Shown: positions 1 to 64,000 of the stretch, piece after piece | How the letters are laid out: every line of letters begins with the position of its first letter | How positions within the stretch are numbered: position 1 is the stretch's first letter | Source of the DNA: a virus | Taxonomy: Duplodnaviria; Caudoviricetes | Strand: one strand, 5' to 3' | DNA: 64,000 nt | IMG/VR virus record: IMGVR_UViG_3300043427_002668 | The notes under the pieces: model-generated | Seen by the model: the letters and a program-made list of their open reading frames with translations, nothing else | What the model was told of the DNA's origin: nothing | Database searches by the model: none | Made by a program: the position numbers and the translations under genes

Positions 1-37
1 AAAAGCAGTTGAGATGCCTAAGGGTGGTGAAATATAA
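1..37 (+). CDS. gp20: 3' end of portal protein gp20 (partial)
   Basis: Reads KAVEMPKGGEI*; T4-like gene order places the portal upstream of the prohead genes. Confidence 0.55.
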   Translation, partial: KAVEMPKGGEI

Positions 38-40
38 ATA
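33..40 (+). promoter_or_regulatory. T4-type late promoter TATAAATA
   Basis: Exact TATAAATA 28 nt upstream of a head-module ATG; gp55 is encoded in the window. Confidence 0.7.
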
Positions 41-68
41 GAAACGACTCTTAATTTGGTTTATAAAA

Positions 69-230
69 ATGGATGATTTACTGGATATGATTGCTTCTGA
101 TGAGTCTGCGTCGAATATCAGCGATAAAATCAAAGATCTTTTATTCTCAAAGGCATCAGAAAAAATCGATGAAGTTCGCCCTGCAGTGGCAATGAGTATG
201 TTTGGTCAAGAGGAACAGGAAGAGGAATGA
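69..230 (+). CDS. small acidic prohead core protein (gp67-like position), 53 aa
   Basis: Read manually: MDDLLDMIASDESASNISDKIKDLLFSKASEKIDEVRPAVAMSMFGQEEQEEE; lies between portal and gp21. Confidence 0.65.
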   Translation: MDDLLDMIASDESASNISDKIKDLLFSKASEKIDEVRPAVAMSMFGQEEQEEE

Positions 231-231
231 T

Positions 232-552
232 ATGAAATCTTTCAAGCAATTTATCTCAGAATCGGTTAATATTGCTGGTGATTTCACAGGAAATCTTTAT
301 ATTAATTCTCAACCAGAACCACAACAACAAGTTGGTGAAGAATATGTTGCGGACATAATCTGGGAAGGGAACTTATATCGTTTAGAGTTAATTACTAAAA
401 ACGGAATTCCATCTACTAGAGAACTTGGTGAACAGTTGCAATCCAATTATCCTGGTGCAATCGTTCATCAAATTTATCCGGTGATAGAAAAGAATTTAAA
501 CATAAAGAACGCGCAGAGATATCATCCATCAAAATTGGAATGGATTGATTGA
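232..552 (+). CDS. hypothetical virion/internal head protein
   Basis: ATG at 232 gives MKSFKQFISES, resembling a T4 capsid-targeting sequence; ORF track start 202 overlaps the upstream gene. Confidence 0.7.
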   Translation: MKSFKQFISESVNIAGDFTGNLYINSQPEPQQQVGEEYVADIIWEGNLYRLELITKNGIPSTRELGEQLQSNYPGAIVHQIYPVIEKNLNIKNAQRYHPSKLEWID

Positions 553-554
553 TT

Positions 555-1286
555 ATGGGGTTTAAAAGCTATATTTGGGATGAACAATTTGATTTAAATG
601 TTGCTCTTGGTAGAGTTCGTGGTGCATCATCTATTCATAAGTTTGGAGCTACTCCTCTACAGTCAAATAACACTACAGCAACTGTATGGGATAAACCAGA
701 TACTCTATATCCATGGACAGCATTTAACACTCCAGGAGTTCTCGTTGCAGGACAAGCAAATGCATCCGATGATGGTAAGCAAGTTACTATTATTGGGTTA
801 GATGAAAATTGGAACGAAATAACAGAAATTTTTACTCTATCCAGCGCAGCAACGGTATCCGGAACTAAAACATTCAAAAGAGTTTATCGTGGTTATGTTT
901 CTAGTGGTGGACAAAATATAGGAAATGTTAGTTTTAATAGAGATGGAACTGAGGTTCTTAGAATTACTGCAGGTCTTGGTCAAACTTTAATGTCAATATA
1001 CAGTGTTCCTGCAGGATACACTGCTTTTCTTTATCAAGGAACAGCATCTACTCAAGTTGGTGCTGATGGGACTGGATTTATGTACGTAAGATATACTGAC
1101 GAAACTGTATTTAGAGTTGGGCATACATTTGAGGTTGATGGTTCTGGCGGACAATATTTTTATAAATTTGCATTTCCTCAAAGGATACCAGAAAAGAGTG
1201 ACGTAGATATTCGAATTACAAGTAGATCTAATAATGGAAGATTTACTGCGGCATTTGATATACTTTTAATCAAAAATGAATTATGA
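555..1286 (+). CDS. hypothetical protein, probably structural
   Basis: About 243-aa beta-rich ORF inside the head module. Confidence 0.7.
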   Translation: MGFKSYIWDEQFDLNVALGRVRGASSIHKFGATPLQSNNTTATVWDKPDTLYPWTAFNTPGVLVAGQANASDDGKQVTIIGLDENWNEITEIFTLSSAATVSGTKTFKRVYRGYVSSGGQNIGNVSFNRDGTEVLRITAGLGQTLMSIYSVPAGYTAFLYQGTASTQVGADGTGFMYVRYTDETVFRVGHTFEVDGSGGQYFYKFAFPQRIPEKSDVDIRITSRSNNGRFTAAFDILLIKNEL

Positions 1287-1329
1287 GAGATAATTCAAAT
1301 AATAAATAACTAATAATAATCATATACAA

Positions 1330-1596
1330 ATGCAAAGGACAAAAGTATTTGAAACTGAAGAGGCAACTGGTTCTTCGGCGGGTGCGGCAACTAGTATTAG
1401 TAATGCCACTTGCATCAGATTGCATAATACAACTTCTGGTATTGTTACAGTTGGTGTTTCAACGATTGTTGGAGCAGCAACTACAATTTATTTTTCTATG
1501 CCAGGAAACTCGGTTGAGTTTTTAGAAAAACTCCCAACAGATGTTATTTGGACATCTTCAGCAATTAAGGCATCAAAAGTAGGATTTACCAACTAA
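1330..1596 (+). CDS. hypothetical small structural protein
   Basis: 88-aa Thr/Ala/Ser-rich ORF immediately before gp21. Confidence 0.7.
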   Translation: MQRTKVFETEEATGSSAGAATSISNATCIRLHNTTSGIVTVGVSTIVGAATTIYFSMPGNSVEFLEKLPTDVIWTSSAIKASKVGFTN

Positions 1597-1600
1597 GAAA

Positions 1601-2251
1601 ATGAAACTTATCACCGAAGAAATAGAATCAGTAGAAGTTATTACCGAAGAAAAGAACGGTCAAAAAACTCTTTATATTCAAGGTCCTTTTCTACAAACTG
1701 AAGTTGTAAACAGGAATGGTAGAATGTACCGTATGCCTGTTATGGAAAGGGAAGTACGGCGTTATACAGAACAGTATGTAAATAAAGGTCGTGCTCTTGG
1801 TGAATTAGGGCATCCAGATGGGCCAACTGTAAATTTGGATCGTGTTTCTCATAAGATTGTTGAACTTCGTCGTGAGGGAAATAACTTCATTGGTAAGGCA
1901 CAAATTCTTTCTACCCCAATGGGTAAGATTGCAGAATCACTTCTTAAAGAAGGAGTGACTCTGGGAGTTTCTTCTCGCGGTATTGGTTCGGTGAGACCAA
2001 CAAGAGAGGGATATACTGAAGTTGGCGAAGACTTTATGTTAGCAACTGCTGCTGATATTGTTGCCGATCCTTCTGCTCCCGATGCATTCGTTCAAGGAAT
2101 TATGGAAGGCAAAGAATGGGTATGGGATGGTGGAATGCTAAGAGAAAGGGTAGCGGAAAACACTAAACGTAGAATAAATACTCTAGTTGATGAGGGTATT
2201 TTAGAAGAGTATAAATTATCTCTCTTCATCGAGTTCTTAAACTCATTGTAA
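1601..2251 (+). CDS. gp21: prohead protease gp21
   Basis: MKLITE start; NRNGRMY, ALGELGHP, GVSSRGIGS and DIVADPSAPDA motifs. Confidence 0.97.
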   Translation: MKLITEEIESVEVITEEKNGQKTLYIQGPFLQTEVVNRNGRMYRMPVMEREVRRYTEQYVNKGRALGELGHPDGPTVNLDRVSHKIVELRREGNNFIGKAQILSTPMGKIAESLLKEGVTLGVSSRGIGSVRPTREGYTEVGEDFMLATAADIVADPSAPDAFVQGIMEGKEWVWDGGMLRERVAENTKRRINTLVDEGILEEYKLSLFIEFLNSL

Positions 2252-2261
2252 TTTATTAAAT

Positions 2262-2269
2262 TATAAATA
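2262..2269 (+). promoter_or_regulatory. late promoter TATAAATA for gp22/gp23
   Basis: Exact consensus upstream of the scaffold gene. Confidence 0.75.
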
Positions 2270-2307
2270 AATATAGTTTATAACTAAAGGTTAAACGGAG
2301 AGTTCAA

Positions 2308-3468
2308 ATGTCTCGTGGAGATTTACAAGAAATGGAAGTAGGCACAAAGCAATCCAGAACCGCTGTTAATGCAAATGCAAAAGCGGCAGACGCGATGCCA
2401 AAACTATCAGGCAATATTCCTGATGGTCAAACAGCAGGTTGGGAAGATCTTGGTGGCCCAACGCCAGAAAATTATAAGTCTGATGATGATTCAGCAAAAC
2501 TCAAAACACCAGGATCAACTCTTAAGCAAGTTAAGGATGTTGTAAATAAGGGTGCTGGTGCTGCTGATGCAATGAAAGGAATGAAAGAGGAAGAAGAACT
2601 CGAAGATGAGGACCTCATCGAAGAAGAAACCGAAGAAGAGGAAATCGTAGAAGCTAAGGAAGAAGAAGAGGAAGAAGAGGGCGGTAAGAAAAAAGAGGAA
2701 GAAGAAAAGGAAGAAGAGGGCGGTAAGAAGAAAATGGAAGAAGAGTTTGACATCGAAGAAGATGTTAATGCTCTTCTAGAAGGTGAAGAACTCTCAGAAG
2801 AGTTCCAAGAGAAGGCACGTATTATCTTCGAAGCTGCTATTAATTCTAGAGTTTCTCAAATTCAAGAAGCAATCGAAGAGCAATATGCAAATGCTCTTGC
2901 TGAAGAAGTTGCAGAAATTAAGTCTCAACTTTCTGAGCGTGTAGACGCTTATCTTGAGTATGTTGCTGATGAGTGGATGCAAGAAAATTCACTCGTTATC
3001 GAACAAGGTCTTAAGACCGAAATGACCGAATCATTCCTCCAAGGAATGAAGGGTCTTTTTGAAGAACATTATGTATCAATCCCTGAAGATAAATATGATG
3101 TGCTTGAGAGCATGGTAGAAAAACTTGATGAAATGGAGACAAAACTCAACGAGCAAATCGAAAAGAATGTTTCCCTAAACAAGCGTCTCGCAGAGGCGGT
3201 TGCGGATGGAATCTTTGAACAAGTCACTGAAGGTCTTGCAGACACTCAGAAAGACAAGCTCGCTTCACTTGCCGAAAGTGTTGAGTTTGAAAGTGAAGAA
3301 GAATATCGTGAAAAACTGGAGACTTTGAAGGAATCATATTTCCCTTCAAGAGTTGTTTCTCCAAAAACTAAAGCAGATACTCTTTCAGAAGGAGTAAGCT
3401 CTGATTATGAGTCACACTCACCATCAATGGCTGCTTATCTCAAGAGTCTCTCAGCATTTAGTAAATAA
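2308..3468 (+). CDS. gp22: prohead core scaffolding protein gp22
   Basis: Very acidic coiled-coil ORF between gp21 and gp23; VDAYLEYVADEW motif. Confidence 0.93.
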   Translation: MSRGDLQEMEVGTKQSRTAVNANAKAADAMPKLSGNIPDGQTAGWEDLGGPTPENYKSDDDSAKLKTPGSTLKQVKDVVNKGAGAADAMKGMKEEEELEDEDLIEEETEEEEIVEAKEEEEEEEGGKKKEEEEKEEEGGKKKMEEEFDIEEDVNALLEGEELSEEFQEKARIIFEAAINSRVSQIQEAIEEQYANALAEEVAEIKSQLSERVDAYLEYVADEWMQENSLVIEQGLKTEMTESFLQGMKGLFEEHYVSIPEDKYDVLESMVEKLDEMETKLNEQIEKNVSLNKRLAEAVADGIFEQVTEGLADTQKDKLASLAESVEFESEEEYREKLETLKESYFPSRVVSPKTKADTLSEGVSSDYESHSPSMAAYLKSLSAFSK

Positions 3469-3528
3469 TTGAATTTAATATAATTCAAACCCAAAAAACA
3501 AACACTTAGTAAACAAAGGTAAACGCAA

Positions 3529-4962
3529 ATGTTTCATTCAGAACATCTGCAGGAAAAGTGGGCACCTCTCTTAGACTATCAGGGTCTTGATCCAATCAAA
3601 GATTCTCATCGTAGAGCTGTAACCGCTGTCCTGCTCGAAAACCAAGAAAAATTCCTCAGAGAGCAAAGTGCATTTGAGCACGGTTCCATGAATATGCTCA
3701 TGGAAGCTCCAACCAATAGTGGTAACGCTGCTGGTGCATCAGGTGCATTTGGTGGTAGTGCTGCTGCAGGTGGTCCTACCGCAGGTTTTGATCCAGTTCT
3801 AATTTCACTCATTCGCCGTTCAATGCCTAACCTGGTCGCTTATGACCTGGCTGGCGTTCAACCAATGAGTGGTCCTACTGGACTCATCTTCGCAATGCGC
3901 TCACGCTACACCAATCAAAGTGGCACCGAGACCTTCTACAATGAAGTAGATTCTTCATTCTCAGGTCAGGATGCTGGGTTTGACGTTACTGCTGGTTTCG
4001 CACAAACCTCAACTGGTATTGGTACTACCACTCAGAGAGGCGATAACCCATCTGTCCTCAACGCTGCTTCAGTTGCTGCTGGTGACTATAACGTCGGTAG
4101 CGGAATGCCAACAGGCGATTCAGAGAACCTTGATGGTACCGGAAGCAATGCTTTCAACCAGATGGCATTCTCAATTGAGAAAGTCACGGTTACTGCAAAG
4201 TCACGCGCTCTGAAAGCCGAGTACTCACTTGAGCTCGCTCAAGACCTTAAAGCAATCCACGGTCTGAATGCTGAAGCGGAATTAGCAAACATTCTCTCAA
4301 CTGAGATTCTTGCTGAGATCAACCGCGAAGTTATTCGTACCATTTACATGGTTGCTGAAAAGGGTGCTTCCCAGAACGTTGCTACCGCTGGTGTATTTGA
4401 CCTCGACGTTGACTCCAATGGTCGTTGGTCGGTTGAAAAGTTCAAGGGTCTTCTGTTCCAAATTGAGAGAGATGCTAACGCTATCGCTCAAAGAACTCGT
4501 AGAGGAAAGGGCAACATCATCATGTGCTCTGCTGACGTTGCTTCAGCACTGACCATGGCTGGTGTTCTCGACTACACCCCTGCACTCAACGCTAATCTCC
4601 AGGTAGACGACACTGGCAACACCTTTGCTGGTACTCTGATGGGTAAGTATCGCGTATATATCGATCCTTATTCAGCAAACCTCACCGCAGCTAATGGTGC
4701 TCCAACAGGTGGCAACCAGTACTACGTTGTTGGTTATAAGGGTTCTTCACCTTATGACGCTGGACTCTTCTATTGTCCTTATGTTCCTCTCCAAATGGTT
4801 CGTGCCGTTGGCGAGAACTCCTTCCAGCCCAAGATTGGCTTCAAGACCCGTTATGGTCTCGTTGCTAACCCATTCGCAGAAGGAACCACTCAGGGTCTTG
4901 GTCGTCTCACAACCAACAGCAACCGCTACTACAGAAGAGTTGCTGTTAAGAACCTCATGTGA
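3529..4962 (+). CDS. gp23: major capsid protein gp23
   Basis: GVQPMSGPTGLIFAMRSRY, KSRALKAEYSLELAQDLKAIHGL and FQPKIGFKTRYG motifs. Confidence 0.99.
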   Translation: MFHSEHLQEKWAPLLDYQGLDPIKDSHRRAVTAVLLENQEKFLREQSAFEHGSMNMLMEAPTNSGNAAGASGAFGGSAAAGGPTAGFDPVLISLIRRSMPNLVAYDLAGVQPMSGPTGLIFAMRSRYTNQSGTETFYNEVDSSFSGQDAGFDVTAGFAQTSTGIGTTTQRGDNPSVLNAASVAAGDYNVGSGMPTGDSENLDGTGSNAFNQMAFSIEKVTVTAKSRALKAEYSLELAQDLKAIHGLNAEAELANILSTEILAEINREVIRTIYMVAEKGASQNVATAGVFDLDVDSNGRWSVEKFKGLLFQIERDANAIAQRTRRGKGNIIMCSADVASALTMAGVLDYTPALNANLQVDDTGNTFAGTLMGKYRVYIDPYSANLTAANGAPTGGNQYYVVGYKGSSPYDAGLFYCPYVPLQMVRAVGENSFQPKIGFKTRYGLVANPFAEGTTQGLGRLTTNSNRYYRRVAVKNLM

Positions 4963-4983
4963 GTCATTTCACATAAATTACTC

Positions 4984-5009
4984 AGAGACCCGAAAGGGTC
5001 TCTTTTTTT
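4984..5009 (+). terminator. intrinsic terminator after gp23
   Basis: AGAGACCC-GAAA-GGGTCTCT followed by a T6 tract. Confidence 0.9.
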
Positions 5010-5029
5010 ATCTAAATACTTAAAAAAAG

Positions 5030-5587
5030 ATGACTAGAGGACAGATTGAGAATAGAAATTATCTATCTCCAACAGGGTTTAAATTCTCTTTGGTAAGAGA
5101 ACCTAAGGTTGCTTTTTTTTGTAATCAGGCAAATATACCAGATTTAAATCTTGGAGTTGCTACTCAACCCTCATACACAAAAATGCTCCCAACTCCAGGA
5201 GACATTATTGAGTTTGGAGATTTAAATTTACGTTTTCTTGTTGATGAAAATCTTGAGAATTATATGGCAATTCAAAATTGGATACGTGGTCTTGGATTCC
5301 CAGAAAGGTTGGAGCAATTTGGTGAACTAGAAAGACAAGGAATGGCGAGAGGTAATTATGTAAAAGATAGACAAAATATTTACTCTGATGGAACTTTACA
5401 GGTTCTTACAAGTAGTCAAGTTCCAAATTTTAAAATAATTTTTAAGGATTTATTTCCATATACTTTATCAACTCTAACTTTTGATGCAACAGATACAGAT
5501 ATTCAGTACTTTACTGCAGAGGTTAGTTTCAAGTATACTATCTATGATATAGTAGATTTGAGCGGAAACCCATTATATGGATATTAG
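5030..5587 (+). CDS. gp3: tail completion/tail tube terminator gp3-like
   Basis: NYLSPTGFKF...ANIPDL...DENLENY motifs; conserved position after gp23. Confidence 0.85.
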   Translation: MTRGQIENRNYLSPTGFKFSLVREPKVAFFCNQANIPDLNLGVATQPSYTKMLPTPGDIIEFGDLNLRFLVDENLENYMAIQNWIRGLGFPERLEQFGELERQGMARGNYVKDRQNIYSDGTLQVLTSSQVPNFKIIFKDLFPYTLSTLTFDATDTDIQYFTAEVSFKYTIYDIVDLSGNPLYGY

Positions 5588-6014
5588 TCTTGATAAAATT
5601 CAGGAGATGTGGGAGAAAGATTCCAACATTGACATTGACAATTTACATACGGAATCTTTAAATATTCCAATTCTCCACGCAAAATATTTTGATTTATATA
5701 ATACAATATTTCTTTTGAGAAAAAAGGCGGAGCAGCAAAAAAGAAATATAAGACATGAAAGATACGAATATTATTCGGGAAAAGCAGATCCAGATGTATA
5801 TGTAGAAAATCCATTTCCAAAGAAAATTAGGGATAAAGATACAATGCAAAAATATCTTGATGCGGATGAAAAACTTTCTACGGTATGTTTGAAAATTGAT
5901 TATTATGATACAATGCTTGTTTATATTGAGAGTATTCTCAAAATGATTCAAAACAGAACTTATCAAATCAAAAATTCTATTGAATTTATGCGATTTAACT
6001 CTGGATTGGGGTAA
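5577..6014 (+). CDS. uvsY: recombination mediator UvsY
   Basis: LHAKY...YYSGKA...RTYQIKNSIEF; upstream of uvsW. Confidence 0.88.
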   Translation: MDISLDKIQEMWEKDSNIDIDNLHTESLNIPILHAKYFDLYNTIFLLRKKAEQQKRNIRHERYEYYSGKADPDVYVENPFPKKIRDKDTMQKYLDADEKLSTVCLKIDYYDTMLVYIESILKMIQNRTYQIKNSIEFMRFNSGLG

Positions 6015-6029
6015 ATAAATACTCATAGC

Positions 6030-7514
6030 ATGATGAATGTTATGAGTGACGTAATTATTGAAAAGAAAAATGAAGTCTTCGTAAAACTTCAATGTGAACC
6101 ACACATTCTATACGAACTTCAACCATATTTTACCTTTGAGGTTGAGTCTGCAAAATTCATGTCTCAGTATAGAAGCAGACACTGGGATGGAAAGATCAGA
6201 CTCTTAAGCACTCATACTGGAGAGATTTACGTCGGACTACTTGATAAAGTCATCGATAAACTTTCTCTGCATAATTATACTTACGAATTTAGAGAAAATA
6301 AATTCTACGGGCAACCATATGAGATCAATGAAACCATCTCATATGAAGGTGTCAAGGATTATATGAGCTCCATATGTTCTCATTCTCCCAGACAATACCA
6401 AATTGAGGGAGTATATGATGCTCTAAGACACAACCGAAAACTGCTGATATCACCAACTGCCTCAGGCAAATCTCTGATGATTTATTCAATCGTGAGATAT
6501 TATGTAGATAAAGGGCAAAAAATTCTTTTAGTTGTTCCAACGACATCTCTTGTAGAGCAGATGTATAAGGATTTTCAGGATTATGGTTGGGATGCTGAGT
6601 CATACTGTCACAGAATTTATTCAGGTAGAGAAAAGACGAATGAGTATCCCGTTACAATTACCACTTGGCAATCAGTATACAAATTAGAACGTTCATTCTT
6701 TGAAGATTATAATGTAATTATAGGAGATGAAGCTCATCTATTCAAGAGCAAGTCACTTGTTGAAATCATGACGAAACTTCATCATGCAAAGTATCGGTTT
6801 GGATTTACAGGAACTCTTGACGGAACTCAAACTCATAAATGGGTTCTAGAAGGATTGTTTGGTCCATCATACAAAGTCACAAAGACTGATGAACTAATGC
6901 GTCAAGGACATCTCTCTCAATTAGATATTCAATGTATTGTTCTGAAGCATCCTCCACAAAAATTTGAAAAGTATGAGGATGAAATTCAATATCTCATTTC
7001 CCACGATCAAAGAAATAAATTTATTACCAACCTTACTCTTGATTTAAAAGGAAATACTCTTGTCCTGTTTTCTAGAGTAGAAGCACACGGATCAATACTC
7101 TATGAAAAGATAAATAACAATAAGCGAGATGATCGTAAAGTATTTTTCATTCATGGTGGAGTTGATACTGAAGAAAGAGAATTAGTCAGAGAAATTACTG
7201 AAAGAGAAAACAATGCAGTCATTGTAGCTTCTTATGGAACTTTCTCTACAGGTATTAATATTAAAAATCTACACAATGTAATTTTTGCTTCCCCAAGCAA
7301 ATCAAGGATTCGCAATCTTCAGTCAATCGGAAGAGTTTTAAGAAAGGGAAAAAACAAAACAAAAGCAGTTCTTTATGATATTGCTGATGATTGCACTTAC
7401 AACTCAAGGAAAAACTATACCCTTAATCACCTCATAGAAAGAATTAAAATCTATAATGAAGAAAACTTTAACTATGAAATAATCACTATACAACTTAAGA
7501 AAAATGGGAATTGA
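6030..7514 (+). CDS. uvsW: SF2 helicase UvsW
   Basis: SPTASGKS (motif I), DEAH, GFTGT and QSIGRVLR. Confidence 0.96.
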   Translation: MMNVMSDVIIEKKNEVFVKLQCEPHILYELQPYFTFEVESAKFMSQYRSRHWDGKIRLLSTHTGEIYVGLLDKVIDKLSLHNYTYEFRENKFYGQPYEINETISYEGVKDYMSSICSHSPRQYQIEGVYDALRHNRKLLISPTASGKSLMIYSIVRYYVDKGQKILLVVPTTSLVEQMYKDFQDYGWDAESYCHRIYSGREKTNEYPVTITTWQSVYKLERSFFEDYNVIIGDEAHLFKSKSLVEIMTKLHHAKYRFGFTGTLDGTQTHKWVLEGLFGPSYKVTKTDELMRQGHLSQLDIQCIVLKHPPQKFEKYEDEIQYLISHDQRNKFITNLTLDLKGNTLVLFSRVEAHGSILYEKINNNKRDDRKVFFIHGGVDTEERELVREITERENNAVIVASYGTFSTGINIKNLHNVIFASPSKSRIRNLQSIGRVLRKGKNKTKAVLYDIADDCTYNSRKNYTLNHLIERIKIYNEENFNYEIITIQLKKNGN

Positions 7515-7899
7515 AGAAGACTTTTATGCAACACTCAAACTAAAGACTGGTGAAGAAATCTTTGCTAAAGTAGCAGCTTCTGAAGAAGAAGATAGAACAA
7601 TTTTAATTGTTTCTAATCCAATCACTGTATGCGAACTTAAAGGAAGAAATGGAATAGTTGGATATAAAATAGAACCTTGGTTAAAAACAACCACTGAAGA
7701 TATGTTTATTTTAAATTTAAATGATATTTTAACTATGTCTGAATCTTCAGACATTGAAATGATAATGATGTATCAAAACTATATACGTCAATCCTCTAAA
7801 GAAGGAAGCAATCATTCCCAAATTACTCGCAGAATGGGATACATTGCTAATGTCAATGACGCTAAGGAAATCTTAGAGAAACTCTATAAAAATAGCTAA
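7504..7899 (+). CDS. conserved hypothetical (possible Sm-like fold)
   Basis: LKLKTGEEIFAKV N-terminus; lies between uvsW and gp55. Confidence 0.7.
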   Translation: MGIEEDFYATLKLKTGEEIFAKVAASEEEDRTILIVSNPITVCELKGRNGIVGYKIEPWLKTTTEDMFILNLNDILTMSESSDIEMIMMYQNYIRQSSKEGSNHSQITRRMGYIANVNDAKEILEKLYKNS

Positions 7900-7949
7900 G
7901 CCCATCCTTTCAACCCCGACAAAGGTTATTGTACTGAGGTTTAAGAGTC

Positions 7950-7978
7950 TTGTCAAGCATTTCTATGAGTGTTATAAT
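7950..7978 (+). promoter_or_regulatory. sigma70-like early promoter for gp55
   Basis: TTGTCA-N17-TATAAT. Confidence 0.65.
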
Positions 7979-8003
7979 ACCTACATATTAATGATAAAAA
8001 CTT

Positions 8004-8498
8004 ATGATAACCACAGCAGTCATGACCAAAAGAAAGAGGTCAGAGCATTATGTAAACAACAAAGAGTTTCTTGCTGCTCTAATTAAGTATCGTGAGGATA
8101 TTGAAATCGCACAACTTCAGGACAAACCAAAACCCCCTATTCCCCGCTACATTGGTGAGTGCTTCTTGAAGATCGCAAATCATCTCTCCTTTAAGCCCAA
8201 CTTTGTAAATTACATGTTTAAGGAAGACATGATTTCCGATGGGATTGAAAATTGCGTTCAGTATATTCACAACTTCAATCCTGAGAAGTCACAAAACCCG
8301 TTTGCTTACTTCACCCAAATCATTCACTACGCTTTCCTTCGTCGTATTCAAAGAGAGAAGCGTCAGTTAGAAATCAAAAACAAAATTCTTGAGCGTTCAG
8401 GATATTCTGAGGTTTTTGATGACAACAGTATTGACGGATCCAACTACAGCGACTATAATAGCATTAAAGATGCAGTGCATTCTAAACTTCGTTATTGA
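8004..8498 (+). CDS. gp55: late-transcription sigma factor gp55
   Basis: HYVNNKEFL, YIGECFLKIA, DMISDGIENC and NPFAYFTQI motifs. Confidence 0.96.
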   Translation: MITTAVMTKRKRSEHYVNNKEFLAALIKYREDIEIAQLQDKPKPPIPRYIGECFLKIANHLSFKPNFVNYMFKEDMISDGIENCVQYIHNFNPEKSQNPFAYFTQIIHYAFLRRIQREKRQLEIKNKILERSGYSEVFDDNSIDGSNYSDYNSIKDAVHSKLRY

Positions 8499-9539
8499 AT
8501 GAAAGTCGCTATTATCACGGATCAGCATTTCGGTGCAAGAAAAAACTCAAAACTTTTTCACGATTATTTTCTGAAGTTCTACAATGATGTATTTTTCCCG
8601 ACGCTGGAACAGTACGGGATTACCACAGTCATTGATATGGGCGATACATTTGATAGTCGTAAAGGTATTGATTTTTCAGCACTTTCATGGGCTAAAAATC
8701 ATTACTATGATAGACTCCAAGAAATGGGAGTAAAAATTCACACTATTGTAGGAAATCATACTGCTTATTATAAGAATACAAACGAAGTAAATGCTGTGGA
8801 TTTACTTCTTCGTGAGTACGATAATGTAACAGTTTATTCGGAACCAACTGAGATTTTTTTGGATAAACTCAAAGTACTTTTTATACCCTGGATTAATCAG
8901 GAAAATGAAGAAAAGACTCTCAAACTCATTCAAAAGACAACTTGCCCTTGCGCGATGGGACACCTTGAACTTCATGGATTTAGAGTCAATCGACAAATCG
9001 TTATGGAACATGGTTTGGATAGCAAGTTATTTGAGAAGTTTAAGCGTGTCTACTCAGGTCACTATCACACTAGATCGACTAATGGAACCGTCTTCTACTT
9101 AGGAAATCCTTATGAGATTTATTGGACGGATGTAGGTGATACTCGCGGGTTTACTATCTTTGATACTGAAACTCTAGAGCACGAACCAATCAATAATCCT
9201 TATAGAATGTTCCACAACATTTACTATGAGGATACTAATTATCAAACTTTTGATACGCGAGATTATGAAAATAAAATCGTAAAAGTTGTTGTCCGAAAAA
9301 AGACAGATACTAAAAAGTTTGAGAAGTTCATTGATAAACTTTATTCCTCTAATATTGCTGAACTTAAGATTGTTGAAAATTTTGAGATTCAAGAATCTGC
9401 AGATTTTGAAGCATTTGAATCAGAAGATACACTTTCAATTCTGAATAGATATATTGAGGAGGCAGAAGTCAATCTTGATAAATCTGTAGTTCAAAAAATA
9501 CTTCAAGAAGTTTATCAAGAAGCATGTGAATTAGTTTAA
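8499..9539 (+). CDS. gp47: recombination nuclease gp47 (Mre11/SbcD-like)
   Basis: TDQHFG, GDTFD, GNH and SGHYH metallophosphoesterase motifs. Confidence 0.96.
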   Translation: MKVAIITDQHFGARKNSKLFHDYFLKFYNDVFFPTLEQYGITTVIDMGDTFDSRKGIDFSALSWAKNHYYDRLQEMGVKIHTIVGNHTAYYKNTNEVNAVDLLLREYDNVTVYSEPTEIFLDKLKVLFIPWINQENEEKTLKLIQKTTCPCAMGHLELHGFRVNRQIVMEHGLDSKLFEKFKRVYSGHYHTRSTNGTVFYLGNPYEIYWTDVGDTRGFTIFDTETLEHEPINNPYRMFHNIYYEDTNYQTFDTRDYENKIVKVVVRKKTDTKKFEKFIDKLYSSNIAELKIVENFEIQESADFEAFESEDTLSILNRYIEEAEVNLDKSVVQKILQEVYQEACELV

Positions 9540-9814
9540 TGTTTATTCTAACAATTAACGGCAGAGAAACTGAAGGTGCATATTCTGTAATGGATGATGA
9601 GGGAGAACATATCCTTTATCTTTTTCAAGAAGAAGATGATGCAACACGATATGCTATGATGTTAGAAGAAGATGGATATCCAGAAATGCACGTAATTGAA
9701 ATTGAAGATGAAGTTATGATAAAAACTTGTGAACTTCATGGATATCAATATACATTAATTACTCCAGATGACATTGTTATTCCTCCAAGTAATGTGACTC
9801 ATGATTTTATTTAA
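9539..9814 (+). CDS. conserved hypothetical
   Basis: 91-aa ORF translationally coupled between gp47 and gp46. Confidence 0.75.
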   Translation: MFILTINGRETEGAYSVMDDEGEHILYLFQEEDDATRYAMMLEEDGYPEMHVIEIEDEVMIKTCELHGYQYTLITPDDIVIPPSNVTHDFI

Positions 9815-11513
9815 AACTATTCGTTGGAAAAATTTTCTTTCTACAGGAAACCAATTTACGGAAGTTGACTTTACAAAAAATTCAACGAATCTTATTATTG
9901 GATCAAATGGTGCTGGAAAGAGTACAATTCTTGATACATTGACTTTTTCTTTGTTTGGGAAACCATTCCGTAAAATTAATAAACCGCAACTTATCAACTC
10001 TACAAATGATAGAGATTGTAGAGTTGAAGTTGAGTTTGATATTGGAAATATTTCTTGGAAGGTAGTGCGGGGTATTAAACCTAATATCTTTGAGATTTAT
10101 CGTGATGATTCTCTCTTAGATCAATCTTCTGCTGCTTTGGATCAGCAGAAATGGTTGGAGCAAAATGTTCTTAAAATGAACTATAAGTCTTTTACTCAGA
10201 TTGTGATTCTGGGTTCCAGTACTTTTGTTCCTTTTATGCAACTTCCTGCAGCTCATCGTCGTGAGGTGATTGAAGATTTGCTTGATATCAAGATCTTTTC
10301 TTCAATGAATAATGTAATTAAAGAAAAGATTCGTGCAGTTAAGGAAGAAATCAAAACTCTTGAACTGAAGAAAGAATCTCTTAATGATAAAGTTAAGATG
10401 CAAAAAGAGTTTATTGAAGAACTTGAAAATCGCGGAAAAGATAATATCAATAACAATAATCGGAAAATTTCTGATCTAATGTCTGAAATTGAACTTCATA
10501 TGACGGAAAATTCAGTTACCGAAGAAAAGGTATTTGAGTTTACTAAAGAGCAGGAGTATGTGACTGGTGCTTCCGATAAACTTCGTAAGTTAGGAAATCT
10601 CAAAGGAAAGATCTCTCAGAAAGTATCTACGATTACTAAAGAGCATAAGTTTTTCACTGAAAATACGGTTTGTCCTACTTGTACTCAAGAGATTGACGAG
10701 ACCTTTAGAATAAATAGAATTACAGACGCTCAAAATAAAGCAAAAGAGTTGCAATCTGGTTATAAAGAACTGGAGGAGGCAATTAAAGAAGAAGAAGAGC
10801 GAGAGCGTCAATTCCTTGCTCTCTCTAAGGAGATTACAAAACTCACAAATGAAATTTCTCAAAATAATATTAAGATCAATGGATGTCAACGACAAATCCG
10901 AGATCTTGAATCGGAAGTTCAAACTATTACCACTCAACTTGAAAACCGAAATACTGAACATGAGAAGTTAGAAAATTTCAGAAACAATCTCCAAACCACA
11001 TACGAAGAACTAGCCTCTAAAAAGGACTCAGTTAACTACTACGATTTCACTTATAGTTTGCTTAAGGACGGAGGAGTAAAAACTAAAATCATCAAGAAGT
11101 ATCTACCGCTGATAAATCAGCAAGTAAACCGTTATCTTCAGATGATGGATTTCTACATTAACTTTACTCTTGATGAGGAGTTTAACGAAACCGTCCAATC
11201 ACCTATTCACGAAGATTTCTCTTATGCATCTTTTAGTGAGGGTGAGAAAATGAGGATTGACCTTGCACTCCTTTTCACTTGGAGAGAAGTTGCAAGGTTT
11301 AAAAACTCAGTAAATACAAATCTCTTGATTATGGACGAGGTGTTTGATAGTTCACTTGATGGATTTGGTACAGAAGAGTTTCTCAAAATCATTCGTTATG
11401 TGATTAAGGATGCTAATATATTCGTCATTTCTCATAAGACTGGTTTAGAGGACAAATTTGAAAGCGTCATAAAGTTTGAGAAAGTCAAAGGTTTCTCGCG
11501 TATGGTGGTCTGA
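9801..11513 (+). CDS. gp46: recombination ATPase gp46 (Rad50/SbcC-like)
   Basis: GSNGAGKS, CPTC hook, FSEGEK signature, MDEVFD and ISH. Confidence 0.97.
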   Translation: MILFKTIRWKNFLSTGNQFTEVDFTKNSTNLIIGSNGAGKSTILDTLTFSLFGKPFRKINKPQLINSTNDRDCRVEVEFDIGNISWKVVRGIKPNIFEIYRDDSLLDQSSAALDQQKWLEQNVLKMNYKSFTQIVILGSSTFVPFMQLPAAHRREVIEDLLDIKIFSSMNNVIKEKIRAVKEEIKTLELKKESLNDKVKMQKEFIEELENRGKDNINNNNRKISDLMSEIELHMTENSVTEEKVFEFTKEQEYVTGASDKLRKLGNLKGKISQKVSTITKEHKFFTENTVCPTCTQEIDETFRINRITDAQNKAKELQSGYKELEEAIKEEEERERQFLALSKEITKLTNEISQNNIKINGCQRQIRDLESEVQTITTQLENRNTEHEKLENFRNNLQTTYEELASKKDSVNYYDFTYSLLKDGGVKTKIIKKYLPLINQQVNRYLQMMDFYINFTLDEEFNETVQSPIHEDFSYASFSEGEKMRIDLALLFTWREVARFKNSVNTNLLIMDEVFDSSLDGFGTEEFLKIIRYVIKDANIFVISHKTGLEDKFESVIKFEKVKGFSRMVV

Positions 11514-11527
11514 ACCACTCAAGAACA

Positions 11528-11749
11528 ATGCAAGTCCCAAACTGGAAGCACCATTCTAAAAAAGAACAAAAACGAAAACTTAAACCGCAAGCACTGAGGC
11601 AAGCAAAAGCACGACTAGCCCAGTTCAAAAAGCGTCATATGGGTCGCCCAAAAGGCGACCTTTCGTTTTATGATAGGTCCATACGAAACAAAACCGATGC
11701 CTGTTCGCCACGAAATCAAATCCCAACTTGCGAAACTTCTTGCGACTGA
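11528..11749 (+). CDS. small basic hypothetical protein
   Basis: Lys/Arg-rich MQVPNWKHHSKKEQKRKLKPQALR; the 3' end overlaps the next gene and is uncertain. Confidence 0.55.
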   Translation: MQVPNWKHHSKKEQKRKLKPQALRQAKARLAQFKKRHMGRPKGDLSFYDRSIRNKTDACSPRNQIPTCETSCD

Positions 11750-13889
11750 AGACCTTGTGGTGGAGCATAAAAAGGTTGAGACTGCCTGCTTTAACGTCCA
11801 TACGCGGGTTCTGACGCTGCCTCTCTGGGAGAAGGCTAGCGGGACCGTCTACGACCTTCTGGTGGGTCACGAAGTGGGTCACGCACTCTTCACGCCTGAT
11901 GAGGACTGGACCGAGACTGCAAAGGTTCCCGCTCAGTTTGTGAATGTCGTAGAGGACGTTCGCGTTGAGAAACTGATGAAGCGTAAGTATGCTGGTCTTG
12001 CTAAGACTTTCTTTGGTGGATATAAGGAACTGAATGAGGAGGATTTCTTTCAACTTGAGGGTGAAGATGTCTCTACCTTTAATCTTGCTGATAAAGTAAA
12101 TCTTTACTATAAAGTCGGTAACTTCCTTTCTCTGGATTTCACTCCAGAAGAAAAGGAGATTGTTGACCTGATTGGTGCAACGGAAACGTTTGCAGATGTT
12201 CTGATTGCTTCTGAGGAACTTTATAAGTACTGTAAGAAAGAACAGCAACAACAGCAGAAAGTTGCTGACTTTGATAATCACGAAACTCAAAGTGCTTCTA
12301 CTTCTCCTAATGGTGAAGATGCTGAAATGGAGCAACCTCAGGACGAGCAAGAGGGTCAATCTAACGAATCAGAATCTACTCAATCTGAGGAGAATAGCGA
12401 TAATGAAGGACCCGCTCAAAGTCAACAAAATACTACTTCACCTTCTAACACTCAGGAAGAACCTGAAGTTCGTACTGCAGAATCTCTGGATGATAAACTT
12501 CGCAGTCTGGTAAATCAGCACGGTGAAGATAATGTGTATGTAGAACTGCCTCAAGTCAATCTTGAGACGATTATTGCGAAGAACTCTGAGGTTCATAAAG
12601 AACTTGATGACTGCTTTAATCATCAGCAGAGGAATATGGATGCTTTGAATGAAGCAAATAACGCACCTCTTTGGAGTCTTTATAAGAATGTAGACCTTGA
12701 GTTTCAGAAGTTCAAGAACTCCGCTCAGAAAGAAGTTAACTATCTTGTGAAGGAGTTTGAGTGCCGTAAAGCAGCAGATAGTTATTCCCGTGCTTCTACT
12801 GCTCGCACAGGTGTTCTAGATACTGCTCGTCTTCATTCTTATAAGTTTAGCGAAGACCTTTTCAAGAAAGTGACTGTTCTTCCTGATGGTAAGAATCACG
12901 GACTTATCTTCATTCTGGATTGGAGTGGTTCTATGCAGAATGTCCTTCTGGATACCTGTAAGCAACTCTTTAACCTGATTTGGTTCTGTAAGAAGGTTTC
13001 CATTCCTTTTGAGGTTTATGCTTTCACAAATGAATGGCGTCGTTATGAATATGACTATGAAACTGGTAAGTATATTTCTTCCGATAGAACTTCTCATTAT
13101 GAGAAGAAAGAAAGTGTGATTGCGATTGATGAAAGTTTCTCTCTGATGAACCTTCTTACTAGTAAAGTTTCTGGTAAGCAACTGGAAAATCAAATGAAGA
13201 ACATTTGGCGTCTTGCTGCGTATTTTAACAACACCTATCACTCTCCTTATACGTATCCCAATCGTTTGTGTCTTTCTGGAACTCCTCTGAATGAGGCTCT
13301 GATTTGCCTTAATCAGATTATTCCTCAGTTTCAATCTCAAAACAAACTTCAGAAGGTTCAGTGTATTGTTTTGACTGATGGTGAAGCACCTCCGCTTCCC
13401 CGTCACGTTGAAGTGAAGCGTGGTTGGGAAAGTGAGCCCTACCTTGGAACCCGTCATATCAATCCTGATAACTCTTTCCTGCGTGATAGGAAGACTGGTA
13501 TGAACTACAAGTTTGGATACGATTATCACGGATATACTGATACTCTTTTGAAGAACCTGAAGGACAAGTTTCCTTCTGTTAATCTGATTGGTATTCGTGT
13601 CCTTGAAAGTCGTGATGCAAATCGCTTCATTCAACTTTATCATTCTTGGAAGGATAAGAAGTATGATGTAATCCAGAGTGACTGGAAGAAGAATAGGAGT
13701 TTTATTATCACCAACTCTGGTTATGATGCATACTTTGGAATGTCTGCAGCAGCACTTTCTCAGGATGCTGACTTTGAGGTTGCTGAATGTGCTTCTAAAG
13801 CACAAATCAAATCTGCTTTTGTGAAGTCTCTGAAAACTAAAAAACTAAATAAAAAAGTTCTTGGTGAGTTCATTTCACTCGTCGCATAA
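11697..13889 (+). CDS. metallopeptidase-like + vWA domain protein (CobT-like partner of MoxR ATPase)
   Basis: HEVGH (HExxH), acidic linker, LDWSGSM MIDAS motif and LTDGE; probable start is the ATG at 11697. Confidence 0.85.
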   Translation: MPVRHEIKSQLAKLLATEDLVVEHKKVETACFNVHTRVLTLPLWEKASGTVYDLLVGHEVGHALFTPDEDWTETAKVPAQFVNVVEDVRVEKLMKRKYAGLAKTFFGGYKELNEEDFFQLEGEDVSTFNLADKVNLYYKVGNFLSLDFTPEEKEIVDLIGATETFADVLIASEELYKYCKKEQQQQQKVADFDNHETQSASTSPNGEDAEMEQPQDEQEGQSNESESTQSEENSDNEGPAQSQQNTTSPSNTQEEPEVRTAESLDDKLRSLVNQHGEDNVYVELPQVNLETIIAKNSEVHKELDDCFNHQQRNMDALNEANNAPLWSLYKNVDLEFQKFKNSAQKEVNYLVKEFECRKAADSYSRASTARTGVLDTARLHSYKFSEDLFKKVTVLPDGKNHGLIFILDWSGSMQNVLLDTCKQLFNLIWFCKKVSIPFEVYAFTNEWRRYEYDYETGKYISSDRTSHYEKKESVIAIDESFSLMNLLTSKVSGKQLENQMKNIWRLAAYFNNTYHSPYTYPNRLCLSGTPLNEALICLNQIIPQFQSQNKLQKVQCIVLTDGEAPPLPRHVEVKRGWESEPYLGTRHINPDNSFLRDRKTGMNYKFGYDYHGYTDTLLKNLKDKFPSVNLIGIRVLESRDANRFIQLYHSWKDKKYDVIQSDWKKNRSFIITNSGYDAYFGMSAAALSQDADFEVAECASKAQIKSAFVKSLKTKKLNKKVLGEFISLVA

Positions 13890-13912
13890 ATACCTAAAAA
13901 GTATCTGTAGAT

Positions 13913-14203
13913 ATGAAAACCTTTCAAGAGTTTATGTGCGAGTTATATCAACTTGATGAAAATGTTTCTAGTGGTCGCACTAAAGTAAGAAATGTGAAGC
14001 AAAGAGTAAGTTCTGCCGAAGTTATTACTAACACTCAAAGACAAAATAAAATCGCACAGCATTTTGCCGACCACGCTGCTAAAAAGAAAGCGGCAGGGGA
14101 CGAAGCTCATGCTGCAGCAACTAAATCTGGTAAAAGTCCTGCAGAGGCAGAAGCACATCGCCAGAGAGCACACAGAAATTATGAAAAACAAATGAGACGA
14201 TAA
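13913..14203 (+). CDS. hypothetical, candidate internal head protein
   Basis: MKTFQEFMCE N-terminus; TAAATA just upstream. Confidence 0.7.
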   Translation: MKTFQEFMCELYQLDENVSSGRTKVRNVKQRVSSAEVITNTQRQNKIAQHFADHAAKKKAAGDEAHAAATKSGKSPAEAEAHRQRAHRNYEKQMRR

Positions 14204-14206
14204 ACG

Positions 14207-14392
14207 ATGAAAACAAAATTTCCCTACGAACACGTTATTAAATACGACACAAAAGAAGTGTGGGTTGCTTGTAGCAGCGTAACTACTGCTATTGGTATTC
14301 CTGCACTTGTTGAAAAATACTATCCTGGTTATAAAGGTCACATCGGCAGCAAGGAGTATCTGGAGACACTTCGGAACCAGTTGGTGAACTGA
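14207..14392 (+). CDS. hypothetical protein
   Basis: 61-aa ATG-initiated ORF. Confidence 0.6.
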   Translation: MKTKFPYEHVIKYDTKEVWVACSSVTTAIGIPALVEKYYPGYKGHIGSKEYLETLRNQLVN

Positions 14393-14457
14393 CCACCAGG
14401 GGTCCCAGCGGACCTTTTTTTGCCCTATAATGATTGAGTTGAAACAAAACACACATT

Positions 14458-15576
14458 ATGTCCCGCATTCAAATGACCGACGACCAGATCATCAGTGACC
14501 TCAAGAACACGTTTGGTGCAGAGTTTACCGCTGCTGATGTTCGCGGTTATTGTGCTTCTAAAAACCTTTCCTATCCCACCGTTACCAAGCGACTGGAAAA
14601 CTTTAAGATTGGTCGCGGTAAGTGGAATCTGGAAGTAACTCAAAAGAAAGTGGAAGAGATTGAGCGTACTTTTAATAGCGTTGCTGTTCTTCCTGAAGTT
14701 CATCAAAACCTTATTCCTGATAAAGATGATACCTTCGTCAAGTTTGGTAATTTTAACGACGTTAAAAAAATTATTCAGTCCCGTCTTTTCTATCCTACGT
14801 TCATTACGGGTCTTTCGGGTAATGGTAAAACGTTCTCTGTGGAACAAGCTTGCGCTCAACTCAAGCGTGAACTGATCCGCGTTAACATCACTATTGAGAC
14901 TGATGAGGACGATCTGATTGGTGGTTTCCGTCTTGTGAATGGTGAAACTGCCTGGCATAATGGTCCTGTGATTGAGGCACTTGAGCGTGGTGCAATTCTT
15001 CTGCTAGATGAGATTGACCTTGCTTCTAACAAAATCCTGTGCCTGCAATCCGTTCTGGAAGGTAAAGGTGTCTTCCTGAAAAAGATTGGTAAGTTCGTGA
15101 AACCCGCTCCTGGTTTCAACGTCATCGCCACCGCAAACACTAAGGGTAAGGGTTCTGATGATGGTCGTTTCATCGGCACTAATGTCCTCAATGAGGCATT
15201 CCTAGAGCGTTTCCCCGTGACCTTCGAGCAGTCCTATCCCGCTCCCTCCGTGGAGCAGAAGATCCTTGAGGGTATCGCTCTGGATCTGGGTGTGGAAGAC
15301 CGTGACTTCTGCAAGCGTCTGGTCGATTGGGGTGATATTATCCGCAAGACCTTCTATGATGGTGGTATTGAGGAAATCATTAGCACCCGTCGTCTGGTTC
15401 ATATCATCCGTGCTTACAGCATCTTCCAAGATAAAGGAAAAGCAATCCAAGTGTGCGTCAATCGTTTTGACGATGAGACTAAGCAAGCATTCCTTGAACT
15501 CTATGATAAGGTGGATGCTGATTTCGAGATGCCAGTTCAAACTGAACTGAACGTTGACGAACAGCAAGCAAACTGA
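14458..15576 (+). CDS. MoxR/CobS-like AAA+ ATPase
   Basis: GLSGNGKT Walker A, LLLDEID Walker B, ATANTKG and NEAFLERF. Confidence 0.92.
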   Translation: MSRIQMTDDQIISDLKNTFGAEFTAADVRGYCASKNLSYPTVTKRLENFKIGRGKWNLEVTQKKVEEIERTFNSVAVLPEVHQNLIPDKDDTFVKFGNFNDVKKIIQSRLFYPTFITGLSGNGKTFSVEQACAQLKRELIRVNITIETDEDDLIGGFRLVNGETAWHNGPVIEALERGAILLLDEIDLASNKILCLQSVLEGKGVFLKKIGKFVKPAPGFNVIATANTKGKGSDDGRFIGTNVLNEAFLERFPVTFEQSYPAPSVEQKILEGIALDLGVEDRDFCKRLVDWGDIIRKTFYDGGIEEIISTRRLVHIIRAYSIFQDKGKAIQVCVNRFDDETKQAFLELYDKVDADFEMPVQTELNVDEQQAN

Positions 15577-15597
15577 TAGAATATGAGGAGGTAAAAA

Positions 15598-15966
15598 GTG
15601 CCTCCTCTTTTTATGACTGAAACAACTTTTACTATTACTATGAGTGAAACAACAAATCATCTTTGGAAATATAACGAAGATAAAATCCTGAAAGACATTC
15701 AGGAGTATGTGACTAGTACTTATGGAAGTCATTATTGCGGTCACAATCAAGAATATCGGGACATTCAAACTATTGACCTGATGGCAGCAAAAGATCTTGC
15801 TCCTGGTTTCTGTCAGGCAAATATTTTAAAATATGGTTCTCGTTATGGTGATAAGGATGGACGCAATAAGCGTGATTTGCTGAAAGTCATTCACTATGCT
15901 ATGCTCCTTCTTCACTTTGACGGTCACTACTCTCGTCAAGATAATGGTCTCTCTGAATTTCGCTGA
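15598..15966 (+). CDS. conserved hypothetical (DUF3310-like)
   Basis: HY...FCQANILKYGSRYGDKDG...DLLKVIHY pattern; true start may be a downstream ATG. Confidence 0.7.
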   Translation: MPPLFMTETTFTITMSETTNHLWKYNEDKILKDIQEYVTSTYGSHYCGHNQEYRDIQTIDLMAAKDLAPGFCQANILKYGSRYGDKDGRNKRDLLKVIHYAMLLLHFDGHYSRQDNGLSEFR

Positions 15967-15971
15967 TTATT

Positions 15972-16637
15972 ATGAAACTTTCTGATAAAACTCTTTCGGT
16001 CCTGAAAAACTTCTCTGGTATCAATCAATCTATTCTCTTTAAGGAAGGAAACAAACTTCGCACAATCAGTGTGATGAAGAACATTCTTGCGGAAGCAACA
16101 ATTACTGAAGAGTTCCCTCGTGACTTTGGTATCTATGACCTTAACCAGTTTCTGAATGGTCTTGGTCTTCACAAAGCACCTGAACTGGACTTTGGAAATG
16201 ATGGTTATGTCGTCATTCGTGAAGGTAAAATGCGGTCTAAGTATTTCTTTGCCGACCCTAGTGTAATCGTTACTCCTCCAGACAAAGAAATCAATCTTCC
16301 TAGTGAAGATGTTTGTTTTGAACTCTCTACGGAGCAAATGGATAAACTTCTGAAAGCAGCAGCGGTTTATCAACTTCCTGATATTTCTGCTGTTGGTGAA
16401 GCAGGTGTTGTAAAACTGGTTGTTCGTGACAAGAAGAACGACACTTCCAACGATTTCTCTATCGTTGTTGGTGAGACTGATAGCGTCTTTACATTCAACT
16501 TCAAAGTAGAGAACATCAAGATTCTTCCTGGGACCTATGAGGTGGTTGTGTCACAAAAACTTTTGTCACGGTTTCAATCCAAGAACCACGACCTGTGCTA
16601 TTATATTGCTCTGGAACCTGATTCTACTTTCGGATGA
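15972..16637 (+). CDS. gp45: sliding clamp gp45
   Basis: MKLSDKTLSVLKNFSGINQSI...FGIYDLNQFL...YYIALE. Confidence 0.96.
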   Translation: MKLSDKTLSVLKNFSGINQSILFKEGNKLRTISVMKNILAEATITEEFPRDFGIYDLNQFLNGLGLHKAPELDFGNDGYVVIREGKMRSKYFFADPSVIVTPPDKEINLPSEDVCFELSTEQMDKLLKAAAVYQLPDISAVGEAGVVKLVVRDKKNDTSNDFSIVVGETDSVFTFNFKVENIKILPGTYEVVVSQKLLSRFQSKNHDLCYYIALEPDSTFG

Positions 16638-17146
16638 ACATCTTTGTAACTTCCCCTTGGCCTGCTGAAAGTGCTATCTGCCTTCCCGATAAGCACGTTG
16701 TCAAGATGCCACTAGAGTGCTGTCAAATGCTGTCTATTGTAGCATCTGAAAAGTGGGGTCATGGGTATGGTTATCTTTATAAATCTGATGAGACACCTTA
16801 CAAAACTGAAAAGGGTGCTTTTCGCAATCATCCCTGCACCAAATGGGCCTTAGAAAGTATTCACAATGCCTATTGGTTGATTAAGCACGGGTTGAACTTG
16901 TGTGACGAGTACACTTTGCGTTATAATAAAGTTCATTCGTGCTACAAGACACTTGTAGATGCTTACTATCTTTTCCCCAAAGGTAAGATTACTGAAGTAA
17001 CTCCATTTGCCCGTGCGATGCCAGATGAATTTAAACTGGACACAACTATTGATACTTTTACTGCTTACAAGATGTACATTAGCAGCAAACCTTGGGTTGC
17101 ATCTAATTATCTTCGTATGCCAGAACGAAAACCTGATTGGATTTGA
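16634..17146 (+). CDS. pyrimidine-dimer DNA glycosylase/DenV-family protein
   Basis: MNIF...DKHVVKMPLECCQMLS and NHPCTKW motifs. Confidence 0.75.
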   Translation: MNIFVTSPWPAESAICLPDKHVVKMPLECCQMLSIVASEKWGHGYGYLYKSDETPYKTEKGAFRNHPCTKWALESIHNAYWLIKHGLNLCDEYTLRYNKVHSCYKTLVDAYYLFPKGKITEVTPFARAMPDEFKLDTTIDTFTAYKMYISSKPWVASNYLRMPERKPDWI

Positions 17147-17148
17147 TT

Positions 17149-17403
17149 ATGAAACTCACACGAATAATCTTTGATAAATGGAAAATCTGGATGACCCTTC
17201 CAGATAGAACCCTAATTTGGGCACTTAAAGATAAAGAAAGTTTGGGTTTTTATGATTGGTATATTATGGATTTTTGGTATTGTCTCAACCACGATTGGTA
17301 TAAGATGAATAACAAAATGTATGCCTATACTGGTTGTGAAGACCCTTATACTGAACCCAGAGATTTTATTGATTATGAAGAGTATTGGAGTGAAAATGAC
17401 TGA
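17149..17403 (+). CDS. hypothetical protein
   Basis: Trp/Tyr-rich ORF; ATG at 17149. Confidence 0.55.
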   Translation: MKLTRIIFDKWKIWMTLPDRTLIWALKDKESLGFYDWYIMDFWYCLNHDWYKMNNKMYAYTGCEDPYTEPRDFIDYEEYWSEND

Positions 17404-17584
17404 ACTTACACAAGCACAAATCAAATTTTTGCAAGGGCAACTGAAATCTCAACTTGAGTTTGCATCTACACTCAAAGAACTCAATCAAAGTAATCCTGAG
17501 GTTCAAAAGAACATTGAAAAATTGGAAGCAAACATTCAACTTCTGCAAAATAAGTTAAAATTGGAGAAACTGGTGGATGAGTGA
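17396..17584 (+). CDS. small coiled-coil hypothetical
   Basis: MTELTQAQIKFLQGQ...; overlaps the stop of the previous ORF. Confidence 0.6.
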   Translation: MTELTQAQIKFLQGQLKSQLEFASTLKELNQSNPEVQKNIEKLEANIQLLQNKLKLEKLVDE

Positions 17585-17644
17585 TTATTCCAAACTACAT
17601 CAAATGTCGTTTGGTTATAAATAATAATAGTTATTACTCTTCTA

Positions 17645-18094
17645 ATGGAACTCAACGGAATTACCTACAAACAATCAAAAACTTATCCAGACATTTATGT
17701 AAGTGCTTGTGGTAAAATTCTAAATGTAAAACCTATTGGAAGAGTTGATAAAAGAGATGGTTATGTTGTAGTTCGTGAAAAACGACTTCATCAACTTGTG
17801 GTAGAATGTTGGGGGGAACCAAGACCAAAAGGTATAGATTGGTGTATAGACCATATTGATGAAAATAAAACCAACAACAAAGTTGAAAACTTGAGATGGT
17901 TGCCTCGTTCAGAAAACACAAGAAGGTCTCAAATTGGAAAATCAAATCCAAGAAAAGCAGTAGTTCAAATGGAACCTGACGTGAAAGGAGAAATTATGAA
18001 TCTTTCCAGTCAGGGATTGTCCCAAAGACAAGTTGCTGATATTATGGGAAAAAGTCAAAAAAGTATTTGGAATGTATTAAATGGAGTTTATTGA
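17645..18094 (+). CDS. HNH homing endonuclease with C-terminal HTH
   Basis: LHQLVVECW...IDHIDENKTNNKVENLRW (HNH_3 type); HTH LSQRQVADIMGKSQKSIWNVL; TATAAATA at 17616. Confidence 0.88.
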   Translation: MELNGITYKQSKTYPDIYVSACGKILNVKPIGRVDKRDGYVVVREKRLHQLVVECWGEPRPKGIDWCIDHIDENKTNNKVENLRWLPRSENTRRSQIGKSNPRKAVVQMEPDVKGEIMNLSSQGLSQRQVADIMGKSQKSIWNVLNGVY

Positions 18095-19038
18095 TGAGTG
18101 ACAATTTTTTGTGGGTGGAAAAGTGGAGACCAAAAAAAGTAGAGGATTGTATTCTTCCAGAGGATACTAAAAAAACTTTTTTGGACTTTATTAATAAAGG
18201 TGAAATTCCCAATCTACTATTGTCTGGTCCTCCGGGCATTGGGAAAACAACTATTGCCAAGGCACTATGCGAACAATTAGGAGCAGATTACTATGTCATC
18301 AACGGATCCGACGAAGGGCGTTTCTTGGATACTGTCAGGAACCAAGCAAAGAACTTTGCTTCGACCGTATCTCTTCAAGGAAATGGTAGGCACAAAGTCA
18401 TCATTGTGGATGAGAGTGACAACACAACCTCAGATGTACAACTCCTACTACGGGCAAATATTGAGGCATTTTATAGCAACTGCCGATTCATCTTCACTTG
18501 CAATTACAAGAACAAGATCATTGAACCTCTTCATTCCCGATGTGCCGTCATTGACTTCACCATCAAAGGGAAGCAACGGGTTCAACTTGCAGGAAGTTTC
18601 TTCCAACGTCTCCAAACGATCCTGGATCAGGAAAAGATTGAGTACGATCAAAAAGTCCTTGCTGAACTTGTATCAAAGCACTTCCCAGACTTTCGTAGGG
18701 TCCTTAACGAGTGTCAGAGGTACGCTACGGGAGGAAAAATCGACTCGGGCATTCTTGCATCTTTCTCAGACATCTCTGTAAATGAACTCGTCAAGAACCT
18801 CAAGGAGAAGAACTTCCCAGAAGTCCGTAAGTGGGTGGTCTCTAACTTGGATAACGATGCTTCTCATCTACTTCGCAGGATTTATGACGCCTCTTATGAT
18901 TGCCTTTCACCCCAATCTATCCCTGCTGCCGTTCTTGTTATTGCTAAGTATCAATACCAATGTGCGTTCGTGGCTGATCAGGAAATTAACCTCCTAGCGG
19001 CACTAACTGAAATTATGTGTGAGTGTGAATTCAAATGA
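18094..19038 (+). CDS. gp44: clamp loader large subunit gp44
   Basis: LWVEKWRP, GPPGIGKT, DESD and PLHSRC; ATG overlaps the HNH stop. Confidence 0.96.
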   Translation: MSDNFLWVEKWRPKKVEDCILPEDTKKTFLDFINKGEIPNLLLSGPPGIGKTTIAKALCEQLGADYYVINGSDEGRFLDTVRNQAKNFASTVSLQGNGRHKVIIVDESDNTTSDVQLLLRANIEAFYSNCRFIFTCNYKNKIIEPLHSRCAVIDFTIKGKQRVQLAGSFFQRLQTILDQEKIEYDQKVLAELVSKHFPDFRRVLNECQRYATGGKIDSGILASFSDISVNELVKNLKEKNFPEVRKWVVSNLDNDASHLLRRIYDASYDCLSPQSIPAAVLVIAKYQYQCAFVADQEINLLAALTEIMCECEFK

Positions 19039-19889
19039 AATCTCTTAAGACACCCCTAAGGTATCCCGGCGGTAAGTCCCGTGCTTGTGTAAAGATGGAT
19101 CCTTACTTTCCAGATCTTCGTAACTATGATGAGTTCCGTGAACCATTTCTTGGTGGAGGATCTGTTGCAATTCATATTACAAAAAAATATCCAGATCTAA
19201 AGATTTGGGTCAATGATCTTTATCCTCCTCTTGTAATCTTCTGGCAACAACTCCAGATGTTTGGGGAAGAACTGAAAGAACATCTACTTCACTTCAAAAG
19301 TGTTTGCCCCAACCCAGAATCTGCTAGGGGTCTTTTTGATATCTCAAAGCAGATCTTAAATGATCCAAACACTGGTGATTTCGAACGTGCTGTGAGATTT
19401 TATATTGTAAATAAGTGTTCTTTTAGTGGTCTTACTGAAAGTTCTTCTTTTTCGGCACAAGCAAGTAACTCTAATTTTTCTGTTCGTGGAATTGAAAAAC
19501 TCCCCGAGTACTCTAAACTTATAGAACATTGGCGTATAACTAATTACTCCTATGATTATCTGATGGATGGAAACAAGGATGCTTTTATGTATCTCGATCC
19601 TCCTTATGATATTAAGGATAATCTCTATGGGAATAAGGGATCAATGCATAAAGGATTTGATCACGATAAGTTTGCTGCTGATTGCAATTCCAACAATATG
19701 GATATGTTGGTAAGTTATAATACGAATCAACTTGTTAAAGATCGCTTCTTAGGTGAAAAATGGAATGCTGCTGAGTTTGACCTGACTTATACGATGCGTT
19801 CTGTTGGTGAATATATGCGAGAGCAAAAACAAAGAAAGGAACTGCTACTTTTTAATTATGGAATTGAAGGATTGGTTGAACTCAATTAA
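19035..19889 (+). CDS. dam: DNA adenine methyltransferase
   Basis: LRYPGGKS, EPFLGGGSV and YLDPPY. Confidence 0.93.
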   Translation: MKSLKTPLRYPGGKSRACVKMDPYFPDLRNYDEFREPFLGGGSVAIHITKKYPDLKIWVNDLYPPLVIFWQQLQMFGEELKEHLLHFKSVCPNPESARGLFDISKQILNDPNTGDFERAVRFYIVNKCSFSGLTESSSFSAQASNSNFSVRGIEKLPEYSKLIEHWRITNYSYDYLMDGNKDAFMYLDPPYDIKDNLYGNKGSMHKGFDHDKFAADCNSNNMDMLVSYNTNQLVKDRFLGEKWNAAEFDLTYTMRSVGEYMREQKQRKELLLFNYGIEGLVELN

Positions 19890-20226
19890 TTTTACAAAAG
19901 AAGATCTGTCGGAAAATATCAAAGAATATCCTCCATTTATTATCAATAAATGCTTAGCGGGTCATATTGATTCTGTTCTTTTTGCTAATGAAATGAATAT
20001 GAATCATCATCTTGACAAAGGTATGCAATATTCGTTTTATCTAAATAGTCTAAGGAAACGGAAGAGATTTTCTCCCTGGCTCCGCAAGGATAAGATCACG
20101 GACTTAGAATGTGTAAAACAATACTATGGTTATAGTAATGAAAAAGCATCTCAAGCACTGAAAATCCTGACAAAAGAACAACTTACTTTCATTAAAAAAC
20201 GACTTGATATTGGAGGAACAAAATGA
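19858..20226 (+). CDS. gp62: clamp loader small subunit gp62
   Basis: MELKDWLNSIN...YPPFIIN...VKQYYGYSNEKA. Confidence 0.9.
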   Translation: MELKDWLNSINFTKEDLSENIKEYPPFIINKCLAGHIDSVLFANEMNMNHHLDKGMQYSFYLNSLRKRKRFSPWLRKDKITDLECVKQYYGYSNEKASQALKILTKEQLTFIKKRLDIGGTK

Positions 20227-20660
20227 CTACTACGGTAGAACCTACTGTTAATTGGTCTCAAGACCAAATGGTAGAGGTAATTCTTAATGAACCTGATGAC
20301 TTTCTGAAAGTTCGTGAAACTTTGACCCGAATCGGAGTCGCATCACGTAAAGAGAAAAAACTCTACCAATCTTGCCATATTCTGCATAAGCAGGGAAGAT
20401 ACTACATCGTTCATTTTAAGGAACTATTTGCTCTCGACGGTAAACACGCAAACCTTACAGTAAATGACGTTCAGCGTCGCAACCGTATCGCACGTCTTCT
20501 TTCTGACTGGGGACTGATTACAGTTGTAAAGGAAGATTCTGTATCTGATATTGCACCATTGAATCAGATCAAAGTTCTTTCTTATAAAGATAAAGGCGAT
20601 TGGATTCTGGAACAAAAATATAATATTGGTAAAAAGGGAAAGGGTGTAGAAACCGAATAA
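20223..20660 (+). CDS. regA: translational repressor RegA
   Basis: DDFLKVRETLTRIG...SCHILHKQGRYYIVHFKELFALDG. Confidence 0.97.
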   Translation: MTTTVEPTVNWSQDQMVEVILNEPDDFLKVRETLTRIGVASRKEKKLYQSCHILHKQGRYYIVHFKELFALDGKHANLTVNDVQRRNRIARLLSDWGLITVVKEDSVSDIAPLNQIKVLSYKDKGDWILEQKYNIGKKGKGVETE

Positions 20661-20712
20661 ATATATTTGAGACTTTCGTGCGGTCTCTACAAAAGTTCGG
20701 AACACCCTAAAA

Positions 20713-20744
20713 AGAGGTTCGGTTTTTTCCGTACCTCTTTTTTT
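20713..20744 (+). terminator. intrinsic terminator after regA
   Basis: AGAGGT...ACCTCT stem followed by a T tract. Confidence 0.65.
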
Positions 20745-20821
20745 CTTATCTTGTATAATTATATTATGGATGCCGAGAGGGTCCACAAAACACAAACTCG
20801 CTTTAAAAAGGAGCTACCATA

Positions 20822-21256
20822 ATGACTAACCTTTCACGATATACTACTGCGGATCTTTCTACTTTGTTGGATAAGATTACTCGCAACAGTATTGGAATGG
20901 ACGAATATTTTGATCGCCTATTCAATCTTCATGAAACTACCTCTAATTATCCGCCATACAATCTTGTTCAAGTAAGCAATGTAGAATCTCGCTTAGAACT
21001 TGCACTTGCCGGATTTAAGAAGGAGGAGGTTTATGTATACACAGAGTATGGAAAACTTTTTGTTGAAGGACAAAAGGAAGACCGAGAAACTGATACCCGC
21101 TACGTCCATAAGGGATTGGCTCAAAGAAGTTTTAAGAGAGCATGGACATTATCCGATGACACAACAATCAAGGATGTCACTTTCGAGGATGGATTGTTAA
21201 CTATTGTTCTTGGTAAGATTGTTCCAGAACATCATACTCGTAAAGATTATCTCTAA
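20822..21256 (+). CDS. small heat-shock protein Hsp20
   Basis: YPPYN, LELALAGF, GLAQRSF and DGLLTI alpha-crystallin motifs. Confidence 0.95.
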   Translation: MTNLSRYTTADLSTLLDKITRNSIGMDEYFDRLFNLHETTSNYPPYNLVQVSNVESRLELALAGFKKEEVYVYTEYGKLFVEGQKEDRETDTRYVHKGLAQRSFKRAWTLSDDTTIKDVTFEDGLLTIVLGKIVPEHHTRKDYL

Positions 21257-21268
21257 ATAAAAATAAAA

Positions 21269-21448
21269 ATGAAATCTTTCGAAGAGTTCAAAGAAATTGC
21301 ATATAAAAATGCAATTCCTCACACTGTTTATTCTGGAGGAAAATCAAAAAAAATTCCAAAAAGAAAAGCAGTTCCTGTAAGAAGTCGCTCAAGTGCTGGT
21401 GGTAATGGAGATGGTGGAGATGGAAGTGGGGGAGATGGTGGAGAATAA
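21269..21448 (+). CDS. 59-aa protein with Gly/Asp tail, candidate internal protein
   Basis: Read manually: MKSFEEFKEIA...SSAGGNGDGGDGSGGDGGE; TAAATA upstream. Confidence 0.6.
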   Translation: MKSFEEFKEIAYKNAIPHTVYSGGKSKKIPKRKAVPVRSRSSAGGNGDGGDGSGGDGGE

Positions 21449-21472
21449 ATAGAATTGAATATCGTCGGCGCA

Positions 21473-21525
21473 GAGGAGCACCTGGCACAATCCAGGTTGA
21501 CTCCTCCTTTTTTTGTTGCTAGAAT
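21473..21525 (+). promoter_or_regulatory. terminator hairpin overlapping a sigma70 promoter
   Basis: GAGGAG...CTCCTC stem plus T tract; TTGACT(21497)-N17-TAGAAT(21520). Confidence 0.65.
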
Positions 21526-21546
21526 ATTTGGAGGTACAAGAAAAAA

Positions 21547-21936
21547 ATGTCTGTTAAACTTATTTTGTTGCAATCTGGAGAAAACATTGTTTCTGAAATA
21601 AAGGAGGGTTATTTTCAGGATAAATTAGTCTGTTATGTTTTAGAGAATCCCTGCAATGTATTTGTTAATGGAACTTACAAAATTTTAGATCAAGAGGATG
21701 ATGGGGATAATGAAAATAAAGTAAGCATCTCACTTCGTCGTTGGCCTTCTATGTTATCATTGGCAAAAGAACAACTAACTACAATTGAACTTTCTCCAAA
21801 TTCTATTGTTACAGTTTTAGATCCTGTTGAAAGTCTTAAACAAATGTATGAAACTCAAGTATTAGGTATTAAAGAAGATGAAACTAATCAAAGTATTGTT
21901 ATTAACGAACAATCAAATTCTAATAACCCAGATTGA
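21547..21936 (+). CDS. conserved hypothetical
   Basis: MSVKLILLQSGENIVSEI; lies upstream of gp43. Confidence 0.7.
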   Translation: MSVKLILLQSGENIVSEIKEGYFQDKLVCYVLENPCNVFVNGTYKILDQEDDGDNENKVSISLRRWPSMLSLAKEQLTTIELSPNSIVTVLDPVESLKQMYETQVLGIKEDETNQSIVINEQSNSNNPD

Positions 21937-22135
21937 AGAGGTAAGTGCTGATATTGGAGAACCTGACTGTAAGTTAGTTAAACCATTCACAGTCACTAAA
22001 GATAAAACATTAGAACCTTTCCTAATGGGTTATACTAAACAAGATACATTTATGATGAGTTCGGACAAGATTCTCACACTCTCTGATCCAACTCCAACAC
22101 TTCTTGAAAAATATGAGGATTTGATTAAGGAATGA
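21878..22135 (+). CDS. conserved hypothetical
   Basis: IEEVSADIGEPDCKLVKPF; coupled to the gp43 start. Confidence 0.7.
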   Translation: MKLIKVLLLTNNQILITQIEEVSADIGEPDCKLVKPFTVTKDKTLEPFLMGYTKQDTFMMSSDKILTLSDPTPTLLEKYEDLIKE

Positions 22136-23403
22136 GATTTTATACTAATGTTCAATTGATTGGAAATCAGTTTTTGGTTCGTGGGGTAGAAAATGGAAAA
22201 AGATTTGAAACAAGAGATGAGTTCTTCCCAACTCTTTATGTGAAAACTAAAAAAGATTCTAAATATCGAACATTAAGTGGCGAAGCAGTTGAACCAGTAA
22301 ATCCGGGAACAGTTCGTGACTGTCGTGAATTTTATAATAAGTATGAAAGTGTAGATGGATTTGAGATCTACGGAAATGACCGTTATATCTACCAATACAT
22401 TTCGGAAAAATATCCGGACGATGAAATTAAGTTTGATATCAGTAAAATCAAACTTGTAACTCTAGATATTGAGGTTGCATCAGAAGCAGGATTCCCTGAT
22501 GTAGAATCTGCATCTGAAGAAATCCTTTCTATCTCTATTCAGGATTATACAACAAAGAAGATTATTACTTGGGGAGTTAAACCATTCAATAACACCCGCA
22601 AGGATGTGACTTATCATCATTGCCCCTCTGAGTATGAACTTCTCAATCACTTCATCAATTATTGGATGGTGGATGTTCCTGATGTGATTACAGGATGGAA
22701 CATCCAGATGTATGACGTTCCTTATATCTGTAAGAGACTGAATCGTGTTCTTGGTGAGAAACTGATGAAACGGTTCTCTAACTGGGGACTTGTGACTGAG
22801 GGTGAAGTATTCATCAATGGACGCAAGCACACCACATTTGATGTAGGTGGTTTGACTCAACTTGACTATTTGGATCTTTATAAGAAATTTACTTATAAAG
22901 TTCAGGAATCTTATCGTCTAGATTATATTGCTGAAGTGGAACTGGGACAGAAAAAACTGGATCACTCTGAGTTTGATACATTCAAAGATTTCTACACCAA
23001 AGGATGGCAGAAGTTCATTGAATATAACATCATTGACGTAGAACTTGTTGACCGTCTGGAAGACAAGATGAAACTGATTGAACTTGCTCTGACGATGGCA
23101 TATGACGCAAAGGTGAATTATGCTGATGTGTTTTATCAGGTTCGTATGTGGGATAATATCATCTACACATATCTCAAGAAGAAGAACATTGTAATCCCCC
23201 CAAAGAACAAGACTAAGAAAGATGAAAAGTATGAAGGTGCTTATGTAAAAGAACCTATTTCTGGTATGTATGATTATGTTGTAAGTTTCGATTTGAACAG
23301 CCTTTATCCCCACCTTATTATGCAATACTCAATATCCCCAGAAACTCTTGTGAGTATGGATGATGTAAATAAGAGGATTGCAGAACTCGAAAGTATGCTA
23401 TAA
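22132..23403 (+). CDS. gp43: family B DNA polymerase gp43, N-terminal fragment (exonuclease + motif A)
   Basis: ExoI DIEV, ExoII GWNIQMYD, ExoIII YNIIDV and motif A SFDLNSLYP; stops 17 aa after SPETL. Confidence 0.95.
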   Translation: MRFYTNVQLIGNQFLVRGVENGKRFETRDEFFPTLYVKTKKDSKYRTLSGEAVEPVNPGTVRDCREFYNKYESVDGFEIYGNDRYIYQYISEKYPDDEIKFDISKIKLVTLDIEVASEAGFPDVESASEEILSISIQDYTTKKIITWGVKPFNNTRKDVTYHHCPSEYELLNHFINYWMVDVPDVITGWNIQMYDVPYICKRLNRVLGEKLMKRFSNWGLVTEGEVFINGRKHTTFDVGGLTQLDYLDLYKKFTYKVQESYRLDYIAEVELGQKKLDHSEFDTFKDFYTKGWQKFIEYNIIDVELVDRLEDKMKLIELALTMAYDAKVNYADVFYQVRMWDNIIYTYLKKKNIVIPPKNKTKKDEKYEGAYVKEPISGMYDYVVSFDLNSLYPHLIMQYSISPETLVSMDDVNKRIAELESML

Positions 23404-23411
23404 TATAAATA
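23404..23411 (+). promoter_or_regulatory. late promoter inside the gp43 insertion
   Basis: TATAAATA 19 nt before the endonuclease ATG. Confidence 0.65.
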
Positions 23412-23430
23412 GGATATAGATAGTTTATAA

Positions 23431-23970
23431 ATGAAAAGAGAGTATCCTATGTATGTTTATCAATACAAAGATGATGATAAAGTTTTTTATGTTGGTATGG
23501 GGCAGGGGTATAGAATGTGGGCTCACTTAAAACCAAGTTCTTATATGCCATATGATGCAAATTATCCATCTTTCTATGGTAAAATAAAATCTATTTTTTT
23601 GTCGGGAAGAGAACCATTTGTTGAAAAGATTTTTGAGGGAACAAAAAAAGAATGTTTAGTCTTAGAAGAAGAACTTATTGAAAAGTATAAATTGATAAGT
23701 GAAGGTGGAACACTTTATAATATTTCAAAAAAAAGTGGTGGTAGAGTAAAAGGTAAATCATATCCTATGAGTGAAAATACCCGTCAAAGGTATAGAGAAA
23801 CTATGAGACAAAATAGAACTTATAAAATTGAAAGTGAAGATTTGAGAAAATTGTATATTATTGAGAATAAGACAAGGAAGCAAATTGCCGAACATTATAA
23901 TTGTAGTGAAGTATTGATTAAACAAAGATTAAAAGAGTTTGGTATTAAAAAAATTACTAAAATACTATGA
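23431..23970 (+). CDS. GIY-YIG homing endonuclease splitting gp43
   Basis: YVYQY-x7-FYVGMG..YR, conserved E (LEEELI) and LYN; NUMOD3-like segment and C-terminal HTH. Confidence 0.85.
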   Translation: MKREYPMYVYQYKDDDKVFYVGMGQGYRMWAHLKPSSYMPYDANYPSFYGKIKSIFLSGREPFVEKIFEGTKKECLVLEEELIEKYKLISEGGTLYNISKKSGGRVKGKSYPMSENTRQRYRETMRQNRTYKIESEDLRKLYIIENKTRKQIAEHYNCSEVLIKQRLKEFGIKKITKIL

Positions 23971-25325
23971 ATAATAATATGTGGAAAGATGTTCGTCAAA
24001 TGTCTCCTCAAGAAATTAAAGAGGAATTGGAAGCACTTAAGAAAGTAAGAGAACTTTCTAATCAAGTGAATGTTGATAAACTTCTTAATCAAGAATTGGA
24101 TTTAGAACCTTTGCGAAAAGTCAATTTGACTATTACTGCAAACGGAGCACTTTATCGTAGAGTAAATGGTTTTCTTCCTGAACTGATGGAGAAGATCTAC
24201 AATGAACGTGTGATCTTCAAGAAGAAGATGCTTGCTGCAGAACAACAGTATGAGAAGACTAAAACAAAAGAGTTGGAAAAGGAAATTGCGCGATGTAATA
24301 ACATCCAAATGGCGAGGAAGATTCAGCTTAACTCTGCTTATGGTGCTATTGGCAATCAGTATTTCCGTTACTATAAACTAGCAAACGCTGAAGCGATTAC
24401 TCTTTCCGGTAAGGTTTCAATTCAGTGGATTATGAATAAGATGAACTCCTACATAAACAAAATTCTTAAAACAGATGGTGAAGATTATGTTATTGCTTCT
24501 GATACTGATTCTATCTATCTCAATATGGGTCCTTTGGTTGAAACTGTATTCAAAGGAAGAGAGAAAACTACTCAAGACATTGTTTCGTTCCTTGATAAGG
24601 TGTGTCAAGTGGAACTTGAAAAATATATTGAAAGTTCTTATCAAGAATTGGCGAATTATGTAAACGCTTACGATCAGAAGATGATTATGAAGCGTGAGTG
24701 TATTGCTGAACGTGGTATTTGGACTGCGAAGAAACGATACATTCTGAGTGTATGGGATAGTGAAGGTGTTCGATATGAATCACCCAAACTGAAAATCAAG
24801 GGTATTGAAGCAATCAAATCTTCTACTCCTGCTCCTTGTCGTAAGATGCTGAAAGAAGCATTTAATATTCTGATGAGTGGAAGTGAAGATGATATGATTC
24901 AGTTTATTGATGATTTCCGCAATAAATTTAAGAAATTACCACCTGAAGAAATCTCATTCCCACGTTCTGCGTCTGACGTTCAGAAATATACATCACACTC
25001 TCAAATTTATGTAAAGGGAACTCCGATTCATGTTCGTGGAGCACTTCTCTTTAATTATTATGTCAAAGAAAATAACCTGACTGGAAAATATTCTTTGATT
25101 CAGAACGGAGAAAAGATCAAGTTTGTTTACCTCAAGAAACCAAATACGATTCATGAGAATGTAATCTCATTTATTCAGGAGTTTCCCAAGGAACTGAATC
25201 TTGACAAATACATAGATTATGAATTACAATTTGAGAAAGCATTTCTAGAACCACTCAAAGTTATTCTTGATATTATTGGGTGGAATATGGAAAAGACAGT
25301 AAACCTTGATTCATTTTTTGCCTAA
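23967..25325 (+). CDS. gp43: DNA polymerase gp43, C-terminal fragment (motifs B, C, thumb)
   Basis: ANGALY, KIQLNSAYG (motif B), SDTDSIY (motif C) and KKRY; ATG overlaps the endonuclease stop (ATGA). Confidence 0.95.
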   Translation: MNNNMWKDVRQMSPQEIKEELEALKKVRELSNQVNVDKLLNQELDLEPLRKVNLTITANGALYRRVNGFLPELMEKIYNERVIFKKKMLAAEQQYEKTKTKELEKEIARCNNIQMARKIQLNSAYGAIGNQYFRYYKLANAEAITLSGKVSIQWIMNKMNSYINKILKTDGEDYVIASDTDSIYLNMGPLVETVFKGREKTTQDIVSFLDKVCQVELEKYIESSYQELANYVNAYDQKMIMKRECIAERGIWTAKKRYILSVWDSEGVRYESPKLKIKGIEAIKSSTPAPCRKMLKEAFNILMSGSEDDMIQFIDDFRNKFKKLPPEEISFPRSASDVQKYTSHSQIYVKGTPIHVRGALLFNYYVKENNLTGKYSLIQNGEKIKFVYLKKPNTIHENVISFIQEFPKELNLDKYIDYELQFEKAFLEPLKVILDIIGWNMEKTVNLDSFFA

Positions 25326-26332
25326 TGGATTTTCTTAAAGATATTGTAAAAGAAATTGGTGATGACTATACAAAGTTAGCATCGGATATTGATGAGACGG
25401 AGATCTATGTTGACACGGGTTCGTATATTTTTAATGCACTGGTTTCGGGTAGCATCTTTGGTGGTGTATCTGGGAATAAAATTACTGCTATTGCTGGAGA
25501 GTCTTCTACTGGAAAGACTTTCTTCAGTCTCGCCGTGGTTAAGAATTTTCTTGATAATAATCCCGATGGTTATTGTCTCTATTTTGATACTGAGGCTGCC
25601 ATTACAAAGTCTCTCCTGGAGTCACGCGGCATTGACACATCACGCCTTGTCGTGGTTAATGTTGTCACCGTAGAAGAATTCCGCAGTAAGGCTCTTAAAG
25701 CAGTTGATCTTTATATGAAGAAACCCGAAGGGGAACGTAGTCCTTGCATGTTTGTGTTAGACTCTCTGGGTATGCTTTCTACAGAGAAAGAGATTACTGA
25801 TGCACTGAATGATAAGCAAGTTCGTGATATGACTAAATCGCAACTTATCAAAGGTGCTTTCCGAATGCTAACACTTAAACTAGGTCAAGCAAATGTTCCA
25901 CTCATTGTCACAAATCATACATACGATGTCATCGGAGCTTATGTACCAACGAAAGAAATGGGAGGAGGTTCTGGACTCAAATACGCAGCCTCTACAATCA
26001 TTTATCTCTCAAAGAAAAAAGAAAAGGATGGAACGGAAGTGGTCGGAAATATTATCAAGGCTAAGACTGCTAAATCGCGTTTGAGTAAAGAGAATAAAGA
26101 TGTTGAGGTTCGTCTTTATTATGATGAGCGTGGTCTTGATCGTTACTACGGTCTTCTTGAACTTGGAGAGATTGGAGGACTTTGGAAGAATGTAGCAGGA
26201 CGCTATGAGATTGATGGTAAGAAGATTTATGCTAAACAGATTCTGAAAGAACCTGAAGTATATTTCACTGAAGAAGTAATGCAACAGTTGGACGAAATCG
26301 CACGAAAGGAATTTAGTTATGGAGAAAGTTGA
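25325..26332 (+). CDS. uvsX: RecA-like recombinase UvsX
   Basis: AGESSTGKT, FDTE, LDSLG and MGGGSGLKY. Confidence 0.95.
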   Translation: MDFLKDIVKEIGDDYTKLASDIDETEIYVDTGSYIFNALVSGSIFGGVSGNKITAIAGESSTGKTFFSLAVVKNFLDNNPDGYCLYFDTEAAITKSLLESRGIDTSRLVVVNVVTVEEFRSKALKAVDLYMKKPEGERSPCMFVLDSLGMLSTEKEITDALNDKQVRDMTKSQLIKGAFRMLTLKLGQANVPLIVTNHTYDVIGAYVPTKEMGGGSGLKYAASTIIYLSKKKEKDGTEVVGNIIKAKTAKSRLSKENKDVEVRLYYDERGLDRYYGLLELGEIGGLWKNVAGRYEIDGKKIYAKQILKEPEVYFTEEVMQQLDEIARKEFSYGES

Positions 26333-27695
26333 GTTTCTAATTCTTAGAAACCTGTTACATAATGAAGAATATGTCCGAAAAGTAATACCATTTATCAAAT
26401 CTGAATATTTTGAAGATCAAAATCAAAAGATTGTATTTGAAGAAATACTTTCTTTCGTTCAGGAATATAATCAACCAGCAACCAAAGAAGTCCTTTGTAT
26501 TGAGGTAGAGAAGCGGCAGGATATTAATGATACTTCTTTTAAAGATATCATTCATCTTATTTCTTCTCTTGAAGATGTTCCAGTTGAGTTTAATTGGTTG
26601 GTTGATTGTACTGAAAAATGGTGTCGTGATCGTGCAATTTATCTTGCACTTATGGAGTCAATTCATATTGCTGACGGTAAAGATGAAAAGAAAAATAGAG
26701 ATAGTATTCCTTCTATTCTTTCTGATGCTCTTGCTGTAAGTTTTGATACTCATATAGGTCACGATTACTTACAGGATTACGAACAAAGATATGAGTCATA
26801 TCACAAAAAGGAGGATAAAATTGAATTTGATCTTGAATACTTTAACAAAATTACCAAAGGCGGTCTCCCTAATAAGACTCTTAATATCGCTCTTGCTGGT
26901 ACGGGTGTCGGCAAGTCTCTATTCATGTGCCATGTTGCTAGCTCCGTCTTGCTCCAAGGGAGGAACGTTCTCTACATTACGTTGGAAATGGCAGAAGAGC
27001 GCATTGCTGAAAGAATTGATGCAAACCTCTTGAATGTTCCTATTCAAGATATTGTTGATCTTCCCAAACAAATGTTTGAGAATAAGGTCAATAATCTTGC
27101 AAAGAAGACCCAAGGAACACTTATAATTAAGGAATATCCTACTGCTTCCGCACATGCAGGACACTTTAAGTCACTTCTTAATGAACTTGCACTTAAGAAG
27201 TCATTTAGACCTGATATTATTTTTATTGATTACCTTAATATTTGTGCTTCCTCTAGGTATCGCGGAAACAGCAACATCAATTCTTATACATTTGTCAAGG
27301 CAATTGCTGAGGAACTTAGGGGGCTCGCAGTTGAGTTTAATGTCCCGATTGTCTCCGCTACTCAGACCACTCGCTCAGGTTATGGTAGTTCTGATGTTGA
27401 ACTTACTGATACTTCTGAGTCCTTTGGTCTTCCTGCTACTGCTGACCTTATGTTTGCCCTTATTAGCACTGAAGAGTTGGAGGGTCTGGGACAGATTCTC
27501 GTAAAACAACTTAAGAATCGTTATAATGACCCAACCATTCACAAGAGGTTTGTGGTTGGAATTGATAGGGCAAAAATGCGTCTTTATGACTGCGAACAAT
27601 CCGCCCAACAAGACATACTTGACTCTGGAAAGGAAGAAGAGTATGATTATGAGGAAAAGAAACCTAAAAAATCATTTGAAGGATTTAAATTCTAA
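26319..27695 (+). CDS. gp41: replicative helicase gp41
   Basis: AGTGVGKS, IDYLN, SATQTTR and QLKNRY. Confidence 0.96.
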   Translation: MEKVEFLILRNLLHNEEYVRKVIPFIKSEYFEDQNQKIVFEEILSFVQEYNQPATKEVLCIEVEKRQDINDTSFKDIIHLISSLEDVPVEFNWLVDCTEKWCRDRAIYLALMESIHIADGKDEKKNRDSIPSILSDALAVSFDTHIGHDYLQDYEQRYESYHKKEDKIEFDLEYFNKITKGGLPNKTLNIALAGTGVGKSLFMCHVASSVLLQGRNVLYITLEMAEERIAERIDANLLNVPIQDIVDLPKQMFENKVNNLAKKTQGTLIIKEYPTASAHAGHFKSLLNELALKKSFRPDIIFIDYLNICASSRYRGNSNINSYTFVKAIAEELRGLAVEFNVPIVSATQTTRSGYGSSDVELTDTSESFGLPATADLMFALISTEELEGLGQILVKQLKNRYNDPTIHKRFVVGIDRAKMRLYDCEQSAQQDILDSGKEEEYDYEEKKPKKSFEGFKF

Positions 27696-27696
27696 T

Positions 27697-28110
27697 ATGA
27701 CTCAAGTTATTGATACAAACAAATATATTGAATTCGTTCGTCAAACTACAAGTCCTGCAAGTAGTGATCTAGCAGCACTTCTTGCTCGTATTGCGGAACT
27801 GGAAGCAACTGCAGATGCTGATGTTCCTCGTCTTCTGACTGCTGCACTAGGTATGAGTGCAGAAGCAGGTGAGTTTACTGAAGTTGTTAAAAAGATTGTT
27901 CTTCAAGGTAAACCTTATAACGAAGAGAATGCTTTTCACCTGAAGCGTGAACTTGGTGATATCTGTTGGTATCTCTCTCAAGCATTTATGGCTCTTGATA
28001 CTAACTTTGAAGAAATTCTTCAAATGAACTATGAGAAACTGAGTGCTCGTTATCCTGAAGGTACTTTTGATGTTTATCGTTCCGAAAATCGTGTGGAGGG
28101 AGACCTGTGA
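27697..28110 (+). CDS. mazG: MazG-like nucleotide pyrophosphohydrolase
   Basis: GMSAEAGEFTEVVKK...ELGDICWY...NYEKLSARYP. Confidence 0.9.
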   Translation: MTQVIDTNKYIEFVRQTTSPASSDLAALLARIAELEATADADVPRLLTAALGMSAEAGEFTEVVKKIVLQGKPYNEENAFHLKRELGDICWYLSQAFMALDTNFEEILQMNYEKLSARYPEGTFDVYRSENRVEGDL

Positions 28111-28292
28111 CTAAAGAAAAACAAGTAACTATTAAAATGGATGCTCGTCAAGCAGCAGCAGTTCGTCAAATTCTTTTTGAAGCACAAAAAGGATACACAT
28201 ATGATGAAGTAAGTGTTCCTCCGCGAATTGCTGATGTTCGTGAAGTCATTCAACAACTTGATGATAGTATTGGTGCTGTAGTTGGTGTTTGA
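28107..28292 (+). CDS. hypothetical protein
   Basis: 61-aa ORF, GTG start overlapping the mazG stop. Confidence 0.6.
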   Translation: MTKEKQVTIKMDARQAAAVRQILFEAQKGYTYDEVSVPPRIADVREVIQQLDDSIGAVVGV

Positions 28293-28322
28293 TAAATAAA
28301 TCGGAAGGTTGCTCTAACCCTC

Positions 28323-28351
28323 TTGACTTTTAGTCGAGAGGGTTTTATAAT
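28323..28351 (+). promoter_or_regulatory. sigma70 promoter for tRNA-Ala within a hairpin
   Basis: TTGACT-N17-TATAAT. Confidence 0.8.
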
Positions 28352-28361
28352 ATCTGAACTC

Positions 28362-28434
28362 GGGGAATTAGCTCATTTGGTAGAGCACCGCCTTTGCACG
28401 GCGGGGGTGAGGGGTTCGAGTCCCCTATTCTCCA
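28362..28434 (+). tRNA. tRNA-Ala(TGC)
   Basis: Full cloverleaf; CCGCC-TT-TGC-AC-GGCGG anticodon arm; GTTCGA T-loop. Confidence 0.93.
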
Positions 28435-28463
28435 TTCTAAATATAAGTAAATAGTCATTAAAA

Positions 28464-29801
28464 ATGACAGATACTGAAGTATTGCTAGCTGTAAATATTG
28501 CTTTAAAAAACTACCAAACTAAAGTAGTTAAAGCTGGTCCAAAGGTAGATAAAATCAGAATAATTGCTTCTCAGAGAGCAGAAGCACAAGATCTTATATC
28601 CAAAGAACTTAAGAAAAGAGGAGTTCAATTTGTTAATGAAATTGATAAAAGCGAATCTTCTTTTCCAGTAACTAAAATAGAATTAAAAAAATCAAAATCT
28701 ATTATAAAGTTAATATATAAAAAAGGTGCAGGTGGTGGATCAGGTGCTGGTGCAGCAGTAACTAAGTTAGCCGAATCATCTCAGGCTTTGTATGCTGCGA
28801 TGGCATTTAATGTTTTGAAAAGGGAAATTACAAATAAAGATTTAACAAAAGAAAACTTTCAAAAAGCACTCGCAACTGCTGATACTGATGAAAGTTTTCA
28901 AAAAATGGTGAATGATTTACCTGATGATTGGATAGAGTCATCTATAGCAGGTGCTAATGCCTTATTTAAGATGTATGGTGGAAGTGGAAAATATACTTTT
29001 CATAGAGGATCAAAATCTGTAGAAATTATAGAAAATACGTTTACTAAAATTAATAGAGAAGAACGTGCTTTTGGTAATCTTAATAAATGGAGTCCTGCTG
29101 ATATATACATGATTTCGGATTCTTCTGCCATCAGAGATATATCAGAAGAAAAAACTCTTAAGGGACTGAATGAAAAAATGTTTGAGTACATTCAAAGTAA
29201 AAAGGTGATAGGAGTTTCTTTGAAGAAGAATGAAAGTGGTAAGGCAAAAATAACACCAAAAAATTTTCCAACAGATAAAAAAATAACAACAGCATCATTT
29301 AAAGGAACTACTACAAATTTAGATGCTATGGATGGTTATATTCAATGGGGATCTGCTCCAAGTGAAAAAATTCAATTTAGAAGTTTTGGTGGAGAAACTT
29401 CATTGACTGGATGGCAGGGAGAAATTAAAGGAGCGTCTGCAAATCAAGGTAAAGTTTCTCTTGGTCCATTAAACTATATTTTAAAAAGACACGGATTTAA
29501 AGAACTACCTTCATCGCAAGAGTCTGCTAGGTTAGCGGAACAAAATACTGAGAAACACGCCAAAGATATATCAAAAATGATGGTGGATTATGGATTGATA
29601 AAAAGTGGAGATCTTGATGCTATGGCGTCAACAATTCAATCCAAATCAAACAAATATAGATATTCTAAGTATTTGGTTATGAGATTACTATTGACAATTA
29701 AGAATGCAAATAAAGATAAAGCAGATGAAGTTGTAAAGGATTTATATCTTTACGCAAGTTCTCAAGCAAGTTTTTCAGCACCTTACATAAAGTTAGAATA
29801 A
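28464..29801 (+). CDS. putative PD-(D/E)xK restriction-like nuclease
   Basis: NKWSPADIY...IGVSLKK pattern; AT-rich; the family call is tentative. Confidence 0.5.
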   Translation: MTDTEVLLAVNIALKNYQTKVVKAGPKVDKIRIIASQRAEAQDLISKELKKRGVQFVNEIDKSESSFPVTKIELKKSKSIIKLIYKKGAGGGSGAGAAVTKLAESSQALYAAMAFNVLKREITNKDLTKENFQKALATADTDESFQKMVNDLPDDWIESSIAGANALFKMYGGSGKYTFHRGSKSVEIIENTFTKINREERAFGNLNKWSPADIYMISDSSAIRDISEEKTLKGLNEKMFEYIQSKKVIGVSLKKNESGKAKITPKNFPTDKKITTASFKGTTTNLDAMDGYIQWGSAPSEKIQFRSFGGETSLTGWQGEIKGASANQGKVSLGPLNYILKRHGFKELPSSQESARLAEQNTEKHAKDISKMMVDYGLIKSGDLDAMASTIQSKSNKYRYSKYLVMRLLLTIKNANKDKADEVVKDLYLYASSQASFSAPYIKLE

Positions 29802-29827
29802 TAAATAAAGGTATAAGATTAAACAAT

Positions 29828-31132
29828 ATGAAGAGTTTCTTTACATTTTTATCAGAAGCAACACAATCACAAGCATCTCAGCAGGCTCAAAAAATGGGTT
29901 TGAAAGGAGACGGTCACGGCGGTTGGTTGGATCGTTCTGGTAAAGTCGTAGCAAGAACTGATAAAGGAAAACTGAAGTTCATTGATGGTCGCCAAGCAGC
30001 AGGAGCACAGGAACCCGCTGCAGCACCAAGGCAGTCAGGTGCAGCCCCTATGCCTCAGCAACCTCAAGGAGCACAAGCACCCGCTCCTGCCGCCCCTCAA
30101 GCACCTGGAGCAGCACCACAGGACCAAGAGCAACAACAGGAACTTCCACCACTGACTGTCGTATTTGGTCGTTTTAATCCACCAACAGTCGGACACGAAA
30201 AACTTCTAAAGTCTGCAAAGAGAATTTCTGCTGGTGGAGACATTAAGATCTATCCATCAAGATCTCAAGATCCAAAGAAAAATCCATTGGATCCAAATAA
30301 AAAAGTTTCGTTTATGAAGAGGATGTTCCCTGAGTTTAAGGATAACATCATTAACGATGATGAGATGAAGACCATCTTTAACGTTCTTGTTTCTGCTAAC
30401 GAAGATGGATACACAAGTGTAAACATTGTTGTTGGTTCTGATCGTCAGGCAGAGTTTGAGAACCTAGCGCAAAAGTACAATGGAGATCTTTATACCTTCG
30501 ATCAAATTCGTGTAATCTCCGCCGGTGTTCGTGATGCAGATGCTGAAGGTGTAGAAGGAATGTCTGCATCCAAGATGAGAAAGGCGGTAATGGATAATGA
30601 CTTTGCATCATTCCGTAGAGGAACTCCAAAGACATTGGATGATGGAGATACTCAAACACTCTTTGATGCAGTTCGTCAGGGAATGGGTGCGAAGAAAGCA
30701 TCAAAAGTCAAAAAGGAGAGTTATAATCTCTGGGAGATTGCTCCAAAATGTGATATGAGAAATCTTCGTGAAAATTATGTGAGAGGTAGAATTTTTAGAA
30801 TTGGAGATAAGGTTGAGAACTTAAATACTGGGTTGATTGGTGAAGTAATGCGTAGAGGAACCAATCATTTAATCTGTGTAACAGAAGAAGGTTATATGTT
30901 TAAATCTTGGATTAAGGATTTGATGGAATATACTGAAGTGAAAATGGATAGTCCAATGAGAGATAAGACGCATCCAAATACTTTGGTGGGAACTTTGGGT
31001 GCATTTAAGCATTATGCAAAAATGACCCCAGGAGTAATAGGAACCAATAGTCAGTATCTTCAGAAAGGTGGTAAGGCATACGGAGTCAATTTCATAAATA
31101 AGTATAAGGCAAAGAAAGCAAGTACTTATTAA
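29828..31132 (+). CDS. HIGH-family nucleotidyl/cytidylyltransferase-like protein
   Basis: FGRFNPPTVGHEKL, VVGSDR and MSASKMR; N-terminal MKSFFTFLSEA plus a Gln/Pro/Ala linker. Confidence 0.85.
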   Translation: MKSFFTFLSEATQSQASQQAQKMGLKGDGHGGWLDRSGKVVARTDKGKLKFIDGRQAAGAQEPAAAPRQSGAAPMPQQPQGAQAPAPAAPQAPGAAPQDQEQQQELPPLTVVFGRFNPPTVGHEKLLKSAKRISAGGDIKIYPSRSQDPKKNPLDPNKKVSFMKRMFPEFKDNIINDDEMKTIFNVLVSANEDGYTSVNIVVGSDRQAEFENLAQKYNGDLYTFDQIRVISAGVRDADAEGVEGMSASKMRKAVMDNDFASFRRGTPKTLDDGDTQTLFDAVRQGMGAKKASKVKKESYNLWEIAPKCDMRNLRENYVRGRIFRIGDKVENLNTGLIGEVMRRGTNHLICVTEEGYMFKSWIKDLMEYTEVKMDSPMRDKTHPNTLVGTLGAFKHYAKMTPGVIGTNSQYLQKGGKAYGVNFINKYKAKKASTY

Positions 31133-31133
31133 G

Positions 31134-32855
31134 ATGTCTATTAATCCTCTGAACGATATTTCCAGAGTGTATCTGGAGCAGGTTGCATCAGATTGTGTAA
31201 CCGAAGTTTCTGCTGATCTTGCTCTAAGAGCATCAAAAGAAGCAGGAAAGAGAGCTGGTATTCTTGCTGGATTGAGTGGTGGTGATCCCAAGGTAGCAGC
31301 AAAGGCAAAGAAGAAGAGAGCACAAGCAGAAAGACTTTATAGTAAGCAAGCAAAGAGGAGAGTTGTTACTGTCTCTCCAATCAAAGAAGAGGAAAATGTA
31401 GTTGATGAAACTTCACATCTTGAGACCGATATGAAGAAGCGTCGTGAAGCAAACGAAAAGGCAGTTGAAGATATGAAGAAGACTGATGCTTATAAGAGCA
31501 TGGCGGCAGCAGCAGCAAAGAAGTTTGACGAAGCACTCGATCCCGTAGGGCACGAAGATGATGATGTTGATAATGATGGTAAGAAGAACACCAACGCCGA
31601 CAAGTATCTTAAGAACCGTAGAAAGGCAATCGGTAAGGCAATCTCAACTCACGAAGCAAAAGAAGTGAAGAGATGGTGGGATGATGATGGTGATGGAAAG
31701 GGATATGAGGAAGGAGAAGTATCTGGTAAGTTTAAGAAAAAGAAAAAAATTAAAGAAGGTTTCTCAAATTGGAGACAAGACCTTTCTGAAGTAATGGATG
31801 TCGTTGATAAAGAGCAGAACGATCAAAAAATTACTGAAAAGAAAGTAAATAATAAAATCAAGATTAACCCATCTATGGGTGAGGCAGTAGAAAATCTTGG
31901 TGGAACTCTACTTGAGATGGTAGAGATTGATGAAATGGATTATGTTGTTGAAAGCGTTTATGATGAACTTCTAGAAGAAGGATATGAAGAAGATGATATT
32001 GAAGAGGCAATTGAGTATGCTTTAACTGAAGCAACTGTAACCTACGGTCATGATACTCCAACTGGAGAGAAGAAGAGAAAAAATCTTGTGGGAGCAGTAG
32101 CAAGACTTGCAAGACAAAAACTTTCTAGTAAAGTTCGTGGTGCTAAGAAAGCAGCAAAACAAGCAGTAGCAACTGGTGCAAGAAAAGTTGCTAAGGGTGC
32201 ATTGGGTGTTGCACGTAAGATGGAAGGCGGAGACAAAAAACCACATACTGCAGCAAGAAAACCATCAACCTATCGTGGTGCTGGTGCAGGTCAGAAGGAA
32301 AAAGTAAGCAGTGGATCTTATACTCCACCATCTAAAAAGAAAGCAGAAAAATCACCAGATCCCTGGGCTGGAAGTGAGACAACTCCACCAAAAGCAAAAG
32401 CAAAAACTAAAAAAGCAGCAGCACCAAAGGCAAAGGCAACTACTGCACCAAAAAGAAAGAGAAAGTCAAAGTTAGATGATTTGCTTGCATCTGTAAGAAG
32501 TGAAAGCGTTCAGATTGATGAAAAGGTCTTAAGTACTGCTGAAACAAAAGAAAAGGAAAGAATTGTAAAGTCGATGAAGTCAAAAGCACCAGACTTTGAA
32601 AAGAGATATCCTGGTCGTGGTAAAGAAGTGATGTATGCTACTGCTACTAAAATGGCTAAAAGAATGGCAGAGCAGGCAATGGAAATTCAACCAAAAACGC
32701 AGGCTCAACCTCAACAGTCTCAACAAGCAAATCAGGACGCAAAGGCAAAAGCAGCAGCACAAAGAGCAAAATCAGCAGCAGTAACTCTTAAGACGAAGGA
32801 ACTACAAACCCTTAGACAAACTCCAGCTGGAACTTCAGTATCTAGTTTTGGGTGA
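31134..32855 (+). CDS. large low-complexity protein, candidate internal head protein
   Basis: Alternating acidic and Lys/Ala-rich blocks; DxDxDNDG motif; many (I/L)xE sites. Confidence 0.75.
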   Translation: MSINPLNDISRVYLEQVASDCVTEVSADLALRASKEAGKRAGILAGLSGGDPKVAAKAKKKRAQAERLYSKQAKRRVVTVSPIKEEENVVDETSHLETDMKKRREANEKAVEDMKKTDAYKSMAAAAAKKFDEALDPVGHEDDDVDNDGKKNTNADKYLKNRRKAIGKAISTHEAKEVKRWWDDDGDGKGYEEGEVSGKFKKKKKIKEGFSNWRQDLSEVMDVVDKEQNDQKITEKKVNNKIKINPSMGEAVENLGGTLLEMVEIDEMDYVVESVYDELLEEGYEEDDIEEAIEYALTEATVTYGHDTPTGEKKRKNLVGAVARLARQKLSSKVRGAKKAAKQAVATGARKVAKGALGVARKMEGGDKKPHTAARKPSTYRGAGAGQKEKVSSGSYTPPSKKKAEKSPDPWAGSETTPPKAKAKTKKAAAPKAKATTAPKRKRKSKLDDLLASVRSESVQIDEKVLSTAETKEKERIVKSMKSKAPDFEKRYPGRGKEVMYATATKMAKRMAEQAMEIQPKTQAQPQQSQQANQDAKAKAAAQRAKSAAVTLKTKELQTLRQTPAGTSVSSFG

Positions 32856-32898
32856 AAAAATCCTAAATAGTTTTAGGTTATACTTATAGGAGGTCATT

Positions 32899-33084
32899 AT
32901 GTCAATTGGAGCACTACTTGCTTTTTATAAAGCAAATGAAGCAGCAATTTTAACGATTCTACTTATTATTTCTGAGTTTCTTGGCGCGAATCCAAAAGTC
33001 AAAGCAAACGGAATCCTTTCATTTATTTTGCAACAAGTTCGCAAAAAGGCGGAAGATGGTGGTGCAGTTGATCCAACTCCTTGA
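32899..33084 (+). CDS. small hydrophobic protein (holin-like, tentative)
   Basis: GGAGG RBS; hydrophobic ILTILLIISEFLG and KVKANGILSFI segments. Confidence 0.6.
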   Translation: MSIGALLAFYKANEAAILTILLIISEFLGANPKVKANGILSFILQQVRKKAEDGGAVDPTP

Positions 33085-33105
33085 TATTTCTTTATAAACT
33101 CTTAA

Positions 33106-33136
33106 AGAGACCTCATTTTTGGGGTCTCTATTTTTT
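33106..33136 (+). terminator. intrinsic terminator abutting a late promoter (33136-33143)
   Basis: AGAGACCTC/GGGGTCTCT stem plus T tract, then TATAAATA. Confidence 0.75.
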
Positions 33137-33176
33137 ATAAATATTTCTACGAATAAATTTAGAAAAGGTAAAAAGA

Positions 33177-33941
33177 ATGGCACTCTGGGGAAACAATGAC
33201 AATGTTGGTTCTGGTGGTACAGTATCATTAAATTATAGTACTCTTGAGGTCACTGGAACCGGAACTACTTTCGGAAGAGTTGGTGCGGCTGCAACTGGAG
33301 ATGTGATTAGATTTGGTATTCGTGGTGGCGGTGGCACCTACTTCGGAGATGCTGTGATCGTTGGTATTACAAGTGATACATTATTAACTATTGGATCTAC
33401 TGCAGGACTAAGTGGAGCAGCAATTGCAGGAACATCTTTCTATATTAGCGAACTTCCTAGTTACACAGTTCTAGACAGTACCTTTAGTAATGCTAATGAT
33501 GCTGCCCCATCATTAGCAACTTTAGCTATTACGGGAACAGCAACTACAAATGCTAATATTGGAACTTCAGTTATTCCTGTTGTTCCTCCATCTGGTTTGA
33601 TTGCTGGCGATTTACTTTTAAATAACTCAAGCAACATTCGCATTTCTGTTGTTGGAGTTACCAGCATTACTCTTGCATCTACAATTTCTGCTGGAATTGC
33701 GACGGGAGATACTCTGACATTTAAGAGATATACTGATGGATATGACCGTCAAGTTTATGGAATTTCTACAACAACTGATTATGTTGCAGTTGGATACAGT
33801 GGGTACGCTCACGCTGGATGGGTTGGAGTAACAACCTACATTGACTGCCAAGGAAACTTCAGAGTTAAGACTGAAACTTTAGTTGCAATGTCTGGAATTA
33901 CAACTGGATCTGACGGAATTCTTTATCCAACTCCTGTCTGA
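33177..33941 (+). CDS. virion structural protein (MALWG-type)
   Basis: MALWG start; HAGWVG...KTETLVAMSGI C-terminus; Gly/Thr-rich; late promoter upstream. Confidence 0.75.
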   Translation: MALWGNNDNVGSGGTVSLNYSTLEVTGTGTTFGRVGAAATGDVIRFGIRGGGGTYFGDAVIVGITSDTLLTIGSTAGLSGAAIAGTSFYISELPSYTVLDSTFSNANDAAPSLATLAITGTATTNANIGTSVIPVVPPSGLIAGDLLLNNSSNIRISVVGVTSITLASTISAGIATGDTLTFKRYTDGYDRQVYGISTTTDYVAVGYSGYAHAGWVGVTTYIDCQGNFRVKTETLVAMSGITTGSDGILYPTPV

Positions 33942-33947
33942 TAATAT

Positions 33948-34340
33948 ATGATTTTTAATGAATTGAATGAGAGTAATTTTCTCTTATTTGCTATTAAACA
34001 TTATGAGAACCCACAAGCGGTTACAAAAGAAGACTTTGAAAAAGATTTAAATCATTTTAAATATATCAAAAGGTTGCTGAAGAGATACAAAAAATCAGGT
34101 GAGCTCAAAACTCACCTGATTTTAAATCATTTTATTGTCCTTTATAATATCTTTGGTGAAGCAGCAACTCCAATGTTGTTTTTTAAAATAGAAAAAGATC
34201 TTTGGTCTTCTATGAAAAGTTTTATAATATTCTTGAATAAACTTCCAGAGTATCCCAAGTGTTATATTCATAACATCCAAGTTGATTTATATTGCTTAGA
34301 ACAATTATATAAGATCTACAATGGAAAAGAAGAAGCTTGA
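33948..34340 (+). CDS. conserved T4-like hypothetical
   Basis: ELNESNFLLFAIKHYENP...LILNHFIVLYNIFG. Confidence 0.75.
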   Translation: MIFNELNESNFLLFAIKHYENPQAVTKEDFEKDLNHFKYIKRLLKRYKKSGELKTHLILNHFIVLYNIFGEAATPMLFFKIEKDLWSSMKSFIIFLNKLPEYPKCYIHNIQVDLYCLEQLYKIYNGKEEA

Positions 34341-34533
34341 TTGGATTGTTTCAATTATAAGAGAGCAAATGGTTGCAAATGCTCCAGGTGCTTCTGGTGG
34401 ATTTTCTGGTTCTGCGGATCCAAAGGGACCTGTTGCTGGATTTGATCCTTTGATGGGAAAAAAGAAGAAGGATGGAACAGTAGATTTTAGAAGAATCAAA
34501 CCAAATTATAGAAGATGGGTAAAGGATAAATAA
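34321..34533 (+). CDS. hypothetical protein
   Basis: 70-aa ORF containing GPVAGFDPLM. Confidence 0.65.
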   Translation: MEKKKLDWIVSIIREQMVANAPGASGGFSGSADPKGPVAGFDPLMGKKKKDGTVDFRRIKPNYRRWVKDK

Positions 34534-34596
34534 TTTCAATACTACTTGAGGTTTTTGTTTCATAGAGGTAGTAGGAGAAATAATCACCTCAAAAAA

Positions 34597-35007
34597 ATGT
34601 TTAATCAAAATACATCTGCTGACACTAAAATTGCAGTATTGGAAGAGCGCCTTTCCGCTTATGAAACTATGATTAATAAGATTGATGAAGCAATACAGAT
34701 AATGGGAAAGGCAAGTCAAAATATTAATAAGATGCTCGCCGTTCATGAAGAAAGAATAGAGCAGTGTCACAAAACAGATGATTATATTGGTAGAGTTATT
34801 GAAGAATTAAGAGTTGAAAATAAAGATCAGCACGAAGAAGTATCAAAAAGAATAGAAAAGGTAGAAAATAAATTAGAAGAATTTGTAAAATATCGTTGGA
34901 TAATAGTTGGGGTTTTTGCGGTTGTTTCTTTTGCATTTTCACAATCTCATATGGTTGTTGATTTTTTAACTCCAGACACACCTCAAGTACAGATACGACA
35001 AAAATAA
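34597..35007 (+). CDS. coiled-coil protein with C-terminal TM helix
   Basis: KIAVLEERL...LAVHEERI; hydrophobic WIIVGVFAVVSFAF. Confidence 0.7.
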   Translation: MFNQNTSADTKIAVLEERLSAYETMINKIDEAIQIMGKASQNINKMLAVHEERIEQCHKTDDYIGRVIEELRVENKDQHEEVSKRIEKVENKLEEFVKYRWIIVGVFAVVSFAFSQSHMVVDFLTPDTPQVQIRQK

Positions 35008-35033
35008 ATAGTTGAGTGTTGGCGTTAGAGCCA

Positions 35034-35141
35034 ATGAAAACTCAAAAGAAAGTTACTCTCTACACCCTACAAAAAACAACAAATTCTGTTGTGAAGTGGA
35101 CTGGAATCATCACTTCACTTTGCCTTGACAAGTCCAAATAA
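35034..35141 (+). CDS. possible 35-aa peptide
   Basis: ATG-TAA ORF MKTQKKVTLYTLQKTTNSVVKWTGIITSLCLDKSK. Confidence 0.35.
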   Translation: MKTQKKVTLYTLQKTTNSVVKWTGIITSLCLDKSK

Positions 35142-35176
35142 ACTGGTAGAATACATCAACTGGATACTGTTTGATT

Positions 35177-36145
35177 ATGGACTTTGTTGATGTAAAGTAC
35201 ATCAATTTGATTTCTGCGCGATTTCAAAAGTTTAAGAAAGTAAAGCACAATCTCTACAACTTTCGCTGCCCTATTTGTGGAGACTCGCAGAAGAATAAGA
35301 ATAAAGCACGGGGATATTTGTATCAAGTCAAAAGTAATACAAACTTTAAGTGTCATAATTGCGGACTTAATATTTCCTTTAATAATTTTCTCAAACAATT
35401 AGATCCAGTAATTTACAAACAATATACATTCGAAAAATTTAAAGATGGAAATACTGGTAAAAACTTTATTGTAGATGAACCGAAATTTAATTTCGAAGCA
35501 CCGAAGTTTAAACCTAAGTTAGATTTACCGAAAGCATCTGAGAATTCCATAGCAAAATCTTACTTAGAAAAGAGAAAATTAAATCCGGATAAATTTTATT
35601 ATACCGACAAATTTAAGGAGTGGACTAATTCTCTCCAACAAACATTCGACAGCACAGAAAGAGATGAACCAAGGATTATTATTCCTTTGTTCTATCAAAA
35701 TACTCTAGTCGGATTTCAAGGAAGAGCACTTGGTCCAAATAAGATTAAATATATCACCGTGATGTTAAATGATGATGCCCCAAAAATCTATGGTCTCGAT
35801 GAAATACAAAAAACTGAAACTGTCTACATCACCGAAGGTCCATTTGACTCAACATTCATTCGCAACGCGATTGCTTTATGTGGAGCTGATGGTGATGTTA
35901 GTAAGTGGGGTATTGACAGGTGTGTTTGGATTTACGATAACGAACCACGTAATGCAGAAATCCATTCAAGAATCTCCCGCGTTATTGACAGAGGAGAAAG
36001 GGTCGTTGTCTGGCCTTCATCAATAAAAGAGAAAGACATTAATGAGATGGTACTATCTGGACTGGACGTTCAGTCTGTGATAGAATTAAATACTTATTCT
36101 GGATTAGAAGCAAAACTAAAATTTACTACTTGGAAGAAAATATGA
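35177..36145 (+). CDS. gp61: DNA primase gp61
   Basis: CPICGDS...CHNC zinc finger; FQGRAL, EGPFDS and YDNEPRN TOPRIM motifs. Confidence 0.96.
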   Translation: MDFVDVKYINLISARFQKFKKVKHNLYNFRCPICGDSQKNKNKARGYLYQVKSNTNFKCHNCGLNISFNNFLKQLDPVIYKQYTFEKFKDGNTGKNFIVDEPKFNFEAPKFKPKLDLPKASENSIAKSYLEKRKLNPDKFYYTDKFKEWTNSLQQTFDSTERDEPRIIIPLFYQNTLVGFQGRALGPNKIKYITVMLNDDAPKIYGLDEIQKTETVYITEGPFDSTFIRNAIALCGADGDVSKWGIDRCVWIYDNEPRNAEIHSRISRVIDRGERVVVWPSSIKEKDINEMVLSGLDVQSVIELNTYSGLEAKLKFTTWKKI

Positions 36146-38442
36146 GCAACGGAACCAAAGTTAAAAAGCGTGATGGTCGAATTGAATCTCTTGACCTAGA
36201 TAAAATGCATTTGATGGTTGAAGAGGCGTGTAAGGGTCTTGCTGGAGTCTCTGCTAGTCAAGTTGAAATGACTTCTGGTATTCAGTTTTATGATGGAATT
36301 ACAACAGCAGAAATTCAGGAAATTTTGATTCGTTCTGCTTCTGACCTTATTGATTTGGATCATCCAAATTATCAGTATGTTGCTGCTCGTCTGCTTTTAT
36401 TTGCAGTCCGAAAGCAATTGTATGGAAGAATGAAAGAAATTCCAACACTAGAGCAACACATCTATACTTGTGTAAATGCTCAAGTGTATGATGATGATAT
36501 TTTTAACAAATACTCTAGAGAAGAAATTGAACGTGCCGATTCATATATCGATCATAGTCGTGATTATCTCTTCACTTATGCAGGTCTTCGCCAAGTAGTT
36601 GATAAGTACTTGGTTCAAGATCGTAGTGGTGGTGGAGTATATGAAACTCCTCAGTTCATGTATATGATGATTGCTCTGACTATTTTTGCAGAGTATCCAA
36701 AAGAAACCCGTATGTCATATGTTAAGAGGTACTATGACGCAATCTCAAAGCACAAAATCAACATTCCCACACCTATCATGGCGGGGGTTAGAACTCCACT
36801 TCGACAGTTTGCTAGCTGTGTTCTTGTTGATGTTGATGACACCCTCGATTCTATCTTTAGCTCTGATATGGCAATTGGTAGGTATGTTGCACAGAGGGCG
36901 GGCATCGGTATCAACGCAGGCCGCATCCGTGGCATCAACAGTAAAATCAGAGGTGGAGAAGTTCAGCACACAGGTGTTGTTCCATTCCTCAAAAAGTTTG
37001 AGGCAACTGTCCGATGCTGCACTCAAAATGGCATCCGTGGTGGATCAGCAACTGTCCACTTCCCAATCTGGCACCAAGAAATCGAAGACATCCTAGTGCT
37101 GAAAAACAATAAAGGTACGGAGGATAATCGTGTTCGCAAACTTGACTACAGCATTCAAATCAGCAAACTCTTCTATGAGAGGTTCATTCAGGATGGTGAG
37201 ATCACGCTTTTCTCCCCACATGATGTACCTGGACTATATGATCGTTTCGGATTCTCTGATTTTGATGATCTCTACGTTTCGTATGAAAAAGATCCGTCCA
37301 TTAAGAAAAAGACTATTAAAGCGCAAGAACTCATTCTTAACCTCCTTAAGGAACGTGCGGAAACGGGTCGTGTCTACATTATGAATATCGATCACTGCAA
37401 TTCACACTCTTCTTTCAAGGATAAAGTAAATATGAGTAATCTCTGTCAGGAGATCACTCTTCCAACAGATCCTATTCAGCATATTGATGATAATATGGGT
37501 GAGATCGCTCTCTGTATTCTCTCCGCTATTAACGTTGGCAAAGTAAAGTCTGATGAGGAACTTGAAGAACTCTGTGATCTTTCTGTTCGTGGATTGGATG
37601 AGTTGATTGACTATCAAAAATACCCCGTAGCAGCGGCAGAAATCGCCACTAAGGCACGTCGTTCTCTTGGTGTTGGGTTTATTGGATTGGCACATTATCT
37701 TGCTAAACTTGGATTTAATTATGATTCTCAAGAAGCATGGGATGCAGTTCATGGACTTTCTGAGTCTTTCCAGTACTACCTTCTGAAAGCATCCAATCAA
37801 CTTGCTAAAGAAAAAGGTCATTGTGAATACTTTGGACGTACTAAGTATGCTGATGGTATTCTTCCAATTGATACCTATAAAAAAGATGTAGACGAAATCA
37901 CTTCCATTGATTATGAACACGATTGGAAATCTCTTAGGTCATCGATCCTGGAGCACGGTCTCAGGCACTCAACACTGTCCGCACAGATGCCATCGGAGAG
38001 CAGTTCCGTTGTGTCAAACGCAACTAATGGAATCGAACCACCTAGAGATTACCTGTCCGTTAAAAAGTCCAAAAAAGGACCTCTCAAGCAGATTGTTCCA
38101 CAGTATCAAACCCTTAAGAACAATTATACGCTTCTGTGGGATATGCCTAGCAACCGTGGGTATATTAATATTGTTGCAGTTATGCAAAAATTCTTCGATC
38201 AAGCGATTTCTGGAAACTGGTCGTATAATCCAGAAAATTATGCCAACAATGAAGTTCCTACTTCAGTAATGGCAAATGATTTTCTGACTACATACAAGTA
38301 CGGATGGAAAACTTCTTATTATCAAAATACATATGATATTAAGACTGATGAAGTGGTAGAAGAGAAGAAGTCCGAATTGGAAAGTCTTCTTAATGAGTTA
38401 AGTTCAGTAGAGGAGGGAGAGTGTGAATCCTGCGCAGTTTGA
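36142..38442 (+). CDS. nrdA: class Ia ribonucleotide reductase alpha
   Basis: ATP cone; PTPIMAG, FASCVL, SNLCQEI and AQMPSESSS; C-terminal CESC. Confidence 0.98.
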   Translation: MSNGTKVKKRDGRIESLDLDKMHLMVEEACKGLAGVSASQVEMTSGIQFYDGITTAEIQEILIRSASDLIDLDHPNYQYVAARLLLFAVRKQLYGRMKEIPTLEQHIYTCVNAQVYDDDIFNKYSREEIERADSYIDHSRDYLFTYAGLRQVVDKYLVQDRSGGGVYETPQFMYMMIALTIFAEYPKETRMSYVKRYYDAISKHKINIPTPIMAGVRTPLRQFASCVLVDVDDTLDSIFSSDMAIGRYVAQRAGIGINAGRIRGINSKIRGGEVQHTGVVPFLKKFEATVRCCTQNGIRGGSATVHFPIWHQEIEDILVLKNNKGTEDNRVRKLDYSIQISKLFYERFIQDGEITLFSPHDVPGLYDRFGFSDFDDLYVSYEKDPSIKKKTIKAQELILNLLKERAETGRVYIMNIDHCNSHSSFKDKVNMSNLCQEITLPTDPIQHIDDNMGEIALCILSAINVGKVKSDEELEELCDLSVRGLDELIDYQKYPVAAAEIATKARRSLGVGFIGLAHYLAKLGFNYDSQEAWDAVHGLSESFQYYLLKASNQLAKEKGHCEYFGRTKYADGILPIDTYKKDVDEITSIDYEHDWKSLRSSILEHGLRHSTLSAQMPSESSSVVSNATNGIEPPRDYLSVKKSKKGPLKQIVPQYQTLKNNYTLLWDMPSNRGYINIVAVMQKFFDQAISGNWSYNPENYANNEVPTSVMANDFLTTYKYGWKTSYYQNTYDIKTDEVVEEKKSELESLLNELSSVEEGECESCAV

Positions 38443-39619
38443 TTTTAAAGTTTCTTCCACGGAAGACCAACAAACAAATATTAAAGGAATGACGGTATTT
38501 AATACTGAAAAGGTTGATACCAAAAAACAACCAATGTTTTTTGGCAAACCTCTTGGAATTCAAAGATATGATTCATACAAATACCCTATCTTTGATAAAT
38601 TAACAACTCAACAACTTGGATACTTTTGGAGACCCGAAGAGGTTTCTCTCCAGAAGGATCGTGGAGATTATCAGACTTTACGACCAGAACAAAAGCATAT
38701 CTATACTTCCAATTTGAAGTATCAGATTATGCTTGATTCCGTTCAAGGTCGTGGTCCTGGTATGGCATTTATTCCTTACTGTTCTCTTCCTGAACTGGAA
38801 GCCTGTATGGAAGTGTGGGGATTTATGGAAATGATCCATTCACGATCCTATACCTACATCATCAAGAATGTTTATTCCGACCCTTCTGAGGTCTTTGATA
38901 CCATCATCGGTGACGAGCGCATTCTAGAGCGTGCTAGAAGCGTTACAGAGTCATATGACGACTTCATTCAATCAGCACAAACTTATGGGACATCCAGTGA
39001 TTGGATGTTTAGACTTGAGGGAGTACAAACCGCAAAAGAGACACTCACAGATGTTAAACGAAAACTGTATAGAGCAGTCGCAAACGTTAATATTCTTGAA
39101 GGCATTCGCTTCTACGTTAGTTTTGCTTGTAGTTTCGCCTTTGGTGAACTCAAGCTCATGGAAGGATCAGCAAAAATTATTTCTCTTATTGCAAGGGATG
39201 AAAATCAACACCTAGCACTTACTCAGAATATTCTGAATAAGTGGAGAGAAGGTGATGATCCTGAAATGAAACAAATTGCTAAAGAAGAGGAAGAATGGGT
39301 TTATAAAATGTTCGATCGTGCTGTAAATGAAGAAAAGAAGTGGGCTGATTATCTTTTTAAAGATGGCAGTATGATTGGACTCAATGATAAACTTCTTCAG
39401 CAATATGTTGAGTGGATTGCTAATCGTAGACTTAAAGCGATTGGTCTTAAACCCCAATATGATATTTCTGCAAATAACAACCCACTTCCTTGGACCCAGC
39501 ACTGGATTTCTTCCAAAGGTCTTCAGGTTGCTCCACAGGAAACTGAGGTAGAATCCTATGTAGTTGGAGGCATTAAGCAGGATGTTACCAAAAATACTTT
39601 CGCAGGATTCCAATTATGA
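38423..39619 (+). CDS. nrdB: class Ia ribonucleotide reductase beta
   Basis: FWRPEEV, EMIHSRSY, LEGIRFY, DENQH and APQETEVESY. Confidence 0.97.
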   Translation: MNPAQFDFKVSSTEDQQTNIKGMTVFNTEKVDTKKQPMFFGKPLGIQRYDSYKYPIFDKLTTQQLGYFWRPEEVSLQKDRGDYQTLRPEQKHIYTSNLKYQIMLDSVQGRGPGMAFIPYCSLPELEACMEVWGFMEMIHSRSYTYIIKNVYSDPSEVFDTIIGDERILERARSVTESYDDFIQSAQTYGTSSDWMFRLEGVQTAKETLTDVKRKLYRAVANVNILEGIRFYVSFACSFAFGELKLMEGSAKIISLIARDENQHLALTQNILNKWREGDDPEMKQIAKEEEEWVYKMFDRAVNEEKKWADYLFKDGSMIGLNDKLLQQYVEWIANRRLKAIGLKPQYDISANNNPLPWTQHWISSKGLQVAPQETEVESYVVGGIKQDVTKNTFAGFQL

Positions 39620-39731
39620 TGAATGGTGCGAGGAAGCAATTCTAAATGCCTATAAAGAGGCAGCAGAATGCGATGAGTTTATGTTTGGAGATTATGACTT
39701 TTGTAGGGAATGGTTAGGTGCAAATGAATAG
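39582..39731 (+). CDS. 49-aa acidic protein overlapping the nrdB 3' end
   Basis: MLPKILSQDSNYDEWCEEAILNAYKEAAECDEFMFGDYDFCREWLGANE; ends at a terminator. Confidence 0.5.
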   Translation: MLPKILSQDSNYDEWCEEAILNAYKEAAECDEFMFGDYDFCREWLGANE

Positions 39732-39735
39732 ATAT

Positions 39736-39758
39736 AGGAGGTTATACCTCCTTTTTTT
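39736..39758 (+). terminator. intrinsic terminator
   Basis: AGGAGGT-TAT-ACCTCCT followed by a T tract. Confidence 0.8.
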
Positions 39759-39920
39759 ATGTCTAAGAATCAACTTACAAAAGATGAGTTAAAAGTTCGC
39801 GTTTTAAAACTAAAAAATAATTTGTATAATGAACATATTAGGCATGATATGGATATGAAAGGACTCGCTCATAAATATCTGAACGAAGTTCTTGATATTA
39901 TTGATGAGTACAGATATTGA
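39759..39920 (+). CDS. 53-aa hypothetical
   Basis: MSKNQLTKDELKVRVLKLK...LNEVLDIIDEYRY. Confidence 0.55.
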   Translation: MSKNQLTKDELKVRVLKLKNNLYNEHIRHDMDMKGLAHKYLNEVLDIIDEYRY

Positions 39921-40347
39921 CTATGAAAACCCTTGGACCTATAATGGAAAGGTTTTTGAGTCTAGTGATATTCAAGATCATTTTGGTTTTGTTTATCATA
40001 TTCAAAACAATCTCAATGGTAGGGAATATATTGGTAGAAAATATTTTTGGAGTTTTAGAACTCCTAAGGGGAAAAAACGAAAAGTAAAATCCGAGTCCAA
40101 CTGGAAGGAGTATTATGGGTCTTGTCCGGAACTTAAAGAAGACATTGACAAATTTGGCAGAGAAAATTTTAGTCGAACTATCTTATCATTACATAAAACA
40201 AAGGGCAAAACAAACTTTGAGGAAACCAGACAGTTATTCGCCCATAACGTCCTTACCGAAGGACTTGACGACGGAACCCCAAGGTACTACAATAGCAACA
40301 TCCTCAACAGGTACTTCCGAAAAGATTATTATGAACGCAACGACTGA
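39904..40347 (+). CDS. GIY-YIG (Seg-like) endonuclease
   Basis: FGFVYHI...YIGRK...WKEYYGS...EE...YYNSNI. Confidence 0.82.
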   Translation: MSTDIDYENPWTYNGKVFESSDIQDHFGFVYHIQNNLNGREYIGRKYFWSFRTPKGKKRKVKSESNWKEYYGSCPELKEDIDKFGRENFSRTILSLHKTKGKTNFEETRQLFAHNVLTEGLDDGTPRYYNSNILNRYFRKDYYERND

Positions 40348-40504
40348 AGATATTGTTGCTCATGTGCGAGGGTGGTCTCTTGACCGTGCTGCGGATATGA
40401 GTATTGAAAAGGAAGATGCCCGTGCAATTCTTGCTGAGTTCTATGAGTGGATTGAACCAGAAGGAGATGAACTTGAAATTGTTTCCTTAGAACCAGAAGA
40501 TTGA
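40331..40504 (+). CDS. hypothetical protein
   Basis: MNATTEDIVAHVRGWSLDRAAD...; ATG at 40331. Confidence 0.6.
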   Translation: MNATTEDIVAHVRGWSLDRAADMSIEKEDARAILAEFYEWIEPEGDELEIVSLEPED

Positions 40505-40529
40505 CAAACTCTAAATAAAAACTTATAAT
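40501..40529 (+). promoter_or_regulatory. sigma70 promoter with an embedded TAAATA
   Basis: Perfect TTGACA-N17-TATAAT. Confidence 0.8.
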
Positions 40530-40660
40530 GCTAAAATCCCTGTTATGAGCAGGGTTTTTTATTATGAGACTTTGATACTTGATTTAGAGCCGTGGAGACT
40601 GCCCCTTGAGAAAGGGGATGTGCGCTTTCTCTATACGGATGTAGAGTTCTATTAATTTTA

Positions 40661-41284
40661 ATGCTTAACGTCTTTACTGTAGCCCTGCCCCTTCTGGCAT
40701 CGGTTACAACCATAACGGCAACACTGCCATCATCTGCAAGTGCTCCAAAATATTCTATTATTAAGGAGTTTGAACCAGAGAAGACAGCGATCCTAGAGGT
40801 TGCTCCCGAAAAGCCAAAAGAGAAAAGGCTAATTTGTAAAGGGTGTAATGAACATGAAAATGCTGCCCTGGCATATTTCCAGGACCGTGGTATTAAAGAC
40901 AGAAACGCCCTTGCTACCATCATGGGTAACATTCGTCAGGAATCAACTTTTATTCCTAACATTTGTGAAGGTGGTAGCAGAACCAGTTGGAATAACTGCG
41001 GCCGCGGTTATGGACTGATTCAATGGACATCTGCCGATCGTTATTATGGATTGGGTGATTTTGCTAAAAGGTATGGTGGTTCTCCATCATCACTTGATAC
41101 GCAACTTCGTTATCTTACAACTGAAGTCCAATGGAGACGAATTGAAGAAAGGATGAAAACTCCTGGCAAGTCTATCAATCGTTATATGGACTATGCGTAT
41201 AGTTGGATTGGTTGGGGGCATCATGGTGCCCGCACTTCGTATGCTCATGATTATGCCAACCGACTGATTCAGGTAGAAGTTTGA
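40661..41284 (+). CDS. signal-peptide-bearing peptidoglycan hydrolase (phage tail-lysozyme-like)
   Basis: Hydrophobic N-terminus; ALATIMGNIRQES...GYGLIQWT...LDTQLRYL. Confidence 0.78.
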   Translation: MLNVFTVALPLLASVTTITATLPSSASAPKYSIIKEFEPEKTAILEVAPEKPKEKRLICKGCNEHENAALAYFQDRGIKDRNALATIMGNIRQESTFIPNICEGGSRTSWNNCGRGYGLIQWTSADRYYGLGDFAKRYGGSPSSLDTQLRYLTTEVQWRRIEERMKTPGKSINRYMDYAYSWIGWGHHGARTSYAHDYANRLIQVEV

Positions 41285-41288
41285 TTGT

Positions 41289-41313
41289 AAGGGGAGTATA
41301 CACTCCCCTTTTT
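41289..41313 (+). terminator. intrinsic terminator
   Basis: AAGGGGAGT-ATAC-ACTCCCCTT followed by TTT. Confidence 0.85.
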
Positions 41314-41356
41314 AGTGCATATATACTTAATCCTAATTATTTTTTTGAGGGGTATT

Positions 41357-41554
41357 ATGTCTGAAACTGCACAACAAATTGCTGATGCATTTGCGACTTG
41401 GCAATCTGAGGATGAAAAATTTGCGAATGGAAACAGTGCTGCTGGCACCAGAGCCCGTAAAGCACTTCAAGAACTGACTAAACTTGCAAAAGCACGTAGG
41501 TCAGAAATCTCAGAAGAGAAGACTGCCAGAAAAGAAGCAAAGGCATCTGCTTGA
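41357..41554 (+). CDS. histone-H1-like (Hc1-family) small protein
   Basis: GNSAAGTRARKALQELTKLAKARRSEI motif. Confidence 0.65.
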   Translation: MSETAQQIADAFATWQSEDEKFANGNSAAGTRARKALQELTKLAKARRSEISEEKTARKEAKASA

Positions 41555-41589
41555 TAAAATAAATAGAGGGGAGTGTATGCTCTCCTCTT

Positions 41590-41883
41590 ATGTCTATTGA
41601 TAATCTTCCACAAGAACCAGAAGACATAGTTAATATTGCTGCTAGAACAGGATATTTAAAAGTAGAAACTGATATAGGTGAAGTTAAATTAAACTCTTAT
41701 AATCAGGTAGAGATACAACCAAAAGGAACTCCATTTGGAACAAAGTTAAAAGTAGAAGCAGATGGGTCTATAACGCCGACTCTAACTTTTGATACCAAAA
41801 AGATGAGAGAACCTAGAAAGAAAATTGATCCAGAACAAATATTAGATGATGCTCTAGAGGATTTTTTTGATGAGCAACAGTAA
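41590..41883 (+). CDS. hypothetical protein
   Basis: 97-aa ORF. Confidence 0.6.
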   Translation: MSIDNLPQEPEDIVNIAARTGYLKVETDIGEVKLNSYNQVEIQPKGTPFGTKLKVEADGSITPTLTFDTKKMREPRKKIDPEQILDDALEDFFDEQQ

Positions 41884-42151
41884 GTTTAATATCTTTGAAT
41901 TTAAGTTTGGTAAAGAAAAAAAATCTCTAAAGGAATGGATAAAGATAGGTGCAATTATTCACGGATCTTTAGACTTGATTTCTTTGATTCCTGGAGTTGA
42001 GAAAAGAAAGGCTTTTAATTTAATGGATGAGATTCAATTGAGAATCGGGACTATTGATGTTATTAATGATTATATTATTCAAGATGAAGAGTTATTAAAA
42101 TATCGTATAGATAGAGTTATTGATAAGTCTCTGGAGGAATATAATGATTAA
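41867..42151 (+). CDS. hypothetical protein
   Basis: 94-aa ORF. Confidence 0.6.
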   Translation: MMSNSKFNIFEFKFGKEKKSLKEWIKIGAIIHGSLDLISLIPGVEKRKAFNLMDEIQLRIGTIDVINDYIIQDEELLKYRIDRVIDKSLEEYND

Positions 42152-42581
42152 ACTTTTCACTATCAAAGGTGGAAAAGTTAATATATTCGGTATTACTAAG
42201 GCGATGGTAATCGCTTTTATTACATCAAGTATTGTAGTTGCTATTGCGGGATATTTTAAATTATCTCAAGAAGATCTTTGGAAGTTTATTACGCTTATTC
42301 AACAGGAACTGGGAATTGAATTTGGAGAGGATTTGAATGAGAAGTTTAGGAATGATGAGAAGTTATTAGATTTTATCATCAAAAACAAAGTAGATCAAGC
42401 CATATATGACTATGAACGCTTGACAGGGGACTCTGGAACCCCTAGAATACCTTTGCCACGGTTGATAGAGAAGGCTCCAGAAGCTTCTATATGTTACACT
42501 GAAGAGTGTAAGAAACTAGGAGGAGAAATGAGACTTTGTGCTCCGTGGCTTGACACCTGTAAGGAAGAACCTGTAAAATAG
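42120..42581 (+). CDS. membrane-anchored hypothetical
   Basis: TM segment AMVIAFITSSIVVAIAGYF; Cys-rich C-terminus CYTEECKKLGGEMRLCAPW. Confidence 0.65.
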   Translation: MISLWRNIMIKLFTIKGGKVNIFGITKAMVIAFITSSIVVAIAGYFKLSQEDLWKFITLIQQELGIEFGEDLNEKFRNDEKLLDFIIKNKVDQAIYDYERLTGDSGTPRIPLPRLIEKAPEASICYTEECKKLGGEMRLCAPWLDTCKEEPVK

Positions 42582-42586
42582 AATAT

Positions 42587-42664
42587 GTCGCGGTTTAAAC
42601 CTTAAGATAAGATCCAGTGGGGCACTTATTAAAAAGGTTTAATTTAGATTCACAACCACGCGAC
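42587..42664 (+). ncRNA. long stem-loop RNA candidate
   Basis: GTCGCG/CGCGAC, TTAAACCTT/AAGGTTTAA and GATAAG/CTTATT nested stems. Confidence 0.4.
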
Positions 42665-42670
42665 ACTCAC

Positions 42671-42699
42671 TTGACGATCAAATCCTAACCTGGTATGAT
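42671..42699 (+). promoter_or_regulatory. sigma70 promoter for the tRNA cluster
   Basis: TTGACG-N17-TATGAT. Confidence 0.7.
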
Positions 42700-42777
42700 T
42701 GTTTTGTTGGTTCGGAAGTCCTCTAACACTTCTGGTAATATACATAAGGCACTGTCTTATGCGTTTCCAACTTATAT

Positions 42778-42849
42778 GGGCTCATAGTTAAGCGGATATA
42801 ACCTTCGCCTTCTAAGCGAATGTCCCTGGTTCGATTCCAGGTGAGCCTG
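42778..42849 (+). tRNA. tRNA-Arg(TCT)
   Basis: TTCGC-CT-TCT-AA-GCGAA anticodon arm; full cloverleaf. Confidence 0.92.
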
Positions 42850-42933
42850 TTGGAGTTTATCTCCATATATAAAAGTAATAGAGAGTAAGTCTCTGTTATA
42901 TCCTTATGAGGTATATCACACTTACTCCATCTT

Positions 42934-43018
42934 GCCCGAATGGCGGAATTGGCAAACGCAATAGGTTTAGGTCCTATCGCCCTACGACGGCTTACAGGTT
43001 CAAATCCTGTTTCGGGCA
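42934..43018 (+). tRNA. tRNA-Leu(TAG)
   Basis: ATAGG-TT-TAG-GT-CCTAT; long variable arm. Confidence 0.9.
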
Positions 43019-43058
43019 CTTGACAATCAAACTCAAAAGGTTTATGATTGTCTCATAA

Positions 43059-43129
43059 GCGGGTATAGTTTAGGGGTAAAATGCCATCCTTCCAAGTTGG
43101 AGTCACCGGTTCGATTCCGGTTACCCGCT
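43059..43129 (+). tRNA. tRNA-Gly(TCC)
   Basis: GCGGGTA/TACCCGC acceptor; CT-TCC-AA loop; TTGACA-N17-TATGAT promoter at 43020. Confidence 0.92.
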
Positions 43130-43149
43130 CTGAACCTTCGGGTTCTTAT

Positions 43150-43221
43150 TCCACAATGGCGCAGCGGTAGCGCAGAAGACTGTTAATCTTTTGGTCCCTG
43201 GTTCGAATCCAGGTTGTGGAG
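43150..43221 (+). tRNA. tRNA-Asn(GTT)
   Basis: GAAGA-CT-GTT-AA-TCTTT; full cloverleaf. Confidence 0.92.
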
Positions 43222-43223
43222 TT

Positions 43224-43455
43224 GAAAGGGTTGGAAATGTCCGATTCTTTCATATTGGTTCTGGGTGGAATTCCCAGCAGTTCCGTTAGGGACTGTCCTT
43301 TGTAGGTTCGATACCTACATCTTCCTTATGGGAGATAAGAACGGCTATTGGAAACCTTCGTAGGTGCCAAAACCTCTCCCCAGGTCGATGTTTAAACTGG
43401 TGCTTGGGTGAATGTAAAGAGTGGGGACATAGGTAAAGTCCCCAACACCTACCAC
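43224..43455 (+). ncRNA. multi-hairpin structured RNA candidate containing a T-loop
   Basis: At least 6 well-paired stems in a non-coding 230-nt gap (see findings). Confidence 0.5.
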
Positions 43456-43456
43456 A

Positions 43457-43530
43457 TCCTCTGGTAGTCTATTGGTAAGGACAGGCAGACAATGCACTTG
43501 GAAACTAGGTTCGATTCCTAGACAGAGGAC
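43457..43530 (+). tRNA. tRNA-like element with a non-canonical anticodon arm
   Basis: Acceptor CCTCTG/CAGAGG; D-arm with GGTAA; T-arm CTAGG-TTCGATT-CCTAG; anticodon stem only GCA/TGC. Confidence 0.5.
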
Positions 43531-43535
43531 CTTTT

Positions 43536-43608
43536 GCCCGATGACCCAGCTAGTGAAGGGACCTGCCTTACAAGCAGGCATCGGTAGGGGCGGAACCTAT
43601 ATCGGGCA
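43536..43608 (+). tRNA. tRNA-Val(TAC) with an atypical T-loop
   Basis: CCTGC-CT-TAC-AA-GCAGG; T-loop is GGCGGAA rather than TTCRANT. Confidence 0.75.
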
Positions 43609-43638
43609 TACTTGATAAATAAATACAAAAAGAGTATA

Positions 43639-44073
43639 ATGGAAAAACTGTTTAAACTCTTAAGTGATGCTCAGTCATCACTTTTTGTTTTATTTCATAA
43701 AACTTGGGCGTTTCACTGGAATGTAGTTGGAGAAGATTTTACTCAACTACATCAACTCTTTGGCGGACAGTATGAAACGATGTTTGAAGAGATTGACAGA
43801 CTCTCCGAACATATGAGATACTTAAATGTAAAACCATTAAGTTCTCTTTCAAGAATGCTTGAGGTTACACAAATTAAAGAGGCAGCAAGTTCATCTGGAG
43901 CAAAAGATATGCTTCAAGAACTTCTGGATAATAACACTAAGTTTTGTGAGTTGATGGTAGAGATTTCGGAAGAAGCAGAGCAACAAAAGTCTTATGCAAC
44001 TGCTAATCTAGTTCAAGATTTAATGGAATCTCACGGTAAGTTTGTATGGCAATTAAGATCACATTTACAGTGA
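43639..44073 (+). CDS. dps: Dps/ferritin-like DNA-protection protein
   Basis: HKTWAFHWNVVG.DF.QLHQLF..QY....EEID...E ferroxidase motif; H.KF.WQL C-terminus. Confidence 0.92.
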   Translation: MEKLFKLLSDAQSSLFVLFHKTWAFHWNVVGEDFTQLHQLFGGQYETMFEEIDRLSEHMRYLNVKPLSSLSRMLEVTQIKEAASSSGAKDMLQELLDNNTKFCELMVEISEEAEQQKSYATANLVQDLMESHGKFVWQLRSHLQ

Positions 44074-44088
44074 TGAGGATGAAGAACA

Positions 44089-44340
44089 ATGTTATCAATA
44101 AGATGCAAAGATTGTAATAGAGAACTAACAGGACACCACTCAAAAACAGTTACTTGTGGATGTCCGAATATGGCAACAATTCGTGGAGATAAGATTTCGG
44201 CACTTGACTTATCTCGCATTGTTATGCTAAACTCTTTAAAAGAAAATCAAAAAAAAGGTGTGCTGACTTCTCAAGATATTGCTTGGCAAGAAGCACGTCG
44301 CCAGCGTAAAGTTAGGCGTCTTGATTTTGAAGTTCGTTAA
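44089..44340 (+). CDS. small Zn-binding hypothetical
   Basis: CKDC...CGC motif. Confidence 0.65.
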   Translation: MLSIRCKDCNRELTGHHSKTVTCGCPNMATIRGDKISALDLSRIVMLNSLKENQKKGVLTSQDIAWQEARRQRKVRRLDFEVR

Positions 44341-44352
44341 GAACTGAATATT

Positions 44353-44437
44353 GGAAAGGTGGTCGAGTGGTTGAAGGCTCCAGTCTTGAAAACTGGCGAT
44401 GTGAAAGCATCCGTGGGTTCGAATCCCACCCTTTCCG
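44353..44437 (+). tRNA. tRNA-Ser(TGA)
   Basis: CCAGT-CT-TGA-AA-ACTGG; long variable arm. Confidence 0.93.
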
Positions 44438-44549
44438 TTAAGAAGCATTAAAAATTTAAGATTCTCTTCAACAGTGTTACTCTTTGAACACAAATCGTTG
44501 ACGTTCAAAAGTCCAGAACTAGTATATAGTAGTAATACGAACTAGAAAA

Positions 44550-44699
44550 ATGGATCAACGCACCTATGATAATTGGGTGAAGATCAAAGAAACTTTTGAG
44601 GCTTCTGGTAACACTGATAATATGTTCTATAAAAGAGCAGTTGAGATAGTTAAAACCCGTAGAGATCCTCTTGCAAAATTTCTTGGAGATGAGAAGTGA
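44550..44699 (+). CDS. 49-aa hypothetical
   Basis: MDQRTYDNWVKIKETFEASGNTDNMFYKRAVEIVKTRRDPLAKFLGDEK. Confidence 0.55.
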   Translation: MDQRTYDNWVKIKETFEASGNTDNMFYKRAVEIVKTRRDPLAKFLGDEK

Positions 44700-44899
44700 T
44701 GGAACCTCAAGACGAATTTATTACTCGTTCAGAAGTTCAGGAGATGATTGATGCAGCAATACGACGACACAACCGTAATGCTTCTATCATTAGTATGTGC
44801 GTCGGTTGGGTGGTTCTTGCTTTATTTGCTGAGGGACTACTGAGACTGATTGGTATTATTCCCCCACTCTTACCTTGGCTTAAGATCACGTTAAACTAA
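44696..44899 (+). CDS. small membrane protein
   Basis: AIRRHNRNASIISMCVGWVVLALF TM segment. Confidence 0.65.
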   Translation: MMEPQDEFITRSEVQEMIDAAIRRHNRNASIISMCVGWVVLALFAEGLLRLIGIIPPLLPWLKITLN

Positions 44900-45003
44900 T
44901 GTCAGAAGAAGATTTAGAAGAACTACTAAAAAGAGTTTTACAACAAAAGATGAATGAACTTTTTGAAGAACCTTCTACATACGAGGACGAAGACGATGAA
45001 TGA
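44899..45003 (+). CDS. 34-aa acidic peptide
   Basis: MSEEDLEELLKRVLQQKMNELFEEPSTYEDEDDE; TAATG coupling. Confidence 0.5.
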   Translation: MSEEDLEELLKRVLQQKMNELFEEPSTYEDEDDE

Positions 45004-45085
45004 CCGCATCTATACAGCACTCACAATCTTTGGTATAATAGGATTGTTAATCATTTGGTCCCTAGATCACGCATATATAAAATGA
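44996..45085 (+). CDS. 29-aa single-TM peptide
   Basis: MNDRIYTALTIFGIIGLLIIWSLDHAYIK. Confidence 0.4.
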   Translation: MNDRIYTALTIFGIIGLLIIWSLDHAYIK

Positions 45086-45198
45086 TTTTCCATATCGTAG
45101 AAGCACTCGCAGCAAATCCATTTTTTCTTTTTCTCTGCGGGTGCGGGTTGACAATCGTACCATTTGCTGGTATTATGTTTATACATAGAGACAAGTAA
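45082..45198 (+). CDS. 38-aa TM peptide
   Basis: MIFHIVEALAANPFFLFLCGCGLTIVPFAGIMFIHRDK; ATGA coupling; stop abuts tRNA-Pro. Confidence 0.45.
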   Translation: MIFHIVEALAANPFFLFLCGCGLTIVPFAGIMFIHRDK

Positions 45199-45272
45199 CC
45201 GGGTTTAGCGCAGTTTGGTAGCGCATCTGCTTTGGGAGCAGAGGGTCGCAGGTTCGAATCCTGCAACTCGGA
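45199..45272 (+). tRNA. tRNA-Pro(TGG)
   Basis: TCTGC-TT-TGG-GA-GCAGA; full cloverleaf. Confidence 0.93.
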
Positions 45273-45288
45273 CTCATAAAATCACTTT

Positions 45289-45522
45289 ATGAAAATGAAT
45301 CCAGAAATCGAAAAACTTCCATCCTTTACAATTGAAGAGTTTCAAGCAGATTTTGATAACCTTATGAATAGAGTAGAAAGCGGTGAGACACTACTCATCA
45401 AAAGTCAACACGGAAATGCAGTAATGGTTCCTTACAAAGAAGTGGTTAGTATATGTAACGAAGCAAATGTGGATCTTGAAGAGATAGTCAAGATTCACAC
45501 AGACCACGAAGAAGGGTCTTGA
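45289..45522 (+). CDS. Phd/YefM antitoxin-like protein
   Basis: TIEEFQADFDNLMNRVESGETLLIKSQHGNAVMVPY resembles the Phd N-terminal pattern. Confidence 0.55.
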   Translation: MKMNPEIEKLPSFTIEEFQADFDNLMNRVESGETLLIKSQHGNAVMVPYKEVVSICNEANVDLEEIVKIHTDHEEGS

Positions 45523-45561
45523 CAGAGCGTTCCAGGTCCGCTACTATAGATCTGGTCTTAA

Positions 45562-45633
45562 GGGACTGTCGCCTATGGGTTAAGGCCCACTGCTTATAAC
45601 GGTGTGAACTGAGTTCAAGTCTCAGCAGTCCTA
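45562..45633 (+). tRNA. tRNA-Ile(TAT)
   Basis: CACTG-CT-TAT-AA-CGGTG; TTGACA-N17-TACTAT promoter just upstream. Confidence 0.85.
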
Positions 45634-45832
45634 CTTTGCTTATCCATTTTGTAGTGGGTTTTTTAGGATAAGCAACAGAAAACCTACTTGAAAAAAGGAG
45701 AGTGAAAAACCCCAGCTGCAAGTCGGTGCGAAACAGACCTATGACTTGTATTGCGCTTCTGTTTCACTGTATGGATCTCTCCTCCAACATACATTTATTA
45801 TAAATAGGTGTATGTATACGTTCATAACCAAA

Positions 45833-46252
45833 ATGATTATCTGTAAATCCTGCGGTAAAGAAGTTGAACAACATCCACGAAAAGGTGGAAGAGCAAAACT
45901 CTATTGTAATGAAACTTGCCGAATGAAATGGAGATATAGAAATGATCCTTGTGTTATGAACAGAAACACTTATACTGAACAAAAAGAACGTGCATATTCC
46001 AATAAATGGAAAGCACTTCAATATAAAGGTGCTAAGTGTCAAACTTGTGGTGAAGATAGGCCAGCAACTCTATGCTTTCATCATAGAGATCCTTCTCAAA
46101 AAGAATTAAAACTTGATGGAAGATCTTTTGCTAATAGGAAATGGGACACTATCAAAGAAGAAGTAGATAAATGTGATCTTCTTTGTCATAACTGCCATCA
46201 TATATTACATTATGGTGATAGTTGGGGAGAGTTTTTACAAACGCTGGTTTAG
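45833..46252 (+). CDS. HNH endonuclease with N-terminal Zn finger
   Basis: CKSC...CNETC; CQTC...FHHRDP...CDLLCHNCH; TATAAATA at 45799. Confidence 0.85.
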   Translation: MIICKSCGKEVEQHPRKGGRAKLYCNETCRMKWRYRNDPCVMNRNTYTEQKERAYSNKWKALQYKGAKCQTCGEDRPATLCFHHRDPSQKELKLDGRSFANRKWDTIKEEVDKCDLLCHNCHHILHYGDSWGEFLQTLV

Positions 46253-46315
46253 CTCTCTGGCGAAAGCACTGCCCTCATAAGGCAAGATAGGTCGGTTCGA
46301 TCCCGACAACCAGCA
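46243..46315 (+). tRNA. tRNA-Met(CAT) (elongator or Ile2)
   Basis: GCTGGTT/AACCAGC acceptor; CT-CAT-AA loop; overlaps the HNH stop codon. Confidence 0.85.
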
Positions 46316-46340
46316 TCAGACACTTCCCAAAGCGTCCTAC

Positions 46341-46369
46341 TTGACTTTCAAACATCAACACTCTATAAT
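46341..46369 (+). promoter_or_regulatory. sigma70 promoter
   Basis: TTGACT-N17-TATAAT. Confidence 0.75.
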
Positions 46370-46391
46370 AACAAGGTCAACAATCAAAACA

Positions 46392-46607
46392 ATGACTCTC
46401 ACTTCTAAATTCAAGAAAGACGTTCAAACCCTTCGCGGTGCAGCAAATGGTGATTTCTACCTTGATGTAAAGAATCCGAAACTCTACAAAAAGGTTCGCC
46501 GTTACTATGAAAACGAAGGTGTAGTGTTCTCGGGTGATCCTCTGGATGATTATGAAATGCTTATGGAATATGTTCTTGCCGATCTTGAATCCGTTGAAGT
46601 TGCATGA
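46392..46607 (+). CDS. conserved hypothetical
   Basis: MTLTSKFKKDVQTLRGAANG...LDVKNPKLYKKVRRYY. Confidence 0.7.
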   Translation: MTLTSKFKKDVQTLRGAANGDFYLDVKNPKLYKKVRRYYENEGVVFSGDPLDDYEMLMEYVLADLESVEVA

Positions 46608-46837
46608 CAAAAGTTCTTCTGGAACGTGAAGGATATCGCTTCGTGGAAGCAGGTATCCTTGAAATCAACGGTAAACCTGATTATCGTTTACAGAAACAAA
46701 ATTACTATACCAAACGCTGGAACGACATTTATCTTTTTGATAATGGTCTTCAATGTACTACCGCTATGGAAGACATTGAGTATGCGAAATGGTTAGATCC
46801 AGATAGAGTTCCTTGTTATGTAAGGGATGATGATTAA
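46604..46837 (+). CDS. conserved hypothetical
   Basis: GYRFVEAGILEINGKPDYRLQ; ATGA coupling. Confidence 0.7.
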   Translation: MTKVLLEREGYRFVEAGILEINGKPDYRLQKQNYYTKRWNDIYLFDNGLQCTTAMEDIEYAKWLDPDRVPCYVRDDD

Positions 46838-46884
46838 ATAGTCACGGATGGACTTTAACAGCACTGGTCGGGAGCAAACCCCTA

Positions 46885-47112
46885 ATGTCAAAAACAAGTA
46901 TCTTACGATATCTTGGTAATCTTCTTCTCATTATTGGTTATCAAACTATGTTATGGGGAGATTTTAAATATGGTTTAATGTTAAAAGTTGTTGGGGGATT
47001 ACTCACAGTACCTTTTGCAATTAAACTTAAACTTTGGGATGTGCTATTCTTATGCGCTTTCTTTGGTATCTCCGAAATATCAAAGTTATCCCAACTTTTC
47101 TTAGTTTCATAA
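46885..47112 (+). CDS. small multi-TM membrane protein
   Basis: About 3 hydrophobic segments; the stop lies within the RNA hairpin. Confidence 0.65.
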   Translation: MSKTSILRYLGNLLLIIGYQTMLWGDFKYGLMLKVVGGLLTVPFAIKLKLWDVLFLCAFFGISEISKLSQLFLVS

Positions 47113-47178
47113 AACTAAGTGGTGGAGTCAACACGACCCCTTAAAACTAAATAAATTGAGAGTTTTTTACTAATAAAA

Positions 47179-47376
47179 ATGACAGTTAAAAAATCAACAT
47201 CTTCGGATAAACCTTATATGTCCGAATACGATAAAAGTGTTGAGACTCGTCTTCAAAATCTTGAAGAAAAGTTCAGCGATTCTAGTTCAGATAATATTGA
47301 TGAAGATAGACTTTCTGCTTTAGAAGCAAAGGTTAATAATCTTATTGAGAGACTTTCTAAAAAAATGTCTTTCTGA
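47179..47376 (+). CDS. small coiled-coil hypothetical
   Basis: YMSEYDKSVETRLQNLE...RLSALEAKVNNLIE; TAAATA upstream. Confidence 0.6.
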   Translation: MTVKKSTSSDKPYMSEYDKSVETRLQNLEEKFSDSSSDNIDEDRLSALEAKVNNLIERLSKKMSF

Positions 47377-47481
47377 GTTTCCAATTTCTCTCAAGAATTG
47401 GTGGTGCGGATGGGGAATTCTTTCTCCGCCTGGTTTCCAATTTCCAGTTAAAGAATTGGTGGCGAGCCTGAATTAATTATT

Positions 47482-47515
47482 GGAGGTTGACAACAACCTC
47501 CTTTTTTTGTATCAT
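47482..47515 (+). promoter_or_regulatory. terminator/promoter cassette at the start of the glycan island
   Basis: GGAGGTTG-ACAA-CAACCTCC plus T tract; TTGACA(47487)-N17-TATCAT. Confidence 0.75.
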
Positions 47516-47541
47516 ATATAGATGGCGTTTAGTTATTTTCG

Positions 47542-48447
47542 ATGAATGTAATTGCTGGAAATTGTGCGGGAGTTTTTAGTGGATTTCTTCTGCAACTTGC
47601 ATGGATGGAAACCGCAGAAAGATCAGATGGAGAAATAAATCTTTCACTTCACACAAGAAATAAAACTCATTACCCCGGTAGCAGCTATTCAAACTATAGG
47701 TGGTTGAAGTCTTCTGAAGTAAATAATTTTGATGAGGTTTTGGAAAAAAACGTTCTTTTTGATTTTTTTGAACCAAATGAGTATATGGTAAAAGAATATC
47801 CAAAAGAGTTTACTTATTTTGAAGCTTATCCTGCAGATATAAAATCTGAACTAAAATTTTATCCAGAAGATACTCTAAAATATGATGGTAGAGGTAGTAA
47901 AAAAGAGCAGTATGTTGACCTGGAAAATATTAGCAAAACAAGAGTAGCTTTAAATCGACAGTGGAATAAGTTTAAACTTCTGGATCATTTTAATCAAAAA
48001 GCAAAAGAAGAAGAAAAACTAATAGAGGGAAAAAAAGTAATGTCTATTATGCTAAGGCATTCGGGGCATTATCAAGGAATAACCAACGTTGTAGAACATG
48101 CTATCGACTCAGTTAAGAGTAAAATAGATGATTATGATGCTGTTCTCTTAACCACAATGATTCAACCGTTTGTTGATGAGTTTAAAAGTGTTTTTGGTAA
48201 TAGGTGCATTTGTGCTGAAAGACCAAGACTTTCTACTGATATTGATTGGAAAGGTGGAAGACCTTCTAATCAGGAATCTATGACTGATGATGAGTATGCA
48301 ATTGAATATCAGAATGCCTTTCTAGATGTAATTTTATCCAGTAAAACCGATCTCATTATTGGTAGTAGTAGTAATATGTTTCTTTCTGCATTGTCTATGA
48401 ACCCAGATGTTTCATATGATCTTTTTTATTTTACTGATGGATATTGA
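47542..48447 (+). CDS. putative fucosyltransferase-like (NodZ/O-FucT-like GT-B)
   Basis: SIMLRH donor-binding-like motif; AFLDVILSSKTDLIIGSSSNMF. Confidence 0.55.
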   Translation: MNVIAGNCAGVFSGFLLQLAWMETAERSDGEINLSLHTRNKTHYPGSSYSNYRWLKSSEVNNFDEVLEKNVLFDFFEPNEYMVKEYPKEFTYFEAYPADIKSELKFYPEDTLKYDGRGSKKEQYVDLENISKTRVALNRQWNKFKLLDHFNQKAKEEEKLIEGKKVMSIMLRHSGHYQGITNVVEHAIDSVKSKIDDYDAVLLTTMIQPFVDEFKSVFGNRCICAERPRLSTDIDWKGGRPSNQESMTDDEYAIEYQNAFLDVILSSKTDLIIGSSSNMFLSALSMNPDVSYDLFYFTDGY

Positions 48448-49250
48448 TTATGAAAAAAAAGTTTAACTTAGTTGGTAATACTTTTACCCATCTTACTAAT
48501 GGTAACAAGGGATATTCCGTTCATGGAAAAGAATCCAAATATATTGAGTGGGTTCAAGATGGTGGTGATGGAACTTTTTACATCGATGATACTATTAATA
48601 ATGGGATTAATGATAAAATGAAGGGACCAAAATATCTTTGGTTGCTTGAATCTAAATTCATTAAACCTGGACTTGTAGAAAGTATTATTGAAAATCGTGA
48701 GTTAGTTGAGAATACTTATGAGACTATTTTCACTCACGATCAGAGACTTTTAAATCTTGGTGATAAGTTTAAGTGGGTTCCCGCTCAGGGATTTTGGATT
48801 AAAGAACCTAAAATTTATGAGAAATCAAAAATGATTTCAATGATCTCTTCAAACAAAAGAATGTGTGAGGGGCATATTAAAAGGTTGGAATGGGTAGAGA
48901 GGATTGGAGAACAAGTTGACCTTTATGGTCGCGGATTTAAAGAAATTGCTGATAAAGAAGAAGGATTATGTGACTATATGTTCTCGGTAGCAATTGAGAA
49001 CGGTCAGTATGAAACATACTTTACAGAAAAACTTCTTGATTGTTTCGCAACAGGAACAATTCCTGTTTATCTTGGAGCACCAGATATTGGTAGTCATTTT
49101 AATACTGATGGTATTATTGTATTGAGTGAAGAGTTTGATGTTTCTGAAGAAATCTATTATAGTAAAATGGATGCAATTCAGGACAATTTGGAGCGTGCTA
49201 AAAAGATGGAAATTTTAGAAGATTTTATTTGGGAGAATTATTATGTTTGA
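48444..49250 (+). CDS. GT10-family (alpha-1,3-fucosyltransferase-like)
   Basis: YMFSVAIEN...YFTEKLLDCFATGTIPVYLG. Confidence 0.82.
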   Translation: MIMKKKFNLVGNTFTHLTNGNKGYSVHGKESKYIEWVQDGGDGTFYIDDTINNGINDKMKGPKYLWLLESKFIKPGLVESIIENRELVENTYETIFTHDQRLLNLGDKFKWVPAQGFWIKEPKIYEKSKMISMISSNKRMCEGHIKRLEWVERIGEQVDLYGRGFKEIADKEEGLCDYMFSVAIENGQYETYFTEKLLDCFATGTIPVYLGAPDIGSHFNTDGIIVLSEEFDVSEEIYYSKMDAIQDNLERAKKMEILEDFIWENYYV

Positions 49251-49830
49251 TAAAAACAAATACTTCAAGAAGGTATATGCAAAAGAGTCTAAAAATATAC
49301 CAACTTGCGCTTTTCTGTTTAGGGATTTTGGAGTTAAACTTGGATGCAAATATTTTGTTGAAACTGGAACACATCTCGGACATGGAGTTCAGTACGCATT
49401 GGATCATGGATTTGAGTATGTTCTAAGTTGTGAGTTCATGCAGGATAGATATCAGCATTGTATGGATAGGTTTGCAAAAAATGATAATGTAAATCTTTAT
49501 CTTGGAACTTCATTAGAATGTATGCCTAAAATGCTGGAAGCAGTGAATGATAAAGCATGTTTTTGGTTAGACGCTCATGATGAGGGTGGTGGAGTTCCTA
49601 CATTTGAAGAACTTCAACTCATTAAAGATCATCCGATAAAAAATCACACAATTGTGATCGATGATATTCCAGTTTACTTTTCTGATAAGAAGGAAGAATT
49701 GGAAAATTTAATTTTTTCTATTAATAAAGATTATAAAATTGAATATGTCCCCGTATATTTTGGAATTGCTCCAGAATATACTTCTCATCGAGTTGTCGAT
49801 GATTATCAACTATTTGCATACGTGGAGTGA
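49243..49830 (+). CDS. SAM-dependent methyltransferase-like
   Basis: FVETGT.LG, FWLDAH and IVIDD. Confidence 0.65.
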   Translation: MFDKNKYFKKVYAKESKNIPTCAFLFRDFGVKLGCKYFVETGTHLGHGVQYALDHGFEYVLSCEFMQDRYQHCMDRFAKNDNVNLYLGTSLECMPKMLEAVNDKACFWLDAHDEGGGVPTFEELQLIKDHPIKNHTIVIDDIPVYFSDKKEELENLIFSINKDYKIEYVPVYFGIAPEYTSHRVVDDYQLFAYVE

Positions 49831-49834
49831 AACT

Positions 49835-50179
49835 ATGAGTAATTTCGGAGAACTGATTGATAAGTGTATTGAAGAAACAATTAATGAAGTTCTTTCTCGC
49901 AGAGAACTTCCTGATGTTGAATACATTGAAACTGACAATCTTGGGGAAGTAATTGAAAAACTTTCAATTCTTCATACTCGTATGTGGATGTTGGAAGATG
50001 CAATTCAAGAAGCAAAAACAGATGCAGAAATAGCAGAACTAAAAAAGAAAATTGACATTTGCTTTAAGGTTAAAAGACCACGTTTGGTTCAAGCTGTGAA
50101 TCTAATGGTAGATAATGCAATTTCCACGGGAAGAACTTTGAGGGAAGATTCTGTAAAACTTTATAAAGGTGTTGAATGA
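49835..50179 (+). CDS. helical hypothetical (DUF4254-like)
   Basis: LGEVIEKLSILHTRMWMLED. Confidence 0.6.
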   Translation: MSNFGELIDKCIEETINEVLSRRELPDVEYIETDNLGEVIEKLSILHTRMWMLEDAIQEAKTDAEIAELKKKIDICFKVKRPRLVQAVNLMVDNAISTGRTLREDSVKLYKGVE

Positions 50180-50901
50180 AAATTTGTTTAATTAATCAAC
50201 CAGCAGGAATTGGTGATGTATTTTTTCTGCAATATGTTGCAAGAAAGTATCTTGAAATGGGATACAAAGTTATTTGGCCGTTAAGAGAAAGTATTCTTTG
50301 GATTAAAGATTATATTACTGATATTGATTTTTGCTCTCAAAATGATAATTTTCCTGGAAAGGAATATTATGGACAAATGGGAATTATTCAATCTCCTCAA
50401 TTTGTTTATCTTGGAATGGATATGATCCATTTTTGGAAAAATGATTTTGGAATTTCTGAGTCTGAAACGTGTATGTGTATGCACGCAAAGTATCTTCAAC
50501 TCTTTCTTGATTGGACTAAATGGTCTGAAGGATTTAAATTCACACGAAACATAGAAAGAGAAAATTATCTTTATTATGATGTATTGGGTCTGAAAGATGA
50601 TTCTGAATATGTGTACGTTAATCGTTATGCAAACACTGATCTCAAGAAAAACAACATTCTTAAATTTCCAGAATTTGATCTTCCAGTTGTAGAGAACGAT
50701 ATTAATTATTGTTTATTTGACTATTGCAAAGTACTTGAAAATGCAAAAGAAATTCATACAGTACATACATCGGTTCCTTACCTGATTGATGTTCTTGATA
50801 TTAAAGCTGAGAAATATCTAATGTATCAGGGAATTCATAATGATGATGTGAAGCACATTCCATTTCTAAATACAAATCCAATTTACATTCCAAATAATTA
50901 A
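50176..50901 (+). CDS. glycosyltransferase-like hypothetical
   Basis: AGIGDVFF N-terminus; LFDYCKVLENAKEIHTVHTS C-terminus (GT-B-like). Confidence 0.55.
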   Translation: MKICLINQPAGIGDVFFLQYVARKYLEMGYKVIWPLRESILWIKDYITDIDFCSQNDNFPGKEYYGQMGIIQSPQFVYLGMDMIHFWKNDFGISESETCMCMHAKYLQLFLDWTKWSEGFKFTRNIERENYLYYDVLGLKDDSEYVYVNRYANTDLKKNNILKFPEFDLPVVENDINYCLFDYCKVLENAKEIHTVHTSVPYLIDVLDIKAEKYLMYQGIHNDDVKHIPFLNTNPIYIPNN

Positions 50902-50905
50902 AACT

Positions 50906-51244
50906 ATGTACGTAGAAGAAAGACCTTGGGGGATTTTTGAAAACTTATGTGATGAAGAGACCTATAAGGTAAAACGAATATATGTAAATCCAAATCAATC
51001 ATTTTCTCTTCAGTACCATAATAATCGTTGGGAAGATTGGATTGTGGTTCAAGGTAGTGGTATAATTAACGATGGTTTTGAAGTTAGAAATTGTATTGTT
51101 GGCGATAGGTTTCATATTCCACCAAAAAACATCCATAGAGCAACTGCTGGTCCGGAAGGATTAACTTTTATCGAAGTTCAACGTGGTGTTTGTGATGAAA
51201 ATGATATTGTAAGAATTGAAGATAACTACGGTAGAGTTGCATAA
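50906..51244 (+). CDS. cupin, type II mannose-6-phosphate isomerase C-terminal-like
   Basis: ERPWG, SLQYH..RWEDW, H...AG...FIEVQRG...ENDIVRIEDNYGR. Confidence 0.88.
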   Translation: MYVEERPWGIFENLCDEETYKVKRIYVNPNQSFSLQYHNNRWEDWIVVQGSGIINDGFEVRNCIVGDRFHIPPKNIHRATAGPEGLTFIEVQRGVCDENDIVRIEDNYGRVA

Positions 51245-51289
51245 CTTATTTTTTCATACTATAATTGCAATTAAGTATTAAGTAAAAAA

Positions 51290-52030
51290 ATGAATCGAAT
51301 TACAAATTACTCTGATCTTGAAACTCGCATTGTTTCTTGGTTAAAAGAATATGCCGAAAAATTTAATATTAAGGCATTTGTAATTGGTGTTTCTGGTGGG
51401 ATTGATTCTGCCGTTTCATCCACTCTTGCTGCTAAAACAGGTCTTCCAGTTTATGCTCTTGGAATGCCTATCCTTCAAAAGGAAGAACAGGAATCACTCT
51501 CTGATACCCATCTTGAATGGTTGCAAGCAAACTTTAGTAATGTCATCGTTCAAAAGTATGATCTCACTAAAGTGTTTGAGACCTTTAAGTTCACGATGAG
51601 AGAATTCGGTACTGATACTCATGCTCTTGCCAATACACGTTCTCGTATTCGTATGGTTACATTGTATCAAGTTGCCACTTCAGTTGGTGGTATTGTTGTT
51701 GGTACAGGAAACAAAGTTGAGGATTATGGTGTAGGATTTTATACTAAATATGGTGACGGTGGAGTTGATATTGCTCCTATCGCAGATCTCTATAAGACTG
51801 AGGTTTGGGAACTTGGTAGGCATTTTGGTGTAGATCAACGCATTATTGATGCCTCTCCTACTGATGGTCTCTGGGATGATGGAAGAACTGATGAAGATCA
51901 ACTCGGTGCTTCTTATTCTGCTTTAGAGGAAGCAATGGAACTTGGTACAGGTGATGCTGTAGAAGTTCTTAAAAAATTCAATGCTATAAACAGTCATAAA
52001 ATGAATCCTATTCCTACTTTTACTCTATGA
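51290..52030 (+). CDS. nadE: NH3-dependent NAD+ synthetase
   Basis: GVSGGIDS, NTRSRIRMVTLY, GTGNKVE, FYTKYGDG, LYKTEV and PTDGLW. Confidence 0.93.
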   Translation: MNRITNYSDLETRIVSWLKEYAEKFNIKAFVIGVSGGIDSAVSSTLAAKTGLPVYALGMPILQKEEQESLSDTHLEWLQANFSNVIVQKYDLTKVFETFKFTMREFGTDTHALANTRSRIRMVTLYQVATSVGGIVVGTGNKVEDYGVGFYTKYGDGGVDIAPIADLYKTEVWELGRHFGVDQRIIDASPTDGLWDDGRTDEDQLGASYSALEEAMELGTGDAVEVLKKFNAINSHKMNPIPTFTL

Positions 52031-52950
52031 GTGTTTGTCTTACTTTAAGTAATAAAATTTCCGATGATAGTTGGAAAAAAACTATTCCATTGATTGACGG
52101 ATTTGGAACAGAAGGAATAGGTTCCATGATGCAATATCATCTACTCCTGAGGTTTTTTACAGACCTCATCGGGGTAGATTTTACTTATCCTGGTTCTGCA
52201 AATTTTGCTCATCATTCTTACAGTGGATATTCTGAAAATGAATATATGAATTTGATTGATTCCTTTTTTAATTTTCCAAATTTAAAGAATAGTTGGGACG
52301 AAGTTTATAATATTACAGATATTAATTATGAATTATTTTCTTTGATCGAGAATCACAAAAATAGTGATAGGAAAATATTAATCAATCTTTCTAATTGTCA
52401 TAGGCAAATATCAAATATATGTCACCAAAAACTTGACGACATATTTACTAAAGATAGAATTGATCGAATTAGAGAAAAACTATCTTTTGATGGAGAAAAG
52501 TATTTTGATGATGGTGTAAATATTTGTTTGCATCTTAGAACATCAAATCCAAATGATATTCCTTCAGAGATTGCTTCTCCGTTGAGAGAATATTATGTTA
52601 GGGAACGTGAATTTTTTAGATATAAAAATCTCATTGATTTTTTAAAGAAAAATACTGAAAATCAAAAAACAACTCTTCACATTCATTCTCAAGGATTTAC
52701 GACAAATTTTGAAGAATTTTTAGAATTTAAAACTCACGATTTTAATATTCAACTTCATATTGACGATCATCCCATAAGTGATCTCTATCATATGTCAAAT
52801 TCTGATTTATTCATAATGTCTAATAGTTCATTTTCTTGGATAGCATCTCTTTTAAATAGCAATCAAAAGATAGTTAGAGATAATTTTACAAATGGACCTT
52901 TTGTGCCTAATTCATTAAAAGCAAACTACGATTATACTGAAATTATATGA
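52027..52950 (+). CDS. GT11-like glycosyltransferase
   Basis: GIGSMMQ, CLHLR and DLYHMSNSDLFIMSNSSFSW. Confidence 0.6.
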   Translation: MSVCLTLSNKISDDSWKKTIPLIDGFGTEGIGSMMQYHLLLRFFTDLIGVDFTYPGSANFAHHSYSGYSENEYMNLIDSFFNFPNLKNSWDEVYNITDINYELFSLIENHKNSDRKILINLSNCHRQISNICHQKLDDIFTKDRIDRIREKLSFDGEKYFDDGVNICLHLRTSNPNDIPSEIASPLREYYVREREFFRYKNLIDFLKKNTENQKTTLHIHSQGFTTNFEEFLEFKTHDFNIQLHIDDHPISDLYHMSNSDLFIMSNSSFSWIASLLNSNQKIVRDNFTNGPFVPNSLKANYDYTEII

Positions 52951-53729
52951 AACCTACAATTAATGAAGTTAAGTCCTTCTGGGACAATAGACCTTGTAAT
53001 GTTAGGCATTCTAAAAAAGAAGTTGGAACTAAAGAATATTTTGATGAGGTGGAAAATAAAAAATTTTTTGTTGAACCTCATATTAAATCTTTTTCCAAGT
53101 TTAATGAATGGAATGGTAAGAAGGTTTTGGAAATTGGATGTGGTTTGGCTACCGCAGGAATTAATTTTGCTAGGTATGGTGCAGATTACACTGGAGTAGA
53201 ACTTTCCGAAGAAAGTCTTGCATTGGCACAAAGAAGATTTGAAGTTTACAATCAACGTGGTGAGTTCTATCAAGGAAATGCAGAAAATCTTTCTGACTTT
53301 CTTCCGGAAGAAAAGTATCATTTGGTTTATTCTTGGGGAGTAATCCACCATACTCCACATCCTGAAAAAGTAATCAAAGAAGTTAGTAAGTATATGAGTA
53401 AGGATGGTGTATTTAAGTTGATGATGTATGCATCCGAGTCCTGGAAGAATTATATGATTAGTATTGGACTCGATCAACCAGAAGCACAATATGGATGTCC
53501 TATTGCTTATACATATACTGAAGAAGAAATTTATGATTTACTTTCAGAAGATTTTGATGTAATTTCTATAGAAAGAGATCATATTTTTCCTTATCAAATT
53601 GAACCATACAAGGAAGGAAAATATATAAAACAACCTTGGTTTGAAGTTATGCCTGATGAAATGTTTGAAATTTTAGAAAAAAAATTGGGGTGGCATTTAT
53701 TAATTACAGCGAAACTTAAAGGAGAATGA
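52947..53729 (+). CDS. class I SAM methyltransferase
   Basis: VLEIGCGLA, GVELSEESL and YSWGVIHH. Confidence 0.88.
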   Translation: MKPTINEVKSFWDNRPCNVRHSKKEVGTKEYFDEVENKKFFVEPHIKSFSKFNEWNGKKVLEIGCGLATAGINFARYGADYTGVELSEESLALAQRRFEVYNQRGEFYQGNAENLSDFLPEEKYHLVYSWGVIHHTPHPEKVIKEVSKYMSKDGVFKLMMYASESWKNYMISIGLDQPEAQYGCPIAYTYTEEEIYDLLSEDFDVISIERDHIFPYQIEPYKEGKYIKQPWFEVMPDEMFEILEKKLGWHLLITAKLKGE

Positions 53730-54898
53730 GTATGAAGATTGGAGTAATTGGAGCTGGGAGACTTGGAATTTGTTTTGCTCTTCTATGTGAAGCAGCAGGA
53801 TATGATGTTTTAGTTTCTGATATTAGGGAAGATTATGTTAATGGTCTAAATGACCGCAAGATTATTACAAATGAACCAGAAGTAGAAAACCTTCTTCGTG
53901 TTGCTAAAAACTTTAGAGCGACTACAGATAATAAAGAAGTAATTCGTGAGTGTGATTTAATTTACACACTTGTCGCAACTCCTTCACTTGAGGATGGTTC
54001 TTATGATGTTTCTGCTATTTGGAGTGTAGTAGAAGATATTAAAGAAGAAATCGAAGTAAATCCAAAGAAAAAATATTTTGTTGTTGGATGTACTACTAAT
54101 CCTGGTGACTGTGAAAACTTTAAAAAGCAACTTCCTTCCTGTGTAAGTGTCTTCTACAATCCAGAATTTATCGCACAAGGATCTATTATTAACGATCTTC
54201 GTACCGCTGATATGGTTCTTTTGGGGACAAATCCTTTTGAAGATAATGACAGAATTGTATCTGAAATTAAAAAGTTATACGATAAAATCCAGACTACTCG
54301 TGCAATCGTATGTACGATGTCAACAACCGCAGCAGAAATAACTAAGATTGCAATTAACTGTTTCCTGACGACTAAAATTAGTTACGCAAATATGCTTGGT
54401 GATGTTCTTCATCATTCTGGTTGTGGGGATGAAGTTTCTGCTGTTCTGAGTGCTGTAGGAACTGATAGTAGAATTGGCAGAAAGTATCTTGGATATGGAT
54501 TTGGTTATGGTGGTCCTTGTCTTCCAAGGGATAATAGATCCTTTGCTGCATTTGCTAAAAAGGTTGGACTGGAGTATAATTTAGGATCAGTAACTGATGA
54601 AATTAATAATCAACACGCAGGATTTATTTGTGATTATTATGAAAAAATGAATTCTGATAGAAAACCTTTCTATTTTGAATATATCACTTATAAGAAAGGA
54701 ACTGATATTCTTACCGAAAGTCAGCAATATCGTTTATGTATTGATTTACTAGATCGAGGACATACCGTTTACATTCTTAATGATAGTAGAGTTACTCCTC
54801 AAGTCTGTGATTACTTACTTGATACGTATGGGGAAAAAGTTAAATTTGTTGATGATAAAAAATACGTTACCGAATCAATTTTTATTATAAATTTATGA
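53726..54898 (+). CDS. ugd: UDP-glucose/GDP-mannose 6-dehydrogenase
   Basis: GAGRLG, NPEFIAQG, KIAINCF and GYGGPCLPRD. Confidence 0.9.
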   Translation: MSMKIGVIGAGRLGICFALLCEAAGYDVLVSDIREDYVNGLNDRKIITNEPEVENLLRVAKNFRATTDNKEVIRECDLIYTLVATPSLEDGSYDVSAIWSVVEDIKEEIEVNPKKKYFVVGCTTNPGDCENFKKQLPSCVSVFYNPEFIAQGSIINDLRTADMVLLGTNPFEDNDRIVSEIKKLYDKIQTTRAIVCTMSTTAAEITKIAINCFLTTKISYANMLGDVLHHSGCGDEVSAVLSAVGTDSRIGRKYLGYGFGYGGPCLPRDNRSFAAFAKKVGLEYNLGSVTDEINNQHAGFICDYYEKMNSDRKPFYFEYITYKKGTDILTESQQYRLCIDLLDRGHTVYILNDSRVTPQVCDYLLDTYGEKVKFVDDKKYVTESIFIINL

Positions 54899-55989
54899 CT
54901 AAGTATATAAAAATTAGTTCTATTGATCAGATAAAACCGATTCTTAATTCGATTAATACTGAAGAATATTCATTAGTAAACTACATTTGGACTGAATATG
55001 GTTTTCTTGCATTGATGTTCAATGAAATGTTTATTGATTATTTTAAATCTACGGGACCAAAAATCGGATTTTGTTTTCCGGGTCATGAAATATTTTATGA
55101 AAAACACGTAGATATTTTAGTTACTCTCGATGGTTTTATTGATACTACGAAGGCATATAAAGACAATAAAGAAACAGAATTACTTTTAAATAATTTTAAA
55201 AACATATCTGATAGAGGAATTGCTTTCTGGCATACTATTCGTAATTTTGATGAAGATGCCTATGTTTCTATGTTTGATGGGTATGTATTTAAAAATGTTT
55301 TGTATCCAATAGGAAAGGAACTGCATTGGAGTTTGGGATGGCCTATTGGTCCTGGATATAAGTATGCTGAAGGTGAAGATGGTGTTTGGTATACTCCAGA
55401 CACAGAATGGAACAGAACGGGAACGGCAAATTGGGATTTAGACTTATGGGATTCTGATTTTATAAAGGGCGAAGAACTTAATATTGAAAATTACAATTGC
55501 TTTTTTGTAAAAAATTCTTGGAAAACTAGAAGACATTCTTCAACGAATATTGAAGATCTTTTAGTTGAAAGTGAAAGTTCTGCTGACTTTGGATTTGTTG
55601 GATTTGAACTTTATAGTAAAATTGTCAAGTATCATATTGATAACAAGATAAATTTAGTTGTCATTGATGATCTGGTTGAATTTCCTCATGTTGAAAGTGA
55701 GTACATTCATTATGTGACAATGACTAATTTTCTTGATGTCAGACTTCTGATGACAGTAGCAAATAAGTCTAATAACTTTATTAGTAGTGGCACAGGTCCT
55801 CAGGATTTGGCATTATATTATTGCGATACTAATCAGATTGTTGTTACCAACAGTGATTTTATATGTCAAAAAGTGCATTTCTTTGAAAAAATGCAAAAGA
55901 TAAGAAATAGAAAACAATTTTTCTACGATATGAGATGTGATAAACTTGATGACGTGTTGGAATTTTTAAGCGAAGAAACTATCTCATAG
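54895..55989 (+). CDS. hypothetical, possibly glycosyltransferase-like
   Basis: 364-aa ORF coupled within the island; no diagnostic motif recognised. Confidence 0.65.
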   Translation: MTKYIKISSIDQIKPILNSINTEEYSLVNYIWTEYGFLALMFNEMFIDYFKSTGPKIGFCFPGHEIFYEKHVDILVTLDGFIDTTKAYKDNKETELLLNNFKNISDRGIAFWHTIRNFDEDAYVSMFDGYVFKNVLYPIGKELHWSLGWPIGPGYKYAEGEDGVWYTPDTEWNRTGTANWDLDLWDSDFIKGEELNIENYNCFFVKNSWKTRRHSSTNIEDLLVESESSADFGFVGFELYSKIVKYHIDNKINLVVIDDLVEFPHVESEYIHYVTMTNFLDVRLLMTVANKSNNFISSGTGPQDLALYYCDTNQIVVTNSDFICQKVHFFEKMQKIRNRKQFFYDMRCDKLDDVLEFLSEETIS

Positions 55990-55998
55990 GTTAAGTTT

Positions 55999-57003
55999 AT
56001 GAAAGTTGCACTTATTACAGGAATTACGGGTCAAGATGGTTCATATCTTGCGGAATTTCTTTTATCAAATGGATACCAAGTTCATGGTATTATTAGACGT
56101 TCATCATCTATTAACACGGATAGAATTGATCATATTTTTAATAAAATTACATTACACTACGGTGATCTAAATGATTCTACCAATATTATTAGAGTGATTC
56201 AGGATGTTCAACCAGATGAGATTTATAATCTTGGCGCTCAGAGTCATGTAAAAGTTTCTTTTGAAACTCCTGAATATACTGGTATGGTTGATGGTCTTGG
56301 AACTCTCCGCATTCTTGAAGCAGTTCGTCTTCTAGGAATGGAAAAGAAAACAAGAATCTATCAAGCATCTACTTCAGAAATGTTTGGTAAAGTTCAAGAG
56401 ATTCCTCAGAAAGAGACTACTCCATTTTATCCTCGTTCACCTTATGGTTGTGCCAAACTTTATGCATATTGGACTACCAAAAATTATCGAGAAGCATATG
56501 GAATATATGCCTGCTCTGGAATTCTCTTCAACCATGAATCTCCAAGAAGAGGAGAGACATTTGTAACACGTAAAATTACCCGAGGTCTCAAGGCAATGTC
56601 TGAGGGTAGGCAAACCGTTCTTAAACTTGGCAACCTGAACGCAAAACGTGACTGGGGACACGCTAAGGACTTTGTAGAAGCAATGTGGTTAATGCTCCAG
56701 CAAGATGAACCTGAGGATTATGTGATTGCAACTGGAGAACAATATTCTGTTCGTGAGTTTGTTGAAGAAGCGGCACCTTATTTTGATATGAATATTGAAT
56801 GGCAATTTACTGATGTTGGGACAGAAATTGGCGTTGATAAAAATTCTGGACTAGTAAGAGTTATTGTTGATGAAAAATATTTTAGACCTGCTGAGGTTGA
56901 TACTTTGCTAGGCGATGCTTCCAAAGCTAAAGAAAAGTTGGGTTGGAAACCAAGAATTTCTTTCAAAGAACTTGTTAAGGATATGTGTCTCAATGAAAAG
57001 TGA
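55999..57003 (+). CDS. gmd: GDP-mannose 4,6-dehydratase
   Basis: GITGQDG, AQSHV, QASTSE, YGCAK and [17 protein letters not shown]. Confidence 0.97.
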
Positions 57004-57919
57004 TTCTAGAATCTTAGTTGCTGGTGCCAACGGAATGGTTGGTTCTGCAATTGTTCGAAATCTTGAAAGTAAAGGTTACACAAATATTATGAAAGGCACC
57101 CGTCATCTTGTAGATTTTACAAATCAACAAGCAACTGATGATTTTATTGAATCTGTAAGACCTGAGTATGTTTTTTTAACTGCAGCAAAGTGCGGTGGAA
57201 TACTGGATAATATTAACAATCCGGTGAATTATTTGTTGGATAATCTAAACATTCAAAATAATGTAATTTCATCTTCTCATAAGTATGATGTTAAGAAGTT
57301 AATGTTTTTTGCTTCTTCCTGCGTTTATCCTAAAGAAAGTCCTATGCCCATAAAGGAAGAAAATCTAATGATGGGTAACTTTCAAAAAACTCACGAGTTT
57401 TATTCAATTGCTAAAGTATCTGGAATTAAACTTTGTGAGGCATATCAAAAACAATATGGATCTGACTTTATTTCTGTGAATCCTTGCAACATATATGGAA
57501 TAGAAAATAAAGTCGATTCTCCAAACGCACACGTAATGTCAAGTTTGGTCTATAGAATTTGGAAAGCAAAAAAAGATAACGTTCCTCAAGTTGAATGTTT
57601 TGGTGACGGATCTCCAAAAAGAGAGTTTTTGTATTCTGATGATCTCGCTGATGCTGCAATATTTTTAATGACTCAAAAAACAGATTCGTTTATTAATATT
57701 GGAACTGGTATTGAAACTAGTATTGTGGAGTTAGTAGATGAGATTTGCAATATTATTGAATATAGTGGTAAAATAGTATGGGATACATCAAAACCAAACG
57801 GAGCACCAAGAAGAGTTTTGGATGTTAGTAAATTGAACTCTCTAGGGTGGAAACCAAAAACTTCCTTAAGAGGAGGTATTGTAAAAATTGTTAATCATTT
57901 AAATCAGAATTATGTCTAA
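56993..57919 (+). CDS. fcl: GDP-L-fucose synthase/ColC-like epimerase-reductase
   Basis: GANGMVG, AAKCGGI, SSCVYP, YSIAK, HV and [10 protein letters not shown]. Confidence 0.9.
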
Positions 57920-59078
57920 ATCAACTTGGCCACTGATGGAAAACACGATTACGTTTTCTGATCGTTTTAAGATGGCATTGTTTCTTCTCACTAGTGACAA
58001 ACTTACTAATGGACCAAAAGTTCGTGAATTTGAAAATAAGTGGTCTGAGTGGTTAGGTGTTAAACATTCTTTATATGTTTCTAGCGGCAGCACCGCAAAT
58101 ACTTTGCTTGTTTCTGCCGTAAAGGAATATTATGGATTAAAGGATGGGGATAAAGTTCTTGTTCCATCTTGTACTTGGATGACTAATATTGCTCCTGTAA
58201 TTCAAGCAAATCTTCAACCTATTTTTTGTGATATTAATCTTAGAAATTTTTCTTTTGATATTGATGAATTAAAGTATATTGCATCCGAACATCCGGATAT
58301 TAAAGCAGTCTTCATCACACATTTGATTGGACTTTCTTCTAATGTGGAAAAGGTTCGTGAAATTTTTCCAAACGTATTGGTTATGGAAGATATATGCGAA
58401 TCACATGGTGTACGAGGGCCTGATGGAAATAAACGTGGAATAAATTCTGTAGGATCGACTTTTAGTTTTTATTTCGGACATCATATTACAACAATCGAAG
58501 GTGGTGTTGTTTGTACGAATAATACCGAACTTTATGAGTTGATGAGAATGAAGCGTAGTCATGGTATGGCAAGGGAAGCATCTCCTCATATGTTTAAAAA
58601 GTATTCCGAAGAAAATCCAGATATTGATCCAACCTTTTTGTTTATGACAGAAGGGTTTAATCTTAGAAATCATGAGGTTTGTGCTGTTCTTGGATTGTCT
58701 CAGTTGAAAAAGTTGGATAAAAACATCCAGATTCGCAAAGAAAATTTTAAGTATTGGTGGGAAAAAATTTTTAAATCCGAGTCCTATTTTATCCCAGAAT
58801 ACCAAAGGGGAAATAGTAGTTTTTGTTTTCCTATTATCACCAAAGAAAGTTCTTCTATTTCCTTGGTGAAAGAAAAATTAAAAATGAGTGGCATAGAATA
58901 TCGCCCTATCATTAGTGGAAATATTCTTCTACATCCTGCATTTAAAAATTATAAACTTTGTACCAAAAAAGAAACTCCCAATGTCCTTACTCTTCACCAA
59001 AACGGTGTGTATGTTGGTAATAGTCAGTTCGTAAACAAAGAAAGAATTGATAAATTAATTTCAATAATGGATGTATAA
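57912..59078 (+). CDS. PLP-dependent GDP-4-keto-6-deoxymannose 3-dehydratase (ColD-like)
   Basis: DegT fold; VSSGSTAN, EDICES and SFYFGHHITTIEGG (His where aminotransferases have Lys); RPIISGN. Confidence 0.8.
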   Translation: MSKSTWPLMENTITFSDRFKMALFLLTSDKLTNGPKVREFENKWSEWLGVKHSLYVSSGSTANTLLVSAVKEYYGLKDGDKVLVPSCTWMTNIAPVIQANLQPIFCDINLRNFSFDIDELKYIASEHPDIKAVFITHLIGLSSNVEKVREIFPNVLVMEDICESHGVRGPDGNKRGINSVGSTFSFYFGHHITTIEGGVVCTNNTELYELMRMKRSHGMAREASPHMFKKYSEENPDIDPTFLFMTEGFNLRNHEVCAVLGLSQLKKLDKNIQIRKENFKYWWEKIFKSESYFIPEYQRGNSSFCFPIITKESSSISLVKEKLKMSGIEYRPIISGNILLHPAFKNYKLCTKKETPNVLTLHQNGVYVGNSQFVNKERIDKLISIMDV

Positions 59079-59103
59079 TATATAAATCTGAACTAAATTA
59101 ATC

Positions 59104-60066
59104 ATGAACAAAACTATAAACTTTTTTAATGGATTTCACTGCGGTGATTTATTTTCTAGTAAAGAATTTGTCAGACAAATAACAACAGAATTAACTGGAT
59201 TCAATTTTGGATATTATCACGAAAATCATCCAAAGGTTTTATTGGATTTGAATATTCCTTGTTTGGGTCAATATAAGTTAGAACACAACGTACATAAATT
59301 TGTAGAAGAAGAGAATACTCTCAATATTAATACTTGGAGTGGAGCTTATTCTCCAGCTTGTTCTTTTGAACCTCCATATTTTCAAGTTGATGGTATTGGA
59401 ATAAGTTTGGATCTTCTTTGTCTGGAATGGGAGTTTATTTTTCAGAAAATTAATGATACTTTTGGGACTTCTTTGAAGTTAAAGGAAAAGTCTAATTATG
59501 TTCCTGAAATTAACTTTGAATGTTTTAATTTAGAAAATCATAAAAAGTTTTTGGAAGAAAGAGGAAACACCAAGAAAATATTATTTTGTAATGGATTTCC
59601 AATGTCAGGACAGTCAATTCCTGGTGATATGAAAGATATTATTTTGTATTTTGCCGAAAAGTATCCTGAGTATGATTTTATTTGTACTAAGAAATTTGAT
59701 AGTGAAATTAAAAATATATTGTTTACTGACGACATTACCGTCAAATATGATATTCCTATTCGCCTTAACATCCCTTGGAATGATAGAACAAATGGTATTT
59801 GTGATTTGAATGAAATTTCTTATTTGAGTAATTTTTGTGATCTTATAATCGGAAAGCAATCTGGTCCTTTTTGTTTTTGTGCCACAAAGGATAACTTTAT
59901 GAATAAGAATAAACATATAATTTCATTTAATAATAATCCCACTGATTCTCTTGCACATAATCTGGATGTTGAATGTGATTATTTTCTTTGCAGTGAATTT
60001 GAAAGATTTTGTAATGATACACAATACGTTATGGACATCATTGAGGAAAAAATAAATATAATTTAA
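59104..60066 (+). CDS. glycosyltransferase-like hypothetical
   Basis: HCGDLF N-terminus; DLNEISYLSNFCDLIIGKQSGP (GT9-like tail). Confidence 0.55.
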   Translation: MNKTINFFNGFHCGDLFSSKEFVRQITTELTGFNFGYYHENHPKVLLDLNIPCLGQYKLEHNVHKFVEEENTLNINTWSGAYSPACSFEPPYFQVDGIGISLDLLCLEWEFIFQKINDTFGTSLKLKEKSNYVPEINFECFNLENHKKFLEERGNTKKILFCNGFPMSGQSIPGDMKDIILYFAEKYPEYDFICTKKFDSEIKNILFTDDITVKYDIPIRLNIPWNDRTNGICDLNEISYLSNFCDLIIGKQSGPFCFCATKDNFMNKNKHIISFNNNPTDSLAHNLDVECDYFLCSEFERFCNDTQYVMDIIEEKINII

Positions 60067-60074
60067 ATGTTTTC

Positions 60075-60103
60075 TTGACATTTTTGCTTTTACATATTAC
60101 TAT
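60075..60103 (+). promoter_or_regulatory. internal sigma70 promoter
   Basis: TTGACA-N17-TACTAT. Confidence 0.7.
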
Positions 60104-60123
60104 ACATAGAGGTTTTATTTTTT

Positions 60124-61209
60124 ATGAAAATGGGTCAATATAAAAAAACTGCTCTTGTTTGCGGTGCTGGTGGATTTATTGGAAGTCATATGGTTAAAAG
60201 ACTTCGTTCGGAAGGATACTGGGTTCGTGGTGTTGATATTAAGTATCCTGAGTATTCTAAAACACAAGCAAACGAATTTATTGTTGGAGATCTGACTGAT
60301 TTTGATTTTGTTACCAGAATTATTGAATATAAAGGTGAGTCTGGTAATTTCCACAATTTGGTTCCGGAAAAATATGTGGATTCTTTTGATGAGATCTATC
60401 AGTATGCTGCTGATATGGGTGGAGCTGGATATATTTTCAGTGGAGAAAATGATTCTGAGGTAATGTATAATTCTGCTACTATCAACCTCAATATTCTAAA
60501 AGCTCAACTGAATCTTAATACTCGAAAGGAAGTTAATAAGACTAAGATTTTCTACAGTAGCAGTGCATGTATGTATCCAGAGTACGCTCAAATGGATGTA
60601 AACAATCCTGGACTAAAAGAATCGGATGCTTATCCTGCTGGACCTGATTCTGAATATGGTTGGGAAAAACTATTCTCTGAGCGACTGTACTTGGCATTTA
60701 ATCGCAATCACGAAATTCCTTGCCGTATTGCACGTTTCCATAACATCTATGGTCCTGAGAGCACTTGGGAAGGTGGTAAAGAGAAGTCTCCTGCTGCAAT
60801 GTGTCGTAAAGTGGCATATGCAGAAGATGGCGGTGAAGTTGAGATTTGGGGCGATGGAGAACAAACTCGTTCATTCTTGTATATTGATGAGTGTCTGGAA
60901 GCAACACGTCGTCTAATGGAGTCTGACTTCTTGGGACCTATTAACATTGGTTCTGAGGAAATGGTTACGATTAATCAACTAGCAGATATTGCCGCTAAAG
61001 TTGCTGGTAAGACAATCACCAAAAAGCACATTGATGGTCCTCTTGGTGTTCGTGGTCGCAATTCAAATAATGATCTGATTCGTGAAAAACTTCAATGGGA
61101 TTATGGAATGTCTCTTGAGGAAGGTATTGCCAAGACTTATGATTGGATTTCATACCAGATTGAAAAAAAGGAAAGACTTGCTAATTGGGAACCACTTCCT
61201 AACTTCTGA
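60124..61209 (+). CDS. GDP-mannose 3,5-epimerase-like (GME)
   Basis: GAGGFIG, AADMGGAG, SSACMYP, YGWEK, GGKEKSPAAMCRK and GVRGRNSNN. Confidence 0.88.
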   Translation: MKMGQYKKTALVCGAGGFIGSHMVKRLRSEGYWVRGVDIKYPEYSKTQANEFIVGDLTDFDFVTRIIEYKGESGNFHNLVPEKYVDSFDEIYQYAADMGGAGYIFSGENDSEVMYNSATINLNILKAQLNLNTRKEVNKTKIFYSSSACMYPEYAQMDVNNPGLKESDAYPAGPDSEYGWEKLFSERLYLAFNRNHEIPCRIARFHNIYGPESTWEGGKEKSPAAMCRKVAYAEDGGEVEIWGDGEQTRSFLYIDECLEATRRLMESDFLGPINIGSEEMVTINQLADIAAKVAGKTITKKHIDGPLGVRGRNSNNDLIREKLQWDYGMSLEEGIAKTYDWISYQIEKKERLANWEPLPNF

Positions 61210-61231
61210 TATTAATAGTAGAGAGTAAACT

Positions 61232-62101
61232 GTGATTGGATATAATCGTCTTGGAACAAATGGACGTTTGGGAAACCAAATGTTTCAATATGCTGCTCTG
61301 AGAGGAATTGCATCAAACAATAACTTGGAATGGTGCATTCCTCCAGAGGATACTCCTACATATGCAAATTATGGTCTTTTTGAAGCATTTAAACTTACTA
61401 ATTTAAAACATACAGGTCTAGTTAATGGTCCAACTTATGATGAACCTGGATTTGAATTTGATGAAAAACTATTTAACGATTGTCCTGATAATGTAAATAT
61501 TGATGGATATCGTCAAAGTGAAAAATATTTCAAACATATTGAAGAGTCTATTCGTGAAGACTATCAATTTAAAGATGATATCTATGAACCTTGTGCTGAG
61601 TTTATGAGTCAGTTTAAGGGAGATATTACCTTACTTCACATTCGTAGGGGAGATAATACTGGTCGTCCAAATTGGTATCCAATGCCAACAATAGAACATT
61701 ATGAATATCTTTTTGAAAAATATTTCACGGACAATCAACCAGTTTTAATTTGTTCTGATGATCTTGACTGGGTAAAGGAACAAAAACTATTTCAAAGTGA
61801 TAGATTTTATCTATCTGAAACGAGGGTTTATTATCCTCATCAAACTTTAAATGGTGCAGGACAAATGGAAAGATCATTAGTTCCATTTTATGATCTATGT
61901 TTAATGTCTATGTGTAGTAATGCCATTATTGCAAATAGCTCTCTATCTTGGTGGGGTGCTTGGTTGCAAAAAAATTCAAACAAAAAAGTTATTACTCAAA
62001 CTCCTTGGTTTGGTAAAAATCTTTCATTTAATAATCTTAAAGATTTAATTCCAGAATCTTGGATCATTGAACCAATTCCAGAGGAGAGAATACAAAAATG
62101 A
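61232..62101 (+). CDS. GT11 alpha-1,2-fucosyl/colitosyltransferase-like
   Basis: GRLGNQMFQYA, HIRRGD, SDD and ANSSLSWWGAWL. Confidence 0.9.
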   Translation: MIGYNRLGTNGRLGNQMFQYAALRGIASNNNLEWCIPPEDTPTYANYGLFEAFKLTNLKHTGLVNGPTYDEPGFEFDEKLFNDCPDNVNIDGYRQSEKYFKHIEESIREDYQFKDDIYEPCAEFMSQFKGDITLLHIRRGDNTGRPNWYPMPTIEHYEYLFEKYFTDNQPVLICSDDLDWVKEQKLFQSDRFYLSETRVYYPHQTLNGAGQMERSLVPFYDLCLMSMCSNAIIANSSLSWWGAWLQKNSNKKVITQTPWFGKNLSFNNLKDLIPESWIIEPIPEERIQK

Positions 62102-62904
62102 TGGACTTAACTTTTTTAATTCCAACTAGAATTGAGACTGAAGATAGATTGAGAAATATCATTTCTTCAGTCTCTTATTTGCTTAGACATATTCCTGCAA
62201 AGGTAATAGTCAAAGAAGTTTCAAGTCGTCCTACATTTCAGTTTAGAGCAGTTCCTGAAATTAGAAAATATGTGGATACTTCAAATCTTGAGTATTTGTA
62301 TGAAGAGTCTCAAGAACCCCTTTTTTGTAAAAGTAAAGTTTTAAATGATTTAATTGTTGCATCATCTACAAAAGTTGTTGCAAATTATGATGCTGATTGT
62401 ATTCTTCCAATCGATTCATATTATCAGGCATATACTGCAATTAATGAGGATCGAGTAGATGTAGTCTATCCTTATGGATGCGGAATTTATCAATGGAAAG
62501 CATCATACGGTCCAGAGATCTATGAGAGATTTGTAAGCACTTTGGATACCTCTATTTTAGATCAGAATAAATCACTTTCTAACTCCACTATTGGATGGAC
62601 TCAATTTGTAAACCGAAAGAAGTATATTGAGTCTTATATGATGAATGAAAACTTTATTTCCTGGGGATGTGAGGATGATGAATTTTATTATCGTATGAGC
62701 GTTCTTGGTAATCGTATTGGAAGAATTGATAATTATGTCTACCATTTAGAACACTCAAGAACTCATAATTCTTGGTTTAGCAACCCCAACTTTAATAATA
62801 ACTACCATCTTTGGAATCAAATTAAAACATTTGACAGAAATCAATTGATGGGATATTATGAAAATCAGGACTATGTAAAAAATCGCAGAAGTCAAATACG
62901 ATGA
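62098..62904 (+). CDS. GT-A glycosyltransferase (GT2/GT7C-like)
   Basis: NYDADC DxD motif; NENFISWGCEDDEF. Confidence 0.8.
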   Translation: MMDLTFLIPTRIETEDRLRNIISSVSYLLRHIPAKVIVKEVSSRPTFQFRAVPEIRKYVDTSNLEYLYEESQEPLFCKSKVLNDLIVASSTKVVANYDADCILPIDSYYQAYTAINEDRVDVVYPYGCGIYQWKASYGPEIYERFVSTLDTSILDQNKSLSNSTIGWTQFVNRKKYIESYMMNENFISWGCEDDEFYYRMSVLGNRIGRIDNYVYHLEHSRTHNSWFSNPNFNNNYHLWNQIKTFDRNQLMGYYENQDYVKNRRSQIR

Positions 62905-63725
62905 TTGGTTTTAATGCACTAGGTAGAATGGGACGTTTGGCAAACCAAATGTTTCAGTATGCCTCACTTAAAGGAATTGCGAGAAATGTAGGAGCAGATA
63001 TTTGTATTCCAAATCATTCTCAAGCAGTTGATGATGGTATCGGCAACAAACTCAGAACAGAACTTTTTGATTCTTTTGATCTGAAAGTTAATGTTGGACT
63101 TCTGAATAACGGACATTCCCCTACCGTTCAAGAAAGATATTTTCATTTCGATGAGGAACTTTTTTCAATGTGTCCGGATCATGTGAGTCTTCAGGGATAT
63201 TTTCAGACAGAAAAATACTTTAAACATATTGAGTCGGAGATCCGCGAAGATTTTACTTTTAAGGATGAGATTCTTAAACCCTGCCAAGAAATGATTTCTT
63301 CTATTGAAAATCCTCTGGCACTTCACGTAAGAAGAACTGACTATATTGTAAATAGCGATAATCATTTTAATCTTCCACTTGAATATTATAAAGCAGCATT
63401 AAAGCATTTTGATAATGATCGAAGTGTGATTATTTTTTCTGATGATCCTGAATGGTGTAAGTCTCAAGAGATATTCTCAGATGATCGTTTTATGGTTTCT
63501 GAGAATACTGATAATCGAGTGGATCTTTGCTTGATGTCTCTCTGCAATGATTTTATTATTGCAAACTCTTCTTATTCTTGGTGGGCTGCTTGGTTATCTT
63601 CTAATGAGAATAAAAAAGTTATTGCACCCGTCCAGTGGTTTGGTAAAACTGGATATACAAAAGATCACAATACTAAAGATTTAATTCCCGATGACTGGAC
63701 AAGAATTATTGATGGACAAGAATAA
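62901..63725 (+). CDS. GT11 alpha-1,2-fucosyl/colitosyltransferase-like
   Basis: GRLANQMFQYA, HVRRTDY, FSDD and ANSSYSWWAAWL. Confidence 0.9.
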   Translation: MIGFNALGRMGRLANQMFQYASLKGIARNVGADICIPNHSQAVDDGIGNKLRTELFDSFDLKVNVGLLNNGHSPTVQERYFHFDEELFSMCPDHVSLQGYFQTEKYFKHIESEIREDFTFKDEILKPCQEMISSIENPLALHVRRTDYIVNSDNHFNLPLEYYKAALKHFDNDRSVIIFSDDPEWCKSQEIFSDDRFMVSENTDNRVDLCLMSLCNDFIIANSSYSWWAAWLSSNENKKVIAPVQWFGKTGYTKDHNTKDLIPDDWTRIIDGQE

Positions 63726-64000
63726 GTCTGCATATAAACTTAAAGGAATTCCGCAAATTTACTGGATCAACCTTGATGCAGATACTCACAGGCGTGAGTA
63801 TATGGAAACCCAATTTAAATATTGGCAAATTGAGAATCATACTCGTATTTCTGGATATGACGGGAGAGAGGATGATGTATCAAGTCATTTAAAAGGAAGA
63901 ATTCCTGATAATGTGTCACAAAATGAATTGGGGTGTTGTATGTCACATCTCAAAGCAATTAAACATTTCTATGAAAATAGTACAGATGATTATTGCTTGA
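63712..64000 (+). CDS. GT25-family glycosyltransferase (partial, runs off the window)
   Basis: IYWINLDADTHRREYME...ISGYDG...ELGCCMSHLKA. Confidence 0.8.
   Translation, partial: MDKNKSAYKLKGIPQIYWINLDADTHRREYMETQFKYWQIENHTRISGYDGREDDVSSHLKGRIPDNVSQNELGCCMSHLKAIKHFYENSTDDYCL

Follow-up and report, generated by a model that had tools for sequence, protein, structure and literature searches.

To our knowledge, reassembly without splicing of an enzyme split by selfish DNA has essentially one worked example, the NrdA of phage Aeh1. The cyanomyovirus DNA polymerase locus described here resembles that system (NrdA-a/NrdA-b, mobE; Friedrich et al. 2007; Crona et al. 2011; PMC3045599) in several respects: an essential T4-like enzyme is cut within its catalytic domain, the intruder is a free-standing homing endonuclease gene with neither intron nor intein, short C- and N-terminal tails lie at the break and are inherited with the insertion, and assembly is non-covalent, here by prediction. 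The Aeh1 tails, which derive from the mobE insertion, are essential; the halves bind each other without them, and it is a subsequent step of assembly that requires them (PMC3045599); the peptides at our locus, which we call arms, can therefore matter for reasons besides clasping. There are also clear differences. The mobE nuclease is of the HNH type, and the Aeh1 tails are oppositely charged, have no traced origin and act in the dimerisation of heterodimers. The arms reported here, in contrast, are amphipathic helices lacking charge complementarity, their origin can be traced to a contiguous insertion, and they sit on dozens of divergent backbones with interchangeable nucleases.

The polymerase gene itself is divided into two adjacent cistrons, 43A and 43B, in phages 44RR, 25, 31, 65 and 133 (Petrov et al. 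2006, 2010). Phage 25 carries a GIY-YIG endonuclease gene between 43A and 43B, and the 43A and 43B subunits of T4-related phages co-purify and are active (PMC3061061, PMC2988022). The initial annotation of our locus had named the gp43 splits of Aeromonas phages as a precedent. This holds for the enzyme and for its two-cistron arrangement but not for the site, since the 44RR/25-type break lies at the fingertip between two finger helices (PMC3061061), whereas ours lies in the palm, at RB69 residues 430/431. The fingertip split is present in other cyanophages too (L060 and L061), and the palm and fingertip sites are therefore distinct. That family B polymerases tolerate a two-chain form is also seen in Pfu polymerase, split at the fingertip by engineering, and in the naturally split PolB of Methanothermobacter (PMC3061061), although these are broken at other sites, with no mobile element and no added interaction peptides described. 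Finally, the split-intein fractured genes of Dassa et al. (2009, PMC2677866), for example cyanophage gp41, likewise show an N-part, an endonuclease gene and a C-part in replication genes of metagenomic cyanomyoviruses, with a hairpin upstream of the endonuclease and one allele without the endonuclease. In those genes, however, intein halves of ~100 and 40 aa carry out protein trans-splicing, and none are found here.

Layout of the split locus

The window, by which we mean the whole stretch of 64,000 nucleotides that was analysed, carries gp43 as two cistrons with a putative GIY-YIG-type homing endonuclease gene between them, all on one strand (+), confirming the original observation. The N-half, gp43A (22132..23403, 423 aa), is read in frame 1 and contains DNA_pol_B_exo1 together with positions 21-93 of the Pfam model DNA_pol_B. 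The C-half, gp43B (23967..25325, 452 aa), matches positions 98-270 of the same model and supplies the rest of the palm, the fingers and the thumb; it is read in another frame, as the initial annotation had described. The ATG at 23967 overlaps the endonuclease stop codon as ATGA. Because ~90 related C-halves start at MWKD, translation may begin instead at the ATG at 23979, which gives 448 aa. The start of uvsX, at 25325, comes directly after gp43B, the gene order around gp43 is that of a normal cyanomyovirus replication module, and a second polB is absent within the 64-kb window.

The junction was mapped against the intact gp43 of S-SM2, S-SRM01 and P-SSM2, which is a single gene of 831 aa in these phages. 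Polymerase homology in the N-half runs to ...LYPHLIMQYSISPETL, ending at 23349, and resumes in the C-half at VNVDKLL (24066), with no polymerase residue lost at the break. The break is located in the palm (RB69 I430/A431), 19 residues past the catalytic aspartate of motif A, immediately behind the helix of that motif and before the fingers helices; its position just behind motif A and the point of rejoining are as first reported. The sequence added at the break consists of a 17-aa C-terminal tail, VSMDDVNKRIAELESML (arm 1 of a helical hairpin; 23350..23400, +), and a 29-aa N-terminal head, MWKDVRQMSPQEIKEELEALKKVRELSNQ (MWKD...ELSNQ; arm 2 plus an N-terminal extension of ~14 aa; 23979..24065, +), and by the same alignment most gp43 proteins are without either peptide.

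A 1071-nt contig from a public sequencing run, possibly the window's own source sample, spans 23139-24209 with 0 mismatches, and ~47 metagenomic cyanomyovirus loci share the split together with its tail and head; the layout is therefore not an assembly artefact. Homologues of the N-half with the same end form ~33 metagenomic protein clusters (423-429 aa), and those of the C-half ~96, mostly of 448 aa and starting at MWKD. Among 50,697 phage records, blastn of the insertion and tblastn of the GIY-YIG ORF returned 0 matches, and tblastn of the head returned S-CAM7 as its sole match, from which we conclude that no deposited phage genome in this collection has the split. A description of a cyanophage palm split was not found in the literature outside subscription journals, the GOS T4-like scaffold paper included.

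The gap is occupied by a free-standing homing endonuclease gene (23431..23970, +), a 179-aa ORF whose N-terminal part is a probable GIY-YIG-type nuclease domain and whose C-terminal part is a helix-turn-helix DNA-binding module. Since relatives start at MYVYQY, its start may be 23449 and not 23431. The ORF matches PHROG 314 'homing endonuclease' (E 2.6e-9) and Pfam LEM-3_GIY-YIG (E 3.3e-5, 24.4 bits, which is under the curated cut-off of 27), its YVY...FYVGxGxGxR motif could be aligned to a solved GIY-YIG protein in the PDB at a weak E of 0.23, and the GIY-YIG motifs themselves are visible (YVYQY...FYVGMGQGYR, with E and YN downstream). The protein is 83% identical to the gap ORF of locus L004, and this nuclease type is present in 8 loci. 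A further 35 loci have an HNH gene in the gap, and some carry a Dam methylase or small ORFs in addition. The length of the gap varies from 171 to 1092 nt, with unrelated contents; in one genotype, recovered from 6 metagenomes, it consists only of a 171-nt HNH remnant, and both polymerase halves are intact.

An RNA hairpin (23402..23457, +) begins at the gp43A stop codon; the T4-late-promoter-like TATAAATA (23404-23411) overlaps its 5' arm, and the probable start of the endonuclease, ATG 23449, falls within its 3' arm. The fold of 23380-23460 has an energy of -15.2 kcal/mol (z -2.69; 3 of 200 shuffles were equally good), and the same hairpin is found in 8/8 loci of the GIY-YIG type. By analogy with T4 I-TevI and Aeh1 mobE, it may have a regulatory role.

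Origin of the arms and spread of the cassette

Both peptides are conserved in all split loci. The tail has the conserved core N-x-R-I-A-E-L-E-(S/K)-M-L, and the heptad-like hydrophobic spacing noted initially is present (M409, V412, I416, L419, L423). Over the whole tail the dN/dS is 0.22, falling to 0.13 in residues 8-17 (dS ~1.0), that of the head is 0.18, and that of the ~14 conserved residues that open the head (MWKDVRxMSxxEI) is 0.25, with dS for tail and head of 0.6-1.0; the flanking polymerase sequence has values of 0.08-0.12. Judged by these substitution rates, tail and head are translated, conserved and under purifying selection. A reading of MSPQEI in the head as an ancient duplicate of the SPETL segment was dropped; the proline varies among relatives.

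The initial annotation had taken the two helices to be newly gained at the fracture. This was not borne out, as they match both arms of a contiguous helix-loop-helix insertion. The intact gp43 of the Synechococcus phage S-CAM7 (NC_031927; 867 aa) has both arms in one chain, as have ~25 metagenomic relatives (P0242-P0266). The insertion in these proteins is ~36 aa long and sits exactly at the split position, and the 40 aa that follow it are of the same type as at our locus. The tail is homologous to helix 1 (ITMDDLNxMI...) and residues 15-29 of the head to helix 2 (KLEAMxxVRELS); in the contiguous form, counterparts are missing only for ~3 residues at the end of the tail and ~14 at the start of the head. 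An AlphaFold2 model of a contiguous homologue has a helix at 414-425, a loop and a helix at 432-447 with a local pLDDT of 83-89; it was built from a 20-row alignment, is poor globally (mean pLDDT 55.5) and is usable only for local secondary structure near the insertion. The S-CAM7-type proteins differ from the split form in having a loop of 6-7 residues in place of the endonuclease gene and the stop and start codons on either side of it, in an arm 2 that is ~14 residues shorter, and in belonging to a separate backbone clade. By homology, the endonuclease gene occupies the loop of the helix-loop-helix insertion.

The order of events could also have been the reverse, an insertion-less gene having been split first and the tails having arisen then, which would make the S-CAM7-type insertion a healed scar left by in-frame fusion of the two cistrons. 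That deletions arise in the gap is clear from the lineage in which little of the HNH gene is left, and re-fusion once the endonuclease has been lost is part of the model of Dassa et al. (PMC2677866). Nevertheless, we regard this order as rather doubtful: the contiguous insertion is carried by a deep, separate clade as a whole, the earliest branches (P0267 and P0268) among them, and is more diverse (55-96% identity) than the split arms, and healing would need an exact in-frame deletion of stop codon, gap and start codon, an intermediate of which is seen at no locus. The question concerns origin only, and either order is compatible with the mechanism that we favour below.

The distribution of the cassette over gp43 backbones is mosaic. 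Compared with P0010, the closest insertion-less backbone, the 40-aa polymerase segment behind the head (VNVDKLL...FLPEL; 24066..24185, +) has a sliding identity of 0.41, as against 0.87-1.0 on both sides, and by this pattern the segment would travel with the cassette as a co-conversion tract. Across classes, the identity of this segment is 65% with contiguous gp43 that bears the insertion and 49% with gp43 that lacks it. Split N-halves are found here and there among backbones lacking the insertion; over 88 rows this takes at least 19 state changes, and the AU test rejects their placement in one clade (delta lnL 860, p 5e-41). The cassette and ~90 aa of flanking polymerase sequence sit on many unrelated gp43 backbones, which, together with the rejection of monophyly, points to homing with co-conversion as the likely means of transfer. 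The mobile unit would comprise arm 1, the endonuclease, arm 2 and ~40 aa of downstream polymerase, and would spread in this way among cyanomyoviruses. Because such a unit would move by co-conversion, every invaded gene would gain the arms along with the break. The nuclease would be exchangeable (GIY-YIG or HNH, with a shared DNA-binding module) or would decay, and the split polymerase would persist.

Proposed assembly of the two chains

Our preferred explanation, which we consider likely, is a non-covalent two-chain gp43 that is broken in the palm within a hairpin loop, has the arms as a small clasp and owes its distribution to a cassette spread by homing with co-conversion. gp43A and gp43B would reassemble as a family B replicative polymerase without covalent joining. 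The tail and the head, the latter lengthened by ~14 residues relative to the contiguous form, would probably pack together at the break, forming a small clasp in addition to the extensive native contacts of gp43A with gp43B.

Modelling of the heterodimer, as the initial annotation had suggested, placed both terminal peptides on the inter-chain interface. The gp43A/gp43B complex reached an ipSAE of 0.89 in three runs, compared with 0.44 for the best control; the ipSAE mark was attained by 58 of 80 solved complexes and 2 of 110 mismatched pairs, counts that are only rough here, as custom alignments were used. The runs share at least 98% of contacts, with a partner pLDDT of 90. The complex scores well partly because a single known fold has been divided, and the predictor may be reproducing RB69-type structures. 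In the tail, the interface residues are 407, 409, 412-413, 415-416, 418-420 and 422-423, and in the head 2, 5-6, 8, 10, 13-14, 16-17, 20-21, 23-24 and 27; in both, they are spaced i/i+3/i+4, along one helical face. The model output consists of interface residues and gives no tail-head pairs; a direct tail-to-head contact, and possibly a true coiled coil, is proposed. Among 31 distinct tail-head pairs, covariation gave no charge swap or other convincing coupling, a result that is uninformative because tail and head variants are reshuffled among loci.

The helices had initially been credited with reassembling the palm non-covalently. Their location on the interface agrees with that proposal, at least in the model, but the arms account for only ~10-12% of the modelled interface residues, the other 88-90% being native palm, fingers and exonuclease interface, and the coiled coil is itself conjectural. 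An accessory clasp is therefore likelier than a device that reassembles the palm, and any contribution of the arms to assembly would be of that kind. A bolder version, which we put forward tentatively and hold to be possible without favouring it, sees the cassette as a mobile element with its own protein-level repair kit, delivering to an essential polymerase, by co-conversion, the break and two helices (17 and 29 aa) that rejoin the halves non-covalently, and thereby making invasion nearly neutral without RNA or protein splicing.

Alternatively, the native polymerase interface alone might join the halves, the nuclease having landed in a tolerant loop and the arms of the insertion being kept for another job, such as replisome contact or palm tuning. 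That ~88-90% of the modelled interface residues lie outside the arms fits this explanation, as do the reported working fingertip splits of T4-like gp43 and Pfu polymerase (PMC3061061) and the dispensability of the Aeh1 tails for heterodimer formation. Moreover, the insertion is conserved in the intact gp43 of the whole unbroken clade and therefore has a reason to exist without any split. We still judge the native interface alone to be an unlikely explanation, since the split form has ~14 conserved extra residues in arm 2 and a conserved M-L on arm 1 that lack a contiguous counterpart, and the model places both arms where the chains meet.

It is very improbable that a single chain is restored by RNA splicing, protein trans-splicing or translational bypass, even though group I introns or split inteins are frequent in phage polymerase genes. 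Pfam gave no Hint/intein domain in the polymerase halves or the gap ORF, and at 17 and 29 aa the tail and head are too short as intein halves. The junction residues (V/I after SPETL, S-x-x before VNVDK) are likewise unsuited, having neither nucleophile nor His-Asn, so that the absence of intein parts reported at the outset is upheld. Over 22800-24600, Rfam contained no group I intron or other credible match even at E<=10; the intron was rejected after this permissive search gave just chance snoRNA-like matches. In addition, tail and head evolve as coding sequence, and the gap between them is variable in length (171-1092 nt) and unrelated in content. In a metatranscriptome, two contigs of a ~90%-identical relative are colinear with DNA at both junctions, in one small dataset where DNA carry-over or rare spliced forms are possible. 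Taken as a whole, the searches and junction residues support a polymerase made as two polypeptides without intein or intron. A broken and non-functional gene or an assembly error, in whose favour there is nothing besides the break itself, is scarcely credible in view of the strong purifying selection on the flanks of both halves (dN/dS 0.08-0.12), the 47 loci from many samples, the identical contig in a public run, and a normal cyanomyovirus synteny with no other polB in the window.

Implications for split polymerases

Structures and assays exist for RB69 and T4 gp43, and the split gp43 would provide, after NrdA, a second system of reassembly without splicing in a much better understood enzyme. 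The cultured phage S-CAM7 offers a natural fused control, and natural variants with a different nuclease or none are available alongside it. The locus suggests that a surface hairpin already in place can make a site prone to fracture without harm, and that an endonuclease can carry the arms with it across many phage lineages. The arm pair is also a candidate tag for engineered split polymerases. If the cassette does carry its own repair kit, the arms would offer split enzymes a minimal, naturally occurring heterodimerisation pair that can be transferred, and family B polymerases would in general tolerate a split at the position following the motif A helix. gp43 also serves as a phylogenetic marker for cyanomyoviruses; the locus is mosaic, and automatic gene callers will therefore report two fragments.

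Layout and spread of a gp43 split in the palm

The family B DNA polymerase gp43 is encoded on the plus strand by two ORFs that flank an endonuclease gene. By Pfam, the first (N-half, 22132-23403, 423 aa) carries the exonuclease domain and the first ~90 positions of DNA_pol_B, and the second (C-half, 23967-25325, 452 aa) continues DNA_pol_B from model position 98 onward and is directly followed by uvsX, which starts at 25325. The intervening plus-strand ORF (23431-23970, 179 aa) gives a weak but consistent match to GIY-YIG endonucleases and has a C-terminal helix-turn-helix module. The closest cultured phages, Synechococcus phages S-SM2 and S-SRM01 and Prochlorococcus phage P-SSM2 (~75% nucleotide identity), each encode a single 831-aa gp43. 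In alignment to intact gp43, the N-half tracks it to ISPETL (ending at 23349) and then extends by 17 residues (the tail, 23350-23400); ~29 additional residues (the head, 23979-24065) open the C-half, and homology returns at VNVDKLL (24066), with no polymerase residues lost. The break falls between I430 and A431 of RB69 gp43, 19 residues past the motif A aspartate D411 and ahead of the finger helices. The initial annotation had described gp43 as two ORFs with an extra tail and head and no intein, and the ORF listing, Pfam and alignment bear this out: Pfam detected no intein domain in the ORFs of the locus, and the break region gave no credible RNA family match, including to group I introns. The C-half has two candidate starts, ATG 23967, sharing the bases ATGA with the stop of the endonuclease gene, and ATG 23979, which opens MWKD. 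The latter codon is the start in most C-half relatives, some with GGAG or GAGG ~10 nt upstream; in one related protein (P0136), Ile replaces this inner Met, so that the upstream start is obligatory there.

A search restricted to proteins of similar length recovered ~33 clusters of N-halves (423-429 aa, 73-98% identity to the window), all ending in V-x-x-x-(D/E)-(L/I/V)-N-x-R-I-A-E-L-E-(S/K)-M-L. The ~96 C-half clusters are mostly 448 aa and begin MWKDVR(K/Q)M(S/T)xxEIxEELEALKxVRELS. Among the fetched loci (51 from IMG/VR and 4 from metagenomes), 47 contain both ends of the split, and the gap between the halves differs in length and content. A GIY-YIG type gene occupies gaps of ~570-575 nt (one of 658 nt) in eight loci, the window included. 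HNH genes, present in 35 loci altogether, lie in gaps of ~610-615 nt or, together with cargo (a Dam methyltransferase or a small zinc-ribbon ORF), in gaps of 773-1092 nt. In six loci (L027, L029, L039, L041, L042 and L044; gap ~2329-2501 in each), all that remains of the HNH gene, in a 171-nt gap, is its final ~50 codons. These represent one genotype (at least 99.95% identity) from six metagenomes, and the five that extend far enough encode intact 427- and 448-aa halves; the split polymerase thus persists without a working endonuclease. This genotype also speaks against the intervening sequence having any part in splicing. The Dam-type DNA adenine methyltransferase gene (151 aa; L015:1401-1856, also in L021, L056 and L057; Pfam Dam E 2.3e-30) follows the HNH gene within the polymerase gap, which behaves like an intergenic cargo site.

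An essential gene fractured by an endonuclease, with non-covalent reassembly and terminal peptides, is an already known kind of arrangement. The fingertip is where gp43 is naturally split in the T4-like phages 44RR, 25, 31, 65 and 133 (PMC3061061, PMC2988022), whereas the break described here is in the palm, inside a helical hairpin; those of Methanothermobacter PolB and RM378 are at other positions again. Fingertip splits also occur in cyanophages (L060:3001-6308 and L061:3001-5937; N-halves of 487-520 aa). A DUF559/Vsr-like endonuclease gene separates the halves in L060; L061 has two small ORFs only in this position and also carries the contiguous helical insertion. Cyanophage gp43 has therefore been split at no fewer than two independent sites. 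Our literature searches turned up no description of a palm split of gp43 within a helical hairpin, and no example among 50,697 deposited phage genomes. New here are the site in the palm, an origin of the arms that can be traced, the range of backbones that carry them and the fact that the nucleases can be exchanged.

Origin and conservation of the arms

The helices had been proposed as new additions gained at the fracture, a view that needs revision. When the head was searched by tblastn against the 50,697 phage genomes, the sole match was Synechococcus phage S-CAM7, whose gp43 is one 867-aa gene. Past SPETL, this protein reads ITMDDLNIMI, a short loop, then EKLEAMLQVRQLSGKINVYKVL, so that a single chain holds the tail together with the latter half of the head. 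A region-restricted search found 25 further intact gp43 proteins (~865 aa) with the same ~36-aa insertion. AlphaFold2 prediction for this family was poor overall and locally confident around the insertion (pLDDT 83-89), placing a helix (414-425), a six-residue loop and a second helix (432-447) between the motif A helix and the hairpin running into the fingers. The tail and head therefore correspond to the arms of a helix-loop-helix that probably predates the break, with the endonuclease gene lodged in its loop. Compared with the contiguous form, the split form has gained M-L on arm 1 and ~14 conserved residues (MWKDVRxMSxxEI) on arm 2. The insertion probably preceded the split, as opposed to a split having healed into the contiguous form. 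In the metagenomic protein P0110 (662 aa), an otherwise insertion-less gp43, SPETLIGCKDILQQLLIKFLQKK stands in place of its relatives' SPETLIDARHP...VDRIL, suggestive of a brief local frameshift that is then restored, or of an error in sequencing.

Both arms are conserved as protein. Nei-Gojobori counts, run over 34 distinct loci and over 31 distinct tail-head pairs, gave a dN/dS of 0.22 for all 17 tail codons and 0.13 for tail residues 8-17 (dS 1.03 for each). The values were 0.18 for all 29 head codons (dS 0.58), 0.25 for head residues 2-14 (dS 0.47) and 0.15 for residues 15-29 (dS 0.67), compared to 0.08-0.12 for flanking polymerase codons (dS ~1.0-1.8). Since synonymous sites are well diverged, conservation acts on the protein, and neither recent spread nor overlapping DNA signals accounts for it.

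Predicted assembly of the two halves

The initial annotation further suggested that the helices reassemble the palm non-covalently, and proposed modelling the heterodimer; this interpretation finds support in part. Complex prediction gave an ipSAE of 0.89 in all three runs against 0.44 for the best control, with at least 98% of contacts common to the runs and a partner pLDDT of 90. Among solved complexes, 58 of 80 attained the ipSAE mark, as did 2 of 110 mismatched pairs; these counts are only a rough guide here, because user-made alignments went into the prediction. Two pieces of a single known fold would be expected to score well, and the score may echo memory of RB69-type structures. Both arms lie on the modelled interface (tail residues 407, 409, 412-413, 415-416, 418-420 and 422-423; head residues 2, 5-6, 8, 10, 13-14, 16-17, 20-21, 23-24 and 27), each set forming one helix face that covers the hydrophobic positions flagged initially. 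The arms account for ~11 of the ~94 residues at the interface in chain 1 and for 14 of ~139 in chain 2, so that they add little to what is a large native interface. The model output lists interface residues per chain, not tail-head pairs, and the 31 distinct tail-head pairs showed no covariation between tail and head. Direct arm-to-arm packing would be the simplest geometric reading, since the arms are adjacent halves of one hairpin. Aeh1 NrdA offers a precedent for terminal tails on an endonuclease-fractured enzyme: its tails, which came with the mobE insertion, are indispensable for activity and unneeded for first association of the halves (PMC3045599). Taken together, gp43 is very likely a non-covalent two-subunit polymerase, and we lean towards a material contribution of the arms to its assembly.

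Mobility of the cassette and its endonucleases

The cassette comprises both arms, the endonuclease gene and a downstream polymerase segment of ~40 aa. In a backbone tree built from the first ~365 residues of gp43, leaving out the 40 before the junction, contiguous-insertion proteins form a deep separate clade and split N-halves are dispersed among insertion-less backbones. The split state requires at least 19 changes among 88 rows of the 98-row maximum-likelihood tree (20-30 in the first ten label shuffles), and a single clade of split N-halves is rejected by the AU test (delta lnL 860, p 5e-41). Between the window gp43 and its nearest insertion-less backbone, P0010, identity is 0.8-1.0 except in a stretch that opens near N-half residue 397 and closes near C-half residue 60-75, where it drops to 0.41-0.69; there, split loci on other backbones remain 0.7-0.9 identical to the window gp43. 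The 40 residues past the head average 65% identity to the contiguous-insertion clade and 49% to insertion-less gp43. Such a mosaic is what homing with co-conversion of flanks from an insertion-bearing donor lineage would produce, and general recombination within gp43 could have contributed in addition. The window sequence (22900-24500 in public sequencing runs X1, X2 and X5) occurs mainly in freshwater metagenomes. In samples containing it, contigs of other gp43 alleles, in which the cassette region is skipped, have ~16-28 times the depth of the contig with the cassette, so that potential recipient alleles co-occur with the cassette.

Directly 3' of the N-half stop codon lies a late-promoter-like box, TATAAATA (23404-23411), in the 5' arm of a hairpin (23402-23457; fold z -2.69) whose 3' arm spans 23449, where the endonuclease probably starts. 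This hairpin is kept in all GIY-YIG-type loci; HNH-type cassettes have a different one, with TATAAATA in its loop and some compensatory changes among loci. For T4 I-TevI and Aeh1 mobE, early transcripts do not permit translation of the endonuclease and transcripts from a late promoter do, a pattern of late expression that the cassette arrangement appears to match. The GIY-YIG-type (23431-23970) and HNH-type (L005:5301-5885) endonucleases share a homologous helix-turn-helix module of ~45 aa, C-terminal in the former and N-terminal in the latter, as if a single DNA-binding module had been joined by recombination to two nuclease scaffolds.

Follow-up and report, generated by a model that had tools for sequence, protein, structure and literature searches.

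Three separate conserved RNA modules, one of them derived from a junction between tRNA genes, within the tRNA cluster of a T4-like cyanophage

Extra stable RNAs, such as RNA C and RNA D of T4, have been known to be encoded within phage tRNA clusters for 50 years, and their purpose has never been found. A recent account still lists the function of RNA C/D as unknown (PMC9697503). The corresponding genes, rnaC and rnaD, are 119-139 nt in length and lie inside or at the end of the T4 tRNA cluster, on the tRNA strand. Genes in which the parts of a tRNA are rearranged are also familiar: in the circularly permuted tRNA genes of the Cyanidioschyzon merolae type, the 3' part of the tRNA lies upstream of the 5' part. 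A tRNA-like module is present as well in the bacterial and phage Y RNA YrlA (RF02553; Chen et al. 2014), in which a variable arm, a T-arm, a sealed acceptor stem-loop, and a D element follow one another in that order (PMC4201824). In M. smegmatis, the acceptor of YrlA is 7 bp long, and this RNA is a substrate both for RNase P and for CCA addition; dimeric tRNAs can score as false YrlA hits (PMC4201824). Finally, the published phage tRNAs that act against tRNA-targeting defences are functional, decoding molecules with altered anticodon loops (PMC10264068; PMC11464382).

The window analysed here, a 64,000-nt stretch of viral DNA (IMG/VR record IMGVR_UViG_3300043427_002668), comes from a lake-water, T4-like cyanomyovirus; among cultured phages it is closest to S-SRM01 and DSL-LC03, which infect freshwater Synechococcus. 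Its tRNA cluster contains, in + strand order, tRNA-Arg, tRNA-Leu, tRNA-Gly, tRNA-Asn, a 235-nt gap, two tRNA-like sequences (X and Y), and a Dps-like gene. An earlier note had proposed that the gap encodes one undescribed, multi-hairpin RNA of about 230 nt. Comparison with related loci reveals that the gap consists of three separate, conserved, folded RNA modules, designated H, A, and B. The modules and their immediate neighbours are:

43149-43222, + strand: tRNA-Asn(GTT), the upstream flank of the gap (ARAGORN; Rfam tRNA model, 68.8 bits)
43223-43252, + strand: module H, a 13-bp hairpin with the loop AAUG, directly 3' of the tRNA
43257-43356, + strand: module A, a tRNA-derived RNA of ~100 nt with five helices and a sealed acceptor
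43360-43452, + strand: module B, a 93-nt three-way junction
43458-43531, + strand: X, a tRNA-shaped RNA, the downstream flank of the gap
43536-43608, + strand: Y, tRNA-Val(UAC)-like (Rfam tRNA model, 32 bits; missed by ARAGORN)

Division of the gap into these units rests on blastn searches with each segment, on ARAGORN maps of 80 IMG/VR loci that share the neighbouring Dps-like gene, and on ~190 additional loci retrieved with short invariant motifs; these ~270 related loci come from closely related uncultured phages, such that the counts given below are not counts of independent events. In the window, H, A, and B are contiguous, separated by spacers of 3-4 nt, and the minimum free energy (MFE) fold of the whole gap pairs 5' portions of A with 3' portions of B, both as would be expected of a single composite RNA of ~230 nt acting as a unit or a switch. 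However, in most related loci the modules are found apart and reordered, with other modules between them. A is present without B in three loci (L035, L051, L079), B without A in five (L019, L023, L076, L045, L050), and C, a 75-nt module missing from the window, lies between A and B in L005-L008; several positions have X on its own. When distinct contexts are counted, the sequence next downstream of A is C in 15, B in 6, X in ~10, and otherwise another hairpin or a tRNA; the sequence upstream of B is C (28), A (5-6), or one of ~25 others. Such counts indicate a mosaic cluster with cassettes of two kinds, tRNAs and structured modules that are not tRNAs. Furthermore, each module folds alone into a conserved structure, and the long-range A/B pairing of the whole-gap MFE fold is not the conserved one. 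Neither the postulated switch, in which GTAGGTG/CACCTAC competes with ACCT/AGGT, nor the ACCT-TCGT-AGGT hairpin itself gains support from this comparison: the hairpin is possible on paper but straddles the boundary between A and B, which are adjacent in only 6 of 39 contexts. A match to a known composite RNA is also missing, as neither manA (RF01745), considered as an identity and rejected, nor any other Rfam model matches the gap up to E = 10, while the cyanophage wcaG RNA motif, detected in the window at 95 bits by the Rfam scan, provides a working control. A composite RNA is thus extremely unlikely.

Folding of the whole gap yields -86.5 kcal/mol, versus -67.7 +/- 4.8 for shuffled sequences (z = -3.88), and 0 of 200 shuffles folds as well. 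All of the hairpins that had been described from the single sequence are present at the positions given for them. In addition, a comparison of homologues, which had been suggested as a check, reveals compensatory changes within the helices, which are kept in 98-99% of alignment cells, and RNAalifold recovers the same helices of A and of B independently. G-U pairs are frequent in both modules (U-G in 33 of 36 copies at one pair of helix P5 of A; UG/GU in 38 of 60 copies at one pair of helix P2 of B), which places the structures on the + strand. The gap is non-coding, as had been supposed: only chance open reading frames of 29-78 aa overlap it, none of them is conserved, and the length of B (81-97 nt) varies by steps that are not multiples of three.

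None of the three modules belongs to a described family, again as anticipated. A gathering scan of Rfam and two permissive scans to E = 10, of 1.1 kb and of 213 nt, detect no significant family in the gap; the best matches, ar15 at 14.6 bits and a partial match to tRNA-Sec at 12.6 bits (E = 7.2), are both far below threshold. The RF00005 tRNA model has no match within 43223-43457 up to E = 10, and ARAGORN calls neither a tRNA nor a tmRNA there. Likewise, no Rfam model for a tmRNA, a group I intron, or a self-cleaving ribozyme matches, and nothing in the gap points to a ribozyme. When the gap was compared by blastn with 50,697 GenBank phages, only its first 31 nt (H) matched, in the marine phage S-PM2; A and B are absent from these cultured phage records at that sensitivity. 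Whole-genome searches of S-SRM01, DSL-LC03, and S-PM2 with the covariance models also detect neither A nor B, and no description of H, A, or B RNAs was found in the literature.

Module A is composed of the following elements:

43257-43260 (GGTT) / 43353-43356 (AACC), + strand: helix P1, 100% paired
43258-62 (GTTCT) / 43338-42 (AGAAC), + strand: alternative closing helix, which excludes P1
43261-43277, + strand: P2, 5 bp (CTGGG/CCCAG, 43261-65 / 43273-77) with the 7-nt loop UGGAAUU
43278-43295, + strand: P3, 7 bp (CAGTTCC/GGGACTG, 43278-84 / 43289-95) with a variable tetraloop
43302-43318, + strand: P4, a T-arm (GTAGG-TTCGATA-CCTAC), nearly invariant, with a canonical T-loop
43319-43336, + strand: P5, a 7-bp acceptor-like helix sealed by TTAT (ATCTTCC-TTAT-GGGAGAT), 99.6% paired
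43337-43352, + strand: tail, AAGAACGGCTAYTGGAR, a conserved, D-loop-like single strand with UGG inside

When 36 distinct copies are aligned, columns average 96% identity, pairing is kept in 99.3% of cells, and double changes occur at 4 pairs. Because P2, P4, and P5 are almost invariant (the P2 stem is unchanged in 35 of the 36 copies), covariation speaks neither for nor against these helices. Variation is seen in P1, whose first pair is GC, UA, or CG and whose second is GC, AU, or GU, and in P3, where two pairs have double changes (CG to UA) and the loop is free to vary. The closing helix is ambiguous between P1 and GTTCT/AGAAC, and both may form; the latter is pairable in 98.9% of cells, has no double change, and is chosen by the single-sequence MFE. 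Within the tail, 12 of 16 positions are invariant in the 36 copies. A pseudoknot between the tail and the P3 loop (AACGG with CCGTT) was considered and rejected, as changes in the loop are uncompensated.

The possibility that the region encodes a tRNA mimic had been raised for the gap as a single RNA; it holds for A only. The T-arm is that of a tRNA, with a 5-bp stem, a TTCRANN loop, and direct stacking on the acceptor, since P4 abuts P5 without a spacer as a T-arm does in tRNA. In place of free, CCA-carrying ends, however, the two acceptor strands are linked by the TTAT loop in every copy; with such a sealed acceptor, A as transcribed would be unable to be charged. P2 lacks the combination of U33, a purine at 37, and a fixed anticodon. 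It contains instead G33, U37, and a middle triplet that varies among GAA, AAA, and CAA, and A as transcribed is therefore predicted to be unable to decode.

The source of A is indicated by the sequences that its model finds after the true copies, which are junctions between tRNA-Ser(GCT) and tRNA-Ile(GAT) genes in loci L051 and L178/L157. All 102 positions are aligned, at 33-34 bits (34.2 bits, E = 5e-9 within L051). P2 corresponds to the anticodon arm of the class-II tRNA-Ser, P3 to its long variable arm, and P4 to its T-arm. In P5, the 3' acceptor strand of tRNA-Ser pairs with a 5' acceptor strand contributed by the following tRNA, and the tail aligns with the D region (D-arm) of that downstream tRNA. 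The counterpart of P5 at the Ser/Ile junction of L051 and L178 reads ...ATCCTCC-GTAT-GGGAGAT..., and the junction linker with its following strand (...TCC-GTAT-GGGAGAT) is almost identical in some copies of A. These full-length matches show that A is a derivative of a junction between tRNA genes.

Module B has a different architecture:

43360-66 (GTAGGTG) / 43446-52 (CACCTAC), + strand: P1, a 7-bp closing helix
43379-85 (CCCAGGT) / 43402-08 (GCTTGGG), + strand: P2, 7 bp with a variable tip
43422-28 (TGGGGAC) / 43438-44 (GTCCCCA), + strand: P3, 7 bp with the invariant loop AUAGGUAAA

RNAalifold and the single-sequence MFE give the same three helices. When 60 distinct copies are aligned to the covariance model, 98.3% of cells are paired and 12 of the 21 pairs have changes on both sides; 0 of 500 shuffles reach any of five measures, and sliding the partners reduces pairing to 35-47%. 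The joiners between the helices, CCAAAACC and GAAUGUMAAGAG, are invariant or nearly so. A pairing of GGU in the P3 loop with ACC in the first joiner was considered; since every position involved is invariant, covariation speaks neither for nor against it. Conservation of the joiners suggests tertiary contacts or recognition by a protein. B shares a 7-bp terminal helix with tRNA but has neither a D-arm nor a T-loop, and no tRNA ancestry is detectable. A search of 185,579 prokaryote genomes gave 9 pattern matches, which is about the chance expectation, and none of these passes the B model.

Module H is simpler, with an MFE of -15 kcal/mol and a z score of its own of -5.7. All but one of its 27 distinct copies start right after the 3' end of a tRNA; in S-PM2 this is tRNA-Thr, with module C, a small hairpin, and a homologue of X next in line after H. 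The basal stem covaries (GAAAG/CTTTC, AGAAG/CTTCT, GGAAG/CTTCC, GATAG/CTATC) beneath a fixed apex (YTGGA-AAUG-UCYGR). The one exception (L044) has H within P2 of B: at 2118-2209 of this locus, a B variant carries the H apex, GGTTGGAAATGTCCGAATGG, on the tip of P2. Grafting of the apex onto B indicates that it is portable and hints that it may bind a protein or dock onto RNA. A scan flagged H as an intrinsic terminator, an assignment that was rejected since most variants lack a T-run after the stem. H probably signals processing or protection of a 3' end, or else provides a binding site for a protein.

The sequences around the gap include other unusual RNAs. In X the acceptor, D, and T arms are normal, but a 3-bp stem with the fixed pentaloop GACAA stands where the anticodon arm would be. 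This mini-stem covaries (GCA/TGC, GCG/CGC, GTG/CAC, and CCC/GGG in S-PM2). ARAGORN labels X differently from copy to copy (His(atg), Leu(caa), or '???'), and X has no match to the Rfam tRNA model. X is 97% conserved, occupies several positions in related clusters, and has no conserved base after the acceptor stem. Y contains an odd T-loop (GGCGGAA) and a D-loop without GG; in most relatives its place is taken by a normal tRNA-Val(TAC). Module C (~75 nt; L005 2678-2752 and, in S-PM2, L277 1232-1280) is absent from the window and is commonly located between A and B or before B; it forms two hairpins, CCTAAG..CTTAGG and CGGGGA..CCCCG, or GGTGAYGGGCACTCRTCACC. Upstream of the tRNA cluster, at 42586-42666, is a structured element of ~80 nt (z = -4.3), closed by GTCGCGG/CCACGCGAC, which may be a further cluster-associated RNA module; to the eye, a clear look-alike follows tRNA-Asn in DSL-LC03 (L002 3326-3405). 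The 83-nt spacer between tRNA-Arg and tRNA-Leu (42851-42933) contains a long helix, GAGTAAGT/ACTTACTC (z = -2.8), and is conserved in S-SRM01 (L001 2325-2407), where it lies between Arg and Asn.

Given the origin of A, it could be argued that this module, and perhaps also B and X, is a tRNA pseudogene in decay or a scar of recombination left by a shuffling of the cluster that is driven by homing endonucleases. The mosaic, with its shuffled order, would fit such an origin, as would the accessory nature of A, which is single-copy, present in 3 of 5 near-complete related genomes, and absent from the other 2. Nevertheless, in the same loci A averages 96.7% identity to the window, versus 89% for the DNA of the Dps-like gene and 83% for tRNA-Gly (83-87% for real tRNAs, although the tRNA alleles compared may not be orthologous). 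Compensatory changes maintain the helices, B has 12 covarying pairs and no tRNA ancestry, and the X mini-stem is kept by compensation from the freshwater phages to marine S-PM2. Neutral decay is quite improbable, and A appears from these comparisons to be under selection rather than a decaying relic.

Transcription of the modules can be predicted from the promoter-like sequences of the cluster. Within it are four strong σ70-type promoter-like sites on the basis of 10-11 of 12 consensus matches (42550-42579, 42671-42699, 43020-43048, and 43612-43640), from which the cluster would be transcribed as several short early units. The site of most interest is:

43020-43048, + strand: σ70-like promoter, TTGACA-17-TATGAT, a consensus match only (11 of 12 positions)

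This site precedes tRNA-Gly, tRNA-Asn, H, A, B, X, and Y, and the next promoter-like site on the + strand, at 43612, lies ahead of the Dps-like gene. From the arrangement of the four sites, the segment from tRNA-Gly through tRNA-Asn, the gap, X, and Y is plausibly one early transcription unit, and transcription of the modules probably starts at the 43020 site.

The reading that is favoured here, with a probability of roughly 60%, is that H, A, and B are co-transcribed cassettes and that A and B are released as stable small RNAs, by analogy with RNA C and RNA D of T4. Its observed basis is the modularity of the gap together with the structures, their strand, their conservation, and the origin of A; for transcription, processing, stability, and a binding partner, we infer the following pathway. 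The early-type promoter at 43020 would yield one transcript containing tRNA-Gly, tRNA-Asn, H, A, and B. RNase P would then cut at the 5' ends of X and of the other downstream tRNAs, and the usual 3' trimming enzymes would free A and B as stable small RNAs comparable to T4 RNA C/D. Once free, A would mimic a tRNA without decoding and would occupy a tRNA-binding protein of the host or the phage; the candidates are seryl-tRNA synthetase, a modification enzyme, and a defence nuclease directed at tRNAs. B would act as a scaffold that binds protein by way of its invariant joiners and loop. The suggestion, made previously, that processing of the flanking tRNAs releases the RNA is compatible with the position of B. 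In ~63 of 64 contexts, 3-5 nt separate the closing helix of B from a downstream gene for X, for a near variant of X, or for a canonical tRNA (Asn, Ala, Leu), so that the RNase P cut of this gene would define the 3' end of B.

Close association with tRNAs could also mean that the modules act in cis, as spacers that prevent misfolding of the pre-tRNA, position the cuts of RNases P, E, and Z, or block exonucleases. The modules are found only inside tRNA clusters and always abut tRNAs, H sits directly at a tRNA 3' end and was flagged as terminator-like, and A keeps a tRNA/tRNA processing junction. Yet most tRNAs in the same clusters are 1-40 nt apart without any module, which argues that the modules are not needed for processing, and the invariant loops and joiners of A and B suggest sequence-specific recognition beyond spacing. 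A role as cis-acting spacers is consequently possible, though rather unlikely.

The large and varied set of freshwater cyanophages compared here shows that the extras of their tRNA clusters constitute a repertoire of separately selected cassettes (A, X, B). The junction of two adjacent tRNA genes represents one route to a tRNA mimic. The puzzle of T4 RNA C/D is linked in this way to the tRNA mimicry of Y RNAs and to the phage-host conflict over tRNA cleavage, and the structures and covariance models provide a basis for asking what A, B, and X bind.

By architecture, the described RNA closest to A is YrlA. P3, P4, P5, and the tail of A are in the same order as the elements of the YrlA module, and both have a 7-bp sealed acceptor in the case of the M. 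smegmatis RNA. Topologically, the YrlA module corresponds to the junction in a tRNA dimer. In contrast to YrlA, the D element of A is single-stranded rather than a hairpin, an extra anticodon-type arm is kept, the terminal helix is 4-5 bp rather than a long stem, and the alignment does not contain the GNCGAA motif bound by Ro. Could A nonetheless be a YrlA-type Y RNA that tethers Ro60 (Rsr)? The shared order of elements is as expected, and the false hits that dimeric tRNAs give to YrlA (PMC4201824) fit the origin of A. However, the RF02553 model has no match up to E = 10 in the two permissive scans, A is located in a tRNA cluster rather than next to rsr, and no TROVE gene (PF05731) is present in five near-complete related phage genomes, three of which contain A, although the Deinococcus and Bacteroides controls were positive. 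Membership in the YrlA family fails, and a Ro60-tethering function for A is exceedingly improbable.

A also resembles the permuted tRNA genes in having the 3' portion of a tRNA ahead of a 5' portion, with the acceptor strands joined by a short linker; with GTTCT/AGAAC as its closing helix, it can be read as a tRNA permuted in the D-loop. It differs from them in having no usable anticodon and in being a chimera of two different tRNAs, and no gene for RtcB or an RNA ligase, by which the ends could be joined, was found in the five near-complete related phage genomes. These likenesses allow another fate for the transcript, in which A would be opened by RNase P and given a CCA tail to become a two-piece, D-loop-permuted class-II tRNA, with X and B belonging to the same toolkit. 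As in the YrlA of M. smegmatis, the opening site would fall between the TTAT loop and GGGAGAT (~43329/43330). The two pieces would be held together by GTTC/GAAC or GGTT/AACC, forming a non-decoding and possibly chargeable look-alike of seryl-tRNA that could be a decoy or a cofactor for a host tRNA-directed enzyme or a defence nuclease. Such an opened form of A is distinctly unlikely.

For the favoured reading, in which A is released with its acceptor sealed, the phage tRNAs that act in tRNA-cleavage conflicts offer a further parallel. As products of a phage tRNA cluster, both kinds of RNA may owe their value to this conflict rather than to the supply of codons, and A and X, as non-decoding tRNA shapes, could act as decoys in it. 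The known anti-defence tRNAs are decoding, whereas A, B, and X have no linked nuclease target or defence system, and the parallel is one of analogy only.

By position and kind, the closest described counterparts of A and B are T4 rnaC and rnaD. There is no homology between them; the covariance models of A and B have no match within T4 69000-76000. The RNAs of T4 have been shown to accumulate, whereas A and B are known here as sequences. Architectures also differ, since rnaC has a free acceptor end and that of A is sealed. Near its end, rnaC (L276 1909-2047, minus strand) contains a perfect T-arm, CCGGG-UUCGAAU-CCCGG, and the acceptor-like strand after the T-arm pairs with the upstream sequence ACGGAACG; the gene also has a weak tRNA-Sec-type match of 17.5 bits. 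Like A, then, rnaC (species 1) looks tRNA-derived, and like A and B, rnaC and rnaD are non-tRNA genes located within the tRNA cluster of a T4-like phage, on the same strand as the tRNAs.

What the first reader, a model, noticed from the sequence alone, without database searches (positions are those of the whole stretch)
46838..47470. Structured RNA motif apparently split into modules by two inserted ORFs
Seen: a 5' module (AGTC-ACGGATG-GACT hairpin; CTGGTCGGGA at 46864), then ORF 46885-47112 whose stop lies in hairpin unit 1 (CTTAGTTT-CATA-AAACTAAG-TGGTG). A GTC/GAC hairpin follows, whose CGACC (47134) could alternatively pair with GGTCG (46866). Then comes ORF 47179-47376, whose stop abuts units 2 and 3 (GTTTCCAATTTC..GAATTGG-TGGYG, twice), separated by a GCGGA/TCCGC stem. 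Established: manA and wcaG RNA motifs occur in cyanophages near tRNAs and sugar-metabolism genes. From memory these modules resemble a contiguous manA-type RNA. Inference: the motif tolerates or captures ORFs in internal loops and sits directly ahead of the glycan island, perhaps as a sugar-nucleotide sensor or a recombination/gene-capture scaffold.
Basis: partly seen in the sequence, partly recalled or inferred. Interest (0 to 1): 0.8.

Follow-up and report, generated by a model that had tools for sequence, protein, structure and literature searches.

The report
wcaG RNA array interrupted by genes
An intact copy of a known cyanophage RNA element (wcaG) sits ahead of a sugar-modification gene island, and two more of its building blocks lie upstream, separated by two small genes that related phages lack, so this unexplained RNA is a chain of independent modules and not one compact fold.

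Summary
Units 2 and 3 plus the GCGGA/TCCGC stem are one complete, unsplit wcaG RNA (Rfam RF01761, 47373-47473, 95 bits). It is not manA: that model finds nothing anywhere in the window.

The "split" idea holds in a modified form. The 5' module (46840-46882) and unit 1 (47096-47140) are extra wcaG-type modules. In related cyanophage contigs the same modules are contiguous, or are separated by other genes. ORF1 and ORF2 are real genes lodged at the linkers between modules.

Each GUUUC unit is a small H-type pseudoknot followed by UGGYG and a connector hairpin. The 5' module is a variant head whose stem covaries. The window's unit 1 has lost its pseudoknot because ORF1's coding sequence has replaced the 5' strand.

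In 77 of 84 relatives the array ends 6-14 nt before an intrinsic terminator. In the window that terminator also carries a promoter-like site and heads a glycan gene island of at least 16 kb.

Function remains inferred. My best guess is a cis-acting, factor-binding element that controls termination.

First-stage readers of this scan noted the same theme on other DNA.

Verdict: a new variant of a known kind, of moderate interest.

The parts
46604..46837 (+). ORF0, a 77-aa conserved cyanophage gene (phrog_481). Its TAA stop lies 2 nt before the module.
   Evidence: It or a homologue is found within 300 nt upstream of the module in most relatives.
46840..46869 (+). 5' module, a variant ('type II') wcaG head: hairpin AGUC-ACGGAUG-GACU (46840-46854), linker UUAACAGCAC, then UGGUC (46865-46869).
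   Evidence: It is 97-100% identical over 34 nt in Syn1, S-RIM44, S-N03 and S-BM3 and occurs in at least 119 viral contigs. In an ORF1-selected set the stem covaries (AGUC/GACU, AGAC/GUCU, CGUC/GACG, CGAC/GUCG): 100% paired, 17 both-side changes, 0/500 shuffles. In S-BM3 and Syn1 the Rfam wcaG model takes it as P1 (49.5 and 45.1 bits).
46870..46882 (+). Connector hairpin 0 (GGG-AGCAAAC-CCC). In ORF1-bearing loci its 5' arm reads GGGAG, a likely Shine-Dalgarno 10 nt before the ORF1 ATG.
   Evidence: helix 2 is 96% paired, with GC to UA changes. The Shine-Dalgarno role is inference.
46885..47112 (+). ORF1, a 75-aa three-helix membrane protein. It is a real gene lodged between connector 0 and unit 1.
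   Evidence: phrog_2318, E 3e-20. Pairwise differences by codon position are 0.197/0.087/0.316. 191 cultured-phage records carry a homologue. AF2 gives 3 helices at pLDDT 75, with the nearest AFDB folds being short PnuC/SemiSWEET-like proteins (TM 0.8-0.88, weak E).
47096..47124 (+). Unit 1: UUUU, an 8-bp hairpin CUUAGUUU-CAUA-AAACUAAG, then UGGUG. It is a degenerate GUUUC-type unit without the pseudoknot, and it overlaps ORF1's last codons and stop.
   Evidence: Weak wcaG hit at 47055-47134 (21.6 bits). Present at the ORF1 end in 59 of 62 ORF1-selected loci. The stem covaries (UUAG/CUAA, CUAG/CUAG, UUGG/CCAA, CUAAUU/AAUUAG). The pseudoknot rule is met in only 1 of 40 ORF1-linked copies, against 6 of 6 ORF1-less copies.
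47125..47140 (+). Connector 1 (GAGUC-AACAC-GACCCC).
   Evidence: The sequence UGGUGGAGUC...GACCC is conserved in 57 distinct copies. The hairpin itself is not supported by covariation: three or more copies have GCC...GAC.
47147..47153 (+). CTAAATA, which resembles a T4-type late promoter, ahead of ORF2. It is part of the ORF2 cassette.
   Evidence: It is conserved as UAAAAACUAAAUA before ORF2 homologues. 11 of 12 copies in the window are on the + strand, but the count is not above the shuffles. The promoter role comes from my own knowledge and was not tested.
47179..47376 (+). ORF2, a 65-aa hydrophilic protein that looks like a coiled coil. It is lodged between connector 1 and the canonical wcaG RNA, and its TGA stop forms part of the 5' strand of unit 2's pseudoknot.
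   Evidence: phrog_35121, E 4e-13. It is absent at this junction in most relatives, and unrelated genes replace it in others.
47373..47473 (+). Canonical, contiguous wcaG RNA. Unit 2: PK GAG 47375-77 with CUC 47388-90, stem 47381-87 with 47395-401, UGGUG. P2: 47406-47430. Unit 3: PK UGG 47431-33 with CCA 47444-46, stem 47437-43 with 47453-59, then UGGCGAGCCUG.
   Evidence: RF01761, 95 bits, model 1-98/98. The P3 pseudoknot is already annotated in the original alignment.
47482..47515 (+). Intrinsic terminator (GGAGGUUG-ACAA-CAACCUCC plus U7) with an embedded promoter-like site (-35 TTGACA at 47487-92, -10 TATCAT at 47510-15).
   Evidence: 77 of 84 related arrays have such a hairpin starting 6-14 nt after the terminal unit, and 46 of those also have -35/-10-like hexamers.
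47542..63725 (+). Glycan and sugar-nucleotide gene island downstream: GT10-like fucosyltransferase, UDP-Glc/GDP-Man dehydrogenase, GDP-mannose 4,6-dehydratase, DegT aminotransferase, epimerase, GT11 and a methyltransferase.

Best explanation
The region is an extended, modular wcaG RNA array on the sense strand of a cyanomyovirus hyperplastic region.

The repeating module is a head, then UGGYG, then a small G.../...C connector hairpin. The head is either a GUUUC-type H-type pseudoknot or the AGUC-N7-GACU hairpin. The array always ends in a terminal pseudoknot unit with UGGCG(A/U)GC(C/A)UG and, 6-14 nt later, an intrinsic terminator.

The window has three such modules plus the terminal unit. The last two heads form an intact canonical wcaG RNA. 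The first two are separated from it and from each other by ORF1 and ORF2, which are real small genes sitting exactly at the linkers between modules.

Because each module folds on its own, genes can be gained or lost at the boundaries without destroying the others. Only unit 1 has degenerated to a plain hairpin.

The architecture, the covariation and the gene presence/absence are shown here. What follows is inferred. The array probably acts in cis as an additive binding platform for a protein, RNA polymerase or another factor that recognises the repeated UGGYG and pseudoknot. It would govern termination or read-through at the adjacent terminator, and so entry of upstream transcription into the glycan island. 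I put about 0.85 on the architecture and about 0.3 on this particular mechanism.
For: - A complete wcaG hit and a weak second hit on unit 1.
- In S-BM3, Syn1 and S-N03 the module runs straight into wcaG units, and Rfam scores that as wcaG.
- Among 93 non-redundant module-bearing loci there are forms without ORF2 (38 or more), without ORF1 (L052, L072, L110), fully contiguous (L018, L035, L056), and reduced to one unit plus terminator.
- With both ORFs removed, the window aligns module by module with the contiguous arrays at 76% identity.
- At least five unrelated gene types occupy the ORF2 junction, including GIY-YIG and HNH endonucleases.
- Pseudoknot covariation: terminal units 46/49, units of the first wcaG hairpin type 23/41, ORF1-less copies of unit 1 6/6, with 0/2000 shuffles for the first two sets.
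- Module stem covariation, 0/500 shuffles.
- Non-Watson-Crick pairs are 7 G.U and 0 A.C in 540 stem pairs, which points to RNA read from the + strand.
- 77 of 84 arrays have a terminator 6-14 nt downstream.
- Contigs from four RNA libraries carry ORF0-module-ORF1-unit 1 from relatives and join unit 1 directly to wcaG.
- Weinberg et al. 2010 had already suggested that the two UGGYG could be protein sites and noted hits that 'trash P1, P2 or P3'.
Against: - No binding factor is identified. There is no CsrA in four of these phage genomes, and NusG was found in only one of five.
- No experiment or raw-read data shows RNA ends or termination. The RNA-library contigs may contain carried-over DNA.
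- Folding energies are unremarkable: z is -1.8 for wcaG and +1.1 for the module.
- Connector 1 lacks covariation.
- The first set of loci was selected by exact match to the module, so module conservation there is by construction. The ORF1-selected set corrects this only within a clade with at least 87% ORF1 identity.
- ORF1 homologues in ACG-2014f carry a unit at their 3' end with no module upstream, and those in B3 and Syn33 carry neither. The direction of events, whether ORF capture or a motif built around ORF1, is therefore unresolved.
Confidence: 0.6

Rival explanations
1. The region is one split riboswitch aptamer. The module, unit 1 and wcaG come together through tertiary contacts or long-range pairing such as GGUCG with CGACC, loop out the ORFs, and sense a sugar nucleotide or other metabolite to control the terminator.
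For: - wcaG is a published riboswitch candidate.
- Small H-type pseudoknots are a common aptamer fold (my own knowledge).
- The module is never seen without a downstream unit.
- There is a terminator at a fixed short distance.
- The downstream genes act on sugar nucleotides.
Against: - The number of units varies from 1 to 4, and heads are interchangeable at one position.
- ORFs of 200-700 nt that are translated sit between the modules.
- The pseudoknot of unit 1 is lost in the ORF1-linked form.
- There is no covariation for GGUCG/CGACC.
- The terminator does not overlap the conserved tail.
- No ligand is known.
Confidence: 0.12
2. The conserved sequences work mainly at the DNA level. They would be recombination or homing-endonuclease target sites, analogous to PeSLs, that shuffle gene cassettes in the hyperplastic region, with no RNA function of their own.
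For: - Different genes occupy the same junction, including GIY-YIG and HNH endonuclease genes.
- An HNH ORF lies at 45746-46252 in the window.
- The 34-nt module is identical in otherwise diverged phages.
- The terminator carries a promoter like a PeSL.
Against: - Compensatory changes keep hairpins and pseudoknots intact while the sequence changes.
- There are G.U pairs but no A.C pairs.
- The elements always have the orientation of the genes.
- Indels fall in the non-repeated linkers, not between repeats.
- This rival is compatible with the best explanation as a secondary role.
Confidence: 0.1
3. Each element serves only its neighbouring gene. The module plus connector 0 would be a translational operator of ORF1, with the Shine-Dalgarno GGGAG inside the hairpin. 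Unit 1 would be a stabilising 3' hairpin of ORF1, and wcaG a 3'-UTR or processed stable RNA of ORF2. The 'array' would then be only a juxtaposition.
For: - GGGAG occurs only in ORF1-bearing connectors.
- ORF1 in ACG-2014f keeps a 3' unit without a module.
- Arrays end at terminators or just before tRNA genes, like 3'-terminal or processed RNAs.
- manA RNAs in relatives are flanked tightly by tRNAs.
Against: The same module and units occur contiguously with no gene between them, in one fixed order, always ending in the same terminal unit and terminator.
Confidence: 0.1
4. The repeated UGGYG pairs with the near-universal tRNA 3' end C72-R73-CCA. The array would then sense or sequester uncharged tRNA, or interact with tRNA-processing enzymes, in the manner of a T-box.
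For: - UGGY-G is complementary to CRCCA-3' (my own knowledge).
- Arrays lie next to phage tRNA clusters, and some run directly into a tRNA gene.
- The lead came from an earlier first-reader note.
Against: - Complementarity to the window's ten tRNAs stops after 3-5 nt. The longest run seen by inspection is 6 nt, with tRNA-Met.
- No specifier-like element was seen.
- The terminator does not overlap the UGGYG.
Confidence: 0.05

Closest known systems
wcaG RNA motif (Rfam RF01761; Weinberg et al. 2010, PMC2864571)
   Same: 47373-47473 is a full member: P1, P2 and P3, two UGGYG, the P3 pseudoknot, a cyanophage host genome, and a position ahead of exopolysaccharide-type genes.
   Different: - The window carries two further wcaG-type modules upstream, separated by genes.
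- The AGUC-N7-GACU head is not part of the published consensus. It appears only in the flanks of the original alignment, or as hits that 'trash P1'.
- A pseudoknot is also present in the first hairpin.
- The array length varies from 1 to 4 heads.
manA RNA motif (Rfam RF01745)
   Same: Both are orphan RNA motifs of T4-like cyanophages found near tRNA genes, and relatives of this phage carry both.
   Different: The manA model does not hit anywhere in the window. In relatives manA is a separate element of about 200 nt, flanked by tRNAs, about 3 kb from the array.
PeSL composite terminator/promoter cassettes of T4-type phages (PMC2839356, PMC4122927)
   Same: These are conserved regulatory sequences in hyperplastic regions that flank variable small ORFs. 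The terminator at 47482-47515 has a -35 hexamer inside the hairpin and a -10 hexamer after the U run.
   Different: The wcaG modules are structured RNAs with covariation and pseudoknots. The indels lie in the linkers and do not arise by recombination between two identical repeats. PeSL papers do not treat cyanophages.
Cis-acting processive antitermination RNAs (HK022 put; EAR/epsC RNA of Bacillus eps operons). This is a functional analogy from my own knowledge.
   Same: They are structured RNAs made of a few hairpins or pseudoknots, placed upstream of terminators and, for EAR, between genes inside a polysaccharide operon.
   Different: There is no sequence or structural homology, and no test of antitermination was made here.
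Tandem small-module riboswitches such as guanidine-II (mini-ykkC), from my own knowledge.
   Same: Both have repeated small hairpin modules with conserved short motifs and a variable linker.
   Different: The linkers here can hold whole genes, the number of modules varies, and no ligand is known.

Membership tests
wcaG RNA (RF01761), element at 47373-47473 | The covariance-model score reaches the Rfam gathering threshold (42 bits) over the full model. | tested here: met
   95 bits, model 1-98/98, E 8e-17.
wcaG RNA (RF01761), element at 47373-47473 | Three hairpins P1-P2-P3 with two UGGYG motifs directly 3' of P1 and P3. | tested here: met
   The alignment to the consensus shows UGGUG at 47402-06 and UGGCG at 47460-64.
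wcaG RNA (RF01761), element at 47373-47473 | A pseudoknot between the linker 5' of P3 and the P3 loop (SS_cons_1 of the original alignment). | tested here: met
   UGG at 47431-33 pairs with CCA at 47444-46. In relatives 46 of 49 units obey the rule, with four pair types and 0/2000 shuffles.
wcaG RNA (RF01761), element at 47373-47473 | Genomic context: a T4-like cyanophage or marine sequence, upstream of exopolysaccharide or high-light genes. | tested here: met
   The nearest records are Kyanoviridae. GT10, GDP-mannose dehydratase, an epimerase and GT11 lie downstream.
wcaG RNA (RF01761), upstream module plus unit 1 (46840-47140) | The covariance-model score reaches the gathering threshold. | tested here: not met
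   In the window only unit 1 plus coding sequence aligns, at 21.6 bits and E 0.25. Natural ORF1-less homologues score 32.6-49.5 bits, so some are above and some below 42. I therefore call them wcaG-type modules, not a second wcaG member.
manA RNA (RF01745) | A hit of the covariance model. | tested here: not met
   No hit at E<=10 in 46400-47900 or at E<=1 in the whole window. The model does find manA elsewhere in relatives L016 and L052.
Riboswitch | Direct, selective binding of a small ligand that changes the expression platform. | not testable with these tools
   No ligand is known. Only the constant terminator spacing was shown.
PeSL-type composite terminator/promoter | An intrinsic-terminator stem-loop combined with sigma-70-type early promoter hexamers. 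| tested here: met
   Terminator at 47482-47501 plus T7, with TTGACA-17-TATCAT matching 11 of 12 positions. 46 of 77 related terminators share the layout. This is a pattern match only.
PeSL-type composite terminator/promoter | Mediates indels by recombination between flanking copies. | not tested
   The indels seen at module boundaries do not lie between two terminator/promoter copies.

The most novel reading that the evidence does not exclude
wcaG arrays are a phage-specific, modular RNA system. Each pseudoknot-UGGYG module would independently recruit a factor (RNA polymerase, a tRNA 3' end or an unknown protein) to override the adjacent terminator. Their invariant DNA would at the same time serve as the landing pad where homing endonucleases and small gene cassettes are inserted. 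One element would then both regulate and assemble the glycan/host-takeover region, as a kind of RNA-punctuated gene-cassette array.
Probability: 0.12. Interest if true: 0.8.

Novelty: new variant of a known kind. Interest (0 to 1): 0.5.

Why it matters
wcaG has been an orphan riboswitch candidate since 2010.

Three results argue against a single fixed aptamer. The RNA is a chain of autonomous pseudoknot modules of variable number. It has an undescribed alternative head. It tolerates whole genes between its modules.

This points experiments toward multivalent factor binding or control of termination. It also supplies natural minimal constructs (module, one unit and terminator, about 96 nt) and extended ones for probing.

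In addition, it identifies a recurrent hot spot of gene gain and loss, including homing endonucleases, at the head of cyanophage glycan islands.

Tried and rejected
- **CsrA-type protein on the ACGGAUG loop.** GGA is not invariant in diverged modules (UCGGUAU, CCGUGAU). No CsrA (PF02599) was found in Syn1, S-N03, S-BM3 or ACG-2014f, and the control hits did not include Synechococcus elongatus.
- **A phage NusG-like antiterminator as partner.** PF02357 was found only in S-N03 among 5 phage genomes.
- **tRNA 3'-end complementarity.** No more than 3-6 nt.
- **Folding energies.** Not informative on either strand: z is +1.1 for the module and -1.8 for unit 1 and for wcaG.
- **ORF1 fold against PDB.** No match with E<=0.001, only generic three-helix membrane subunits. 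AFDB gave only a lead.
- **In-silico ORF deletion followed by Rfam cmsearch.** The tools search only held sequence, so this could not be run. I used natural ORF-less relatives and a spliced alignment instead.
- **Whole-genome search of the window's own genome.** No genome is held.
- **Bacterial and archaeal genomes.** No match to the module pattern.
- **RNA-library contigs.** They give no cover of 47167-47370 (the ORF2 region) or of the region beyond 47473. This is no evidence either way, and the runs are contigs of relatives at 85-99% likeness.
- **CTAAATA.** The count is not above the shuffles.
- **Pairing of the terminal tail with the module linker or the terminator arm.** By eye I found no consistent complementarity. 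This was not tested formally.

Full report
**What is there**

The window is a T4-like cyanomyovirus. All similar records are Kyanoviridae. It has a tRNA cluster at 42.7-46.3 kb.

Rfam finds one complete, contiguous wcaG RNA (RF01761) at 47373-47473: 95 bits against a gathering score of 42, covering model positions 1-98 of 98.

A second, sub-threshold wcaG alignment (21.6 bits, E 0.25) places unit 1 on the model's 3' hairpin.

manA (RF01745) gives nothing at E<=10 in the region or at E<=1 in the whole window. The same model does detect separate manA elements in relatives. The recalled resemblance to manA is therefore wrong.

**The 5' module**

The 34 nt at 46840-46873 are 97-100% identical in Syn1, S-RIM44, S-N03 and S-BM3, phages whose flanking genes are otherwise diverged. 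In all of these the module runs, with no ORF, into a small G/C hairpin and then into GUUUC-stem-GUGGYG units. Rfam scores module plus unit as wcaG in S-BM3 (49.5 bits) and Syn1 (45.1 bits), using the AGUC/GACU hairpin in place of P1.

Weinberg's original alignment contains the module only in the flanks, and carries the note that some hits 'trash P1, P2 or P3'.

A scan of 185,579 prokaryote genomes returned none.

**Comparative architecture**

I examined 93 non-redundant module-bearing loci.

- The commonest layout is ORF0 - module - ORF1 - unit 1 - wcaG, with no ORF2 (38 or more loci).
- L052, L072 and L110 have module - unit 1 - ORF2 - wcaG, with no ORF1.
- L018, L035 and L056 have module - unit 1 - wcaG fully contiguous.
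- Many have only module - one terminal unit - terminator.
- A few have a second, degenerate module copy.

With both ORFs removed in silico, the window aligns module by module with the contiguous arrays, at 76% identity over 184 columns.

The junction that holds ORF2 in the window carries unrelated genes in relatives:
- an MTPYQLRF... family of about 68 aa
- a small hydrophobic protein
- a 66-aa acidic protein
- a GIY-YIG endonuclease
- an HNH endonuclease

In a set of 62 non-redundant loci retrieved through ORF1, and so unbiased for the module, 59 have unit 1 at the ORF1 end. The distance from unit 1 to wcaG is about 50 nt in 42 loci and 200-300 nt in 6.

The ORFs lie at linkers between a connector hairpin and the next head, not in internal loops.

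**Structure of the modules**

Every GUUUC unit obeys one rule. The 3 nt before UUU pair with the first 3 nt of the hairpin loop. This gives an H-type pseudoknot with loop 1 = UUU and an A-rich loop 3, followed at once by UGGYG. The counts are (units listed):

| Unit set | Units obeying the rule | Pair types | Shuffles reaching the observed count |
|---|---|---|---|
| Terminal units | 46 of 49 | 4 (GAG/CUC, UGG/CCA, CUG/CAG, CAG/CUG) | 0 of 2000 |
| First-hairpin units (fixed register) | 23 of 41 | 6 | 0 of 2000 |
| ORF1-less copies of unit 1 | 6 of 6 | 5 | 3 of 2000 |
| ORF1-linked copies of unit 1, including the window's | 1 of 40 | 1 (ACU/AGU) | 1837 of 2000 |

The pseudoknot of the second wcaG hairpin is already annotated in the 2010 alignment. 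The one in the first hairpin is not.

In the ORF1-linked copies the 5' strand is ORF1's coding sequence (QLFLVS), and the unit has become an 8-bp hairpin with a 4-nt loop. That hairpin still covaries.

The module hairpin covaries in the ORF1-selected set: AGUC/GACU, AGAC/GUCU, CGUC/GACG, CGAC/GUCG and UGAC/GUCG. It is 100% paired, with 17 both-side changes and 0 of 500 shuffles reaching the observed value.

At unit 1's position some relatives carry an AGUC-type head instead of a GUUUC-type head (L093 and L030). The two heads are therefore interchangeable.

Stem mismatches are 7 G.U and 0 A.C in 540 pairs, which fits RNA read from the + strand. Connector 1 (GGAGUC...GACCC) is conserved in sequence but lacks compensatory support. 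Folding energies alone are unremarkable.

**The two ORFs are genes**

- ORF1 matches phrog_2318 (E 3e-20), and ORF2 matches phrog_35121 (E 4e-13).
- ORF1 shows the coding pattern of substitutions by codon position, 0.197/0.087/0.316.
- ORF1 has homologues in 191 cultured cyanophage records.
- In ACG-2014f, ORF0 and ORF1 abut with no module between them. ORF1 still ends in a full pseudoknot unit followed by a terminator and a nucleotide-sugar epimerase gene.
- In B3 and Syn33 the ORF1 homologue has neither a module nor a unit.

Whether ORF1 was captured by the array, or the array grew around ORF1, is therefore unresolved.

ORF1 is predicted to be a three-helix membrane protein (pLDDT 75). Its nearest predicted folds are short proteins annotated PnuC, SemiSWEET or YgjV (TM 0.8-0.88, weak E-values). 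This is a lead only, and PDB gave nothing significant.

ORF2 carries its own upstream CTAAATA box, which resembles a T4-type late promoter. That reading is from my own knowledge. The box is strand-biased in the window but not enriched.

**Surroundings**

In 77 of 84 arrays, a terminator-like hairpin starts 6-14 nt (median 8) after the terminal UGGCGNGCNUG. Of these, 46 have a -35-like hexamer inside the hairpin and a -10-like hexamer after the U run. The window has both, at 47482-47515. Most of the exceptions have a G+C hairpin followed by a tRNA gene. This composite layout is like the PeSL cassettes of other T4-type phages.

Downstream lies a sugar-nucleotide and glycosyltransferase island of at least 16 kb.

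Contigs from four RNA libraries, from relatives at 85-99% likeness, span ORF0 - module - ORF1 - unit 1 and join unit 1 directly to wcaG. This shows that the ORF2-less form is present in RNA preparations. It does not prove transcription.

**How it most likely works**

*Shown.* The region is an array of independently folding modules of one family, in a fixed order and orientation. It ends at a terminator, and genes are present or absent at the module boundaries.

*Inferred.* The array acts in cis on the transcript. Its repeated pseudoknot-UGGYG modules would form an additive platform for a factor that decides termination or read-through into the glycan island. The functional analogues would be put or EAR RNAs. 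Weinberg's suggestion that a protein binds the UGGYG pair points the same way. I give this mechanism about 0.3.

The rivals are a ligand-sensing riboswitch, a purely DNA-level recombination or homing target, gene-by-gene UTR elements, and tRNA 3'-end pairing. All are weaker but none is excluded. The DNA-level role may well coexist with an RNA role, given the endonuclease genes at the junction.

**Novelty**

The wcaG RNA itself is already known. New relative to the literature I could read are:
- the alternative AGUC head with covariation
- the pseudoknot in the first hairpin
- the variable-length array grammar
- whole genes lodged between the modules

First-stage readers of this scan noted the same theme on other genomes. 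Those notes are unchecked and are not independent support.

Noticed in passing
L052:1446-1801 and L016:8193-8477: In relatives the manA RNA is packed between tRNA genes with gaps of 0-2 nt. This suggests it is released as a stable RNA by tRNA processing and is not a 5'-UTR element.
   Followed up: no
window 45746-46252 (+): A 168-aa ORF has HNH-like Cys/His motifs (CHNCHHILH). It ends inside the start of tRNA-Met (46243) and is probably a free-standing homing endonuclease in the tRNA cluster.
   Followed up: no
L062, L195 and L030, between unit 1 and wcaG: GIY-YIG (182-187 aa) and HNH (144 aa) endonuclease genes are inserted at the junction that holds ORF2 in the window.
   Followed up: partly
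window 43458-43531 (+): ARAGORN calls a tRNA-His with anticodon ATG that the Rfam tRNA model does not report. It may be a false or unusual tRNA.
   Followed up: no
L095:3577-3818 (-): A related viral contig carries a cyanobacterial-type (permuted) tmRNA, 122.7 bits, within its tRNA cluster.
   Followed up: no
L001:1534-1623 (Syn1_206) and L003:1489-1578 (SBM3_00091): GenBank annotates 29-aa 'hypothetical proteins' directly over the module/wcaG RNA. These are probably spurious CDS calls. Conversely, the ORF1 homologue in the ACG-2014f records is left unannotated.
   Followed up: partly
window 46885-47112 (+): The ORF1 model resembles short PnuC/SemiSWEET/YgjV-type three-helix-bundle transporter subunits (AFDB TM 0.8-0.88, E 4e-3 to 0.6). 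This is a possible transport link to the glycan genes.
   Followed up: partly
window 51290-52030 (+): An NAD-synthase-family (PF02540) protein lies inside the glycan island. It may be an amidotransferase or adenylating enzyme for sugar modification and not NAD synthase proper.
   Followed up: no
linkers before GUUUC units in many loci, e.g. L029, L053, L066, L095: ORF-less junctions often read AUGAGUUUC (a start and a stop overlapping as AUGA), and the 3-nt pseudoknot strand is often part of a stop codon (UGAG, UAGG, UAAG). This could be a relic of excised ORFs or could be part of the motif.
   Followed up: no
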